This document shows, one piece after another, positions 1-64,000 of a stretch of DNA of 64,000 nt. The notes beneath the pieces were generated by a model. The model saw only the letters and a list, made by a program, of their open reading frames with translations, ran no database searches and had not been told where the DNA came from. Position numbers and translations under genes: made by a program. The first letter of the stretch is position 1, and the number at the start of each line of letters is the position of its first letter. Source of the DNA: Eutreptiella sp. 'Long Island Sound 2002' (lineage: Eukaryota > Protista > Euglenida); the NCBI GenBank assembly GCA_964036045.1, contig OZ038379.1, forward strand, positions 2,480,001 through 2,544,000. The letters run 5' to 3'.

Positions 1-339
1 TGTGGTCCTCAGCTGGATACCGTTCCCATACCCACTCTTCGCTCTGTCTTTGCCTCCGGTAGCTCCAAGATGGAAACGTTTTTGTTGCCATTTCCCCCAC
101 ACATTGGTTTCCCATACGGTGGGGTTCGTTTGTCGCCACTTTTGATTCCGTCTCCTCTCCTGCAAATCCCAAGACAATTGGGGCCATACTGCCAATTTGC
201 CCCTCTATGGGGCTTCATCACGATAAGGCTTATGTCTCCAACTGCTTGCAATTTGAGCCAATGTTCCTCAACTTTTCTTGTTGTTTACTTGGAGCTCATG
301 TCTTTGGTTGAGTATGATACAACACAGCAACAACGGCGT

Positions 340-735
340 TCAACGTTGCTGTGAGACAGCCAACTTCAAGCCTTGCACATCCAATGCCTCCAAACTCACT
401 TGCGTGCTGTGGGAAATCTTATTTCTCTCCAAGTTGAGGTCGAATATCCTCGGCATCAGGACAGTGCTGAAGTCAACAAGGGCGCTGGCACCACTGGACG
501 CAATCATATTTCCCGCAAGGTCTAAACGGAGGCTGTCCAGCTGTGGTGCACCGAGGAGAGCCAAACATTTGGCGCCTTCATCCGTGACTTTATTGAACCT
601 CAGGTTCAGATCAAGGTGACGAAGACATCTTGCTTCGTGTAGCCCTGCGAGGGCCTGAGCTCCCTTGTCTGAGATTTTGGGTCCTCGGTCCTTCCCTTCC
701 AAATTTAGCTTCAGCGAACGGAGCCTTGGGGCTAA
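340..735 (-). pseudogene. RNI-like leucine-rich-repeat protein fragment (3-4 repeats)
   Basis: LRSLKLNLEG...ISDKGAQALAGL; LRHLDLNLRFNKVTDEGAKCLA; LDSLRLDLAGNMIASSGASAL fit LxLxLxxNxIxDxGAxxLA. In-frame TGA at 736-738 and no ATG start, so a last exon or a decayed gene. Confidence 0.75.
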
Positions 736-2149
736 TCATGGACCTTGGGGAGCCCAATTTTCTTCGGCTCCTTTTCGGTAAGTTGTTCGTCAGCTACCTC
801 GGTGTCTATGCTATTAAAGCAGCAAGGGTGGCTGCAGCTAAACTTGCACTTTCTTTAGTGGTGTCCTTTCTTCTTCGCCTTTGTCGATGTGTGTGATCGG
901 TTCTTAGATAAGCTTAGGGACCAGAGAGGGTAATGGCTTGAGTATAGGGCAGGGAATAGTAGTCATGCCAGAGTGCCTTGAATCACGGTGTGCTACCAAA
1001 GGTCTTCCCTCTGCTTTTGGTTTACTTAGTAAAATCAAGCAAGGGCATGCAGAAACAACAAGGCACAAAATCAACACCGAGAAGTGCAATTAGCTAGTAA
1101 TGTCCCCATAGATCAAAACATTGAATGCAACATAATAAAGGCTAAGGAATATATGAAAATACATTGAAATAATGCCGAAAATCACAATTCTTCAAATGGC
1201 CATTGGCACCTTAAAACTTCCAGTCATGCTCAGTGTGTCACCATATCATGACTTCCTAACGAGTGCATAACTCAGCACGAATGCATTCAAACATAGGCAT
1301 GTAGCCCCTCAAAACGATCCAGTGTTAATGAAAAGTACAATGCCACATATAACACTCATATATACAATGATAGGGACTGGGCAAACTAGTAATTAACTAC
1401 AAAGATGCAGAAATCAGAGGTAGAGCAATAGAAACATACGAGTAATTGGGCAGTTTTCAACAGAAGTCGCCCTACCCAATGGTCCGCAAGGAGTTCGGAG
1501 AATCGTGCTACTTTAGGGTTCTTGGGCAGCATTGTAGGTTCTGGAACGACAAATCCATCTCATAGGACGGATATTGCCTCTCCAAGGCAACCGGGACATC
1601 GGCAAACATGGCAGACCTTGTCACAATTTGCTTCAAGTGCTTCTCTAGGTACTTCGTCTTGCAACACTGGAGGACCATATCGTACTTGACGCACCCACTT
1701 GCGTGGGTTAGTCCGGTCATCCTCGGGAATCTGCCGAAGCTCTTGGCAAATTGACCTTCAAGGAGTCCAATTGCTTGCAATTGGCCAAATATGTCCGGTT
1801 TTCAGCGAAGAATTTTTTTTGAACTGGAGGTTTCTTTTAAATTATGTGGTCCCACATCTTGTCGTACAACAATGGGGCTCCGTCTTTTTGCCATCTCCTT
1901 TAACGATGGACCCAATGTTTTTGGAAAGTGGCCCTCAAACTAGTTGATCAAGTTGTTGGCCTTCGAAGAGTCGTGGAGTTGTTGATCATCCCATTATCCT
2001 CGCCACAACGCCGTGAATGTCGGGTACCTTCTCTAGAATCCGTCAATTCTTGGTTGTTCGCCGAGGTTTTGGAAATAAACGGTAACCACTTTGGATGGCG
2101 TGCCTAAGATAGTGGGTGTGATTATGTCTCCACCTTCGGTTCCGGCTCC

Positions 2150-5100
2150 ACTTCCGGGAGCCCCGTACGCCAAGTGTTATGTAGCCAATTTGCTCACATG
2201 CCGCCACTTTTGATGGCTTCTCCACTTCGCGTTTCCCCAAGACGGCAAGGGATGCGTAGCCACGAGCGTCGCCAAGCGGGCCGGGCCAAGTACTACTAGT
2301 CAAGGCACACCATGACGGTGCACATGATGTTCGTGCACAGGTCCAGCATCGGTGCGGCGGGGTCCTCCTCGGTCGCGTGGGTCGTGGCCGCCACCGCATG
2401 GTCCGCCGCCGCGACGGCATCTTCTGCGGCGTGCTCTTCTGCGGGGCATACCGTTCCCTCCCTCGGCGTCGCCTCCTCCACATCCTTTCTTTTCTTTCGC
2501 TCAGCCCCCGACGGAGGCGAGCACTTCGGCGGTGACCTTCTTGCTGAGCCGGTTGCGATCTCCTGCACAGAAATGAAGTGGAGAAGGGTGCAGTCGGGGA
2601 CATGGCATTCAACTGGTGAACACACACCCTCCATAGGATGGGCCACTGTGTTCGCATCGGCGTCATTTTTTCATCAATACGTTCCAGTGTATAACAGCGG
2701 GCAGGCCCTGAGGACTCCCTTCTCCATTTCTTGGATGTCCAGCATTGCTATCGATATGGCTTGGGGTATCAAGTCAAAGCATTTGGTGTAATGAGTGCCC
2801 ACCCCCACCAAGGGGGTCTTCAGGACGTGGGACAGCTCAATCAATCTCCACAACGACAAGGCTGTGTTGCCACTGTTGCCCTCAATTCCGGGACCCTCAA
2901 GATGGCAGGGGTTTTGCAGCCAATGAGCGTAGTTCTCAGCCCTAAAGAAGGCATGGCCTATCAATCCACTTTTGATTCTGCCCAAGTGTCAAGGGCGCCC
3001 AAGACGATAGCCATTAGGCAGCCCATTTGCCAACGTGTGGGCGCCCCAACTTCGGAGGATTGTACAATATGTAGCCACTTTTGTTTGATTGAAGTTGCAC
3101 CTGTGGAACGCCACAGTTTGCAAGGCCTATGTAGCTAGTGTTCATTCCTACCTCGGGCACCTCCACAACGGCAAGCGTTGTTTACCCCCCTTGGGTTCCG
3201 TCCCTATTTCAAGGACCCCTAAGATAGGGGTTATGTTTCGGATTTGCCCACATGTGGGTCCTCAACACGGCAATGGTTATGTAGCCACTTTAATTACCTC
3301 TCCAGTTTGGTGACCCCAAGAAGGCAACACTCGGTACCCAATTTGCCAACATGTCGGCCCCGAAGATAGCATGGGTTATGTAGCCATGTTTTGGTTCCGT
3401 TTCCGTTTCCGTTCCGTTTCTGCTTTACATGGAGGCATCCTCATCCGAACGTAGTAGAGGGTAGCTGCCACCCATCCCGGAGGGATTCTCCAAGGCCCTA
3501 TGGGACTCCCATCACAGGACCCCCATCAGAGCGGGGATTCAAGATCCTTTCTTCTGAGACCGGACTAGGTTGTGGGTGGGCGTGACCACACTAGAGGACT
3601 GGGACTCGTGTCCCGCGACTAGCTGCCGACCGGTGATCCAATGGGGGGTCGTCATAGGCCAGCAGTGAAAAAGCAGCCCATTGTTGCATATGATGTGGAG
3701 AGATTTGTGCCCGTGACTCATGTTGTGCACATGCAAGCCGCAAGGAGGCAGTGCTTGACGCAGGACTAGATGTCAGCACCGCTTCGTGCACACCGTTTGA
3801 CGGGGGCTCTACGGTATACTAGAGTCCGTGTGAGATCGTTTGGTCGTCGGTTACAAGTGACGAGCCCCCTGGCATGCTACTCGCACTAGCATGGCCAAGT
3901 AGGGGTCCACTTCCAGCGCGCTGGTGCCACTCGTGTTAAAGTGTGGTGCAAAGCCGTGTTGCTCCCCCCACCTCCACCCATAGCATGTTTTGGTCCCCGA
4001 TGGTGCCACGTGTTGTTGCCGAGAAACCTAGGAGCCGGGCAAGTGCATCAAGGCGGCCCGTACCGCAGCCCTCCGGGCAGCCTCCTGTTCCGCAACCAAT
4101 GCCTCCACAGGGCCGGCCCCCTCGTGCGGAATCAGTGTATATTACTTCATGCAATGCACCTACTATGCAGATCGGTGTGGAAGGCGCAAAACGCTTGCGC
4201 CAACAAGCTTCAAGACCGGGTTGATGTTCGCCCCCCCCCCCCCCCCCGCCAACACACCCCACACTGGTCTACGCTGCAGTGTAGCAAGCAAAACACTGAA
4301 CAATGTGGTTATGACCATGCGCCTGTGACACGGGGGCGTATGCGAGCCCAGTTTCCGTTGCCTCATGGCCAACACACCCCATCACACGCACAATCGTTCC
4401 CCCTTTCTCCTCAGTGCACAGACACTCAGCGCCCCAGATCCCACATCCAAAGGCAACTGGACAATGGCGTGGCGGGCGGGCGTTGGGGGTCACACATCTC
4501 TACGCCCCAAAACACTCTCGTAGCGGCACGAGTCCTCGTTGTGGGTTGGTGTTGGCAATAATTGGAAGGGGTATCATGTGTGTTCTCTTTGCCGGCAGCT
4601 AAGGGGGGGGGGGGGGATGTCCATGTTTCTCCGGCCCGTGATAGCGTTACATAGTTCGGCAGTGTTTGCACTTTCAATCCACATCATTTCGCCTGCATTC
4701 GGGCCCCCAACACGGCACGGTTTATGTAGCCATCTTTTGTTGCTCTTACAAGTGTGGTGTATCAAATTAGCCCCATTGTGGTCCTCATAAGGGTATGACT
4801 CGAAGAGCCACCGTTCATTTAGTCCTCATCTTGGTACCCCCGAGATGCCACGGGATTCGTATGCATTTTGCCCACATAGGGGCTCCCAATACGCTAAAGT
4901 TTAAGACGCTACTTTTCATTTTCTCTCCACTTCGTTGAACTCCAAGCGCAAAGCGGTTCTCTAGCCAACATGTCCACTTGTGCCCCCTCATGATGGCAGG
5001 GCCTATTCAACCCCTTTTGATTCCGTCCCCACTCTAGGAAACCCCAAGGCTAGGGGGACATCCAACATAGCAGTGACTATGTAGGGCATTCGGCCACATG

Positions 5101-5900
5101 TGGGCCCTCAAGACAATGCAACTTATATAGCTCTTTTTGGTTCGGTCTCCGTTTTGGGGACCCTCAACATACCTAAGGTTTTTGTAGCCAATTTGCCCAC
5201 ATGCGGTTCCCAACAGAATCCGGTTCGTGGAGCCACTTTTCACCCCGTCCCGCTTTAGGGATTTCGAAGTTGGTAGGGTTTATGCAGTAATGTTCGCTTG
5301 CATCCCCACTTTGGTAAGGCCCAAGACAACAAATGCCACGGTTAGAGTTAGGGTTCTGTTTAGGGAAGAGTTACGAAACAACTTTGCCCACGCATGGGCT
5401 CTCAGAAGGGCAAAGATAATGTAGCCCCTTTAATTGTGCCTGCAACTCGGAGACACTCAAGAAGGGTGGGTTTCTGTAGCCGATTTGCCTACATGTCGGC
5501 TTTGAAGGTAGCATGGGTTATGTAGCCATTTTTTTTGGTTCCATCTGCATTTTGGGGGCACCGGGCTTGCCGGGGTTTATGAAGCCAATTGTAATGTGAT
5601 ACCCGTTGTGCTCAACCCCACGACCATAGCCGTTTTGTCGCCCATTTGTGGGCCACCAAGACGGTAGGGTTTGTCTCCCCATTTATCCGACGTGTGGTCC
5701 TCAGCTGGATACCGTTCCCATACCCACTCTTCGCTCTGTCTTTGCCTCCGGTAGCTCCAAGATGGAAACATTTTTGTTGCCATTTCCCCCACACATTGGT
5801 TTCCAAGACGGCAGGGGTCGTTTGTCGCCACTTTTGATTCCGTCTCCTCTCCTGCAAATCCCAAGACAATTGGGGCCATACTGCCAATTTGCCCCTCTAT
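2150..5900. repeat. Degenerate satellite family with core GG(G/T)TTATGTAGCCA(A/C)TT (also 7840-8936 and 17960-18180)
   Basis: The core recurs at about 2177, 3067, 3275, 3375, 4720, 5182, 5418, 5474, 5517, 5576, 18003 and 18090, interleaved with unique sequence. Minus-strand frames give WLHNPC / GYITPA-type peptides. Confidence 0.7.
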
Positions 5901-6031
5901 GGGGCTTCATCACGATAAGGCTTATGTCTCCAACTGCTTGCACTTTGAGCCAATGTTCCTCAACTTTTCTTGTTGTTTACTTGGAGCTCATGCCTTTGGT
6001 TGAGTATGATACAACACAGCAACAACGGCGT

Positions 6032-6427
6032 TCAACGTTGCTGTGAGACAGCCAACTTCAAGCCTTGCACATCCAATGCCTCCAAACTCACTTGCGTGCT
6101 GTGGGAAATCTTATTTCTCTCCAAGTTGAGGTCGAATATCCTCGGCATCAGGACAGTGCTGAAGTCAACAAGGGCGCTGGCACCACTGGACGCAATCATA
6201 TTTCCCGCAAGGTCTAAACGGAGGCTGTCCAGCTGTGGTGCACCGAGGAGAGCCAAACATTTGGCGCCTTCATCCGTGACTTTATTGAACCTCAGGTTCA
6301 GATCAAGGTGACGAAGACATCTTGCTTCGTGTAGCCCTGCGAGGGCCTGAGCTCCCTTGTCTGAGATTTTGGGTCCTCGGTCCTTCCCTTCCAAATTTAG
6401 CTTCAGCGAACGGAGGCTTGGGGCTAA
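6032..6427 (-). pseudogene. Second copy of RNI-like LRR fragment
   Basis: Identical 120-aa translation to 340-702, within the 5692-bp duplication. Confidence 0.75.
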
Positions 6428-9419
6428 TCATGGACCTTGGGGAGCCCAATTTTCTTCGGCTCCTTTTCGGTAAGTTGTTCGTCAGCTACCTCGGTGTCTA
6501 TGCTATTAAAGCAGCAAGGGTGGCTGCAGCTAAACTTGCACTTTCTTTAGTGGTGTCCTTTCTTCTTCGCCTTTGTCGATGTGTGTGATCGGTTCTTAGA
6601 TAAGCTTAGGGACCAGAGAGGGTAATGGCTTGAGTATAGGGCAGGGAATAGTAGTCATGCCAGAGTGCCTTGAACCAAGGTCTGCTACCAAAAGTCTTCC
6701 CTCTGCTTTTGGTTTACTTAGTAAAATCAAGCAAGGGCATGCAGAAACAACAAGGCACAAAATCAACACCGAGAAGTGCAATTAGCTAGTAATGTCCCCA
6801 TAGATCAAAACATTGAATGCAACATAATAAAGGCTAAGGAATATATGAAAATACATTGAAATAATGCCGAAAATCACAATTCTTCAAATGGCCATTGGCA
6901 CCTTAAAACTTCCAGTCATGCTCAGTGTGTCACCATATCATGACTTCCTAACGAGTGCATAACTCAGCACGAATGCATTCAAACATAGGCATGTAGCCCC
7001 TCAAAACGATCCAGTGTTAATGAAAAGTACAATGCCACGTATAACACTCATATATACAATGATAGGGACTGGGAAAACCAGTAATTAACTACAAAGATGC
7101 AGAAATCAGAGGTAGAGCAATAGAAACATACGAGTAATTGGGCAGTTTTCAACATAAGTCGCCCTACCCAATGGTCCGCAAGGAGTTCGGAGAATCGTGC
7201 TACTTTAGGGTTCTTGGGCAGCATTGTAGGTTCTGGAATGACAAATCCATCTCATAGGACGGATATTGCCTCTCCAAGGCAACCGGGACATCGGCAAACA
7301 TGGCAGACCTTGTCACAATGTGCTTCAAGTGCTTCTCTAGGTACTTCGTCTTGCAACACTGGAGGACCATATCGTACTTGACGCACCCACTTGCGTGGGT
7401 TAGTCCGGTCATCCTCGGGAATCTGCCGAAGCTCTTGGCAAATTGACCTTCAAGGAGTCCAATTGCTTGCAATTGGCCAAATATGTCCGGTTTTCAGCGA
7501 AGAATTTTTTTTGAACTGGAGGTTTCTTTTAAATTATGTGGTCCCACATCTTGTCGTACAACAATGGGGCTCCGTCTTTTTGCCATCTCCTTTAACGATG
7601 GACCCAATGTTTTTGGAAAGTGGCCCTCAAACTAGTTGATCAAGTTGTTGGCCTTCGAAGAGTCGTGGAGTTGTTGATCATCCCATTATCCTCGCCACAA
7701 CGCCGTGAATGTCGGGTACCTTCTCTAGAATCCGTCAATTCTTGGTTGTTCGCCGAGGTTTTGGAAATAAACGGTAACCACTTTGGATGGCGTGCCTAAG
7801 ATAGTGGGTGTGATTATATCTCCACCTTCGGTTCCGGCTCCACTTCCGGGAGCCCCGTACGCCAAGTGTTATGTAGCCAATTTGCTCACATGCCGCTACT
7901 TTTGATGGCTTCTCCACTTCGCGTTTCCCCAAGACGGCAAGGGATGCGTAGCCACGAGCGTCGCCAAGCGGGCCCGGGCCAAGTACTACTAGTCAAGGCA
8001 CACCATGACGGTGCACATGATGTTCGTGCACACGTCCAGCATCGGCGCGGGGGGGTCCTCCTCGGTCGCGTGGGTCGTGGCCGCCACCGCATGGTCCGCC
8101 GCCGCGACGGCATCTTCTGCGGCGTGCTCTTCTGCGGGGCATACCGTTCCCTCCCTCGGCGTCGCCTCCTCCACAGCCTTTCTTTTCTTTCGCTCAGCCC
8201 CCGACGGAGGCGAGCGCTTCGGCGGTGACCTTCTTGCTGAGCCGGTTGCGATCTCCTGCACAGAAATGAAGTGGAGAAGGGTGCAGTCGGGGACATGGCA
8301 TTCAACTGGTGAACACACACCCTCCATAGGATGGGCCACTGTGTTCGCATCGGCGTCATTTTTTCATCAATATGTTCCAGTGTATAACAGCGGGCAGGCC
8401 CTGAGGACTCCCTTCTCCATTCCTTGGATGTCCAGCATTGCTATCGATATGGCTTGGGGTATCAAGTCAAAGCATTTGGTGTAATGAGTGCCCACCCCCA
8501 CCAAGGGGGTCTTCAGGACGTGGGACAGCTCAATCAATCTCCACAACGACAAGGCTGTGTTGCCACTGTTGCCCTCAATTCCGGGACCCTCAAGATGGCA
8601 GGGGTTTTGCAGCCAATGAGCGTAGTTCTCAGCCCTAAAGAAGGCATGGCCTATCAATCCACTTTTGATTCTGCCCAAGTGTCAAGGGCGCCCAAGACGA
8701 TAGCCATTAGGCAGCCCATTTGCCAACGTGTGGGCGCCCCAACTTCGGAGGATTGTACAATATGTAGCCACTTTTGTTTGATTGAAGTTGCACCTGTGGA
8801 ACGCCACAGTTTGCAAGGCCTTTGTAGCTAGTGTTCATTCCTACCTCGGGCACCCCCACAACGGCAAGCGTTGTTTACCCCCCTTGGGTTCCGTCTCTAT
8901 TTCAAGCACCCCTAAGATAGGGGTTATGTTTCGGATCCCCGGGCCAACGTTCCCCGCGACGCACCGCGGGGGTGCTTGCGGAGAGCAGCAGCAGTACGGG
9001 TTCAATGGAGGCTCCGGGGCCCAGGGCGATGGGCTTCCGCTGTGTCGCTCCGGCCCGGATGGCGGGTAGGCACTGCAGCGAATGTTGGAAGCCACAGAGG
9101 TAGAAGTGGCCCACGAACAGCGTGTGCGCCTAGGCCTCTTCAAGGAACCGGATCACGGATTCCCAGATCACGGACGCTAGCCCAAGTGCGGGGTAGTGTC
9201 GCTAGGGTGAGCGACCTGGTCGTCATCCTCATGGAGGCGACGGGTAGGCATCACGCTCTTGATGGTAAATGTATGCCTCAGTCCGAAGTCTTGTGCCTGT
9301 CCCCCCCCCCAGCCCGCACCTCCACCCATAGCCCGTCCCGGAGAGATTGCCCCACCACTTTCGGGTTGCATGCTTTTGCTATTGTAACCACTTGTTGGCG
9401 CTTGGATGGGTTGCAGCCT

Positions 9420-11175
9420 AAAAAGCGACGGCACATTTCTGATTCCATTGCAGGCTTGCCATCATGTTGATACTTGTCACCGGCACACGGTTGTTTTATC
9501 GGCCCTCAAATGCGTGAAAGACAGGCAAGCGTGCGATTTCTTGGGCAAGCCGAATGCTTGGGCTTAATGCTCAACCTTGTTGTTGATATTCCGCAAGGAG
9601 CAACGCCAATTGTTCGGACAAGCGTAGTCAGTCTTCCATACCTTTCGCGTCCGTACTGGCATCCGCTTCCCTTAGGGTTTGAAGAGACACGAACCAAAGG
9701 AGAAAGGTCATGCAGTCCTGGAACACAGGCCTAGGGCTAGTGCCTGAAGGGGATGAAAGGGGATGGGACACACCTGTAGTGGCATTTTAATAGTTCCTAT
9801 TTTCGAGCCCAACCATTTTCAAAGTGTCTACAATGCTTTTTGGTTTGTGATTGTTTCGACTGTTGGGCAGGCTTGTCTACTGCAGCCCGTGCACACCCCG
9901 AATCCGCAAGTGTGGACCCTCCAGCTTTAGTTGACGGATCCTTGGACCGTGGGCGAACAATGCACCACCAAAGCCCAGGATGTGCTAGACTAGTTGTCCT
10001 TGGCTGCAATTGCCGCAGCTGCATTTGGTGTAGCTTAAGTTAGTAAAGCGCCAGACCTTATTGTTGTAGGTGGAGCATGGCCCCGCAGTTGCTTGCCCGG
10101 GACCCTGCACGTGCAGCGCGTGCAGTGAAGGCTGAACGACAAGAATATGGGGGATTTGCATCAAGTCGGTCCAAGGCAATTGTGAGGTAAAAGGTGCTCC
10201 TAGCTACGTTCGATGGTACAGAAGGCCCGGGGTAGCAGTCTGTGGTGGCGGCACCAGCCGGTGTCGCATTGTATACGTTGGTGGGGATGATGCAATGGGT
10301 CAAGGTCAATGGCGAAGCGTGTTGCTGCGAGCTCGAAACTCCATTCCCTTGGGAAACAACCAAAACTCCAATGTCTCTGGTATGAATGTGATGTGTTCGC
10401 TTGGTGGATGCCCCACCAATGGCAGCAAAGGTTGCCACGATGGATTCGATCGCCGCACCAAGGTGGTGCCGCACTCTTTTTGAGAGCAGTTGGGTGATGC
10501 TCCGCAACTGTGCAACTGAAATTATCCATCAACCAGGTCCTACGGTGCTGCAATGCTGCACAGCCATGAGTTCAATGGCCACATATAGGCGTTGCAGGCA
10601 TCCCGAGCACAGCGATTCACGGCTCCCCAAACATAAGTACTATACTTCATTCCAACCTCAAGCACATGCAGCTCTTGCCTAGGTGAAGAATTCCCCCGAT
10701 TTCTTTCCATCGTTGGCACCGTGTCTTGAATCACCAAGTCATACACGCACCGGGTTTTTGGTGTGGGGTTCGGTGTGAGGCCACACTTGTAGCCCGTAAA
10801 CTCGGCAAGGGCGTGTCGCACCGGCTCCGGGTCGAACATGCGGGCCACATAAAGAACCCTCTTGCTTGCAAATCCAATAAAATGAACCACGTTGGTTCCA
10901 ATTGGGTGCAAAGACGCAGTATCTTCCTCGTTGAACGCCATGTCCATAGGAATTTCCAAATCCAACTTCCTATGTGTACCTAGGGAATGGTGTCACAGAT
11001 CGTCATTTTTCCTCGGCCACACATCTACCGCGTCATGCAAACCACTCTGGTGCCGCAACATATGGAGCAGCTCCATTGCATCATAGGTTACCAACCACAT
11101 CCCTCCAAATGTCAACAATCCCAACGCCATGGTGCGTGACTGGGTAACGAAGATGGTGTGAATCACCGTCCAAGT
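9420..11175 (-). pseudogene. Long decayed reading frame of unknown protein with Cys clusters
   Basis: ORFs 10540-10965, 10306-10515 and 9985-10179 plus my translation of 9420-9980 share one frame (~580 codons). It has about a dozen stops, mostly TGA/TAG/TAA explicable by C>T, and no apparent frameshift. Motifs CGASPNC and CSCGNC. Family not recognised. Confidence 0.4.
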
Positions 11176-11295
11176 ATATGGTTAGGTGTTGCACAATCAT
11201 TTCTTGTGCATCATGAATGTTACTTGGCGGCAAACTCCGGGGGAAATTGTTTTCCAAGGTAATGCATGGTTGGGTACACCTTGCGATGCACAACA

Positions 11296-14200
11296 ACATG
11301 GATCCAGCGGCTGCTGCATAGCGGTGGTCTATGACGTACCGCTCCACAACCGCTGCCCCTTTGCCTGCTCAGTGGACTGTCCGCGGGCATCTTCCCGTCT
11401 CATCTTTGTGACACAAAGGTACCTATGGTCTTATAGGGCACTGACGAGCCGAATCACCTCGCAGAGGTTGTTAGATCAAAGCCCGGCAGGCGTATGTAGG
11501 GGAAAACGCCGCATACCCCCCCATTTTGGGGCTTTTTGGGCCTATTCGCGTACCCTACCCTAAGGGGTTGATTTGTTAGTTTAACCCCCTGTAAAATCAT
11601 TATTTTGTCCAATAAACGCATCCGCCAATGAATTTTTGGTCCGGACCTCCCCCCAGACGCCCCCCCACTTGAAACCCACTTTTTGGAGCGTTTGAGGGGT
11701 GGGGGGTGGGGGGGCTGGGGGAGGGGGGTCAAAAAAAGACACCCCCCCTTTTTTTGGGTCGAAAATCATGAATCTTTTTGTTTTTTTCGGTTTTGACCCG
11801 AAAAATTGTTTCCGGGTCCCGACTCCATGGGGTTTCTATGGGGCGGAGTGGGACGAGCGCTAGTGCAATTTGTGCACTTTTCAGCCATTTTTTCTATGTC
11901 GGCGTTTTTGGCGAGCTCGGTGATCATGTGGTACCCACTCTGAGGGGTGTGAGTGGGGATGTTGTGACAGTATATGACTGCTCGGATACGGAAGGACATT
12001 TTTTTGCATTCTCTAGCCCTGCTGAGAGCCGGTCACAACCCGTGCCAAAGACACGGAATGACTGTTTCCACCAATAATGGCCTAGTGAATGGGCCGGTAT
12101 ACAACCTGCTCATGCAGCTTTTCACCCTAGGCAGCTCAAAAAACCAAGTCTTCAAAAACTTTTTATTGATACCATGATCACCTAAAATGACCATCCAAGG
12201 TATGTGAAGCATGTTTTAGGCCGCATTTACGTCGTCTTCACCCGATCGGGATATTAGGTCCGGGGCGGGGGGGTCTCAAGGGATGGGTAGACGACCTGCT
12301 GATGCAATTTTTCACCCTGCGCAGCTCAACAATCGAAGTTTGCGACCCTTCTTTTTTGATATCGCGACCACACAAAAACATCCCAGCTATGTAAAGCATG
12401 TTTTAGGCCGTATCTATGCAGCTTCCACCCTATTTTGGGTGTGTGTTGCTTAGGTGTTGCTTCTTTGCGAGGTGGACTTGCCGAAGGCAATAGAATTTTT
12501 TGCAATTCATTTTTCAGATATTGTGACCACTTACAATCATGAAATATGCTATGTAAAGCATGTTTTAGCCCCCTTTTATGTGGTTTTCACCCACATTTCG
12601 GTATGGGGGGGGGGGATATCCTGTTGGGGCATCATCCCCGGGGCGAGGGGACACCTGCCTTTCCAGCCATGAGCGAACTCAGTAGTTAATTGACACATGG
12701 ATCCAGCGGCTGCTGCATAGCGGTGGTCTGTGACGTACCGCTGCACAACCGCTGCCCCTTTGCCTGCTCAGTGGACTGTCCGCGGGCATCTTCCCGTCTC
12801 ATCTTTGTGACACAAAGGTACCTATGGTCTTATAGGCCACTGACGAGCCAAATCACATCGCAGAGGTTGTTAGACCAAAGCCAGGCAGGCGTATATAGGG
12901 GAAAATGCCACATACCCCCCATTTTGGGGCTTTTTGGGCCTATTCGTGCACCGTACCCCAAGGGGTTGAATTGTTAGTTTAACCCCTTGTAAAATCATTT
13001 TTTTGTCCAACAAACGCATCCGCCAATGAGTTTTTGGTCCAGACCCCCCCAAACCCCCCCCCCCCCGCCACTTGAAACCCACTTTCTGGAGCTTTTGAGG
13101 GGTTGGGGGGGGGGTCAAAAAATGACCCCACCTTTTTTTTGGGTCGAAAATCATGAATCTTTTTGTTTTTTTCGATTTTGACCCGAAAAAGTGTTTCTGG
13201 GTCCCGACTCCATGGGGTTTGTATGGGGCGGAGTGGGACGAGGGCTCATGCAGTTTATGCACTTTTTAGCCATTTTTGGTTTGTTGGTGATTTTGGTAAC
13301 CTAGGGGACCCCGTGGTACCCACTCTGAGGGGTGTGAGTGGGGATGTTGTGACACTATATGCCTACTATAATACGGAAGGACGTTTTTTGCAGTCTCTAG
13401 CCTTGCTGAGAGCCGGTCCATGCCGATGCCAATGACAGTACATGGGTGTTTCCACCAATATTAGCCTAGTGAATGGGCAGGTACACAACATGCAGTTTTT
13501 CACCTTGGGCAGCTCAAAAATCGAAGTCTTTGAAACTTACTTTTATGATATTTTGACCACACGATATGACCATCCAAGGTATGTAAAGCATGTTTTAGGC
13601 CGCATTTACGTGTTTTTCACCCTATTTGGGTATTAGGTCCGGGGGGGGGGGGGGGGTTCCAAGGGATTGGTACACAACCTGCTTATGCAGTTTTTCACCC
13701 CGGGCAGCTCAAAAGTCGAAGTTTTCGAAACTTACTCATTTTGATATGGTGATCAATCAAAATGACCATCAAAGGTATGTAGAGCGTGTTTTAGGCAGTA
13801 TTTACATGTTTTTCACCCTATTTGGGTATTGGGCGCACGGGTGGGAACGGGGTCTCCCAATGGATTGGTACACAACTTCTTATGCAATTTTTCATCCTGG
13901 GCAGCTCAAAAATCAGAGTTTTTGAAACTTATTGTTTTGATACCATGATCACCTAAAATGACCATCCAAGGTATGTAATGCATGTTTTACGCTACATTTA
14001 CGTGTTTTTCACCCTATTTGGGTATTGGCCGGGGGGCCCGGGGGGCATTCCCAAGGGATTGGTACACAACCTGCTCGTGCAGTTTTTCACCCTGGGCAGC
14101 TCAAAAATCGAAGTTTGCGACACTTCTTTTTTCGATACTGTGACCACACGAAATGAACATCCAAGGTATGTAAAGCATGTTTTAGGCCGTATTTATGTAG

Positions 14201-14580
14201 TTTCCACCCTATTTTGGGGGTGTGTTGCTCGGGGTAGATTCTGTGCGAGGTGGACTGCCTCTTGTGCATCCTATGTAAAGCATGTTTTAGCCCCTCTTTA
14301 TGTGTTTTTCACCCTATTCGGGTGTGCGGGGGGGGGGGGGTCCCACTAGGGCACACCCTGCGTATGCAATTTTCCCGCCTTAGCAGCTAAAAGATGGGAA
14401 TTTCTGAAACTGGTTTTTTTGATATTTTGATCATCCAGAATGATCAAATATCCTATGTAAAGCATATTTTAGCTCCTCTTTATGTGTTTTTCACCCTATT
14501 TCGGTATTTGGGGGGGGGGGGGGCTCCCAAGGGGTCTAGGGCACAACCTGCTTACGCAGATTTCCCGCCTCAGCAGCTCA
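11296..14580. repeat. Higher-order repeat: ~830-bp head (11296 and 12695, offset 1399) each followed by ~190-bp tandem units
   Basis: Head starts acatggatccagcggctgctgc in both copies. Unit marker tgtaaagcatgttttag at about 12201, 12389, 12551, 13581, 13779, 13974, 14168, 14273 and 14456. Confidence 0.9.
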
Positions 14581-15659
14581 AGAATCGTTGTCCCTCTCCC
14601 CTCTTCAAGGTGCCTTGCCGAAGGTAACAGATTTTTTTTCAAAGGCACCCGCACCACCCAATACATGTTCTTGGGGTTGGTGATGCATGTGAACGTTGGT
14701 GACCTGGTGTTGTAGCCTTGTCTCCATGCGATGCGGCTTTCTAGTTTTCTCGGAGGTTGGATACACATGTCATTCTCTTTCTCGGAGTCACCCTTCGAGT
14801 TCCATCGTCTCTCTGTGGTAAGAGGCTGGACGTATGTCATACGAAAAGCATAAGAAAAATCCTCTTAGCAATATGTGGTGCATTTGGACACCACTGGACT
14901 TTCTAGCTTGCATCAAAAGTCCCGGGAACCCTAACATTGTCAAACCAAAAACTAAACCTAAAATTGTACCATCGTTTGTGTGGTTGGCTGCTCTTGACTT
15001 TAAAACACAGGGTTGCATAGTCCATTCTATCCCTGACGAAAATCGCCCATGACCTGTAGCAATTTAAAGTGCATCATCCCATCCGCCGAGACACTCATAA
15101 TTCATACATGGTCTTCGTGCGTGACGAGACCAAGACGAGATGTGCTCGAATGTCCCCTTGGAATGTTGATCGCGTTTGCAAGAGGTTGAGTGTCCAATGA
15201 GCATTCAAGGAACATGCATAGATTTGCAACACACCTGTACTTCCCTTTGCGTTGCACACAACGCATTCGGCATGGTCCGTGATTGGATCATAACAGACTT
15301 TCTTCTTGCAACGTTTGAACACAAAGTGTTCACCTTCATCATGACCTTCCATTGGGATGTTGGACACGAAGTTTTTTCCGTTGTTGTGGATGGTGGTCTT
15401 GCTGCTCCAAGTAGACAAGCGCTTGGCGGTCGTTGTCTCTACAATATGCAAGCAATTGGCCATGCGAATAGCCCAGCTTCTTGGTTCTATTGATTCTGTT
15501 GCATTCCCCTACCCACTTCACTGGTTATGTGTACGCCGTCGGACCGTGAAGCTGGCGGATACTGTGGTGCGGATGTCTTTCTGGCTTATGCGGGGCACTG
15601 TCCTCTGCTGTGAAGCGTACATCTGCTGAGGTGCGACGCTTTGGCCTTGGGGGCGTCCT

Positions 15660-17270
15660 GTGCAACAGGGAACATGTTCCCGGGTGTACCCGCGTTTTGT
15701 ACCCGCTTGTCCCCAATGGTTCCGAATGTTCTACAACACCGGGTACATGTGCACCCGCGTTTTGTACCCGCGTACCCCGGTGTTCCCACACGATGCAAAC
15801 GACACAGACACAGCCCTCTGACGTGCTAATGCTGGCACTATCATCGGGGGGCATTGCGCTCATTGCCACTCCACAATTGCAGACACCCCATGGCTCCTCC
15901 CGCTCCCTCCCAATGTGCTTCATGCCACAAGCGGGGCAATTGATGGTGTAACAGGGCCTGTGCTCCAGCTTGCCTGCTGCGTTCACCTCTGCCTTTGCCC
16001 TTGCCCTTGCCTCTGCCCTGTTTCCCCTGCGGAAACCGGGATGACCTGTGGTGTCGGCCCACACATGCAGGGGATAAGTCCACAATCCCCGCAGACATCC
16101 AAGCTGAGGTGGGAGGCAACACTGCCCAGGTTCTCCGCCGCACTGCCTGCCAACCTAGCCTCGCTGCCTGGCCCGTTGCCCATGACAGTGACATCGCCCG
16201 GTAAACCGCCCTCCACACTGCCCTCCACACCAGCCGGGTTCATGTCCTCATCATGAGAGTCATCAGCGTGCACACCGCCCTCCACACCACCCGCGTCCAT
16301 GTCCTGCTCATGAGTGTCATGAGCGTGCACACTGCCCTCCAAACTACCAGGGTCCATGTTCCGGTCACCAACGTCACTGGGCGACGGCCCCACATACGGC
16401 TCAGTGCCACGCTATCCGTCGTCCCCCACGCCGTCGTCCTTGTCCCTCGGGCTCCAAGCGTCGGCCAAAACCCTGTCCCTGACACGCGCCCGTTCTCCTC
16501 TCGCCATGGCGTCCAAGAGCGTCTCGCCCTCCAGCCGCTCGATCTCCTCGTCCTCGTCCTCCTTCCGGTTGGAGATCTCGAAATCACTGTGTCGAATCCA
16601 TTTGACACACTTCTTTCGGATCTCCAGCAGCATCTCATCATCACAAGTGATGATGTCCTGGAAGCTGTAGCCAAACACCGTGCTAGTGGCGCTGGCCTCC
16701 GAGGGCAACCGGCGCCTCTGGCCCCCTGGTCCTGCTGCTGCTGCTGATGCTGCTGCTGCGAATCCCGACTGCTGCTCCCCGAGGCGACGCACAGCGCCGT
16801 GGGTAAGGCGGGGCGGCTCGGACTGCACTGCCGCTGACTATGAATGTCGGGCTGAACTGAGACTGGGAACACCAACCTGTGATTCGGCGCGGGGGGGGGG
16901 GGGGGCGGCATCTGGATCCTCCACTGCGTCCTAGCAGCCGGGGCAGACCGCTATTGCACGAAGCAATTCGCCTGTAGACAGCAAAAAGACAAAAAGTGCA
17001 AAAGGCTGGGGAACGCGGGTACAAAACGTGGGTACACATGCACTTGTGCACTCGAACGTCGGGGACACACGGGAACAAGCAGGTACAAAACGGGGGTTCA
17101 CGTGTACCCGGCTACTGGCATGTTGGCGACAACGAGGAACGAGCGGGTACAAAATGCGGGTTCACGTGTACCCGGCTACTGGCATGTTGGCGACAACGAG
17201 GAACAAGCGGGTACAAAACGCGGGTACACGTGCACCCAGCGCTGGGGACACGGGCAAACACGTATTTGCA
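15660..17270. repeat. Minisatellite blocks (gcgggtacaaaacgcgggtac) in inverted orientation at 15660-15790 and 17005-17270; further copy 17890-17960
   Basis: Left block reads gtacccgcgttttgtacccgc; right block reads the reverse complement gcgggtacaaaacg repeatedly. Confidence 0.8.
15860..16830 (-). pseudogene. Decayed acidic/Cys-rich ORF with 57-bp (19-aa) internal repeats
   Basis: Consecutive ORF pieces ...FQDIITCDDEMLLEIRKKCVKW..., ...CGDCGLIPCMC..., ...CPACGMKH...CNCG. 57-bp repeat at 16221-16362 (EGSVHAHD/EGGVHADD). Confidence 0.4.
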
Positions 17271-17279
17271 AACCAGTAC

Positions 17280-17281
<2 letters not shown>

Positions 17282-17311
<30 letters not shown>
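17282..17311 (+). repeat. (AC)15 microsatellite
   Basis: Direct reading. Confidence 0.98.
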
Positions 17312-17313
<2 letters not shown>

Positions 17314-18902
17314 GCAACCCAGTACTGACCAGAGGGCGCACACCCCTCCTTTCCGGCGATCAGGGCTTCCGCCCTGTTTTTCCCCTAGTACTGTTCACCG
17401 CGAATCCCACAGCACAGATCCAGCACATTGGCCTCCGCGGCGCAGACGACGGTGAGGGAGGCTGCAAGAGACAGAGTGCAAATGAGCCGAGCAAACGACA
17501 CGGCAACACGGACTATTGAGGAAAAGCATACCCGCCAGCAACGCACGGGCTTGGCCCTGACCCTTCTTGTCCCCCGAAGCCAAGCAGTTGCAATAATGCG
17601 CCCAGATCCATGCGGGTTGCATCTCAAAAAGATCTTGTAATGTTTTTTCCAAATTTGCCGTGGCAGGAGGGCAGCAGGATAGCGAGAACTGATGGACGCA
17701 ATCGGAGGGGAAAGAAAGGTGGAAGGCCATGGGCACACACCTTGCGGCGCTGATGCTCGTCACGGTTCATGTTTGCCGTCCGATCACGGCACTTACCCTT
17801 TGATGGGACCGTCTCGACCCCGCCCGAGTTCGACGGCTGCACACTGGCGAAGCGGGTGACCTGCAACGGAGGAGTAGTGCAATGCGACAGCGGGGACACA
17901 GGGGAACAAGCGGGTACCAAACGCAGGTACACGTGTACCCACGTACTGTACGTCGGCGACAACGGGAAACAAAGGGGTTTGGGGACGCCCCCAAAGCGGC
18001 AGGGGTTATGAAGCCACCCGGCCCAGTTGTGGGCCAGTGCTGATTTATTCCCCCGCTCTGAAGCGTTGGGGACCCCCAAGGCCGCAAGGGTTATGTAGCT
18101 AGAGCCCCATTGTGGGCTACCGCTGATTTAGTTCCCCACTCTGACTAGCCGCAGGGGTGATCTAGCCCCTGGGCCAACTTTCTAGGCCACTTGTCTTTCT
18201 CTCCCCCCTTTTTTCCTTTCGCCCTTTGTGTTTGCTATAGGCCCCCAAGCAAAGCTCTGCAGCTGCCACCGAGGCACACACGAAAAAAATCGGCCACAAT
18301 GCGTACAATGGGCACGGATCATTCCCCCATAATACGCATGCAGTGTACTATTGCTTGGTTGTTTGTGAAACTTTACCCTTCAGCTGATGAAGGAGCTTGC
18401 TTGTCATTCATGGGTAATGAGTTGCGGACACATGTTAAGGTGCAGTGCATGTGGGGGGCCGAGAATCAAAGCGCATGCCCTCTTATTCCAGGCTGCTACA
18501 CTCATTGGACTTTTTGGAGGTTATTTTAAGCCTCCCGCTCGGCTTTTTTCCTTGCCTTGTATGTGGTGTGTTACTTTTTGCTTGCGCATATGGGGTGCGC
18601 GGTTGTGTTTCCTTCATGGCTCCTCTCAGGTTTTGGCACTTTTCGATTTTTTGTACTCTTTTTAACTATATTTGCCCCCAAGACACAACCCCCCCCCCTA
18701 TGCACTCCCACGGACATTAACATATACGGAGGCGATCCAAGTATGGAAAGCGAAGGGGGCACTACATGCAATTTTGGTGCACATATTGTGGGCTGAGGTT
18801 CACCCAGGACCCCTGTTTTTGCTTCTAGGCATGAAAGTGTTGTATGTGTGTACGTTCGGAAGCACATCCGAGCAACCCCATGTGCAAGAATGCTAGTGGG
18901 GG

Positions 18903-19337
18903 GTGGTTGTGGCCTTGTATTGGCCACCCCCCGCGACATACCACCTAGTGTGGGGTATGGGTGGCAACGTTTGCCGCGAGACAAATTTTGGGTCCGAGAG
19001 TGAGGCCGCAACTTGGCTCGCAAAAGGCTTTCGTCGCCGACATGCGTCCTCCAAGACGCATATCGTGTTTTGGTGTGCCACAAACCCTGCGAGGCCGGAC
19101 CACGGGTGTATGCCAGAGTGCCATGCCATGGTACATGTTGAGTGCGCGGGGTCCATGTCTCCCAATGACGTTGGTGGTTGGCAATCAACGCAAGGGGACA
19201 CACATGGTGATGCATGTTGCTACCATAATTGGGACGGCGAGGTGCCTCGTTTTGGCACCTCGTTGGATGGTGGTTGTAATGGAAATCATTGTACAAACAT
19301 ATTTTCAAGTGAATTCGAGGATTGGGGACATTGTTGA
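18903..19337 (+). pseudogene. Fragment with PHD-finger-like half motif
   Basis: GCMPECHAMVHVECAG fits C-x3-C-x4-H-x2-C. The flanks contain stops and the other ligands are uncertain. Confidence 0.25.
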
Positions 19338-20739
19338 GCGGCCGCATGGCAACCGGCGCTGCATTGAGTGTACCCCGGAGCATTTGGCCCGCATGAGGTC
19401 CAGTTTGTTTGTAATGTTCGTTGTTATATTGCATTGTATTGCTGTTATATTATTATTATTATATTGCTATTATATCGCTATTATATTGGCCCAATCGCAG
19501 TGCCTTGGTGGCCTATAAACGTGGCACTAACGTTGGCCAATGTCAGGAGTCTTTTTCTTGAGCCTGATTTTTGCTCCCTATGCGAGCACACTGGATGTTG
19601 GCCATGGCCCTGGGAAGTGCCAAGAGAGCGGTAGCGGCGGGATGGTGTCATCAAATCTGTCATCCGAGCGCTGTCGTTAGAGGAGTCCATGAGCCCGTGC
19701 CAACGCGGTATCGATGGCATGTTGCGTTGGAGCATCAACCTATATAAGGGGAGCAAGTCGTCTTCGGGCATTGCACCTAAGGCCGCCCTGGTGTTCTGAT
19801 CCAGTGCAGGTGGAAGCGCCGGTACACTCGCGCATGCTCCATTATGCAATGCCTCCAGAGAGTTTGGAACACTTGCAGGGACTAGCGTCTTGCTTGTTGT
19901 CATTGTGCTTTGTTTTTTCGCGGATGTGGCCCCAAACAGGCCAATACAGGGTACAGCACTAAGCGTAGGACGAGACGTGAACAGCTCGTTGTTTAGCCCT
20001 CCTTGGAATCGCGAGTAGGTTTAGCAACATTTTCATCGGCCCCCATATCCTTCGCCATCGCAGCATCAAAGGCGACCTAGTCACGGTAGTAATGGCCTTT
20101 CTTGAGCAGGAATGGCTGGGTCGTTGTGTCCGCTTGGCCTTTCGCATTCGTCGTTGCAGCCCACCAGTCTTCGCCGTCAGCACAATACAGCAGGATATAA
20201 TGACGCATCTCTGTGTTTCCCTCTCGTTGGTGTGCAGCCACCACTTGATCTCCTGCACTGAGTCCAGAGCATTTTTGCATAGCGCTCATCGATCTGTGGT
20301 CCAGGCCTCGTAGCTGTAGGATCAACGGTCCCCCTAGGGCTGTGGTCTTTCCGTCGCCGCGGGAGTCCGCTACAGTGGTCGGCGGGCGGGAAGCGGCCGG
20401 TGTCGACGGCGGCATTAGCGTGCTTTCCATTTCCTGCAGCTTTCCAGGTTCCCTACCAGAGTTGCGGCCAGCGCCATCTCTTCCGCATCATGCGGGTTCG
20501 GTTCTTTCATTTGTAGTCGCACGCCCATGAGTGTTAGAACGTGTTCATCCCTTTCTTGGCTAGGGAGGTCAGGAAGCTACAAGGCAGCCAGTGCCAGCCC
20601 TCAGCTGCGGCTGCAATCTCTGCATTCCCGCTTCTGGAGGGGCTGTACCAGGTATACCCGTCTGCTGTGTGCAGCGGAGGGGGGCAGAGAGTGGTGTCTC
20701 GTAGGTTCAGTGAGCCACTGCTAGTTGCTGCTACGGGGT

Positions 20740-20936
20740 AGGAGGGTCTACACCCCCCTAGCACTTATCTCATCCACTCTAGACTGGTGTAGAACCCATG
20801 CGATGAATCCTTGGGGTGTCTACACCCCCCAAGGATTCATCTCATCCACTCTAGACTAGTGCACAGCCCATGCGATGAATGTTAGGTGTTATACACCCCC
20901 CACGGATTCATCGCATTAACTGTAGACCAAAATTGG
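20740..20936 (+). repeat. Three ~71-bp tandem units each containing an imperfect palindrome; two followed by CTAG
   Basis: tacacccccc at 20749, 20821 and 20892. Hairpin atgaatccttgggg-tgtctaca-cccc-cc-aaggattcat at 20803-20840, then 10 nt, then ctag (20851). Confidence 0.85.
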
Positions 20937-21499
20937 TGGCCACAAAGAGGACTAGGTGCACTGTGGGCTGGCGTTCCATTGTTAAGGCCTCTATGGGGTG
21001 CAGTAGCGAAACGGCAATTGTACAAGTTGCGCATGTAATGCAACTGTTGCATTTCTTTCCATTTTTCAATTGTTTTCACATGACTTACCGCAAAACAAAA
21101 TTACACTCGTTTACCGCAAAAAAAAATCAACTTTTTTTTTAATTTACACGACTTACCGCAAAAAAAAAAATGCACGCATTCACCTCAAAAAAACATTACA
21201 CAATTACATATACACGATTTGGATTTTTCACACACAGCAAGAAGTAACAGTACCCACCTGTACACACACAGGGGCACACAAATAATAATAATAATTTGAC
21301 AACGAACGCTCATGCGAACGAAGCAAACGACGAAAGACCATACGACGCAAAATACAAAGCCAAAGAGCACCCATCACTTAAAATTACCTACGACTTGTGG
21401 CGGGGCTTGCAAGGTCTTGGCGCCACCCACCACTGAGCTCTGGCGTCTTCTTACTCACGTCGCTGACGCCTTCGGCACGCACCTCTGGCACCTCCACTT

Positions 21500-21735
21500 C
21501 AATGATCCCCGGTGCTTGCTCACTGCAGCGGCGCCGTGCCGTCAAGCTCCAAAGACGCAACCGCAACTCCTGTCACCAGCGTCTGTCCATCAATGACCCT
21601 CCTCGCTGTCCTGCTGTTCAAAGTGTTCAGCGCGGAAAACTCCTGTAGGCGGAGTCTCTCTATCAATGACCCTCGTTGCCGTCTTGCTCTTCAAGATGTT
21701 CAGGGCGCAAAATTCCTGCAGGCGGCTTCTCCACA
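21500..21735. repeat. Degenerate 73-90-bp tandem repeat
   Basis: Units begin tcaatga(t/c)cc at about 21500, 21590 and 21662. Minus translation EHFEQQDSEEGH / EHLEEQDGNEGH. Confidence 0.6.
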
Positions 21736-22339
21736 CTGTCCGTGGCGCCGTCTGCTCGAAGGCGGCGCTCGTGTGCTGCCGGCAGCGCCCCATGTGGCGC
21801 CGTTCTCAATGAAGGCGTCCCTTTGCGTAGCACGCACAGCATCAGTACTTTCAAAACTTTTCGAAGTCCGGGATGGTAATGGAAATACCTTGCTCTCCCA
21901 TTGTTAGAGTTACTGATCTTGATTTTGATTTGATATCCTTTCATTTGAACTCCTTCTTTCAGAAATGTAATGCGTCGCAGACATGCAGCAAAGTAAATCG
22001 AAAACATAATATCATCCCGGACTTCTGTATTCAACACAAGAATTTACAATAAAAAAGGATACCATTATTCATCAAACTAATCACAGATCATTCACGCTCT
22101 CTGGGTGTATCTACATTCTGCAGCTGTGCGCGCGACCTTACGTGATCTTTACACCGTGTCCTATTACACTACTTTCAAGCCAAGCTGGAGCTATTTTTTG
22201 ATACTATACAGCAACTGGCACTCCCATTGAAGCGTCAGTGATCTCTTGGAGCTTTTAGGCCTTCCAGGGAGATAATTTTACCTACTTAAAATGTGCCTAA
22301 ATGTGAGGGTAGGACACCATATGCACCACAAATAAACAC

Positions 22340-22645
22340 TAACCCTCCAAAGCTCATCAAGAAAATATAGTAAACATCCAAAGCGCACCAGAATCTCACA
22401 CCAAATCATCTAGAGCGCGCCAAGAAGTAACACCAACCATCCATAGCACACCACCAAAAAATTTAACCATCTAGAGCTCACCGCGAAAACAAATAATAAC
22501 AATCATCAACCAGAGGGCACCAAGAAATAACGGGAACCATCCAGAAGGAACTACGAAACAACATTAGCCATCCATAGCGCGCCAAGAAACAGCCATACGC
22601 ATCCCGAGCACAGTAGGAAATAACGGCAACCATCCGGAGTGCTTA
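22340..22645. repeat. Degenerate ~33-bp minisatellite (aaccatccatagcgcaccaagaa-like)
   Basis: About 9 diverged copies of (a)accatc(c/t)a(t/g)agc..caagaa. Confidence 0.6.
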
Positions 22646-24264
22646 CACCACTAGGCTCTAAGCAAGTTTCCCTGCTGTAGAAAAAAGCATTTTCATTTTT
22701 TCCAATCCCCACTAACCCAAGCCCACACTTATGCGCATCTCCCCACGTTTCTCCCTATCTATCCCCATTTACCCCCCACCCCCCCCCGCCCCGTTTTCCC
22801 CTCTTAACCCCCCCCCCTCCCGTTCCCCCCATTTTCCCCCATCCCGCCCCCCTGTTTTCCTGGCTTTGGGTATATTATGGCTACGTTGCTGGGTATGTTA
22901 CCATCCACTTGGCCCGGGCATTTATAAGGCCCCCCTCCTTACGGACAACAACAATTTCTTTTTTTCTTTCTGTGAAGGAACTTATACACCCTCAGGCAGG
23001 CGCTTACAAGCCAACTGCCAAGCACTAGCGGTTAACAGCCAAATTTTGTTGGTTAATCTCAAAAGCCGAGTGTTCACCAATCTATTGTTGCCAGCAACGA
23101 GCCAACCACCGTCGTCTGGTAGCCACCTTAGCCTTGTTTTCGCCCGCGAAAAATTTGGGCCTTTCAAAGTTTTTTCCTTTTTTTCGGGTGAAGGAACGTG
23201 CTAAATTTGTCCACCAGTGGGACCGCGGTGTGTGCAATGCAGTTGCTGGCTTTAACCACAAAAGGTGAGCAAACCATGCGGGACTAAATGTGATCAAACT
23301 TGCCAAGGAAATTGATGATTCGTTGGGCTTGCCACAGGCCCGCTTTGCTCATTTGTCCACACATATACATTGGTTTATTCATCTTGCATGGTTGAACCAG
23401 GGTTGAACTAGGGTATGGGGCGACGAATCGAGGACCAACTGGACCGTCTCCTTGGGGCAACGGACGCCATGTCAGGACATGTGTCCAGATTTACGGAAAT
23501 GGGTGTCGAAAAGAAGGTGACTACGCTGAATTATCACCTGTTGGGGCACCAGCGCTTCGTGAAGTCTCTTTAGGCAACTCGATTCCTGGCTTCCTGAAGT
23601 TTCTTCAGCCAACTGGATTCTTGTGATCCAATCGTGAACATAGCGCAATTTGGTATTTGCTGTGGCAGAGTTATGGCCAGATTCGGAACCTGTTTCTCAA
23701 AAAAGAATGAACACCTTTGGGAGATCAGCTACTTTCATGGGCCCCTTTTGTACTTGGACAGGCATCGGGGCTGTAATAGGATGAGGGAATACAATACTTG
23801 CAATCTTGTGTACAACAAGTTGAAGATGATGTGGTTCCTTACGCGCCACCATCAGCTCTAGGGCAAACCGCTTTGCCGGTGAGCTACCACGCTCCCATTT
23901 GCAATACCCCTTCACATTCTTTTCCTTCAACTCACCCTTCAGGAAAATCATACACTGTCTTCCCGGCCTCCAAGTCCACGAGCGTAACCCATTTACCTTA
24001 TTTCATTTTACGTGTTCACAGAACACTGCCCTTCGACCACAGTACTGTGACCACAATAAACCGCTTCCCCAGTCCAACCACGGCCCGGACCAAGCCCCAC
24101 TACCAAGTGAACCCATCAATGTCGGTGCCCGGGGTTAGGTACTTTGAGAATGCCTTTTGCGGGCATGAGCAATCATTGTTTCGTTATTTGCAGAGACGTC
24201 ACTACACACATACAAATCACCGTTGCCGGAGCTATACGCCAAGACGGACAGCACCCCCCCTTTT

Positions 24265-24882
24265 TCACCAGCATGAGGAAGTGGCACGTTCATCCACAGA
24301 GCAGAGGAGAGGGAGGCAGCGGCCCTTTCTTGGAGAGGAGGGGCATGCTTCAGTGTGCACTCGACGTGTCCGCACTGTACGTGTCCGTACGGCACCTATA
24401 GAATCGGACAATTTGTTCTTCGGTGTTAGCATGAGCTTCTTGGCCACCTCGCCAGTATCTGCCGCTGCAGGGCTGCTCGAGGCTTGTTCGGATGCTTTCC
24501 GTTTATTCGACTTTGTAGGCGTCCTGACCGGCGTCATTGTAATGTTCGCGTCAACCCAAAGAAAAAAATCGCAAGTTGCACATGCCCAGAACGAGCGACG
24601 AGCATTTTTAGTATTGCTTGTAACGTTCTCTTGTAGCACATCTCCGCACTCACATCGTGGCAAGCCATCATCAGTGCAAATGCAACTATCGTGGATAATC
24701 GCCCAAGACTTGTAACACTTGTCGTCCTTCTCTGGACAGATGCGTTGCAAGCATCCGTAATTGCTCTTCGATGCGCAATACCGTATGTCATAATGGTTGC
24801 CACATTTGCACTTTTGAGTACTCCAATATGCACGCGCAGCGGCCGCACTGGCAAATTGTATTTCAATCTCAGGGTTGGGCAA
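24265..24882 (-). pseudogene. Tandem GRF zinc-finger protein, truncated paralog of 46565-47848
   Basis: CKCG...SNYGCLQRICPEKDDKCYKSW and CECG...NTKNARRSFWACATCDFFLWVD match zf-GRF spacing. No ATG at the ORF start, an upstream stop, and the C-terminal part is lost. Confidence 0.8.
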
Positions 24883-26749
24883 AAAATCCTAACATTGCAG
24901 AGTGCAAGGTGCCAGATATGTGGAGCAAACAATGCTTATCGCGTTTGTGCATCCTTTGGCGCACATCGTTGAATCAATACATGCCCAGATCAAGCCTACA
25001 ACAAAATTCACCCGAGCAATGAAGTTGCAATCATGCTAAAACTCACCGAGAACACCATTGGAATGCATGAATAGGCATGGATCTCACTGAAGAAAACAAG
25101 CAAATGTTGGTACCTGAACGGTGCCACCTTGTCAAAAAAGTGGCGTCCATGACACCCAATGTTGGTGTTGAAAAACACCATGCCATTTGAAGCATCGGTT
25201 GGCGAAGTTCTTCATTTCTCTTTGGCTTTGTCAGGCAGCGACATTCTTCTTGAAGTTTGTGACTTAACACTCATCTTCATCCCATTCTCGCTCATCGTCG
25301 GGTGACAAGTCGATCGAAGACTCATCCGAGCACCAATCTGAGTCATATCCCGTTCGGGAGTAGCAGCGAGATCAACTTCCATAATCATCACGTACTCCGT
25401 CCTCGGCAAGCCGGGTGCATTGGGAACATGCACATTGTTCACCACCCAGCAATCGACGGTGTTGCGTCCGAATGGCCCATCCAAGGCAGTACCAACATGG
25501 CCTTGGGTTTCCAGGGTAACATCCGGCACACAGTTTTGCTGCAATTTCCCGAATTCTTGGTAATCCGATCCGCCTTGCCTTTTGCTGCACTTGATCATGG
25601 CCAATGGGGCTTTCCACGTCGATATAATCCAACGGTCTCTTCTCTTCCTCCGTTCCTTGAAGAAGTGGGGGAGCCCAGCTTGGCAACGACGTTGATGGTT
25701 GTGCCCGAGGCATTATGTTTGATTGATAGGGTCTAAAATGACAGCAACCACACGAGAAAGACAATCTTGCAACTGGAAGCGACACAATGACAACCACGGC
25801 AATTCTACCAAATTCCGAATTACGATTGCGTCTTTGGTAGTAGTGTAAAAACCATCATCAACTTGTGCTTGGGGCAAACGGCAACTTTCACATGGCAAAA
25901 CGAGAAATTTTCAGCATGAACGGTGATTCATAACCTACAAGCACACCATCCGGATCCCCAATTTTGTCCATTCGATCAATTTGATACACGCAACACCATA
26001 GAGCATGACATCACATTGGCCCAAGGGTGCTTTCTACCCTCTACATGTATGCTTGCTCAAGACGTGCCATGATGTCTAAAGAATGGCGGTGTCCCCCAAA
26101 GCGTAGCGCCGAGGGGAGGCAATCGGAAGCACAATGCTCTGTGTTGCATGCCCCTTGGGCTTTTGTCAGGATGGGGCCAGGCCGAAACCTCTGACACCCC
26201 ACCGCGGCGACCAGCACCGGAGTCAAGCGTGCATCACAATGGATCCAATCGTTTGACACTCGCCCCTTCAAATGCAAAGAAGGTAACGTCGAGACTCATT
26301 GGCGTAGCTTTTTCATCATAGCATACGGGTCTTTTGATTATGCGTTTGCAAATCTTGATTCTCACTCCACACCATCATATTACAACCGCATTGAAACCTA
26401 TTCTTATTCTTCGTGCGTACCATCCGTAGGTTGAGCCAATGATTCATGTCAAGTCATTGTTTACCTTGTTCACATCCCTTCATCACATCCATCATCCATT
26501 TCAAGTGCATGCTCATTTGCCCGCCTCTCACAAGTCATTCACCTCCTCACTTCTACCTATTCAAATCCAAAAAGCAATTGATCCTTTGTCATTTCTAATG
26601 GCTTCCTATGTGTATTAAGTCCGTACACAAACTTCCCCTCCTTAGCGCAAGCTACCTTCTCCGTACCATTGCTATCGTTGTACACCATTCGTCACACCGT
26701 TTAGCAATTGTTTCACAACCCATTGCTATGCATCATGAAGTTCTAAATA

Positions 26750-29166
26750 ACCTACAATGCTTCTTGCACCATTGATCTCATTATTTGAGACTTTTGACAT
26801 AAAAAGAAAAACAATTAACATTGGGTCTTGATGAAAGGCATAGATTATGCGTTGGCCATTTTGCCATTCGCCAGCACTTGTTGAGACATGGCAGTACCCC
26901 TGGCGTCTTCCACACTGCCGAAGGTGCACCTCCCCCCGCCCCCTCCCCCCGAAAGTGGCGGCCGATTTTGCTGATTTGTTCTGCCGATTGTTGGGTTTCT
27001 TGATATTGCCGATTGGTTCTGCCGAGTTGCTGGGGGTTCTGAATGCTGCGTTGTTGGCCGAGGGCACTGTTGTTGTCCGTTGTGCTGCCGCAACCTTGTC
27101 ACGAGCACATCACCTCTTGGGGTGCCACATGACAGTGGGACAACAATTGCATGCCGTTCTGCGCAAGGTTCACATTTGGAAAGGCAGACGGAAGTTGACG
27201 GAAGAATACCCCTCCACCCCGTCCATGGGGACAGGCGACGGAGGTAACAGTGTCGTGGTGCATGCAAGGCATACCACGCAGAGATTCATTCAAGATTCAT
27301 TCATTCAAGGAGTCAAGCTGCAGGGATGGTTGATCGACATCACACGAACAGGCGGATTGGGTCCAGAAAAGGGACCGCATTGTTGTACCTCTTCGGGGTG
27401 GGGGGGGGGGGGGGGTTGAACCCGCTGGGTTGACCCAACTGGAAAATCTTGCGCCCTCCACTTGCGGATTCAATTTTGCCCAAAATGGATGGATGTGGGG
27501 TCAGGGTTGGACTTACAACTCGGTGGGTCTCACTGGGTCACACATCAAATGTGGGTGGGTGCCTGTCTATGCGTGGGGAGGTGAATGCATGCACAGCACA
27601 CCTGGCACTCCTGGCTGTTGGGATCTACGACGCAGTCCCACCACTGGAAATAGTCGAACAAAAGCCAATGGGCACCACATTGAGCAGGCAGCTGCAAATG
27701 AAAGGTGCTTGAATGTACGAAAAATCTTGTTTTTGCATTTGCTGCAACACCTGCACATTCTGTTTGGCTTGTGTATTTGCGCTTGTTGCGCTGGAAAGGC
27801 AGCAATGCAAGCAACCCTCTACAATCCTTCATAACTTCCAAAAACTCCTCACAACCTTTCATCACCCAACCCGTAGGGAAGCAAGGAAGCTCTTCCGTGC
27901 AATGTTTCCATTCAGGCACACGCCTGCTCCTCATCCCCCAAACAGACACAGCAGACCTGCATCCTGCTGTTTGTCGGCAGTGTTCTGTACATCATCAACC
28001 TCATCATCATCGCTCACCGGCCCCAAAGGCCGCCCTGCTTTTGCATCCAATTCGTCCGGCCCATCCTCATCCAAACTAATCTCGCTACCAGAACCATCAC
28101 CATCGTTTGCACCTGCAACAGACAAGAATCGGCGAAGACATCCCCACAAATCGGGGGACCCATTTTTCATCAAAGCAGCTTGCCACTGACCTGGATCTTG
28201 GTTGCAGGCCCCAAACACACCTTCCTTTTGGTTGTTGTGCAGTTACAGTCATGTGGAAACCAAAACAATGTGTCCAGATTTTCAAGAACTTTCACCCCTC
28301 GGTTATGTGTATGGCCCTTGAGCAGTGTATGTCAGACGCAGCCAGGACCCTAGTGGTCTGTGTTCTGGTCCCGCATTTGGAGGTTAACGGTTTAAATGCC
28401 ATTGCTTACAGTTGTATCACCTGCCTCAGACTGGTCAACCTGATGGAAAACTGTTTTTTCATGCACAAACAAAGCCTGCCACAAAAAACTAAATGCACAC
28501 AGAAACCCCATTAGAACATTGCTGGAAATCAACATTGTGACCGGAGCGCACGAAGAATGAACTGGGGCGTGCAGAGCGACAACACAAATCGCAAACTGCA
28601 CCCTCACCACCATCAGGGTGCTTGTCCCGCATCAGCGGGGGACAAAGAAGCCCAGGGGACCACAGATGCACCTTTTTGTGGGCGGCAAAAACACTTTATG
28701 CGTCAATCTGAACAACCAACAGAAAAAAAACATGAAATCTCCACCAACCCAAAATAAATGGTGCACATCTCAGAGCATTTACATGGTTTCCTCATCAGGT
28801 GCCATTTTCTCCGCAGCGGCGGCAGAAAAGAGACAACGTGGCTGCGTAACTTGAGGTAGGGCAACCGGGACCTCCTTCCTTTAAACATCCATTGGTGCAT
28901 AGAGAACAATCAAATTGGAAACCATGATCCAAGGGAGATGCCCCCCCCCCCCTCCTCTCCCCGCTCCTCTCCCCGTCTCTTTGCAATTGTATTATTGAAT
29001 GCAACGGGGATATGCAACCCCCCCCCCCCCTTCTCTTCATGTCATCCCCATGTCTTCCAACCAACCTACAATTGTTCTTGCACCATTGATCCCATTATTT
29101 GAGACTTTTGACAAAGAAAGATAAAAAATTAACATTGGGTCTCGATGAAAGGCAGAGATTATGTGT
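26750..29166. repeat. ~105-bp direct repeat (26750-26856 and 29063-29166)
   Basis: aacctacaat..cttgcaccattgatc.cattatttgagacttttgac...aacattgggtct.gatgaaaggca.agattatg in both places. Confidence 0.85.
27450..28220 (-). pseudogene. Decayed ORF with acidic tract, unknown function
   Basis: ...GSPDLWGCLRRFLSVAGANDGDGSGSEISLDEDGPDELD... followed by in-frame stops. No family recognised. Confidence 0.25.
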
Positions 29167-29950
29167 TGGAACTTGAGGTATGGAAACCGGGACCTCCTTC
29201 CTTTAAACATTCATTGGTGCATAGACAACAGTCAAATTGGAAACCATGATCCAAGGGAGATGCCCCCTCCTCTCCCCGCCCCTCTCCCCGTCTCTTTGCA
29301 ATTGTATCATTGAATGCAACAGGGATATGCAACCCCCCCCCCCCCCCTCTCTCCCCGTCATACCCATGTCCTTTGGGTACATTCTTTGGGAGCTCCCCCT
29401 TCCCATCATACACTTTCACGGTTGTCAATCTAACATGGCTCTTCAAAGTAAGCTATCATCCCTCTTTCCTTGAAACATTCATTCGTGTTTAGACAACAAT
29501 CAAAGTGGAACCCATGATCCAAGGGAAATGTCCTAACCTGCCCCCCCCTCCTCCCTCCGTTCCGTCTCTTTGCAATTGTATCATCCAATGAAACGGGGAT
29601 ATGCCCCCCCCCCCCCATCCCTATGTATGATGTAATACGACGGAGATATGCAACGCCCCGCCCCCTCTTCCCGTCATCTCGCTTCTCATTCGAATATCCC
29701 TGTGGTAATCCCCATGTCCTTCGGGTACGTTCTTTGGGGGTACTCGCTTCCAATCATACACTTTCACGATTGTCAATTTAACATGGCTTTTCAAAGCAAG
29801 ATATCATCCTTCCTTCCTTGAAACATTCATTCATGTTTAGACGACAATCAAAGTGGAGCCCATGATGGAAGGGAAATGTTCTCCCCCCCCCCCCTCCTCC
29901 CTCCCTCTCTTTGCAATTGTATGATCTAATGAAACCTTGGATGTATAAAA
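28850..29950. repeat. Four diverged ~270-350-bp tandem units with poly-C tracts
   Basis: aaacat(c/t)catt...aacaatcaaa.tggaa.ccatgat..aaggga.atg...tctctttgcaattgtat recurs at about 28884, 29204, 29473 and 29821. Confidence 0.85.
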
Positions 29951-31510
29951 ACGATGGTGAACGCAAAGGAAGGGAGGTGGGCGGGAGCTTTCTATGAGAT
30001 GCACAACCAAAGATACGGCGTGGCTTTTTATGGAAAGCAACGGGCAATGGTTTGGTTGACAAAAAGCAATGGTAGGAATGCTTCGGGGGGCAAGGCGGGG
30101 CATCAAACATCAAACAAATGGCTTCCTTTGGAAAACAAATTGATGAAAGCTATAATGAAGGTTCGTGATGGGAAGGGGGTGGATGGTTGCATATTCCCAA
30201 TAAAGCAAACAAACACGGGCAAAGGCAACATGGCACGGTTCGTCACATGATGGCATGATGGTTCGTCGACTTCATTTTACAATATTCACACTATTTACAA
30301 TCTATTTACAACTTTTTTACCTATTATTAATTATTATCCTTCTTCCGTGATCCAAAAGACCTCTTCCCCCTTCAAGACATCCAAGAATACTTGAAGAATG
30401 GCCACGTAGCGTGGCCATAGTGGGTGGTTGTGGTACTCCGCTTCCGCAAAATGGGCCGGAATCCCGGCCAAATCCGCCGCCGCGGCCACCACTCTCTCGC
30501 CCTATCAGATGGGAACATGAGGTGAAAAATAGAATGCGGAATTAACATGCTGAATGCATATGGCACACATAGGGGAGTGCAAACACATGGTTTTTATGAG
30601 GGTTTGGTAGCTGAAAAACTGCACTCGCACAGAACGCGCTGATTCGCACCTCGAAGTACGCGGAAAACCGCCGCTGCCAGAACGGCGTTGTCAGATTTCA
30701 AATTAGCGCTCGCAAAAATCTTCCGCTGGTGTCTGAGGGTTCATGGTATCGCGGTTTCCGTCGCAGAAGTGCTGCAGCTGTCACGCGCTCTTCAGAAAGC
30801 GCCTGCAGACAGCGCAAACGGTCACGCGCTCTGCAGAAGGTCTGTTCCAAAACAGACCTTCTTTTTTTTACCAGAAAAACGCGCCGAACTTTAGTATATC
30901 TTCCGTACTGTAAAACTACATATGGTATAATGCTCTGCGCAGCGCAAAACGACCGATATGCACGAACGCGTTTTGGAAGAGAAACAGGGGTCGTGGTGCA
31001 CGCCGGAGCATACCTCGAAGCCACGGAGGTCTCGGTCCTCCCTCATAGCCTCGGCGGTTCGCACCACGCGGTCCGCCAAGGCCACGAGGGGGACATACCT
31101 TGGGTGTGGGCACATTTTGGGTTTTGTTGTAGCTAAAGCAAAGGAGGACAACTACCGCACATACACAGCGAAAAGGGCAACGGAGGACGCTTGACGAAGA
31201 CCCTCGCATGTCACACTTGCGTTGTTGCTCGCTTTGTTGTTTGCATTGAGTTTAAAACTCAAAGAAGTTGAAAAAAAATTTTAACCTAGAAAAAGTTGTA
31301 CAACTTATGTAGACTTTCGTTCCGCATATACTCGTATAATTGTTTTTGTGTCGGATGCTTTCATCCTTTTTTTTTCTTGAATTACTACTGACAGTTGACG
31401 GCCTGCCTGGCAGGGCCAGTCGCCAGCCGGCGGCCAGCCCACAGAGCCGCACAGGCGACGGCGTTTGGAACGACAACGAACACGACGACAATACACAATT
31501 AAATATAGTA

Positions 31511-31542
31511 CTAGTGTAAATGCCGGCGCTTGAAGCGCGGGC
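31511..31542 (-). mobile_element. Helitron 3' terminus (GC-rich hairpin + CTAG followed by host T)
   Basis: Minus strand gcccgcgct-tca-agcgccggc (8 of 9 pairs), 7 nt, CTAG|T. It lies ~860 bp downstream of the PIF1 stop. Matches the canonical hairpin/CTRR/T rule. Confidence 0.7.
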
Positions 31543-32212
31543 CGTACCGACAACAGGGAAGCTATAATCGTGAAGTTGGCCCCTTGGAGGAATCCGTAAC
31601 TTTCGTTGAATGGAGTGTTGCAAATGGATTTTTACCACGTTGCAAAGTGTAACATCTTTTAGGTGGACGCAAAACACTTCTAATGGGCATTATCTCTTTT
31701 GCGGTAAAGTATTCGGTGTTTGTATGTTTGTAGTGTTGTAGCTAACGAATTTTGAAAAAAAAGTAATGAGGAGGACAGTTTAAAGGCACCACGTAACGCC
31801 GCCTGGTTAATTTGCACTTGGAAGTTTTCGAGGCTTTGAAAATTGACGGGCTTATAGTAGCAAGCCATTGCTCTTTAGGAGAACCTGAAAACAATTATGA
31901 CCAACTTCCTTACCTGAAGGGAATGAAGGTGTTTACCAGACACAATGTGGCAAATAATTGCGTTTGAAAATTGTTTTGCTATTTAATGGGACGAAACACA
32001 TTTACAGGCAAATAGAACCTTGACAATATTCACTTTAGAGGCAAGTTCACCCACACACCAACAGGAATGCCAACGGACAATAGGTACATGAAAGTTGAAT
32101 CTCGCATCATACAAGGTTCAAAGCGTTTGCCCACTTGCTGGCGTCGCCCCAAGCACATGTTCCTACAATGACACGGCTTGTACGGCATAACGTACATTGT
32201 CAGCGGCTGCGG

Positions 32213-32285
32213 CGTTAGGGATAGAGGTTGACTTAGCACCAAAGTTGTAGTTGGGGTTAGGGCAAGGGTCAAGGTGAGGGTTGGT
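32213..32285. repeat. Degenerate (TTAGGG)n/(CCCTAA)n-like tract in Helitron 3' UTR
   Basis: Minus strand 6-nt periodicity: CTCACC TTGACC CTTGCC CTAACC CCAACT ACAACT ... CTATCC CTAACG. Confidence 0.55.
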
Positions 32286-32368
32286 GTCAAATATATGTAG
32301 AAAACGTGGGTTTCAGATGTAAATGGAACGTGAACAAGACACACTCCGGTGACGAGTGGAGCCACACT

Positions 32369-33068
32369 TCATCCAGCAAGGCAATGGACGACGGCGAAAT
32401 CAAGAAAAATTTCAGACCATACAATGTTCGGAGTGTTTGCCTCCTTGGTTACATCCCCCCAAGCACGTTCCCCCAAAATGACGCGAACGCCACGGTGTGA
32501 GGTACCCCGCGAAAAGCCAACATATAGTTGTCCATGGGCAAAAACAGGATTCTCCAAGAGCAACCCCAACCTTTCAAACGACTGCCCTTGGGAACGATTA
32601 ATCTTCAAGGCGAAAGCCAACTTTATTGGAAATTGTCGCCTAATAAATCTGACCGACAACATTTCAGAATCACCACACGTCAAATTGATGCGTGGAATGA
32701 GCACAACGTTTCCTTTTCGGGGACCTGAGACAATTTCTGCTTGGATGTTGAAGTTCAGGCACTTTGTTACCAACAAGCGTGTTCCATTCATCAAGCCCTC
32801 CTTACGGTTGAGATTGCGCAGTAGAATGATAGGGGCCCCCACCTTAAGCTTGAGCTCGTGACGTGCCATGCCCGGATGCTCAAGCTTGTTCAAGAGTTCC
32901 AGAGGATAGGTAGCTGCATCTTCTTGGCAATCGGCACCAAAATAGTCCGCACTGACATAAACAAACTCCTCTCCCGGCAAGCTCTGCAAGGCCGCTTCGT
33001 TGATAGCATTGGTTTCTTGATTTCGGGGTGCCAGGATACAACCAGACATAAATAGACATAAATTCCTC
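32369..33068 (-). pseudogene. Helitron RepHel: PIF1 helicase C-terminal half
   Basis: ILAPRN, HELKLKVGAPIILLRNL, GLMNGTRL, RRQFPIKLAFALKINRSQGQS, FAHGQLYVGFSR are PIF1 (SF1B) motifs. A 10-bp duplication at 33044-33063 shifts the frame. Confidence 0.95.
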
Positions 33069-34297
33069 CCCTGTGTGCGCGCAATGGTGCATTCTTTCCA
33101 TAGTGCGCGCAAATTTTGAAAAATATGACCTTTGTAGCGCGCCTATTGCGCGCGCTCCACCGCGCTATATTGTCCTGTTTTTCAAAACCTGAAAATGTTT
33201 CAAAACCATGCTTTTTCCAGTGTCATGTGTTTCTCAAAAACCGCAGAAAATCCTGCGGCGTCTGGATGCACCCCGGATGGGAACCACACCACTGTCAATG
33301 GCACTCTGGAGAAAAGCAAGATTGTTAGCCCAGACCTCGGACAACACAGAGGTGGACTTCTCACCACAAAGGGCGACGTTAACAGTCCAGTGGTAGGACA
33401 ACGTCCTTGCCAAGTGACCATGGTTGGCAAAGGAAATGGACATTTGGCAACCACGATTCCCCCCCACAAGGCAACCCATCCCCCCTCACAATGATCCACA
33501 GCTCTCCTTGGCACTCCCTTGGGTATTGGAGATTAGAAACAATGGAATCAAAGGAAAATATATAGTCGAAAAAGTGCTGCAGGGGCCATTGCGAAAAGAC
33601 CGTGACGCCATGTGTGTGCACGTCAACCTCTAAATGCTGCCTACTTGCAAGCTGGTTCCATTCTGTGGCGAAACTAGCATAGGACGGTAGAGAAAAAAGG
33701 TGTGTGGGGACCTTACTTCGGGTCCAAGTAATCAAATCTTTGTACCTGAGGAAATAGCGCGCGCAACATGAGAACGTAGCGCGCACAGAAGTCAACGAAG
33801 CGCGTGCTAAGAGCGGAAGTGCGCGCAATGTCACATGCAAAGCGCGCGCAATAATACCTTCTTCTCGGAATCTTTAGGAGCAGGACCAAGTCTTCCACCG
33901 ACAGGGGTGTGACGGCGTTGGCAGCCTCGGTCCTGCGACGCTTCTTCTCTGCTTCAGACACGGGGACCCTTTTTTCCGACTTGGCCCACAAAGACCGTTG
34001 GACGGCAGACCCTGAGCAAAAAAACTCAACTAGGTCCGCCAAAAGGTCCTCGTTCTTCCACAAGGACCACCCATAGTGGGGGCCCAAAATGTTTGCAATC
34101 TTTCCTGACATTGACAACGTCACTTGCGGTGCCGGAAGCATCTGAAACTTTAGAGAAATAGGCGTTTTTGCCCTGCTCATTAGGACATGGGGTCACAAAC
34201 CCAAGACCCCGCGCCATAGCGCGCGATATGACCTGCAACGTCTTTGTAGTGCGCACTGAGCCATCGCGCGGCAATACCCTGTAGCGCGCACGCAGGG
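33069..34297 (-). mobile_element. Internally deleted CMC (CACTA/Mirage/Chapaev)-like DNA transposon, short copy
   Basis: TIRs CCCTGTGTGCGCGC / GCGCGCACGCAGGG (13/14) with 2-bp TSD TC. Removing it (and the 10-bp duplication) restores the PIF1 frame MSQEEFMSGCILAPRN. Superfamily assignment is inferred from termini, TSD and DDE motifs. Confidence 0.85.
33234..34141 (-). pseudogene. DDE transposase N-terminal/D1-D2 region (short copy), intron 33746-33857
   Basis: The spliced frame reads IPRR|RYKDLITW...LWIIVRGDGLPCGG (first catalytic D). After a frameshift it continues ...VALCGEKSTSVLSEVWANNL...RRIFCG and ends at the deletion breakpoint. Confidence 0.65.
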
Positions 34298-35016
34298 TCC
34301 TGGCTCATGGTTGGAAAGACGTGGTTTACTAGTGGCCAGGGGTCATCGCTTGGGATCAACATGTCTTCCGGTATGGGCAACGAATTGTCGATGGTGTCCT
34401 CCCCAACGGATAGCAACCAGCGTGCAAACTCACAGGTCTCGTCATCGTCAACTTGAGAAGTGCCTTGCACCCGAATATTGGTCGTCAATTCGAGTATTTT
34501 GAAATAGGGCCAGAGGTACGATTTTTTGAGGGTAGCTGCTATCACGGCCGCTCGAGAGCCACGAGGTACAACAGGCAAAATTTGCCTCCAATCCCCCGTC
34601 ATGACGACGGTCTTGCCCCCGAAGGGAACAAGTCGCAGTGCTTCATCATCGGCAACCATGATATCTTTCAGCAATTCATCCAATACGCGGAAGCAATCGT
34701 TGTCTGCCATGGGAGCCTCATCCCACACAATGAGTCGGCACTCACGACGTTCCGCGGCACGTTTGCTCTCCACAGGAGTGGATGATGTTCCGCCCTTTTG
34801 CGGCGAAATACCAAAAGCTGAGTGCGCAGTTGAACCATCATCCAAAAGAAGAGAAGCGATGCCAGTTGAGGCAACCGCAATCGCCCGTCGTCCCTGACTA
34901 CGTACATAGGCCAACATCAAATTGTTCACGTAAGTCTTTCCGCAGCCACCGCAACTCAGAATAAAGAAGCACTTTGCGTCGTTGCCGTCCAAATGTGTAC
35001 TCGCAGTGACCTGGTC
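34298..35016 (-). pseudogene. Helitron RepHel: PIF1 helicase N-terminal half
   Basis: GGCGKT (Walker A), AVASTGIASLLL, TAHSAF, LIVWDEAPM (Walker B), PFGGKTVVMTGDWRQILPV, LTTNIR. Confidence 0.95.
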
Positions 35017-37883
35017 CTAAATGTTGCGTTGCTGCTCTGTCAAGGTTGGCGCACCATCCTCAACGACACGTCGCAAGTGTGCAACATCATACCCTTCATC
35101 CTGACCGTCAGGCTTATCGGACGTTGCACTGGGCACTGGAAACGGCATAGAAGGAAACGAGCGAAGAGAAAGTCCTTGCTTTTGCAGCATGCTCTCGACC
35201 CGCAATAGGGCTTCATTCACAATCTCGGCATGCGTTGGCTCGTTTTTTGCGCCAGGATGTGTACGTTGCCAATTCCAACGAATGTCGCTGATGAACTCTT
35301 CCTCGTACTTTAACCACAGCTTGTAGGGATCTTTTGGGGAGTTGTACTCCAAGATGGTGCAAAAAAGAAGTCGTTGTCGGCCGGGTTTGTAGTACATTTT
35401 TGCCTCGTTCAGACATTGTTCCCACTCGGTGTCATCTTCTAGAAGGCCGCAACGTACGCATGCTTCTTGAAAAGTGGCACATAGGTTGCTGTTAACGGTA
35501 CGCAAATCTTGGAAAGAGGTTGCACGAGCAACATGGTGTAACAATAGTCGGAGAAAGTATACTTCGCCCGCATTCGGGAGCACAAAGTACATGCGACCAC
35601 TTACTGTGTTCGATCCTTTCTTTCGAAATTTCCACTCTTTGGTCCTTGCATCATACGTGACCGCTCGGCATAGTCGGTGTAGAGCAAGTGCTTACCGAAA
35701 GCATGACCCGGCTTGGCGTTGGACTTCAACCAAGCGACCAGTGGTGTGTCAGGGGGTCCATCTCCAACGATGTCAGTAAGATGTTGTTGGTCCTTCCATC
35801 GAACGTGCTGCTGGTTTTCTAAGTGAACTGGTAGCCGCAATACCAAGGGAAATTGCTCATGTAGGTCAAATGCCAATAGTCTCCACACTCCTTCAGATGT
35901 GCAAATGTACCGGCCCTCCACGAACTCCACAACTTCGTTGACTTGATCGTCTCGTAGGCTGGCTTCGCCCCGGTCAAACCCCTTGTAAATGTACTCGTGC
36001 AAGTATTTGATAGCCGCAAGTGAGGCAGAGTACTCCACGTTGATGTGGCAAGCATATTTTCTGGCCAACGCACGCACATGTGGAACCACCCAACGATTAT
36101 CAAGTTCATGCCCCCTGCATGTTATAGTGCGGCCGTTGTTGCGACGGCAATAAAGAGGATATCCGTTCTCGCTGTTCGTGGTCACATCTTGGAATTCCCT
36201 CGGGTACCGATTTTTACAACGTCCATCCTTCATGCATGACCATTTCGGGTCGAGGGAACCGCATGGACCGTGCATGTAGCATTTTCCAATAATCTCGTAC
36301 AGCTCCGGGTCCTCATCCTTGTCTCGAATCTCAGCACAAATGACAGAATCATAATCCTCAGGTGTGAGCAATTTGTAGCCGGCGGCAAAGATAACCAAGA
36401 TATGTGCATGTGGTAGCCCACGTTTTTGAAATTCGATGACATACATGTGGCCGACTGTGCGACCAAGATAGCCATCATTCAGAAGGTCTTCTAACAAAGA
36501 CTGCAGCTTCAGCTTGAAAACGCGGGTAATCGAATCGGGATGATCATTTGGTTTTTGTCCTGGCAGTAGAGCGGCCTCCACCTCCAGCCAATTGGGATTG
36601 GCTGCCATGGTAATTAACAGGTCTGCCTTGCCCCGTTCGTTACAAATAGCAATCCCATCCTGAAAAGCGGCATGAAGAGCGCGCGGACTCCCGCCAAAGG
36701 AGCTGGGCAAAATTGACCGCTTTCCAACGGATGAAGCGTTGCGATCACCTTTTTTGGGTAGCACCGTCAACACCCGAATACAAATGTGTGCGCAATTTGG
36801 ACTGGTTCTGGGAGACATATTGCAAGCGTTGAGATTCCACCTTGCAATACTGGTCCACGATGTATTCCTCGTACAATTTTTGACATCGTTGCAAATAATT
36901 TCCAATGTACGATTCCGGACGCTGCATGAGGTAGAAGGTGGCAAAGTCTCGGGCTGTAACCGTCTGATGGCTTTTGGGCTTTGGGGCATTGCCTTGCTCT
37001 AGATTTTCGCATGCGCCGCGCTGACGCCGATAAGTGACATTCAGGGGAATGTCAATTGTCTAGCCTTGCTCACCGCGCGGAAAAAGGAGTACAAAGTGTA
37101 AAGGATCGTGGGCAGAGTTCAGGTCGGTGATACGTTTGACCCCACCCCCATGCATGCGGACCGCAATGCTACGAAGAGCGGCAACATGACTGCCATCCGG
37201 AATGAACGATGCAATGTCGCTGACACGGGGAACATTGTAGGTGCGTGGGTCAACGTTGGCATTGCACCGGAGCAAGATGGTCACATTGGGGACCTCAAGC
37301 TCAGCCGCGTGTTGAAAAAATTGTACATAGGCGTTGTGTGTGTTCAGCATAGCTCCCAGTTGGCGGAGTAGATCCTCTCTCAATTCCGATGACAGTGGAA
37401 GTCCCTAACATGCCTTCACTTGATCTTCGGTTTCCAAAATGTACACCTGTGCAAACCGTGGTGGTCGATTTTCTCTCGGCGTCAGGGGACCCATGCGGTG
37501 ATACACATTTCCAGACACCCGAAACTGGTGAGGGCCACCCGCCATTGGCCCTTTCTTGAACCGCATGTCGATATTTGCTTCAAGAGAGGCCATGGTGAAG
37601 GCTGAGTTGTACTTCCGAATGTTTTGCCGAAAATGGCGTCCCTGTCCAGTTTGCTCGGTCAATAGGGTTTTGAGCGGTTCCGGTGGATCAAGCAGAATGG
37701 GAAGTTTCACTTGTCCGCCACGGCAACAAATGGTAGGTGGCTCGGCACTCCAACGTAAAGTGTGACAATGTTCACACTCCACTTCCATGTTGTCAAGGAC
37801 GTGGCGCTTGATGTGGGTAATATCTTCATCGGCCTTTGATCTAAACAAGCATTCGTGGCGCAACCTTTGCATTTCCAATGCAT
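35017..37883 (-). pseudogene. Helitron RepHel: Rep/HUH endonuclease domain and linker
   Basis: CEHC..CCRGGQV, FRQNIRKYNSAF, RFAQVYI, DPLHFVLLFPRGEQG, LLITMAANPNW, EFQKRGLPHAHIL (HUH), HGPCG, YLHEYIYKG (motif 3), YFLRLLL. Stops at 37405, 37060 and 35017; frameshifts near 36770 and 35650. Confidence 0.95.
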
Positions 37884-38247
37884 CCCTGTGTGCGCGCAAT
37901 GGTGCATTCTTTCCATAGTGCGCGCAAATTTTGAAAAATATGACCTTTGTAGCGCGCCTATTGCGCGCGCTCCACCGCGCTATATTGTCCTGTTTTTCAA
38001 AACCTGAAAATGTTTCAAAACCATGCTTTTTCCAGTGTCATGTGTTTCTCAAAAACCCCTTGCTTTTCCAAAACATTACCTGTTGCTCACCCATCCCAAG
38101 ACACATGCAAAAACACTTTCTGCAAGGTCTGAGAAGTGTGCAACACTACAGGTCCTCATGGGCAACAACAGTGTAGCGCGCGCAAAATATTTACAGCGCG
38201 CGCTATGGATCTTACGGCGCGCGCTATATCAGGTATAGCGCGCACTA

Positions 38248-41053
38248 TCATCCAGTGGTCTCCTTAATGTTTGTGACCACCACTTCGGACTCCCACTGCT
38301 TCTCCCATGCTGCTCTTTGGTCTTCTGCCCCGGCTGCAGCTGGGGCTGTGTCCCCTTCTTCTTGTGCACTTGGGTCGCCTTCTGGGGTTGCTCCTTCTAG
38401 TGCCCCTTCTTCTTTCGGGGCTGCTCCTTCTCCTTCTGTTGTCTCTCCTTCTTGTGGCGCGGCCGCTGGTGCCTCTTCTTCTTGTGGTGGGGCTGGTGCG
38501 TCTTCTTCTTGTGCAGTTGCTGCTGGGGCTGGTGCCTCTTCTTCTTGTACAGCTGCAGCTGGTGCTTCTGCTTGTGCTGCAGCTTCGGCAGGTCCCTCTC
38601 CTTCTTGTGGGGAGGCTGGTGGCTGGGCTGGTGGGTCTCCTTGGGGCTGGTTCTTCTTTGGGGTTGGTGGCTTTGACGGGGACATCCTCATGGTCTTTGG
38701 GTCGGGGTTGAGGTCCACAATTTCATCGGGCTCGTACGTCTCCCACCACGACTGCCACTTGTCCAACTCCTCATACCTCCTCATACGCTTTTCTTTTGGC
38801 GGAGAACACCTGGCAGGTGGGCATGAACTCCGACCAGTCGTCCTCTTCCTCCTCCTCCTCCCCTTGTTTGCTCCCTTGTTGGCTGGGGCTCCACTGATAG
38901 TTGGGGATGATGACGGCCACGTGGTCCTGAGGGGCCCTCCTGGCCCCTGTTGGCTTGATTTCGGCTCTTTCCACAATCATCGGCGCGATCGCAGTGGTGC
39001 AGTAGATGATCCACCGAGGCTTGTAGCCGTCCTTGTAGGACCAATCTCGGCGCAGCATGAGCTCATCTCTTGCCAGCTTGTCCACGTCGGCTTTGCTCTG
39101 CTGCTTGGCCTTGGGAGCCGTACTGGGTGGGGTGGAACCGCACGGACCTCCTTGTTCTTGTGGCTGGTCTGGGACTGGGAGCGGCTGCTTCGGTGCTGGC
39201 TTTGATGCTAGCTGCGGCTGCGGTGCCTGCTTTGGTGCCTTCTTCACGTTGGGGCCAGTCTTGCTTGCCTGGAAAGAGAAGCGCAGAGGCATGGCACGCG
39301 TAGTACAGGGCATAGCACGCGCGGCGAAATGCATAGCACGAGCAATGACACCGATAGCGCGCGCTGCAGCATTACCTTTTCTGCTTTCTCCTCCTCTGCT
39401 TTCTTCCGTCTCTTCTCCTCCTCTTCCTTCTCCTTCTTCTTCCTCTTCTCTTCCTCTTCCTTCTCCTTCTTCTTCCTCTTTTCCTCCTCTTCCTTCTTCT
39501 TCTTCTTTTCGTCGTCCTCTTTCTTCTTGTTCTGTTCCGCTTGACGTTGGACTCTCTGTGGCGCTGCTGCCATCAGCTGCTGGTCGGCGGTCTTCTGGGC
39601 AAGGACCTTGCCAGGCGGGTGGGGGGGCTTAGCGGAGTGGGAGGCGGAGATGGCTGGTGGTAGGTGGCCGGTGGCTGGTGGCTCCTCGGTACGCTTCTTC
39701 TTCTGCCTTGGGGCTGTCACGGGTTCCATCTCCGGCATGGCAAAGGCGTCGGCCCAGTCCACCTCCAGCTCCTCCATCTGCCGCTTAGCCCGGGCCAGCA
39801 CCGGGGAGGGGCCTTGCTCCTTCCATCCGTCAAGCCAGTCGGCCGCATGCTTGGACTGCCCGGCAATGTCCGCGGGCACGCTGATCATCAACGGCCCTCT
39901 GCGGGATACCAGGCACAGGAGCTGCTCGAAGCTGCCCCCCTACGTGAAAACATGATAGACGGTGGGGCCGTAGCGCGCGCAAACGGTCAAATCGCGCGTG
40001 CTACGGCAAATGAAGCGCGCGCAACAATGTCGGCAGCGCGCGCAATGGCAAACATAGCGCGTACTTGTTGTTGTTGCTGTTGTGGTCTTCGCAGTTGCTG
40101 TTGGGCCATCTGCTGCGGCTGGGCCATCTGCTCCTGCTGCTGCTGCTGGAACAGTTGCAGTGTTGCCTGCTGGACTGCTGCCTGCTGTTGGAGCTGCTGC
40201 TGTTGCTGCACTTGCTGCTGCTGCGGCTGCTCCTTGTCCTTGACCGCCGTGGTTTTGACTTTGGCGCCGGTTGCAAGTGCCCTTGCTGCACTGGCTCCTT
40301 TCATGGCTGACCCCCGCAGCAAACTGGCCCCCGCACTTCTCACCGAGGGACACTCGTTCTTGAAGGCCATTGCCCCCGCGTCCGTCGCATTGATAAAGCT
40401 CGGTGGGTCCTTGTTGAAGTAGAAGTGGTGGACGGTCTTTGCGGTGGCACCCGGGAGGCGTGTGAGTCGGAACGTGACCCCACCCGTAACTTGCCCAGCA
40501 CGAAAACAACAGCTCGTACTCCTCCACGTTGCAGTGTCCACAGGCAGCTTGTCCTTCTTGGGTTGGCACGGAGGGATTCAACAGGTTCGCCAGACTGCAC
40601 CAGTTGCCAGTAGTGCTTTCGTCATGCCAGCAGGGTTTCAGAGCTCTGTCGGGGATCCTTGCAAGCGCCGTAGCTCTTGGGCGCCAGAACTTGCTGCGTT
40701 GGGGAGAACTGGGTCAGCTGCTAGGACAGTGTCTGCGGAAAACAAGACAAACGGCGTTAACAAGGACGCGCAACGAGGACTTGCGTAGTGCGCACAACGA
40801 GACGGGTAGCACGCACAAGAAGAGCGTAGCACGCGCAACGGAAACAGTAGTGCGCACGGCAAGAAACCTGTGGCTGCATGCTCCACGGCGTCGTCGACGG
40901 CTGCTGCAGTCCCGGTTGTACAGCTGCATGTGGCAGTGGTGGCGGCGCCGCAGCAGCTGGTGTTGCCGCTGCAGCAGTTGTTGGCGGTGCTGCAGGAGGC
41001 GGATACCCCCAGCCCACGGGTTGTATGGGCAAGAGGGTTACATTAAAGTACCC
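38248..41053 (-). pseudogene. Second, spliced gene of the CMC-like element (Q/P/E/K low-complexity protein; TnpA-like position)
   Basis: GT-AG introns 40733-40867, 39940-40064 and 39269-39375. The last two join adjacent ORFs in phase 0 (QQQ|GGSFEQLL; AEK|ASKTGP). Two stops and a frameshift in one exon; 10-bp duplication at 38767-38786. Confidence 0.6.
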
Positions 41054-41322
41054 CTGTTCCAGCAGTAATACAAAAAGGAAAACGCAGCAACAAAAAAATA
41101 GAAAACGACAAAAAGAACGGACAGAAAAGCAACAAATCTCTGTGTCTGTCAATGCATTCGCAATTGGCGCCAAATCTGAAGTGCGTAGTCATAGCACGCT
41201 ACTTCTGATTGTATATCGCGATTTCAAGGGTTCCGGCGCTTGAAAACAGCATACGCGCGCGATAGTGGTCATTGCGCGCACTAGATTCTATTTAGCACGC
41301 GCTATAAAACAAATGGCGCGCG

Positions 41323-42459
41323 CTACCACGGTTCCTCATCCGCAAAATATGCCCTAGCGTCGTCGGCCAATTTTTGTGCATTGTACAAGTTGCTTCTGGA
41401 GGTCCCGTTCCACCTTGGTACTTCAAAGTACAGGAATAGACGCTCATTAACCTGCCTCAGCATCTTAATGCGGCGCGACACTAGGCTTCCTGCCCCCCCA
41501 ACTCTATCACAAATAGAGGACCAAATGTCCTTCAGCACCCCGTTGCTCCCTTCCAAAAGATCCCCCGAAAACATTCCTAGGCCATAGGACCGTATGGCCT
41601 GAATAGTGACTGTAGCATCGTGCAACAGCCAGTTAATATAAGGTGATCTTTTTTCGGCGCAAACCCACCTCTGGAAAGCCTGGGCAACCTCTGGAGCCTG
41701 CAATGCTCCCTCTTCAAACATTGTGCCATACATGTCCCCCAGTAGTATGTACATGGCAACCACTGATGTGTGCATCCTCATGTCACCCCCACCCATCCCC
41801 CCTCACAATGATCCACAGCTCTCCTTGGCACCCCCTGGGGTATTGGAGGTTAGAAACAATGGAATCAAAGGAAAATATATAGTCGAAAAAGTGCTGCAGG
41901 GGCCACTGCGAAAAGACCGTGACGCCATCTGTGTGCACGTCAACCTCTAAATGCTGCCTACTTGCAAGCTGGTTCCATTCTGTGGCGAAACTAGCATAGG
42001 ACGGTAGAGAAAAAAGGTTTGTGGTGACCTTACTTCGGGTCCAAGTAATCAAATCTTTGTACCTGAGGAAAATAGCGCGCGCAACATGAGAACGTAGCGC
42101 GCGCAGAAGTCAACGAAGCGCGTGCTATGAGCGGAAGTGCGCGCAATGTCACATGCAAAGCGCGCGCAATAATACCTTCTTCTCGGAATCTTCAGGAGCA
42201 GGACCAAGTCCACCACCGACAGGGGTGTGACGGCGTTGGCAGCCTCGGTCCTGCGACGCTTCTTCTCTGCTTCAGACACGGGAACCCTTTTTTTCAACTT
42301 GGCCCACAAAGACCGTTGGACGGCAGACCCTGAGCAAAAAAACTCAACTAGGTCCGCCAAAAGGTCCTCGTTCTTCCACAAGGACCACCCATGGTGGGGG
42401 CCCAAAATGTTTGCAATCTTTCCTAACATTGACAACGTCACTTGCGGTGCCGGAAGCAT
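41323..42459 (-). pseudogene. DDE transposase (long copy) with D1-to-pre-E deletion, intron 42063-42175
   Basis: IIVRGDG is fused to GGDMRMHT. SPYINWLLHDAT...YGLGMFSGDLLEGSNGVLK resembles the catalytic-E helix of Transib/RAG1/Chapaev-type transposases. Confidence 0.7.
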
Positions 42460-42615
42460 CTGAAACTTTAGAGAAATAGGCGTTTTTGCCCTGCTTATTA
42501 GGACATGGGGTTACAAACCCAAGACCCCGAGCCATAGCGCGCGCTATGACGCGCGATGTCTTTGTAGTGCGCACTCAGCCATCGCGCGGCAATACCCTCA
42601 AGCACGCACGCAAGG

Positions 42616-44052
42616 ATGGGCCCTCCGCACTCGCCTTTGCTCATTAATGTTGTCTTTGGCCTCTGGATATCGCTCCCGTCTTTGCTCATTGATGTTGTCC
42701 TAGTTCTGCGTGTACGCCTCTGGATATCGCTCCCGTCTTTGCTCATTGATGTTGTCCTTCGCCTCTGGATATCGCTCCCGTCTTTGCTCATTGATGTTGT
42801 CCTTGTCCGCCTCTTGCTATCGCTGCCGTCTTTGCTCATTGATGTTGTCCTTGTTTGCCTCTTGATATCCCTCCCGTTTTTGCGCATTGATGTTGTCCTT
42901 CTTTTGCGCGTACACTTGTTTATATCGTTCTCGTCTTTGCTCATTGATGTTGTCCTTGTTCTGCGCGTACGCCTCTGGATATCGCTCCCGTCTTTGCTCA
43001 TTGATTTTTTCCTTCGCCTCTTGATATTGCTCCCGTCTTTGCTCATTGATGTTGTCCTTGTCCGCCTCTTGATATCGCTGCCGTCTTTGCTCATTGATGT
43101 TGTCCTTGTTTGCCTCTTGATATCGCTCCCGTCTTCGCGCATTGATGCTGTCCTTCTTTTGCGCGTACACTTGTTTATATCGTTCTCGTCTTTGTTTATT
43201 GACTTCGTCCATGACCTCTTGAGATCGTTCGCGTCTTTGCTTATTGATTTCTTCCTTGCTTTGCGTGCATTGTGCTCGTTTTTCGGCGTGTCCATCATCG
43301 CTTCCCCCTGCATTTAGGTCCAAATGTGGTTCTCGTTGTCGCTTTTTTCGTGCTTGTACGCCATGCGTGTCCGCAGGAATGGGTTGTGCGATCACATTTG
43401 GAGATCCGAGTGCACGTGATGCACTGCTAGCCGGCTGGCCAAAGGTGGGGTTCATATGTGGGTTCAACCCTAATTGGCCTGAGCCAGGCGGCGGAGTGCT
43501 TGCAAAGCTTTGGTGGGAAGATGGATCAAACCAAGGCTGGTTGGGAACGTTTTGTGGGGGCATTGGCAGATATGGAGGGAAGTATGGCTGAGCTTGGGGT
43601 AGTAAAGCTGTTGGTGTGTAATTGACCGCCATGCGATGGACACCCGGAGACGCAACGGCACTGGAACTTAGAGGAATGGTGAAGGACAATGACCCGGGCG
43701 TTGGGATTGGCCCCTCAAATTGTACATTCGGAGTGGATGGGGTACAGCTTGTTGCCACAAGCGGTGACGGCAATGGGCCAGGTTGAACGTTTGAAGCTTG
43801 TACAGGTGGAGGATTGGATGATATTGACGGCGAGGAAGCTTCATGCACGGCCGTAACTATCCCCGATTGCATCATTGCTGACATAAGATCCCTCCAAGCA
43901 TAGTGGTCTTCTGCTTGCCAAAAGAAAAGACGACCCGTAATCCGCTTTTGAGTTGCATCCATCCAACGGTTGAAAATAGGATAATAGTGCATATTCTGTT
44001 GCACGAAAGCATGCACTCTTTCCGCGTCATCGTTGCATAATGTGGGCAACAT
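42616..44052 (-). pseudogene. Helitron RepHel N-terminal extension: ~65-aa globular domain, Pro/Ser linker, KDNINEQRRERYQEA-type repeats
   Basis: ATG at 44052 (MLPTLCNDDAERVH) preceded by a pyrimidine-rich AG acceptor. The repeats at 42630-43260 contain two point stops. The segment joins the Rep domain in frame once the insertion is removed. Confidence 0.8.
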
Positions 44053-45660
44053 GGCGCAACAAATCAACCTTGACAAAGAAGAAATGGAAACAATAATGGC
44101 AAGAACCAGACTGTTGGGCGTGGCCTTGTATGCATAGCACATTGGATGTGCACTGTGGTTTTCTTTCTTGGAATGGTGTTTAGTGATTGGTTGTATTTTG
44201 GGCGTACGTAGCCTTGTATGCATAGCACATTGGAATGATGTCCAGTGATTGGGTATACATACGGCAAACCTCGGAATGCTATAATGGCATCCCCCCCTTA
44301 CCACTTCATCCTTTACACCTAGTCGCTCTGCCTTCTTAATAGTCATTCGCCAAGTGAGCCTCCACTAAAAGGCACATTGGAATGTGCCACGGCCACAACT
44401 ACACATTGAATTGTACATCGCGACCAGGCATTCGTTGGATGTTGTAGTTGTGATCAACTGTCCAGATCCCATTTGACGTTTCCGTTTATGTTTGTCATTT
44501 GCGGTGGAAATACTTTCTTCGAATTTTTTGAACGGTTGTAACAGACAGGCAGCTTGATGCTGTAGTTGTGATCAACCGTCCAAGGTCCAATTGACCTGTC
44601 TATTTCTTCTTCTTATTTGCGGTGAAAATAGTCTATACAAATTTTTTGAACGGTTGTAACCACTCAGGCGAATCATGTACAGCCTACAGATTGGCCCGTT
44701 GCGAAAAAGCACAAATTGAGGCAGCACACCTAGAAACGATTGTTCAGGGCCGCCTTTTCAACACGCCGTGGAGGTGTAAACCAAATGCTTCAAATCACCG
44801 TTGTGTGCCGATAATGCAATAACAATTGCTAGGTATGAAATCGGTCAAAACCAATCGAGATTGCATTGGTTGTTCATTACAATAACACACTTTCCGGGTT
44901 GATTTAGCCCATATTGCAGGCAACGGGTAGCACAAGGAGTGTGGGACACAAGGCATCACAAAATCGGTATTTTCACAACAATCAAACGTTACCAATTTCC
45001 GGGCTGGGCGCCCATTGGTACGAAATTTGGAGCGTCTTTGTTTTTTATAGGCACGTGAACAACGAGTTTGGGAATGTTCATTCTCCTTGAAAACATGATC
45101 TTTTACTTGACGATGGCTCTTTTGTCGGACACCCAAAAGATAATGCAACTACCCACTTGGGCCCCTCTTGGCTGTTTCCTTGTTCTTACTGAGGTTTGTG
45201 TGCCATTGATGTAGTACCCATGGGATGGGACATCTAACAATGGGACAGATTACAAACTATGAATTGGGGTGGACCAGCAATATTTCATGTCACCAACACA
45301 ATTGCTTCTCACCCCATGCATTCAAACGCAAACATCCAATAGTGAGCATTGTGAATGGTCCCACACAAAGGGTGCTTACAGCATGTAGATTCGCCAATTG
45401 TTGCTATAATACATGTTGTAAATACATAGCAATTGAAGACAGGTGTTCCTTAGAGAACACTGCGCGGAATCAAGCACTAAGCAACAGATCATCATTGTAG
45501 GCACGGATATCGTTAATTTGCAATATATACACAAAACGCCCATGGTGTGTTGTGGCTTGCGACAGAAACAGTATTACATAAAGACGACGGGCGAGTTTTC
45601 CCTAAAAAATCAGTACGTGATGATGTTGCGTAAAGCAACCAATCATTGCAAAACCAAACT

Positions 45661-46161
45661 TCACTTCTGACCAAAAAATTGGTCTAGAGTGCGTTGTTTA
45701 CAATCTGAGTCGCGTGATTGTTCGGGCATTCGTAAACGTTGGTTGCAATTTTTTTTAGAATGCCCCTGCGGGGTGCCGCCTTTGCTGATGTGCCTTTCTT
45801 GTCGTTGAGATTTGTGACTCTTCATGGCACGTTGTACGCTCGTCTGAGGCAACGCTTTTCGGGCTGCAAATGCAAAAATAGGAGCAATTTGCCGAGACTG
45901 TTGGGACAAAGTATTGTTGGCCTTGGACGCGGAAGAGGACGAAGCTGTTGCTTGGACGCTCGTTGATGTAGCTGAAACAGACAACCCATCAGCCAACATA
46001 TCTTTCATTAAACGGGCCCAAGCACGCTCGTCGTCCTCATTCCAAGAGTAGAAATTTCGGCTGGCATCCTCATATGCAGTCACCACGGGGGCGTACTCTG
46101 GGTGACTTTGCGCAAACATGTGTACTTTCTCAAGGTCAAGTATAGACAAAACGGGCAACAT
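45661..46161 (-). CDS. Small protein: RepHel-N-like domain + C-terminal PCNA-interacting (PIP) box
   Basis: Intact 166-aa ORF from MLPVLSILDLEKVH, ending KQRTLDQFFGQK* (QxxLxxFF at 45673-45696). Splice-acceptor-like sequence lies 10 nt upstream of the ATG. Confidence 0.7.
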   Translation of the reverse strand: MLPVLSILDLEKVHMFAQSHPEYAPVVTAYEDASRNFYSWNEDDERAWARLMKDMLADGLSVSATSTSVQATASSSSASKANNTLSQQSRQIAPIFAFAARKALPQTSVQRAMKSHKSQRQERHISKGGTPQGHSKKNCNQRLRMPEQSRDSDCKQRTLDQFFGQK

Positions 46162-46564
46162 GGTGCATACTCTACCATAAAACAAGGCGGAGAAGCGTGA
46201 CATGACCTGACAAAGGACTATGGTCATATTCTGCCAATCTTTCACAAGTGGCACGGCATACAACACCATGGAAAACACCCTGGTTCCTACACGTAAGTGC
46301 ACGAGGTTTTTCTTTCTGTGTGGTGATACGTTGCACCAGCACCGCCAACCTGCGTGGACGTAAAAAATCCCGGTGCAACTAACCAGCATTTGCCTAAATG
46401 AGTCCTAGCTGCTCCAATAGATTAGGCCACACAACAACAACATGCCCTTCGAGGGTGCACCGCGGGGTGCAACACGGCAATGTCGCTCACATTGCAATGG
46501 CAAGGGTGCAGCGAAGTCCAATTCAGACCCCTTTGCCGGTTGACAACCTTTAGTATGGTTTCTA

Positions 46565-47848
46565 TCATGGTGTATTGCCCACAACCTGACAGTAACGCAA
46601 CACATCGATGTACGTTGCCCCATCGTGAAAGTACAACCATGTGGCGTCGCCCACGTACATGATTTTGCCAACGCCCTTCAAAATGGGCTGCACATCTTGC
46701 GGTGTAAGGACCAAAGGGAAAATCATTGGTTTCAGCGGTGCGGCCGCCTTGGCATTAGGAACTTTGGCAATAGCGTTCAGTGTGTCCAATGGATTTTCGA
46801 ACATGACCTTGGCCCCCGCTTGGGCGTCTACGGCCATGTAGTGTGGTTTTAGGTCGGTGCCAATGACCGTTGTGAGCTCAATGTACGACTTCACGGTTGC
46901 CAACGAGATCTCCAGGGCAGGAAGGTTGACAACCATGTATGAAGTGGAAGGACTTGGCTTTTCTTCCAAGGAGGCCAAAAAAGCCTCACAATCGCCATCA
47001 GACACATCATCGTCGATCTTATGCTCCGTTGCCGACTTGTAATAGAAGCGGCGTGCAACTTTAATGCGGTCTTCAGGCTTGGCTTGATTAAGCAACTCTT
47101 TCAAACCCACCCGTAACTTGTTTGTCACCTTCTTATCCAGTACGGCCGCCATCTTCGCAGTGCAAAACGCCTTTTCAACATTGATGGGTGTTGGCTGGCC
47201 TTGCACGGTGTATGTCCATTTGCTCGTTTCTGCCCGTTGCCTTTTATCCAAATCCTCTTGGACTGTGGCAGGCGAATTTTCTGCGCTTTTGCCCGAACTT
47301 TTCTCAACGGCATCTGGTACTTTTCTTTTCAGAGGCCCAGAGCGAGTTTTCAACGGGGTCAATGTCATGTTGGGATCTACCCAAAGAAAGAAGTCGCACG
47401 CTTCGCACGAGTAGAATGAACGACCAGCATTCTTCGTGTTTGTGCACGAGTGTACTTCTGGCACCTCTCCGCAGTCACACCGTGGCTGACCATCTGCCCC
47501 TTTGCAACTTGGGTGAATGACTGCCCAAGATTTGAAGCACTTGTCCTGTTTTTCCGGACATGAGCGCGTCAAACACCCGTAGTTTGCTTTCCTTGAGCAA
47601 TATCGCACCTCAAACTTGTTGCCACACTTGCAGGTTTGCTTGATCCAGTATGCTTTGGCAGCAGCTGCACTATCGAATTCGATCTCAATATTGGAAGGCG
47701 ACATGTCAACAGCAACAATGATTCTACGATTAGCAGACGTGGTGCAGCCTGGTTTGTTCATTGCAACATGAATCATGCAGCACGTGTGATTCTTAGCATG
47801 TCTCGTGAGCAGTGGTGTCAACCAACGTATAGTATTGGGGCAAAACAA
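46565..47848 (-). CDS. Tandem GRF zinc-finger protein with C-terminal RRM-like domains
   Basis: CKCG...CPEKQDKCFKSW and CDCG...NTKNAGRSFYSCEACDFFLWVD. YMVVNLP...AKVMFENPLDTLNAIAKV resembles RNP2/RNP1, and a second degenerate RRM-like segment follows. The ORF is intact; the true start is uncertain. Confidence 0.75.
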   Translation of the reverse strand: MFCPNTIRWLTPLLTRHAKNHTCCMIHVAMNKPGCTTSANRRIIVAVDMSPSNIEIEFDSAAAAKAYWIKQTCKCGNKFEVRYCSRKANYGCLTRSCPEKQDKCFKSWAVIHPSCKGADGQPRCDCGEVPEVHSCTNTKNAGRSFYSCEACDFFLWVDPNMTLTPLKTRSGPLKRKVPDAVEKSSGKSAENSPATVQEDLDKRQRAETSKWTYTVQGQPTPINVEKAFCTAKMAAVLDKKVTNKLRVGLKELLNQAKPEDRIKVARRFYYKSATEHKIDDDVSDGDCEAFLASLEEKPSPSTSYMVVNLPALEISLATVKSYIELTTVIGTDLKPHYMAVDAQAGAKVMFENPLDTLNAIAKVPNAKAAAPLKPMIFPLVLTPQDVQPILKGVGKIMYVGDATWLYFHDGATYIDVLRYCQVVGNTP

Positions 47849-48681
47849 TTGGAAAGTTGTTGCTCCGCCTTTTCATGCCAATGCCACCCGCACATCCAAT
47901 GGGCACTTTTTCTTGGCTACCAAACCTTTGACGCCTAGAATTCATCATTTTTTGCTTTTTGTTTTTTGCTTTACGGGAAATCTGAATTTTAAACAAACCT
48001 TTTTTGGCTTATCTTGGACCCAACGCATAACGCGTGTAACCCGACCGTAAAAAGTACGCTGTGCGTACTCAACACCACACTGTAATGCCAAAACGGGGCT
48101 TTGAATGGTGATGATCACTTTGTTGGGGCCGGTAACGTAGTCCAATGAATTTCCTTTTTTCGGCATAGGGCTGCGCAATGTTGTGGATTGCTTTTGTGCT
48201 ATTGCAGGCGATTTTTGCTTTACATGCTTGTTGCGTGTCATGCCCGTCTTATAGGAGGTTTCCATCTCGTGTTCACCCCTACCACCAAAAGGCGGAGGTA
48301 ACTTCCACGAGATTTCCCAACCCTCCAAGTGGTTGGGCTCTTACCCACGAAGGGCAACCCCGGTCAAAGGGCACATGACAACCCACCTTGGCGGAAGGAT
48401 CACCAATTTCCAGGCTGGGCCGCCCATGGAAATCGGAGTTGGGCCGAAGCCACACTCGACCATCCAAGGCCGCACTGTGCTGCATTTGATACCATTGCAC
48501 CCCCTTCACATTTGTGCTTTTCCATGTGATGTGAGCAATACTTTGGGTCCCAGAAAAATGCCAACAAAGGCCCATGGTGTTGTGAAGTAGACACATTATC
48601 CAAATAAAGTAGAGAGATAAACCGGCATTGCAACCAAAGATGCACGCAAAATGGGCAGATAGTGACACGATGGGGTGTCAA

Positions 48682-49323
48682 TTACAAATGCATGTTGTAA
48701 TTCGTTGTATATAAGATTGCACGTAGCTGCTCGAATAGGCGAGAGTCCGAGTCTTTGAAGACACTCATTGGCAAAATGTACACGATGCGACAGCTACGAC
48801 AACCACGGTCAAATGCTTCAAGTGGTAAACGGGATACGGCATTGTCGCAGGACGTGTGCTTTGTCACCACAACAACGATATCATCCTCAGGGTAAAACAT
48901 GCCCTCTACTGATGCACGACTACAAATATAAAACGTGTTATGGAATAAGTTTATGCGGCGCAACCAACGGGGTTTCATTTCTATCGTACAATAAATAGGA
49001 ACCACCAATTTTTTGCATCGACACATGGGTTCACTAAGTGCCATGGACACCACCAATCCCATAAACATGGATGGCGGAAAGTGCATACTCGAGTATTCGC
49101 GGGTATGATAAAACTCCAAAAATTGCAATGGAAACAGCATTCGTCGAGGCAAACAATTGAAGATATTTATTGTGAACCTATGGTAGCAATGGACACGCAA
49201 ATTTGCATTGGAAAAGAAATGATGCCAAAAACACAGCATTAGTGCCTCTACAGGTGAAAGGAAACACAGTATTATTTCAATTGCGTCGTAGCAAATGCTG
49301 CTTAATGAGCGACACGTTGACAT
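48682..49323 (-). CDS. F-box-like protein (213 aa)
   Basis: MSTCRSLSSICYDAIEIILCFLSPVEALMLCFWHHFF has F-box-like hydrophobic spacing. Uninterrupted ORF; the remainder is unrecognised. Confidence 0.45.
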   Translation of the reverse strand: MSTCRSLSSICYDAIEIILCFLSPVEALMLCFWHHFFSNANLRVHCYHRFTINIFNCLPRRMLFPLQFLEFYHTREYSSMHFPPSMFMGLVVSMALSEPMCRCKKLVVPIYCTIEMKPRWLRRINLFHNTFYICSRASVEGMFYPEDDIVVVVTKHTSCDNAVSRLPLEAFDRGCRSCRIVYILPMSVFKDSDSRLFEQLRAILYTTNYNMHL

Positions 49324-50640
49324 TGTTTGAAGAAACACTAAACCGAATAGACGAAAGCACGGTACAATGGTGCAACACCATGGCACGGGAATCAATTCAG
49401 GTTGCTATGATGAGGGCCTATATTGCTGGTCAATGTGCTGCATTTCTTTTCTTTTGATCAGGGATGGCTCATTGAGGTGTAGATCTGTGGGGCATATATT
49501 TCAACCCGTGACAAACAAATAAAGGCGGTTGTTGCATGAAACTGTTATGCATCCGTCACATGGAAATCGTTTTCAGGCTTGAGGCACAATAGTTGTAAAA
49601 TGAATAAATAATCCCCGTATGCCGGATGATCTTGATGGGCATTCGGATCAAACCAGTTCGGAAGGCCTGATAATCGGGCAGCCGATGCACTCACCGCCGA
49701 AATCTACAACACAATTGATGTGGGGGGATTGTACGTAGGATCACATATTGCATGGAACAAATGTGCTATGTTTACGCGCGGTTATATCCGTGGTTTTTGA
49801 TGGTGTTGGTCGGACCTACTTAGGTGTGTTTTTAGGAACGCGTCGTCACAAAAAAACTTTGCGTTAACGTACCGAGTGATGACACCACCTCATAGCTCAT
49901 AGGTCCCTTGAAGTTTTTCTGCCCTCAATGCATCGGCTTCGGCCACGACGACATCAGCAAAAACCAAAAAGAGAAAGAACATTTTTCCAATTTCCCGCAG
50001 AAAAAAGGGGGAAAATCGTGCGACAGAATTACGCTTCCGAAATCTCATAGGTTCAACATGTCAAGGTGAATGTCGACACTGAAGGCTTGTCATTGCTGAT
50101 TGTACAGTGGCTTTCCTTTTTACAGGCATGTGAACAAAGAGTGCTGGAATGTTTGCTTTATTTGAAAACAATGTACTATCGTTTTTGGGGACTCAGATGG
50201 GCTTCTCCTGACTATTTCCTGGTTCCTAGAAAGGTCTATGCCCCATCAATGAAATACCCAATGGGATCGGACACGTAAGAACGGGAGGAATGGTACGCAA
50301 AAGAAAAAACCCTCCGGCACGGCAAAAGACACACGCACCCATATGATCGCTCCGTTGTACTCAAAATGTACTGCACGGTAACCAACCTCCATTTTGCAAT
50401 CCTCAACCCACCCCCGGCTCAGCGTCCTCTTCAAGGAGCCGCATGCCACTGGCTATAATGGTTGGTGATCTGGAACGTTGGCTTTGTGTCATATGCTGGG
50501 TCCACTTCAAGTTGATGATTTAGAATCTTTCATCACCCTTTCCTCTCACCAAGTGATTTGCAATTTATCGTCGAGCAATTAGGCACGGGAAAAGGTCTCT
50601 TCCGAACACAATGCGATGTTGAAGAGGCAAGTGTGAAACT

Positions 50641-52761
50641 TTGCGATCGTCCCTACGATCCTCCCTATCCTTGGAGCCACAATTTTCAATCCTCCACGAA
50701 TCGCAGGGTACGGTTGAACACCGTCTATGGGAACGTCTTTTCAGAAAGGTGAAGGCCCGGACACGGCGCGAGTGTGGCATCGTGCTGAGACGCTTCCTGC
50801 TGTTAAAAATCAAAAATACTTCAGCGGCATTTGCTGATTTTGTTCAGCAACGGATGCGCCAGCATTTGCTCGATTCAAAGTGTTTTACCCCCCTGAAATC
50901 CTTCTATGCGGATCGTATCAAGGTGGTTTGGTGTAAAACGAAAAAGGTGGCTGACTGGGTTCCGAACTCGCAGTTCCGTTTCACTCCTGGATTACTGCGG
51001 CGTTGCCTGGAACAGGGTTGCGCCTGTGTGGAGTCACCTTTGTGTTGCCCTCCTCCCATCAGCCATATTGTATCCCGATCCACATGTGAGCACTTACAAC
51101 TGATTCTGGGTGATTCAGCTGGATTGTTACGGCAGAATGCCCAAAATTCTACAGTTGCCCCCTTGTTGTCATGCGTCCATGGTTTGTCTTCCTCCGTGTA
51201 TTCCACTATGCGACAATTGCCAGGAGTTCCTGAACACGAGGCTATGTCTGCATCTCGCTCAATGGCTGAGGCAGCTTTTCATGCCTATGATGATGAGATA
51301 ACATCGGTTGACCCTCGAGTGAATCCTGAGCACCTGCAGACACTACGTCAGCAGGACCATAACTTCCGTTTTTTACTTGCTGATAAAAATCCGGGGTTGC
51401 TGTTTGTTGTATGCACTGTCCACTGGGCCCAATTGTTCCAGGCACACATATTACACAATGTGAAGTACCAAGTCTTGCATGCTTTTGGCGCTGTCTTTTT
51501 AGCACGAAACCTCCTGCGTAATACTATCATTGAGCGGATGTATTCTTCTGGACTTATCCAAACGTGGCGCCCGATTCTCGGTGCCCGATGGAAACCCCCC
51601 AGTAAACATTCAAAGGCACCCAGTGCAAAAATCCTGATCAAGTCTAAATCTCAGGAAGCCGACGGCATCCTGAAGATTAGAATTGTCATTTCCCATTTCA
51701 GTCATCCGGCTTCAAAAATTGGCAAACTTGCATCACGAGCACTCTCCCTTCTCTGTCGACTCGTGGGTGACATGGACATCAATTTTGAAATTTTCTCTAT
51801 GTATGACGCAAAAGGTTTATTTGTTTCTGCTTTGTCAGCCGCTGATAAGGATTCTGTCCCATGGGCTGGCTTGGAGCTTGATATGGTTGATATGTATTCA
51901 GAGATCCCGAAGGATCGTGTGCTCGACAGTGTGATGTACTGTGTGTCTGTGCTTAGAGATAACCGTAAGAGTAGGAATCCCATCACCTGGTTTGCCATTT
52001 CTACTATCTGTAAATCCCTCGACCGGTTGGGCACAGGAACCTCCAGAGATTTCATGAACCTCAGTATTGAAATGATTACCTCGTTTGTTAATTTCGAACT
52101 GTGGGCTAATGCCGACTTCGCTGCAGGTGGTTATGTGCTCAGTCAGCTTATTGGTTTACCAATGGGTGGACCCATCAGTGCCCAACTCGCTGTGCTGTAT
52201 CTTATGAGCGCAGAAATGCGTGCTACAAGATCGGCGTTGTCTGTTCACAAATTCATCCATGGGAGGTACCGTGACAATTTTTACATATTTGGCCCGAAAT
52301 CTGTGTTATTTGACCTCCAGCAGACCATGAAAGTCCAACTGGAATCTACTTATGCAATGCCCATGACAGTCGAACAGTTTGGAACGAAGGTCCAGGTTCT
52401 TGAGGTGATTGTGGACTTTGAAAGTCAATCCAGGGGCCTGCGACTGAATTCCAGAGCGCTGGACGTCCACACTGGTGCGGTGTCAGGAGTGGTCCGATGG
52501 CCTGACCGTTGGTCCACCAACACGACAGTTTGGCGTTCCCTGGTGCCAGGCCTATGTGTGAAATGTGGATATTGGTCGTGGTCCCATGGTGATATTTATG
52601 AAAACGTTGTCCTGATCGTGGCTGAGTTAGGTTATAAGGATGTCCCTCGGAGACACTGGCGAACCCGAGTCCTGAACTTCTGCAAGGAAAATCAGATCCC
52701 GGTTGGCCCTTCTGATTTGATGGTGATGTACGAATATGGTAACTTCTTAAGGTGGGGATAA
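50641..52761 (+). CDS. Penelope-like (PLE) reverse transcriptase, 5'-truncated, no C-terminal GIY-YIG endonuclease, YRDN at the YxDD site
   Basis: FLLADKNPG (PLE DK motif), KIRIVISHFSHP, LELDMVDMYSEIP (motif A), QLIGLPMGGPISAQLAVLY (motif B), GRYRDNFYIF (motif C, 52267-52278), then thumb and stop. About 2.1 kb with no disruptions. Confidence 0.85.
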   Translation: MRSSLRSSLSLEPQFSILHESQGTVEHRLWERLFRKVKARTRRECGIVLRRFLLLKIKNTSAAFADFVQQRMRQHLLDSKCFTPLKSFYADRIKVVWCKTKKVADWVPNSQFRFTPGLLRRCLEQGCACVESPLCCPPPISHIVSRSTCEHLQLILGDSAGLLRQNAQNSTVAPLLSCVHGLSSSVYSTMRQLPGVPEHEAMSASRSMAEAAFHAYDDEITSVDPRVNPEHLQTLRQQDHNFRFLLADKNPGLLFVVCTVHWAQLFQAHILHNVKYQVLHAFGAVFLARNLLRNTIIERMYSSGLIQTWRPILGARWKPPSKHSKAPSAKILIKSKSQEADGILKIRIVISHFSHPASKIGKLASRALSLLCRLVGDMDINFEIFSMYDAKGLFVSALSAADKDSVPWAGLELDMVDMYSEIPKDRVLDSVMYCVSVLRDNRKSRNPITWFAISTICKSLDRLGTGTSRDFMNLSIEMITSFVNFELWANADFAAGGYVLSQLIGLPMGGPISAQLAVLYLMSAEMRATRSALSVHKFIHGRYRDNFYIFGPKSVLFDLQQTMKVQLESTYAMPMTVEQFGTKVQVLEVIVDFESQSRGLRLNSRALDVHTGAVSGVVRWPDRWSTNTTVWRSLVPGLCVKCGYWSWSHGDIYENVVLIVAELGYKDVPRRHWRTRVLNFCKENQIPVGPSDLMVMYEYGNFLRWG

Positions 52762-52993
52762 CTTTTTCTGTCTCTTATATTTTGACACGCATGGGCCACT
52801 GTCGGGGGGTGGGTGGGTCAATGACAGTGGCTGTGATTTGCCTCAATTTGCATTCTCAGTCTCCATTTTATTTCGCTCATTGAACCGCCTGCCTTACGCG
52901 GTGGGGCATGCGCGCGCATGTACACGCTGTCATGTTGAGTCTTGATTTTTTGGTTGTGTCGATTTTGAGTATTGGTTACATTGATTAACAGGT

Positions 52994-53130
52994 GGAATGA
53001 GAGAACGAAATTCGTTATCTGTTGCATACGATTTCAGTTGCTTACATAGCCTGAGAATTTGTGTTTGTCACAGAGCACGCTTTCTACTGATTTCACGTGT
53101 TTCAGAATCGTACCTGATGAGTTCTCTTCC
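52994..53130 (+). ncRNA. Candidate type II-topology hammerhead ribozyme with 4-nt palindromic stem I
   Basis: GAGAGAAC-GAAA-UUC...GAAU-C-GUAC-CUGAUGA-GUUCUCUU. Both core motifs, the G10.1-C11.1 pair, 8-bp stem II, 4-bp stem III and an AUC cleavage triplet are present. Confidence 0.5.
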
Positions 53131-54546
53131 GTGATTTGCCTGTTGCTTTGCTTATCATATGCTGGGTCCACTTCAAGTTGATGATTTAGAATCTTTCATC
53201 ACCCTTTCCTCTCACCAAGTGATTTGCAATTTATCGTCGAGCAATTAGGCACGGGAAAAGGTCTCTTCCGAACACAATGCGATGTTGAAGAGGCAAGTGT
53301 GAAACTTTGGACGCTTCAGGCAGACGTTGTGAGGCTCATCCTGAAGATATTGGAAGTGGCAATTTACGTGCATGGCATGGTGGTCCACATTGAACGGCTT
53401 CTTGGTAATCTTGGGTTTTGAACTATGGGTTTTATCAAAATATCCAACGCAAAAAACATTGGCATGACGGAGGTTCAAGTACAGAAAACAACGCAATCGA
53501 TAAGAATAATGATGTTGTTCTTGAAATATTAGGCCCGAATTCTCACCAATGGAAAATCCGACGTTCAAAAAAACCTTCTTTGGCTTATGTTAAACCCAAC
53601 AAAAAACGCCTATAACTATACCCTAAAATGTACACTGTACGTACTCAACACCACACTGCGGTGCCAAAACAGGGCATTGAATGGTGATGATCACTTTGTT
53701 GGGGCCGGTAACGTATCCCAATGAAGTTCTTTTTTTCAGTATAAGGCTGCGCAATGTTGTGGGTTGCTTTTGTGCTGTAGGAGGTGATTTTTGCTTTGCA
53801 TGCTTGTTGCGTGTCATGCCCGACTTACAGGAGGTTTCCATCTCGTGTTCACCCCTACCACCAAAAGGCGGAGGTAACCTCCACGTGATTTCCCAACCCT
53901 CCAAGCGGTTCGGCTCTTACCCACGAAGGGCAGCCCCGGTCAAAGGGCACATGACAACCCACCTTGGCGGAAGGATCACCGATTTCCAGGCTAGGCTGCC
54001 CATGGAAATCGGAGTTGGGCCAAAGCCACACTCGACCATCCAAGGCCGCAGTACGTAGTACGCAGTACGTAGCCACGTGATTGCTCTGTTGTATTCAGAA
54101 TGTATTGCACGGTGACCAACCTCCATTTTGCAATCCTCAACCTACCCCCAGCCGAGTGTCGTTTTCAAGAGACCGCATGCCACTGGCCATAATGGTTGGT
54201 GATGTGGAACGTTGGTGATCTGGAACCCTTTGACCTTGTGTCATATTCTGGGTCTACCCCAATTTGATGATTTGGAATCTTTCATCACCTTTTCCTCTCA
54301 CCAAGTGACTTGCAATTTATCGTTAAGCAATTAGGCACGGGAAAAACCCCTCTTCCGAACACAATGCGACGTTGAAGAGGCAAGTGTGAATTTATCAAAA
54401 TTTCCAATGCAAAAAACATTGGCATGACGGAGGTTCAAGTACAGAGAACAATGCAATTGATAAATTTGATGTTGTTCTTGAAATGTTATTCCGGAATTCT
54501 CACCGATGGCATCGATGTGCCATAATCATGTTGTCTGCCATGTTTG

Positions 54547-54645
54547 CCACTTAGGTGGACAATACAAAGAGTCCGATACAAAGCGGAAAGTGAGACCACT
54601 TAGGTGGACAAAATCAAAGAGTCCAACACAAAGCAGAAAGTGAGA
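54547..54645. repeat. 49-bp tandem duplication
   Basis: ccacttaggtggaca...aaagtgaga occurs twice. Confidence 0.9.
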
Positions 54646-54702
54646 ACCCCAAGGTTAGGGTTTCCATCAGCCTTGGGCGATTGTCAATGGGCGAAGCAGC
54701 AG

Positions 54703-57700
54703 GGTCCAGTAGGGGCCAAAAGATGACTTTTCTCAAAAATGATCCTAGACCATGTGCGACGCTAAAACAAGTGATTTCGGACCGTTTTGAGCTTGTGGTG
54801 GCGCATTTTGGTCCTCCGAAAATCCCAAAATGCCTTTAAAATGGGCTGTTTTGGGACCAAAAATGGGTCAAAAACGCATTTTTCCAAACCTCATCCTAGA
54901 CCATTTGGGGTGCACAAACGGGTGAAATGAGCCCATTTTGAGTGCATTTTCGGGCATTTTGGCCACTCCAAAGTCCAAAAAGACTTGAAAGTGGGCCTCG
55001 TGGTGATGGGGTTCACTTGCAAGGTGATTTCACTTTGTCAAGAGCCATCAATGTGTGAATCATTCTTGATGTCCCTCACCAGTCATAGCTGATGTTCCCT
55101 CCCCCACCAGCTCGGTTCCAATATTCAGTCTTGATTAACCCTAGGGTAGGGGGGTCTAGGGTTAGGGGGGGGTATGGGTTTGGGGGGAATATGGGGGTTT
55201 AGGGGGAAGGTTAGGGGGGGGTGGTCTAGGGTTAGGGGGGGGGTTAGGGTTAGGGTCACCGAGCTGGTGGAACCAGTCTTGGTTTTATAACCCTTTTTAG
55301 TGTCTAGGGTGGACCTACCCGGTTTAGCAGCAGCAGCAGCAGCAAGCAAGCAAGGAGCAAGCAAGCAAGCAAGCAAGCACGCAAGCAGCACACGCGAAAT
55401 GGGCAAAAATCAGAACTCCGTCGTGGTGCTTCAGATTCGGATAAAGTTTTGGTGGATGATACCTATGGGTCCCAAGTACAATCACACAAAGTTTGAGCAA
55501 GACACTCAACGGTGGCGGCCGGGAACGGGATTCACAAGTGCCGGACCTCAGTTTCAAAGACTGCAGTTTGGGGCCAAAAATAGCCATTTTTGGGCCAAAA
55601 AAGCCCTAGAACCCATTCAAAACGGCCAAACGAAGGGAAACAGTGGATACATTGCACGTGCGGCTTGACTTCCTCGTGTCAACGAGCTCTTTGCGGCCCT
55701 CTAATTCCATGATATGTCCCGGAAACGGCCCAAAAAAGCCCCCAGAAGCTCCAAATGCCGACAGCCGCAAACCAAAAAAAGGCCATATCTTTGGCTACAT
55801 GGCTCAAAATGCGATTCCGAGGGCACCTACTCCACCCGAAACCCCCCACTTTTTGTGGTTTCCACCCCTCAAAATTGCCCAAACGGACGCCTAGACCCCA
55901 ATACCTAGGCCCACTAGGCTGCGGCAAGCTACAAGCTCAAGCCCAAATAGGTGCGTGCCCAAATGGGTCAACAGGGTCTAGTAGAGGCAAAAAGATTACT
56001 TTTCTCAAAAATGATCCTAGACCATGTGCGACGCTTAAACAAGTATTTTTGGGCCGTTTTGAGCTTGTGGTGGCCCATTTTGGTCCTCCGAAAATCCCAA
56101 AATGCCTCAGAAATGGGCTGTTTTGGGACCAAAAATGGGTCAAAAATGGGTCAAAAACACATTTTTCCACACCTCATCCGAGACCATTTTAGGTGCACAA
56201 ACGGGTGAAATGAAACCATTTTGAGCCCATTTTGGGGCATTTATGCCCCTCAGAAGTCCAACAAGCCTTGAAAGTGGGCCTCGTGGTGATGGGGTTCACT
56301 TGCAAGCTGATTTCACTTTGTCAAGAGCCATCAATGTGTGAATCATTCTTGATGTCCCTCACCAGTCATAGCTAATGTTCCCTCCCCCACTAGCTCGGTC
56401 CCAATATTCAGTCTTGATTAGGGTTGATTTAGGGTTAGTTTAGGACCTAGGGGAGGCATTTAGGTGCTTTGGGATAGGGCTTAGGGTTAAGGTCACCGAG
56501 CTGGTGGAACCAGTCTTGGTTTTATAACCCTTTTTAGTGTCTAGGGTGGACCTACTAGGTTTAGCAGCAAGCAGCAAGCAAGCAAGCAGCACGCGCGAAA
56601 TGGCTAAAAATCAAATCTCCGTCGTGGTGCTTCATATTCAGGTAAAATTTTGGTGGATGACACCTATGGGTGTGAAGTACAATCACACAAAGTTTGAGCA
56701 AGAAACTCAACGGTGGCGGCCGGGAACGGGATTCGCAAGTGGTGGACCTCAGTTTCAAAAACTGCAGTTTAGGGCCAAAAACAGCCATTTTTGGGCCAAA
56801 AAAGCCCTGGAACACATTCAAAACAGCCAAACGAAGGTAAATGGTGGGTACACTCCACGTGCGGCTTGACTTCCCATGTCAACGACCTCTTTGCGGCCCT
56901 CTAATTCCATGATATGTCCCGAAAACGGCCCAGAAGCTCCAAATGCCGACAGCCACAAACCAAGAATAGGCCATATCTTTGGCTACATGGCTCAAAATGC
57001 GATTCCGAGGGCACCTGCTCCACCCGAAACCCCCCACTTTTTGTGGTTTCCACCCCTCAGAATTGCCCAAACGGACGCCTAGACCCCAATACCTAGGCCC
57101 ACTAGGCTGCGGCAAGCTACAAGCTCAAGCCCAAATAGGTGCGTGCCCAAATGGGTCAACAGGGTCTAGTAGGGGCAAAAAGATGACTTTTCTCGAAAAT
57201 GATCCTAGACCATGTGCGACGCTTAAACAAGTATTTTTGGACCGTTTTGAGCTTGTGGTGGCCCATTTTGGTCCTCCGAAAATCCCAAAATGCCTTGAAA
57301 ATGGGCTGTTTTGGGACCGAAAATGGGTCAAGAACGCATTTTTCCAAACCTCATCCTAGACCATTTGGGGTGCACAAACGGGTGAAATGAGCCCATTTTG
57401 AGCCCATTTTGGGGCATTTTGGCCCCTCAAAAGTCCAACCAGCCTTGAAAGTGGGCCTCGTGGTGATGGGGTTCACTCGCAAGCCGCTTTCACTTTGTCA
57501 CGAGCCATCAATGCGTGAATCATTCTTGATGTCCCTCACCAGTCATAGCTGATGTTCCCTCCCCCACCAGCTCGGTTCCAATATTCAGTCTTGATTAACC
57601 CTAGGGTAGGGGGGTCTAGGGTTGGGGGGGGGTATGGGTTTGGGGGGGATATGGGGGTTTAGGGGGGAGGTTAGCGGGGGTTGGGCTAGGGTTAGGGGGG

Positions 57701-58421
57701 GTGGTTAGGGTTAGGGTCACCGAGCTGGTGGAACCAGTCTTGGTTTTATAACCCTTTTTAGTGTCTAGGGTGGACCTACCCGGTTTAGCAGCAAGCAGCA
57801 AGCAAGCAGTAACACGCGCGAAATGGCTAAAAATCAAATCTCCGTCGTGGTGCTTCATATTCGGGTAAAATTTTGGTGGATGATACCTATGGGTGTGAAG
57901 TACAATCACACAAAGTTTGAGCAAGAAACTCAACGGTGGCGGCCGGGAACGGGATTCGCAAGTGGCGGACCTCAGTTTCAAAAACTGCAGTTTAGGGCCA
58001 AAGACAGCCATTTTTGGGCCAAAAAAGCCCTCGAACACATTCAAAAAAGCCAAACGAAGGTAAATGGTGGGTGCACTCCACGTGCGGCTTGACTTCCCAT
58101 GTCAACGGGCTCTTTGCGGCCCTCTGACTCCATAATATGTCCCGAAAACGGCCCAGAAGCTCCAAATGCCGACAGCCACAAACCAAGAATAGGCCATATC
58201 TTTGGCTACATGGCTCAAAATGCGATTCCGAGGGCACCTACTCCACCCGAAACCCCCCACTTTTTGTGGTTTCCACCCCTCAGAATTGCCCAAACGGACA
58301 CCTAGACCCCAATACCTAGGCCCACTAGGCTGCGGCAAGCTACAAGCTCAAGCCCAAATAGGTGCGTGCCCAAATGGGTCAACAGGGTCTAGTAGGGGCA
58401 AAAAGATGAACTTTCTCAAAA
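54703..58421. repeat. Tandem array of ~1.2-kb units (3+ copies), probable non-autonomous Helitron derivative
   Basis: Landmarks ccaccagctcggt at 55104, 56387 (ccactagctcggt) and 57564. Each unit has an agcaagc microsatellite and a TTAGGG-like tract. The overlapping short ORFs are artefacts of the repeat. Confidence 0.85.
55104..55270. repeat. TTAGGG-like G-rich tract flanked by 13-bp inverted repeats (also 56387-56507 and 57564-57731)
   Basis: CCACCAGCTCGGT ... gttagggttagggtc ACCGAGCTGGTGG in all three units (one mismatch in unit 2). Confidence 0.85.
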
Positions 58422-58559
58422 TCAAGACTGAATACTGGGACCGAGCTGGTGGGGTAGTGCGTATGCTTTTTTACGTACTAGGGTGGAGGAAAGTCAATTG
58501 GGGGTTGCAATTGGGGGTTGGGGGATGGCGATTGAGGGTTGGATGCATGTGGTTGTGTG

Positions 58560-59045
58560 TTCTGTATTCCCCTCTCCTCTTTTTGCATTGGCGACTGGCT
58601 TTCGCTTCATCGCGATCCCATTGTTGCATGAATGCCACCGTATGTTCTGTCTTCCCCTCCCCTTTTTGAGTTTGCAAATGGCTTTTGCTTCACCGCGATC
58701 CCATTATCGCACGAATGTCACTGCCTGTTTTGTATTCCCCACCCCCTTCATGCGTTTGCAAATGGCTTTCGCTTCACCGCGATCCCATTATTGCATGGCT
58801 GTCACTGTCTTTTTTGTATTCCCCTCCCCCTTCACGTTTTTGCAAATGGCTTTCGCTTCACCGCGATCCCATTATCGCAGGAATGTCACTGTCTGTTTTG
58901 CACTCCCCACCCCCTTTATGTGTTTGCAAATGGCTTTCGCTTCACCGCGATCCCATTATCGCAGGAATGTCATTGTCTATTTTGTATTCCCCTCCCTCTT
59001 TTTGTGTTTGCAAATGGCTTTCGCTTCACCGCGATCCCATTCATT
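58560..59045. repeat. 84-bp tandem repeat, ~6 copies
   Basis: ttgcaaatgg at 58672, 58756, 58840, 58924 and 59008 (exact 84 spacing). Each unit contains ttcgcttcaccgcgatcccatt. Confidence 0.95.
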
Positions 59046-59871
59046 TTCGATTGCATGAGTTCGAACATTTGCTCTTGTGCATGATAGGCAGATAAAAAAG
59101 GTAAAAAGTCTGCCTTGTGTCATTGTGTGTTCAGTGTTTCCCTCTCCACTAGATATTTGCTTCCGTGCGTCGGGTAGGTTAATGATGGTTGCATGTATGT
59201 CATTGATTGAGAGTAGGTTAATGATGGTTGCATGTATCTCATTGATTGACAGCGGCTTCATTAAGTTTGGTCGCGGTATTGCGGCGCTAACATGAGTATA
59301 AGGGAGTTTGCTGCGTGACAAAATATTGCAAGGTAGTTGCTGTGTGTTTTGTGTGTCCTTTGTCTGTTGTGTGTCACATTTGCATTGCATGCATGTTCTT
59401 CTACAGAGGATTTTGTTATTGCTTTGTCAACGGCTTCCGCTTCACCGCGGTCCCGCTATCATTTACCATATGATTTACAATGCCGATGTGGTGCTCCGTC
59501 ACTTACGAGGTCTTCTTTGGCTTCTGCTGGTTGTAGACGTCGTCCTTCTCCAGCCAGTGGATGTTGTAAGTGCCCAAGGTTATGCCAAAGTTCATATTTA
59601 TGGGGGGCGTCGCCCTATTTGCACTCCGGCGTGTGGTTCTGGTGCGCATCGATGGCGGAGAAAGCCTTCTCGCAGAAGCTCCCTCCGTTGCCTTGTGCCA
59701 GGAACAACAAGGGAATGGTTGCAAAGCGATGGCGCTTTTTTCTTTTGTGGGTGTGGGCATTGCCATTCGCAAAAGCGCCTTCCCCGCCATGTACGGCTTG
59801 CGCATCGACGGTGTAGACGGAGAACAAGGAGCAGAGCATTAACGCGGCGCCATCGGTGGAGAGCTGTCTTG

Positions 59872-62800
59872 ATGTCTTGGCTTTTGCTGATCATTCATGC
59901 GGTTGCTTTGGCGGCTACCATGGTGGGGTGGGCGGCTGTTGTGGCTTCTTCTTTGAACCATACTATGCATGCTTTGAATGGGAATGGCCCCGGCAAAGGA
60001 AGGCCAAGCAAGATTGGAAAGGCTGAGTGTTTGGTGGCTGCGCAAAAGTATAAATGTGAATGGCTTGGCGTTGTACGTGACGGGGATGTGGTGAACGATG
60101 CTGACAAAATTCGTTCTAATGGTGTTGCAATGCGTTGGCAGTGTCGAGGTTGTGGGCATGCGTTTGACCGGGAGTATCGTCATTTTTGTGAGCGTGGTCC
60201 CGAGGCACATTCCTGTGGGTCACAGAACAAAGACTTCGCGTGTAGCTTCTGTGGGCGTTCGTACAAGGATGAACGTAGTCTTGCGCGGCATCAACGTGAA
60301 AGTCAATGCGGTGAACCCGCAGCCATTGACCTTAGCGTAGCAAGGTGCACGGAAAACAAGCGTCGTGCAGGAGCGGCTGGAGCGAAGGAAGACAAGCGGC
60401 GCGCAGGAGAGATTGGGGGCAAAGGAGGTAGCAAAGAGGACAAGCGGCGTGCAGGAGAGACTGGAGGCAAAGGAGGTAGCAAGGAAGACAGGCGGCGTGC
60501 AGGACAGACCGGGGGCAAAGGAGGTAGCAAGGAAGACAAGCGGCGTGCAGGAGAGACGGGAAGCAAGGAAGACAAGCGGCGTGCAGGAGAGGCAGGAAGC
60601 AAGGAGGACAAGCGGCGTGCTGGAGAGAAGGGAAGCAAAGAAGACAAGCGACGCGCAGGAGAGATTGGGGGCAAAGGAGGTAGCAAGGAAGACAAGCGGC
60701 GTGCAGGAGAGACCGGAAGCAAGGAAGACAAGCGGTGTGCAGGAGAGACCGGAAGCAAGGAGGACAAGCGGCGTGCAGGAGAGGCAGGAAGCAAGGAGGA
60801 CAAGCGGCGTGCGGGAGAGGCAGGAAGCAAGGAGGACAAGCGGCGTGCAGGAGAGGCAGGAAGCAAGGAGGACAAGCGGCGTGCAGGAGAGGCAGGAAGC
60901 AAGGAGGACAAGCGGCGTGCAGGAGAGGCAGGAAGCAAGGAGGACAAGCAGCGTGCAGGAGAAACAGGCCGTTTGTCACGTGCGCTGAATTATGCAAGAC
61001 AGAAGATTGTAGGTACCGCTTCCACGGCCGTTAAGTATCTGTGGATGAACCACAAGGAGCGTGAGGGTGGAGCGTATCATTTGGATGATGAGGAGGATGC
61101 GTTGTTGTGTAGCAAACAAAAACCCCGCGCTGACGAGTTTAAGGGCAACTTGGTTGGAACGTCCTTATCATCCACGGTCCGAAGCTTCTGGGAGCAAGGT
61201 GGCCATGATCGTTTTACACCATTTGAGGAGGACGACCTTGTTGATGCAGAGTTAGTTGCAAAACTTGTGAAAGAAATTGAGAATGAAAAGGTGTCACCTG
61301 AGGAAATGGTGTCGCTGGCACGAGAATGGTTTGCAAAGGTTGGGCGTTGTGAAGATGTAAAAAGTTGTGGTTGTTGTGGTATACGTGACTTTCATCAAGT
61401 CAAAGAAGTTTCTTTGGAGGATTTGAAGCTGCTGGAGCTGAGCGCCCATGACGCCACTCGGTATCGGAACACACCGGCACAATTTCGCAAGCACTTTTGT
61501 GTACATGAACATGGTGGCCAACTATTCTGGCTCATTCCAGAGTTGGTGGACGAAGAAGTGGTGCCCATTTGCGTCAGTTGTCATAGACAACTTTTTAGCA
61601 AGAAGAAGCGGCCCTGCATGCCTCCTCATTCCATTGCGGCTGGCAAGCATTTTGGGCGCTTGGGTGATCTACCTGCATTGACGGACATGGAGGAACGCAT
61701 GCTCGCTCGAGTTCGAACCACCGTGAATACTGTGAAGCTTGTGTCCACCACTAGTGGTGCGGCTTCACAATGGGCAATTCGAGGACACACCATATCCATT
61801 CCACATGAGGGACCCGAGGTTCTTGCATCTCGATTACCTGATGTCAAGGCGTTGACGGGTACGAAGGTCATATTTGTGGGAAAGCAAACGGAGTTGGATG
61901 CTGTTCGTTGCAACCCCAAGACAAGGCAGCAAGTTGAACGGGTCTTTCAGCCGCGTTGGGACGCCTTGGTGCAGTGGTTACGCGTGTTGAAGGCGGTAAA
62001 CCCGTTGTATGCAAACATTGTTATTGATGAGACCGAGCCTGTAGAGGTTTCCGAGTACATGAACAATTTGTTCGATTCCATATCCGTTGGCGAGCACCCG
62101 GACGTGGTGGCTAGCGAACGGATGTCGGGTGATGACATTGCCAATCCTGAACGTACCGAGGAAGCCGCAGTTTTGGATGCTGTGATGTTGTCAGATGGAA
62201 GCTTGGTGGGCCGCGATGGAGATGACTGCACCCAAGTTTTGCAGTCCATCAAGGAGCTGTTGGCCGATAAGCGAAACACCGTTGTAGGCCGAGAGGCACG
62301 CGCGGTGAACGAGTTCACAGCGAATGATCGCTTGCTTCATTTGTCATTCCCAACACTCTTCATGTTTGGGGTTGGCATAACGCGCTGCTATGGCCTTGGT
62401 GTGGATGATACACGTCATTTGCTCCTACAGCATGACAACCGCATTGCAGAAAATCGTGATTTTTGCCTTGTACTATTCAATCAAAAGTTTCGGCACACTG
62501 CGCTACGCACCGTATCTGACTCCGTGTATTCCAATCCGGAAAAACTCAAAGCCTTTGAAAAGGCAATGAATAGTCGGACATTGGATAAGGATTTGGCAGA
62601 GGCGCATGCTAATCCACGCGGAGCTACAGCACAACGGCTTGTCGGACAATTCTTGCCGTTATTGAGAAGTTGTCATGCTGCCGTGCCTTTTAGTAGCTCC
62701 GAGCGATATGCAGTGATGGGCAAGATGAACAGCTTGTTGTTGTTCTTTGGAATGGCAACGTTGTTTTACACCTCGGCTCCCGATGACATTGATAATCAGT

Positions 62801-64000
62801 TGGTCCTTCATTTGTGCATTGGAAGCTGTAGTGCACAGGTCCCACTACCCGGTGTGTCGCAGCGTTTCGCATCTTTGGCAAAGAATCCGGTGGCTGCGGC
62901 ACGCATCTTTGAACGCCAAGTGCGCGCATTTTTGGAAGTACTTCTTGGACTACCTTCGGCAAGCGTAACGCGGAAGGATCGTCCTGTATGTACGCGCAGG
63001 AAAGGCCTATTAGGTACTTGTGTTGCGCATTGCACTTGCTACGAGTGTCAAGGTCGTGGAAGTTTGCATTTTCATGGGCTGTTTTTGGGGGGGAATACCA
63101 CCTTGGCTTTTGGATATGGTGCGGGGGAACGGTGATCTAATTCGTGCCGTGGCCGCGGTATTAGACCAGCAGATTTGTGCTTCGTTGGATGCTGAATTGC
63201 ATGATGCATGGGAACACCGCACCAGAGAAGGAGTGAAAGCACCACGCATGCTGGAGAAGCAACAGCTACTTGGAGAGTTACCCGATGACCCGCGGGCGGC
63301 AGCCAAAATTATAGAGCAATTTAGCGATGAAGTGTTTGGCAATTTGTACATTCATCGATGTTTGATCTCCAGTTGCGGCAAGCCTCCCGGAGGAAAATGT
63401 GGGTGTCAATTTGCACTGCCGCTTGCGGCGGGGGAGTACTACAGTGAGACACGGCCATACTTCTTCGTTGCGCGCAAAGGAACTGGAAATCGTTACAGCA
63501 TTGAGGTATACAAGTCGGAAGAAGAATTTGACAGACATGAGGAGTGCGTTGCATGCGTACTTGTTGTATGGGAGCTCAAACGACCGGATCCGCGAGATGG
63601 GCGTGTTGTTGAGGGCAACAAGCTTATGGCCTATCTATTCGCGAGCAACACCAACGTACAACATCTTGGTGGTGAAGATGTATTGATTGCGGTTGCCAAG
63701 TATGTGGTTGGGTATTGCAGCAAGAATCCGGTGCAGGTGGCAAACGTAATGAGTACCATTCGGCAGGTATCTCAGGAAGTCAAGGAAATGGAAAGAGGTG
63801 CAAGCAACATGAAGGACGAAACAACCTTCCTCCTCAAGCGCATTATCAATTCCTTGGACAAGAAAGTGGAGTTCAGTGCACAGATGGCAGCCATATCTCT
63901 CTTGGGTTACCCATCTTGGCATTGTTCTCACAAGTTTACTGTATTCCATCCTTGGGGGCTCATTGCTGCATTGCCAACTATGTTCTCCCTCGTTGAAGGC
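59872..64000 (+). CDS. Helitron2/Helentron-type Rep (zinc fingers, charged repeats, DUF6570-like region, HUH); one +1 frameshift at 63082-63093; runs off window
   Basis: CSFCGRSYKDERSLARHQ (C2H2-like), CGCCG, CVSC, LTDMEERMLAR..RGHTISIPH, SFPTLFMFG, FYTSAPDD, NPVAAARIF, ECQGRGSLHFHGLF. Deleting one T gives HFHGLFWGGIPPW and an open frame through HRCLISSCGK...C, KYVVGYCSK and EFSAQMAAISLLG to 64000. Confidence 0.9.
60355..60965 (+). repeat. In-frame 33/45-bp coding repeat (GSKEDKRRAGEA)n in Rep N-terminus
   Basis: About 17 copies of agcaagga(a/g)gacaagcggcgtgcaggaga. Confidence 0.95.

Follow-up and report, generated by a model that had tools for sequence, protein, structure and literature searches.

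Phased arrays of the terminal motif fill the putative introns of a euglenid transposon with a predicted RAG1-like transposase and are probably protein-docking sites

The window analyzed here comprises 64,000 nucleotides of a Euglena-type alga (Eutreptiella sp. 'Long Island Sound 2002'; assembly GCA_964036045.1, contig OZ038379.1, positions 2,480,001 to 2,544,000), and all positions given below refer to it. Window positions 37884–42615 represent one copy of a high-copy transposon with terminal inverted repeats (TIRs), a 2-bp target site duplication (TSD) and two genes on the minus strand. Its features are as follows.

37884–37990: left terminus (3' end relative to the genes); the TIR starts CCCTGTG and then runs into the first motif copy; four motif copies with centres near 37894, 37922, 37954 and 37966 are not 21-bp phased; the TSD AT lies at 37882–37883.
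38170–38250: array A, four motif units 20–21 bp apart, starting directly after the stop codon of gene 2 (38248–38250); its length is constant at 91 nt in 14 of 16 copies.
38248–39268, minus strand: gene 2, exon 4 including the stop codon, frameshifted in this copy.
39269–39375, minus strand: intron B, 107 nt (in 14 of 16 copies), GT..AG, four motif units of the variant form TAGCACGCGC.
39376–39939, minus strand: gene 2, exon 3, with a K/E-rich stretch.
39940–40064, minus strand: intron C, 125 nt, GT..AG, five units; the GT of the donor site lies inside a unit.
40065–40732, minus strand: gene 2, exon 2; this copy lacks about 450 bp at 40693 that other copies have.
40733–40867, minus strand: intron D, 135 nt, GT..AG, five units of decayed or variant forms; it could instead be the outron of a trans-spliced gene 2.
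40868–41027, minus strand: gene 2, exon 1; the start codon is ATG in the consensus and ATA in this copy.
41250–41330: array E, four units exactly 21 bp apart; the transposase stop codon TAG (41323–41325) is the first three bases of a unit.
41323–42062, minus strand: gene 1 (transposase), exon 2; this copy lacks about 700 bp at 41791, including the second catalytic Asp region; an intact 527-aa version is present in another sequence (L024:6340–7923).
42063–42175, minus strand: intron F, 113 nt, GT..AG, phase 2, five units; the junction reads ..KIPRR|R|YKDLITW...
42176–42459, minus strand: gene 1, exon 1 (94 aa), the basic and predicted helical N-terminal part.
42460–42615: right terminus (5' end relative to the genes) with motif copies and the right TIR, which is mutated in this copy; the TSD AT lies at 42616–42617.
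33069–34297: a 1.23-kb internal-deletion derivative of the same family, which keeps both termini and array F and has the TSD TC.

The first-pass annotation had described arrays of GCGCGC-like motifs, phased at about 21 bp, in four GT-AG introns, at two further sites and in the TIRs but not in the exons, and this observation is confirmed. The motif is a 13-bp sequence, RTAGCGCGCGC[A/T]A, present in 4–5 copies in each of the four introns and directly after both stop codons. The same motif forms the inner part of the TIR, which begins CCCTGTG followed by TGCGCGCAATGG. Within positions 37883–42620, 20 of 35 distances between neighbouring cores are 19–23 bp and 11 are exactly 21 bp, whereas random placement would give about one by our estimate. 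Outside the two family copies, none of the 84 cores in the window forms an array. In the consensus of 16 copies the spacings are 20, 21 and 21 bp in array A, 21, 21 and 21 bp in array B, 21, 21, 21 and 20 bp in array C, 23, 20, 21 and 21 bp in array D, and 21, 21 and 21 bp in array E. The third unit of array B is degenerate and was placed by hand 21 bp after the second; the core detector itself gives 21 and 42 bp. For array F, measured in the window copy only, they are 22, 21, 19 and 23 bp. The motif logo shows 13 informative positions, and the spacers are near 0 bits.

Eleven copies share the left end exactly, beginning CCCTGTGTGCG, while their flanks differ. All four introns have a pyrimidine tract before the AG, and their lengths are nearly invariant among copies. 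The reading frame changes across three of them, and the fourth carries an in-frame stop in the consensus. Splicing is inferred from sequence alone. Every protein found in databases for this family is a prokaryote-style, unspliced ORF call, one of which (P0174) reads straight through intron F, and in a search for transcript evidence the Logan contig L057 had no nucleotide match to the element.

Several lines of evidence indicate that the arrays are constrained. Among 13 independent copies, divergence from the consensus is 6.8% at motif positions and 6.3–7.0% in exons, as compared with 10.4% in spacers and 9.9% in intron flanks, although the copies share ancestry and the contrast between motif and spacer is thus not a clean statistical test. 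CpG sites diverge by 7.6% inside arrays and by 12.1% in other noncoding DNA. CpG decay as the source of the variant units was rejected because CpG sites are not hypermutable in these copies and the variant units are already present in the family consensus. The exons hold one core where a first-order Markov simulation expects 6.4 ± 2.5 (6 of 300 simulations at or below one), while the noncoding parts hold 35 against 14 expected. Whether the phased motif is a generic feature of host introns had been named beforehand as a possible refutation. Host myosin introns are GT-AG and 75–140 nt long, and no such arrays were found in about 115 kb of myosin loci. Moreover, all 100 listed genome-wide hits of the phased pattern, which are a sample only, have spacers of arrays A, C or F of this family.

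Distant relatives from other assemblies, whose transposases are 27–42% identical, place arrays of their own, different motifs in their introns and after their stop codons. The relative L056:8525–13282, with a transposase 30–33% identical to that of our family, is the one complete element among them, 4.76 kb long, and the inner part of its 42-nt TIR is a TTCGAAC-type motif. Arrays of that motif lie in both subterminal regions, in a 118-nt GT-AG intron inside the transposase gene, after the transposase stop codon, and in a 163-nt GT-AG intron of its gene 2. In L056, however, the exons are not depleted of the TTCGAA core (five cores against about one expected by our estimate). A second relative, L055, has two array-filled introns and a 5' array with a TTTGAACG motif, a third, L050, has GTAGAACG arrays before the main transposase exon and starting at its stop codon, and a fourth, L053, has a 19-bp tandem array after its stop codon. 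The transposase introns of L054/L056 and L055 interrupt a stretch that is continuous in our open reading frame, so those array segments must be removed to keep the conserved protein. The relative in L031 is truncated by a satellite and too decayed to judge. A total of 366 relatives was found.

The transposase model (AF2; pLDDT 82, pTM 0.82) matches the RAG1 core fold. Its 49 best PDB matches are RAG1, RAG1L and HzTransib, with E values down to 3e-11 (Foldseek probability 1.0, TM about 0.5 over about 500 columns). At the sequence level, the exons were searched separately. A profile search of PDB sequences gave RAG1L at E 0.04, a single-sequence search (phmmer) of the same set found nothing, Pfam scans of all element ORFs and of 24 relatives found nothing useful, and the intact 527-aa exon and 23 relatives had no Pfam hit (E up to 10 in the former search). 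Sequence motifs line up with the catalytic regions: GDG, GGDSPW, and LLEGSN against SEGNEAGNK of RAG1L. The second protein is unclassified and shows no sign of being RAG2-like. A word-based protein search with the gene-2 domain found only copies of the same family, BLASTP between gene 2 and the second gene of L056 is only suggestive (E 0.04), and structure prediction of the gene-2 domain gave no usable model (pLDDT 34) on which a ParB-like or other fold could be judged. Look-ups in a protein atlas gave only low-recognition leads, PIF1 for a piece of the transposase and CxC clusters for gene 2, which were not used.

The element differs from Transib and RAG-like (ProtoRAG) transposons in its TSD, which is 2 bp rather than 5 bp. 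Of four insertions examined, AT, TC and GT are perfect duplications and a fourth pair is TA/CA, and a 5-bp duplication is excluded for a nested copy (on C19) whose target sequence is known. The end CCCTGTG shares six of seven bases with the heptamer-type end CACTGTG but lacks the CAC. If the ends are recognized through the terminal heptamer plus a separate inner motif, the logic would be that of heptamer plus nonamer. In our element, however, the inner motif is repeated many times, also inside introns and after stop codons, which we could not find described for Transib or RAG-like elements.

The interpretation offered in the first-pass annotation, namely same-face arrays of protein-binding sites hidden from translation as introns, by analogy with CACTA elements, or alternatively RNA folding of each intron, is supported in part. 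Arrays of putative binding sites are the best explanation: arrays built from the TIR motif, confined to noncoding segments, constrained in the motif but not in the spacers, and repeated with different motifs in diverged relatives are what arrays of binding sites for an element-encoded protein should look like. The analogy with CACTA (En/Spm) subterminal repeats bound by TnpA holds as a description of how the element might work, since both have many copies of a short motif related to the ends and two genes. The element is not a member of this group, though, because its TIR begins CCCTG rather than CACTA (or CACTG), its TSD is 2 bp rather than 3 bp, no CACTA-type transposase domain (Pfam Transposase_21/24) was found, and the predicted fold is RAG1-like. 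Furthermore, CACTA repeats are known only from the subterminal regions. Strict 21-bp, same-face phasing is not supported as a general rule, as relatives use a 19-bp period or irregular spacing of 8–26 bp, and it holds for this family only.

Taken together, we interpret the stretch as one slightly defective copy of a cut-and-paste transposon of roughly 5.8 kb, whose 13-bp, largely palindromic motif may be the docking site of an element-encoded DNA-binding module. The most likely candidate is the N-terminal part of the transposase, by analogy with the nonamer-binding domain of RAG1; the gene-2 protein is the other candidate. We propose, with moderate confidence, that the arrays kept in every internal noncoding segment work at the DNA level as loading pads, which would concentrate the protein on its own element and help to bring the two ends together. 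They would also leave any internal-deletion derivative with binding arrays next to its ends. In this view, placement in introns and UTRs lets the arrays coexist with long open reading frames. Our data show the arrays and their phasing, the identity of the motif with the TIR, the restriction to noncoding DNA, the constraint on motif but not on spacers, the recurrence of the layout with other motifs in relatives, and the RAG1-like fold of the transposase model, whereas protein binding, the identity of the binding protein, the effect on transposition and the splicing of the introns are inferred. Extra transposase-binding sites away from the cleavage sites help to assemble the synaptic complex in other systems, such as the internal activating sequence of phage Mu and the subterminal repeats of the hAT element Hermes bound by an octamer. 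Those sites, however, are single internal regions or subterminal only, and not phased arrays placed in every intron and UTR.

Transposons carry repeated binding sites near their ends, but a layout in which every intron and UTR of the element's own genes is a phased array of the end motif does not seem to have been described; we found no paper on it in a limited literature search. If the arrays are working sites, they show a new way in which a mobile element reconciles dense cis-acting DNA with long coding regions, and they provide a concrete case in which intron content, and perhaps intron origin, is dictated by DNA-level function. The transposase adds a deep-branching protist relative with a 2-bp TSD to the RAG1/Transib fold, which is useful for the history of the V(D)J recombinase, and because many copies keep open reading frames the element is amenable to experiment. 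It is tempting to speculate, although this remains tentative, that a widespread, unnamed clade of RAG1-fold transposons in protists uses arrays of its own end-recognition palindrome as DNA-level assembly hubs and creates or colonises spliceosomal introns to house them. If so, the need for transposase-binding DNA drives intron birth inside the transposon's own genes, with the motif co-evolving with the ends in each lineage.

An alternative that we consider unlikely, yet the strongest of those remaining, is that the arrays are historical by-products without present function. The introns would then have arisen when pieces of the element's own motif-rich terminal DNA, or small derivatives of it, landed in the genes and survived only because they could be spliced, in the manner of introners, or the arrays grew by slippage in existing noncoding DNA. 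Indeed, intron positions differ between lineages, which fits an origin by insertion of array DNA at least as well as selection for arrays: our family has an intron between the N-terminal part and the core, while L054/L056 and L055 have one between the first and second catalytic Asp regions. In addition, the family does insert into itself, as shown by the nested copy on C19, and the first three units of array B share extra flanking bases, as local duplication would give. On the other hand, the intron borders carry neither a TIR (CCCTG..CAGGG) nor a 2-bp TSD, spacers carry no information while motif and 21-bp register are kept, motif positions are conserved like exons, arrays also sit outside introns and start exactly at the stop codons, and the same layout recurs in at least four diverged lineages, each with its own motif. 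Introners and transposon-derived introns likewise consist of transposon material and differ in position between related genes (PMC9860276, PMC12130899), but introners are mobile units with TIRs and TSDs that create introns in host genes, whereas the introns described here lie within the transposon's own genes and were absent from the host genes sampled.

It is improbable that the arrays act at the RNA level by folding each intron and bringing the splice sites together, or by regulating splicing, in the spirit of structure-dependent euglenid introns. The units can pair, and in intron F the first and last units form a stem that encloses most of the intron; moreover, the host is a euglenid, where structured nonconventional introns are common (PMC11170887). 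However, fold z-scores of the four introns against dinucleotide shuffles are weak (–0.18, –2.28, –1.67 and –1.90), and the strongest fold (z –5.3) belongs to array A, which is not an intron. All four introns have the GT-AG borders and pyrimidine tract of the conventional type, unlike euglenid nonconventional introns with non-GT/AG borders and base pairing between the intron ends (PMC11170887). Each unit is a palindrome by itself and equals the TIR motif, which is what a dimeric DNA-binding protein needs and an RNA stem does not, and the same arrays lie after stop codons and at the ends.

Least likely of all, the array segments might be gaps between separate short ORFs or decayed coding sequence, a view for which it can be said that intron D is a multiple of 3, is read through in one copy (L019) and could be an outron, and that P0174 reads through intron F, but against which long open frames on both sides switch frame exactly at GT..AG pairs, conserved in 14–16 copies, many copies keep a 493-aa open transposase exon, and in relatives protein homology resumes in frame after array-filled GT-AG segments.

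The arrays lie inside one repeat unit of 4,732 bp (window positions 37884-42615), and comparison with four 20-kb stretches and eleven 5.5-kb stretches of the same genome showed that homology starts and stops at exactly these points. Eleven copies begin with the same CCCTGTGTGCGCGCAATGG while their flanks differ, and the other end is its inverted complement. Four insertions with both ends visible have 2-bp duplications, of which AT, TC and GT are perfect and one pair is TA/CA. A 5-bp duplication is excluded for a copy nested in another copy because its target sequence is known. The family is very abundant: a DNA search gave 1,285 candidate places and a protein search 8,519 candidates, many copies keep an open 493-aa transposase exon, and copies are 88-96% identical. 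A full-length copy (C19) is about 5.8 kb. By contrast, the copy studied here is defective as it lacks about 450 bp at 40693 and about 700 bp at 41791 relative to most copies, has ATA as the gene-2 start codon where the consensus has ATG, and carries a frameshift in the last exon.

Both predicted genes of the element are located on the minus strand and are organized as follows.

42459-42176, minus strand: gene 1 (transposase), exon 1
42175-42063, minus strand: gene 1, intron F
42062-41323, minus strand: gene 1, exon 2
near 41027, minus strand: start of gene 2
40867-40733, minus strand: gene 2, intron D
40064-39940, minus strand: gene 2, intron C
39375-39269, minus strand: gene 2, intron B
38250-38248, minus strand: stop codon of gene 2

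All four inferred introns are of the GT..AG type with a pyrimidine tract in front of the AG. In the consensus of 16 copies the open frame moves to another frame across C, B and F, whereas D carries an in-frame stop. The splice-site dinucleotides and the intron lengths are kept in nearly all copies (107 nt in 14 of 16 for B and 125 nt in 12 of 16 for C). No transcript evidence was found, the proteins held in the databases for this family being unspliced ORF calls, and intron D could be an outron because the host trans-splices. At the position of intron D two copies of the family (L014 and L017) carry a foreign insertion rich in TTCG(T/C)ACGAA-type palindromes, which is probably another transposon family of the same genome that also uses repeated palindromes.

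The first-pass annotation had described GCGCGC-type motifs phased about every 21 bp in the four introns, and this observation is confirmed by our analysis. With a core defined as GCGCGC allowing one transition, 20 of 35 neighbour distances in the element are 19-23 bp and 11 are exactly 21. By contrast, the rest of the window, apart from the second family copy, has 84 cores and no array. In the family consensus almost every step is exactly 21. Alignment of 26 units yielded a 13-bp motif, RTAGCGCGCGC[A/T]A, while the remaining 8 positions carry about 0-0.25 bits. The core is palindromic, and 9 of the 26 units are full palindromes. The arrays fill the four introns but leave the last 10-35 nt before the AG free, and they also begin exactly at the two stop codons. 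The TAG that ends the transposase gene (41323-41325) is itself the first three bases of a unit, and the gene-2 TGA (38248-38250) is followed at once by TAGTGCGCGCTA. The two subterminal regions hold the motif too, but at irregular spacing (28, 33, 12 at one end and 11, 19, 36 at the other). Exons hold 1 core against 6.4 +/- 2.5 expected.

A generic feature of host introns had been named beforehand as an outcome that would speak against the element-specific reading, and no such feature was found in the sample examined. About 115 kb of myosin loci contain no array, and the introns read there are GT-AG, 75-140 nt long, and without a GCGCGC motif. Likewise, a published survey of Euglena gracilis introns describes GT-AG introns with a GTGTG donor consensus and C-rich tracts and mentions no such arrays (PMC11170887). 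Each of the 100 listed genome-wide hits to three phased AGCGCGC copies carries the spacers of arrays of this family, namely those of introns C or F or of array A, which follows the gene-2 stop codon. At the host myosin loci (L032-L034) several myosin genes are uninterrupted over more than 1,200 codons while others have many short introns, and intron density is very uneven among paralogues in this genome. The 24-nt E. gracilis spliced-leader sequence, searched with up to one mismatch allowed, occurs 5,458 times dispersed over the chromosomes (all 100 listed hits are exact) against 0 for the control, from which the host is inferred to be a Euglena. The count also hints at massive dispersal of SL-RNA genes or retroposed trans-spliced cDNAs.

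Among 13 independent copies, divergence from the consensus is 6.8% at motif positions, 10.4% in spacers, 9.9% in intron flanks and 6.3-7.0% in exons. CpG sites diverge by 7.6% inside arrays and by 12.1% in other noncoding DNA. Because the copies share ancestry these values are suggestive rather than a formal test, yet they fit selection on the motif and its register during the diversification of the family. CpG sites are not hypermutable overall, and the variant units of the arrays in introns B and D are already present in the consensus. They are therefore not decay of this copy.

A full scan of 1.8 billion representative proteins found 366 relatives of the transposase, none with a Pfam family, and the DNA of five of them was read. 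The first, L056:8525-13282 from another eukaryote assembly, has a transposase 30-33% identical to ours and is a complete 4.76-kb element. Its 42-nt TIRs have a TTCGAAC-type motif as their inner part, and arrays of that motif lie in both subterminal regions, in a 118-nt GT-AG intron inside the transposase, right after the transposase stop, and in a 163-nt GT-AG intron of its second gene. The relative on L055 has a 185-nt intron at the same transposase site and a 288-nt intron further on, both of which carry TTTGAACG arrays, and there is a 5' array as well. The relative on L050 (42% identity) has GTAGAACG arrays in front of the main transposase exon which end in a pyrimidine tract and an AG at the position of our intron F. 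More arrays extend from its stop codon onward, this TAG being followed at once by TAGAACG. The relative on L053 has a 19-bp tandem array after its stop codon. The fifth relative, in another eukaryote assembly (L031), is too decayed to judge, and it is abutted and truncated by a 209-bp G+C-rich satellite (47 copies; L031:28-9936). Telomere-like CCCTAA repeats (2-3 units) lie inside or at the edge of two relatives (L050:1745-1765 and L055:50-70), and in L050 they sit between the array after the transposase stop and the start of the next gene.

The transposase introns of L054/L056 and L055 interrupt a stretch that is continuous in our reading frame, and homology resumes after them. Those array segments must therefore be removed from the mRNA. 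It also follows that intron positions differ between lineages while the content, the element's own motif, stays the same. Two elements of one foreign assembly use different motifs, and thus the motif follows the element and not the host. Since spacing in relatives is either a 19-bp period or irregular, the 21-bp register is a trait of this family only.

The element is not a CACTA transposon, the group to which the first-pass annotation had likened it. Pfam searches, with exons searched separately, found nothing. A profile of 24 relatives hit amphioxus RAG1L among PDB sequences at E 0.04, with the alignment running through the region of the catalytic Glu. An AlphaFold model built with that alignment has pLDDT 82 and pTM 0.82, and its 49 best PDB matches are RAG1, RAG1L and HzTransib (E down to 3e-11, TM about 0.5 over about 500 columns). 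The next match is the P-element transposase at E 5e-4. The 2-bp TSD, the CCCTG end and the unrelated second gene set the element apart from Transib and the RAG-like elements. Gene 2, estimated at about 970 aa, has P/A-, Q- and K/E-rich stretches and one globular Cys/His-containing domain, but no classification of its product was obtained.

The interpretation offered in the first-pass annotation, that the element spreads same-face protein-binding arrays through its body and hides them as introns, is supported in part. Taking these data together, we propose that the motif is the inner recognition site of the ends, bound by an element protein, and that the internal arrays are extra loading sites. 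In this view they would concentrate that protein on the element, help to pair ends that lie 5-6 kb apart, and leave deletion derivatives with arrays beside their ends. A 1.23-kb internal-deletion derivative of the same family in the window (33069-34297) keeps both termini and the array of intron F. This mechanism, including binding by an element protein, is inferred, whereas the identity of the motif with the TIR, the palindromic units, the constraint pattern and the repeated layout in relatives are the facts on which it rests. The architecture is real and unusual and belongs to an unnamed clade of transposons with a predicted RAG1 fold, and it is worth experimental follow-up. Among the alternatives, it is possible, though rather unlikely, that the arrays are relics of intron birth from the element's own terminal DNA, and this view and ours can both be partly true. 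A role of the motifs in RNA folding is less likely still, because the fold z-scores of the introns are only -0.2 to -2.3 and the arrays also occur where no intron is. A wrong gene model appears very improbable.

Both the copy studied here and the 1.23-kb derivative, whose TSD is TC and which lies 3.6 kb from the full copy, are inserted into a Helitron RepHel gene on the minus strand (35601-37899 and 42623-44346, with Helitron_like_N at 35601-36989). The upstream part of this interrupted gene contains 45/255-bp tandem repeats at 42611-43258 that encode a repeated ..NINEQRRERY.. peptide.

What the first reader, a model, noticed from the sequence alone, without database searches (positions are those of the whole stretch)
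43850..46161. Unrecognised ~65-aa domain shared by the Helitron RepHel N-terminus and a neighbouring PIP-box protein
Seen: the RepHel start MLPTLCNDDAERVHAFVQQNMHYYPIFNRWMDATQKRITGRLFFWQAEDHYAWRDLMSAMMQSGI aligns by eye with MLPVLSILDLEKVHMFAQSHPEYAPVVTAYEDAS--RNFYSWNEDDERAWARLMKDMLADGL (MLP.L...D.E.VH.F.Q...Y.P...DA...R.F.W..D..AW..LM..M..G). The small ORF is intact and ends in a perfect QRTLDQFF. Established: QxxLxxFF is the canonical PCNA-binding PIP box; canonical RepHel has no such partner that I know of. Inference: a Helitron-encoded adaptor that binds RepHel through a homotypic domain and tethers it to PCNA/replication forks, or a dominant-negative regulator.
Basis: partly seen in the sequence, partly recalled or inferred. 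Interest (0 to 1): 0.8.

Follow-up and report, generated by a model that had tools for sequence, protein, structure and literature searches.

The report
Helitron helper protein with PCNA motif
A rolling-circle transposon (Helitron) in an unidentified eukaryote carries a small extra gene whose protein begins with a diverged copy of the transposase's own first ~60 residues and ends in a conserved motif of the kind that binds the DNA sliding clamp PCNA, which gives a testable clue to how Helitrons connect to host DNA replication.

Summary
Two minus-strand ORFs start with the same ~60-aa domain. BLASTP gives 34% identity and E 1e-10; profile-profile comparison gives 97.6% probability and E 3.5e-12.

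- **RepHel link.** An intact sister copy shows that the first ORF is the N-terminus of a single 1875-aa Rep/PIF1 transposase. In the window this gene is split by two insertions.
- **The small gene (B).** It is 166 aa and lies between a GRF-zinc-finger gene and RepHel. The same order recurs in a second Helitron family of the same genome, which shares only ~25% identity.
- **Conserved parts.** That family keeps the domain, a central [IL]AP[IL]F motif and the C-terminal motif (KQRPLRQFL versus KQRTLDQFF). Among 16 family-1 copies the C-terminus is the least variable part. pN/pS is 0.44-0.53.
- **Structure.** AlphaFold predicts an acidic three-helix bundle followed by a disordered tail.
- **No relatives.** No Pfam, PDB, fold or Atlas relative was found, and no homologue outside this one assembly.

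PCNA binding, binding of the small protein to RepHel, and expression are all untested. My best reading is a Helitron-encoded clamp adaptor that works alongside a GRF single-strand-DNA binder.

The scan reported the same gene earlier on another piece of this genome (s1-222734). I rate it a new variant of a known kind.

The parts
31511..50452 (-). One copy of an autonomous canonical-type Helitron (family 1). It is about 18.9 kb here because of nested insertions; the intact copy L001 is about 10.6 kb. The 5' limit is provisional.
   Evidence: Collinear with L001/L002/L007/L008. The 3' end is defined by a hairpin plus CTAG. The 5' limit is the point where homology to the other copies stops.
31511..31542 (-). 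3' terminus: hairpin GCCCGCGC-TTCAA-GCGCCGGC, a 7-nt spacer, then CTAG followed by T
   Evidence: Identical terminus in L001, L002 and L008. L001 and L002 are 99.8% identical over 15.9 kb and diverge right after CTAG-T.
50424..50452 (-). Provisional 5' end (CAGTGGCATGCGGCTCC...). The other copies carry a (TTAGGG)7 tract directly upstream of it.
46565..47848 (-). Accessory gene 1: a protein with two GRF-type zinc ribbons and an unassigned C-terminal half
   Evidence: Pfam Zn_ribbon_GRF at 23.3 bits, just under the 25.9 cut-off. 89-93% identical to the 448-aa product in L001. pN/pS 0.39, p 0.0018.
45661..46161 (-). Accessory gene 2 (B): 166-aa protein counted from the Met at 46161. The frame stays open upstream to 46389.
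   Evidence: pN/pS 0.44.
45982..46161 (-). N-terminal ~60-aa three-helix domain of B, a paralogue of the RepHel N-terminus
45874..45888 (-). Central motif IAPIF (LAPLF in family 2), lying in the disordered linker
   Evidence: Conserved between families. Local rise in pLDDT at residues 96-104.
45673..45696 (-). C-terminal PIP-type motif QRTLDQFF, followed by GQK and the stop codon
43858..44052 (-). N-terminal three-helix domain of RepHel
42671..43857 (-). RepHel linker: a Pro/Ser-rich stretch, then about nine 48-bp (16-aa) repeats of the type DKDNINEQRRQRYQEA
37884..42670 (-). Foreign insertion splitting RepHel (4.8 kb)
   Evidence: Absent from L001. Shares an 825-bp end with the second insertion.
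34298..37883 (-). RepHel middle part: zinc-finger-like region, HUH Rep domain and the first half of the PIF1 helicase
   Evidence: Helitron_like_N at 127.8 bits. 95% identical to L001.
33054..34297 (-). Second foreign insertion in RepHel (1.2 kb)
32369..33053 (-). RepHel C-terminal helicase part, running to the stop codon
47810..49128 (-). Foreign insertion upstream of the GRF gene
   Evidence: Absent from L001. Related to window 53551-54050.

Best explanation
B is a genuine accessory gene of this Helitron lineage. It arose by duplication of the 5' part of the transposase gene.

Its product has three parts:
- an acidic three-helix N-terminal domain, the same domain that heads RepHel;
- about 100 disordered residues carrying one conserved internal motif;
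- a C-terminal PIP-type motif.

Most likely mechanism (inferred). The C-terminal motif docks in the hydrophobic pocket of host PCNA. The N-terminal domain contacts either the RepHel N-domain itself or the partner that this domain recognises. This would bring the transposition complex and the clamp/polymerase machinery together. The clamp is needed at the nicked donor site, where the free 3'-OH must be extended, and/or at replication forks, where single-stranded target DNA is exposed. The adjacent GRF-zinc-finger protein would hold the displaced single strand.

Shown here: the domain homology, the gene's linkage to the Helitron, conservation of the motifs, purifying selection, and the predicted architecture.

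Inferred only: PCNA binding, the partner of the domain, and any effect on transposition.
For: - **Domain homology.** E 1e-10 pairwise and E 3.5e-12 profile against profile.
- **Intact element.** L001 has GRF (448 aa), B (242-aa ORF) and RepHel (1875 aa, domain at residues 99-163) in a row.
- **Synteny.** The order recurs in L002, L007 and L008. It also recurs in a second family (L003-L006) whose B is only 21-25% identical overall.
- **Motif conservation between families.** DCKQRTLDQFF versus D[CR]KQRPLRQFL, and IAPIF versus LAPLF.
- **Motif conservation within family 1.** In 16 copies the last 16 residues have 2 variable columns. The domain has 12 of 65, the linker 30 of 85 and the upstream extension 20 of 76.
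- **Selection.** pN/pS is 0.44 (p 0.048) for family 1 and 0.53 (p 0.0018) for family 2.
- **Indels.** A 2,154-nt contig from another organism label covers B and GRF with 81 substitutions and no indel. The 150 nt just downstream of B carry 5 gaps.
- **Structure.** AlphaFold gives the domain pLDDT 87.8 with three helices. In full-length B, residues 62-156 are mostly below pLDDT 50, and a short helix sits on the PIP motif. That is the usual setting of PCNA-binding motifs (PMC6881253).
- **Charge.** The domain has net charge -6 in B (counted from the sequence), which fits protein binding better than DNA binding.
- **Thematic fit.** APE2 unites a PIP box and a Zf-GRF that binds ssDNA and PCNA (PMC5861430). 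Here the two features sit on adjacent genes.
Against: - There is no binding data and no RNA evidence; every run that holds the sequence is DNA or of unknown type.
- Family 2 lacks the second aromatic residue (F-L), and one family-1 copy also has F-L. PIP-like motifs are not specific to PCNA.
- Both structure-prediction jobs went on single chains, and typed or joined sequences are not accepted, so no complex was modelled. Nothing supports a domain-domain contact.
- pN/pS is only moderately below 1 and rests on few substitutions.
- All homologues come from one assembly, so conservation is sampled over two families of one genome only.
- The domain tree does not resolve whether the duplication predates the family split (support 54/71).
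Confidence: 0.5

Rival explanations
1. B is a regulator of the truncated-transposase type. It carries only the N-terminal domain of RepHel. It would compete with RepHel for that domain's partner, or form inactive hetero-oligomers with RepHel, and so damp transposition. This would resemble the P-element KP repressor or the Tn5 inhibitor protein. The C-terminal motif would then serve localisation or turnover.
For: B shares only the first ~60 residues with RepHel and has no catalytic part. It is kept in both families. B is intact in all five family-1 copies I examined, while RepHel is a single ORF in only one of them.
Against: B is a separate gene only 34% identical to RepHel in the domain, not a product of the transposase gene itself. 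The strongest conservation is in the C-terminal motif, which a pure competitor would not need. B is short, so its better survival is expected by chance.
Confidence: 0.2
2. The C-terminal motif binds a partner other than PCNA, for instance another replication or repair hub that reads FF-type or hydrophobic short motifs, or one of the element's own proteins such as the GRF protein or RepHel. B would then be an internal scaffold of the transposition complex.
For: Family 2 has QRPLRQFL, with Pro at position 3 and Leu at position 8. PCNA-type motifs overlap with other motif classes, and confirmed binders vary widely (PMC6881253). A second conserved motif, [IL]AP[IL]F, shows that the tail carries more than one docking site.
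Against: Family 1 matches the canonical consensus at all four defining positions. Its setting is typical: the extreme C-terminus, a disordered region, and Lys/Arg next to the motif.
Confidence: 0.15
3. B acts on the host rather than on the transposase. As a small disordered PCNA ligand, like p21, it would occupy PCNA and slow or remodel S phase, creating conditions that favour rolling-circle transposition.
For: The architecture is a small protein with a long disordered tail and a terminal PIP motif.
Against: This does not explain why B keeps the RepHel N-domain under constraint (12 of 65 variable columns). There is no PIP-degron signature: no TD at positions 5-6, and the basic residue is at +3 rather than +4.
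Confidence: 0.08
4. B is a decaying partial duplicate of the RepHel 5' end with no function, and the PIP match is chance.
For: Helitrons often duplicate and capture fragments. A strict PIP motif appears in 0.8% of shuffles. No expression is shown.
Against: The ORF, the domain, an internal motif and the C-terminal motif all persist in a family only ~25% identical. pN/pS is significantly below 1. The C-terminus is the most conserved part among 16 copies. A C-terminal strict PIP occurs in only 0.04% of shuffles.
Confidence: 0.05

Closest known systems
PCNA-binding PIP box of Pogo transposase (Drosophila) and related Tigger/pogo elements
   Same: A DNA-transposon protein carrying a canonical Qxx[LIM]xxFF-type motif. 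The Pogo motif is strong enough to have been used in the high-affinity 'PL' peptide (PMC4103810).
   Different: In Pogo the motif is part of the DDE transposase itself. Here it sits on a separate small protein of a rolling-circle (HUH) element, and that protein also copies the transposase's N-terminal domain.
APE2 (PIP box plus Zf-GRF)
   Same: It combines a PCNA-docking PIP box with a GRF zinc finger that binds single-stranded DNA and the PCNA C-terminus, acting at nicks (PMC5861430). The Helitron encodes both features side by side.
   Different: In the Helitron the two features are on two proteins, there is no nuclease domain, and there is no sequence homology beyond the GRF ribbon.
RPA-like, OTU, endonuclease and other accessory genes of Helitron-like elements
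   Same: Extra genes that travel inside Helitrons, several of them tied to DNA replication or single-stranded DNA (HELIANO survey, PMC11417382).
   Different: That survey lists 20 stably carried Pfam domains, and the paper contains neither 'PCNA' nor 'zinc finger'. B has no Pfam domain, so it would be invisible to such a survey. B derives from the transposase, not from a captured host gene.
LINE-1 ORF2p-PCNA interaction
   Same: A mobile-element protein recruits PCNA, and this is needed for mobility (PMC7617806).
   Different: LINE-1 is a retrotransposon. The contact now favoured is a non-canonical surface on the folded ORF2p, not a terminal PIP motif on an adaptor.
Bacterial transposases and TnsE that bind the beta sliding clamp
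   Same: Transposition proteins use a short clamp-binding motif to couple to replication (PMC4549789, seen by title and abstract only; TnsE from my own knowledge).
   Different: Those are prokaryotic, use a different clamp and motif, and carry the motif on the transposase or target selector.
Truncated-transposase inhibitors (P-element KP, Tn5 Inh); from my own knowledge, not checked here
   Same: A small protein sharing only the N-terminal part of the transposase.
   Different: Those are products of the transposase gene itself and are identical in sequence to it. B is a separate, diverged gene with its own conserved tail motifs.

Membership tests
Canonical PIP-box PCNA ligands | Motif Qxx[LIVM]xx[FY][FY] | tested here: met
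   QRTLDQFF at 45696-45673. DSDCKQRTLDQF is invariant in 16 family-1 copies, and the last F is L in one copy. Family 2 has QRPLRQFL, so one aromatic is missing.
Canonical PIP-box PCNA ligands | Motif lies in an intrinsically disordered region, often at a terminus, with basic residues in the flanks | tested here: met
   AlphaFold gives pLDDT below 50 for residues 62-95 and 105-156, with a short helix at 159-161. The motif ends 3 residues before the stop. Lys is at -1 and +3, and Arg at position 2. Criteria taken from PMC6881253. This is a prediction, not a measurement.
Canonical PIP-box PCNA ligands | Direct, motif-dependent binding to PCNA | not testable with these tools
   No complex prediction or assay is available, and the host PCNA sequence was not retrieved.
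PIP degron (CRL4-Cdt2 substrates) | TD at positions 5-6 and a basic residue at +4 | tested here: not met
   Positions 5-6 are D-Q and the Lys is at +3. Definition from PMC6881253.
Canonical Helitron (HLE1) | RepHel with an HUH Rep domain and a PIF1-type helicase | tested here: met
   Helitron_like_N at 127.8 bits in the window. PF14214 plus PF05970 plus Pif1_2B on the 1875-aa L001 protein.
Canonical Helitron (HLE1) | 3' hairpin about 10 nt before a CTRR end, with insertion 5' of a T | tested here: met
   GCCCGCGC-TTCAA-GCGCGGGC, then ATTTACA, then CTAG|T in the window, L001, L002 and L008.
Canonical Helitron (HLE1) | 5' end beginning with TC after an A | tested here: inconclusive
   Homology between independent copies stops at TTA|T|TCAGTGGCATGC in the L copies and at AG|CCAGTGGCATGC in the window. 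Only one independent comparison was available.
Helitron accessory gene (travels inside the element) | Lies between the element's ends and recurs at the same position in independent copies and families | tested here: met
   The order GRF, B, RepHel holds in the window, L001/L002, L007 and L008. In family 2, GRF is followed by the small ORF in L003-L006; a RepHel-type N-domain with Rep fragments follows downstream in L004, and further downstream in L003, but not within the 10 kb fetched in L005 or L006.
Known small helical DNA-binding domains (HTH, Myb/SANT) | Recognisable fold or sequence match, and a basic surface | tested here: not met
   Foldseek against PDB gave best E 1.7. VIA-align wide gave best Z 5.3, in the range where helical bundles match by chance. 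Atlas TM was about 0.5 to unrelated families. No Pfam or PDB sequence hit. Net charge is -6 in B and -1 in RepHel.

The most novel reading that the evidence does not exclude
The shared three-helix domain is a heterodimerisation module. Through it the small protein binds RepHel and, through its PIP motif, tethers RepHel to PCNA. Together with the neighbouring GRF single-strand-DNA binder this would form a transposon-encoded, split APE2-like 'clamp plus ssDNA' module. That module would couple Helitron rolling-circle transposition to host replication forks or to repair synthesis at the nicked donor. It would be the first defined host-replisome link for any eukaryotic HUH transposon.
Probability: 0.2. 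Interest if true: 0.8.

Novelty: new variant of a known kind. Interest (0 to 1): 0.6.

Why it matters
How Helitrons recruit the host polymerase and clamp after RepHel nicks the donor strand is not known. Studied elements such as Helraiser encode only RepHel, so the host side has had no handle.

Here the element appears to encode that handle as separate small genes: a clamp-binding adaptor and a GRF zinc-finger protein. Each can be expressed, mutated and pulled down. If the motif binds PCNA, this gives a direct test of whether Helitron transposition is coupled to replication forks.

It also adds a domain family that no database recognises. And it shows that Pfam-based surveys of Helitron cargo miss transposase-derived accessory genes.

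Tried and rejected
- **Family and sequence searches for the domain.**
  - Pfam gave nothing for the domain. B has only a sub-threshold DUF5588 hit (14 bits against a cut-off of 30), which I treat as noise.
  - PDB sequence searches with the domain profile and with the last 35 residues found nothing usable.
- **Fold and Atlas searches.** Fold searches of a confident model against PDB (Foldseek and VIA-align wide) and the ESM Atlas gave only generic helical-bundle matches. The Atlas feature search gave no usable hit.
- **Exhaustive profile search of 1.84 billion representatives.** It returned ten hits. Five are real and all come from one assembly. The other five (P0005-P0009) are repeat proteins with 5-6 partial matches each, and I rejected them as spurious.
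- **Word-index searches.** Searches with B, a B alignment and the GRF protein found only this assembly.
- **Expression.** No RNA run holds the sequence. The laid contigs show presence in two organism labels and in estuary metagenomes, and nothing more.
- **Weak tblastn hit at 58385-58441 (E 0.017).** I found no open frame there and dropped it.
- **A wrong boundary, corrected.** I first took 49973 for the 5' end. Two further copies showed it is the edge of an ~820-bp segment that some copies lack.
- **A discarded calculation.** pN/pS values involving L006 came from a codon misalignment caused by its internal stop and were discarded.
- **Domain tree.** Too weakly supported to date the duplication.
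- **Organism.** Not identified: the accession is in no paper and run labels are coded.
Full report
**What is in the sequence.**
- On the minus strand, an ORF starting at 44052 reads MLPTLCNDDAERVH.... A second ORF starting at 46161 reads MLPVLSILDLEKVH... and ends ...CKQRTLDQFFGQK with the stop at 45663-45661.
- BLASTP aligns the first 65 and 60 residues at 34% identity with one gap, E 1e-10.
- Against the six-frame translation of the whole window the match has E 1.5e-9, and there is no third copy.
- Profiles built separately from RepHel-type and small-ORF-type domains align with hhalign probability 97.6% and E 3.5e-12 over 64 columns.
- The similarity is therefore real. It is confined to the N-terminal ~60 residues; a second local match further on has E 0.085 and I do not count it.

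**Is the first ORF really the RepHel N-terminus?**
- In the window the Helitron_like_N domain (35601-36989, 127.8 bits) lies about 7 kb downstream, so the link was not obvious.
- The closest database relative of the small ORF (P0001, 90% identical) is encoded on two contigs of one ENA assembly.
- In that locus (L001) three genes follow each other on one strand: a 448-aa GRF-zinc-finger protein, the 242-aa ORF, and one uninterrupted 1875-aa protein.
- The large protein has the MLPTLSNHDAERVH domain at residues 99-163. It continues with a Pro/Ser-rich linker, nine 16-residue repeats, a Cys/His cluster, the Rep domain and the PIF1 helicase.
- DNA alignment shows that the window copy is the same element broken by insertions at 37884-42670 and 33054-34297, with a third insertion at 47810-49128.

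**The element.**
- The 3' end is a textbook canonical-Helitron terminus: hairpin GCCCGCGC-TTCAA-GCGC(G/C)GGC, seven bases, then CTAG followed by T (31542-31511 in the window).
- The same terminus occurs in L001, L002 and L008. L001 and L002 are 99.8% identical over 15.9 kb and part right after CTAG-T.
- I first placed the 5' end at 49973. Two more copies (L007, L008) showed that this is the edge of an ~820-bp segment that they lack.
- Homology between the window and all other copies resumes upstream and stops at 50451/50452, where the other copies have a (TTAGGG)7 tract.
- This limit rests on one independent comparison and is provisional. Both accessory genes are well inside it.

**Is the small gene part of the Helitron, and is it kept?**
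- A profile search of 1.84 billion protein representatives found only five true relatives of the domain, all from the same assembly.
- Two of them (P0010, P0011) belong to a second Helitron family. Its Rep region is 35-73% identical to family 1, depending on the segment.
- In family 2 a GRF gene is followed by a small ORF in four loci (L003-L006). A RepHel-type copy of the domain, with Rep fragments after it, lies further downstream in L004 and, more distantly, in L003. Within the fetched 10 kb, L005 and L006 have no RepHel homology downstream, and directly after its small ORF L003 has only the helicase C-terminus.
- The family-2 small proteins are 21-25% identical to B overall. They keep three things: the N-terminal domain, a central motif (LAPLF versus IAPIF) and the C-terminus (D[CR]KQRPLRQFL versus DCKQRTLDQFF).
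- Among 16 distinct family-1 copies, the last 16 residues have 2 variable columns. The domain has 12 of 65, the linker 30 of 85 and the upstream in-frame extension 20 of 76.
- pN/pS is 0.44 (p 0.048) between the window and L001, and 0.53 (p 0.0018) between two family-2 copies. The GRF gene gives 0.39 (p 0.0018).
- Because transposon copies drift neutrally after insertion, these values understate the constraint on active lineages.
- A 2,154-nt contig from a run with a different organism label covers B and GRF with 81 substitutions and no indel. The 150 nt just after the B stop carry five gaps.

**What the protein looks like.**
- With 13 aligned sequences AlphaFold2 predicts a three-helix bundle for the domain: helices 7-19, 21-35 and 42-57, mean pLDDT 87.8, pTM 0.73.
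- In full-length B the domain stays confident. Residues 62-95 and 105-156 fall below pLDDT 50, with small rises at the IAPIF motif and a three-residue helix on the PIP motif.
- The domain is acidic: 11 Asp/Glu against 5 Lys/Arg in B, counted from the sequence. That argues against a DNA-binding role.
- No relative was found by Pfam, by PDB sequence search or by the Atlas language-model search.
- Fold searches also gave nothing usable. Foldseek against PDB had best E 1.7. VIA-align against 48,161 chains had best Z 5.3, a level that helical bundles reach by chance. The Atlas fold search gave TM about 0.5 to unrelated families.

**The C-terminal motif.**
- QRTLDQFF meets the canonical PIP definition Qxx[LIVM]xx[FY][FY].
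- Its setting is typical of confirmed PCNA ligands: a disordered region, the extreme C-terminus, and basic residues beside it (PMC6881253).
- It is not a PIP degron.
- Family 2 replaces the second aromatic residue with Leu. In the curated set of 77 confirmed binders, 43% lack one aromatic, so this weakens the reading but does not exclude it.
- In shuffles of B a strict motif appears anywhere in 0.8% of cases and within the last 15 residues in 0.04%.
- Binding itself could not be tested.

**Mechanism.**
- Established knowledge of Helitron transposition, from my own memory of the Helraiser work and not re-read here: RepHel nicks the donor strand, stays attached to the 5' end and unwinds it. The free 3'-OH must be extended by host polymerases, and the displaced strand is single-stranded.
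- An element-encoded PCNA ligand and a GRF zinc-finger protein fit those two needs. GRF fingers bind single-stranded DNA, and in APE2 they also bind PCNA (PMC5861430).
- APE2 unites a PIP box and a Zf-GRF in one protein acting at nicks. Here the two sit on adjacent genes.
- The role of the shared domain is open. Or both copies may bind the same third partner.
- I put PCNA-adaptor function at about 0.5 and a direct domain-domain contact at about 0.2.
- Rivals: a truncated-transposase-like inhibitor (0.2), a tail motif for another partner (0.15), a p21-like PCNA blocker (0.08) and a functionless duplicate (0.05).

**Comparison with what is known.**
- Clamp-binding motifs on mobile-element proteins are known:
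  - Pogo transposase (PMC4103810).
  - LINE-1 ORF2p (PMC7617806).
  - Bacterial transposases binding the beta clamp (PMC4549789, title and abstract only).
- Helitron accessory genes are also known. The HELIANO survey lists 20 Pfam domains, among them RPA, OTU and endonuclease (PMC11417382).
- The library I searched holds no paper that links the Helitron itself to a PIP box or PCNA motif; one paper contains all three words once each, in another context. No paper there combines Helitron with the GRF zinc finger.
- The HELIANO paper contains neither 'PCNA' nor 'zinc finger'.
- What is new is a separate adaptor derived from the transposase's own N-terminus, paired with a GRF gene, in a rolling-circle element. 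I class it as a new variant of a known kind.

**Limits.**
- All evidence comes from one genome, which is unidentified. The sequence also occurs in runs under two coded organism labels and in estuary metagenomes.
- There is no RNA, no binding data and no complex model.
- The same gene was reported earlier by this scan on another piece of the same genome (s1-222734). Its reading agrees with mine, but I did not use it as evidence.

Noticed in passing
window 45874-45888 (B residues 92-96); L004 B-like protein: A second conserved short motif sits in the disordered linker: IAPIF in family 1 and LAPLF in family 2, with xxx[IL]AP[IL]F spacing. It could be a degenerate second clamp-binding or other docking site.
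   Followed up: partly
window 46565-47848 (-) and 24466-24978 (-): The double GRF-zinc-ribbon gene directly upstream of B recurs in every copy of both families. The 51%-identical paralogue at 24.5-25.0 kb has no B-like ORF or RepHel next to it within the window. The C-terminal half of the GRF protein has no assigned fold.
   Followed up: partly
L001 7620-7666, L007/L008 8170-8218; window 50452-50489: In three copies a (TTAGGG)7 tract abuts the provisional Helitron 5' end, followed upstream by more than 7 kb shared among those copies. In the window an endonuclease-less Penelope-like element starts 38 bp from the same end. This suggests that end-adding elements or telomerase act at this Helitron's 5' end.
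   Followed up: no
window 31476-31510; L001 18313-19013; L008 18800-19182: The sequence just 3' of CTAG|T is similar but much more diverged between copies: an AT-rich ~20 nt followed by GGTTCGTCGTCG. In L001 it belongs to a 343-bp tandem unit. This points to a target preference for one satellite, or to read-through of the 3' end.
   Followed up: partly
window 33474-34297 and 41791-42615: The two insertions that split RepHel share an 825-bp segment at 96% identity in the same orientation. The same unidentified element has hit this Helitron twice.
   Followed up: partly
window 49129-49973; L001 7768-8589: An ~820-bp segment upstream of the GRF gene is present in the window and in L001/L002 but absent from copies L007/L008, which have about 90 bp of other sequence there. 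In L001 it supplies the first 37 codons of the 448-aa GRF ORF.
   Followed up: partly
window 42659-43202; L001 12710-13136: The RepHel linker holds about nine tandem 48-bp repeats encoding DKDNINE[HQ]RR[QE]RYQEA. The repeats are 95% alike in L001 and 79% alike in the window copy.
   Followed up: no
window 46162-46389 and 44053-44346: Both domain-bearing ORFs stay open in frame upstream of the conserved Met (76 and 98 codons). The extension is open in most family-1 copies, and family 2 has a conserved hydrophobic FTLFWLV just before its Met. The true start codons are unverified.
   Followed up: partly
window 54085-54185 and L001 ~4130-4230: The first ~100 bp of the Helitron (CAGTGGCATGCGG...) recur at 82% identity inside a short dispersed repeat, which is also found at window 48231-48474 and 53551-54246. 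These are probably non-autonomous relatives sharing the 5' end.
   Followed up: no
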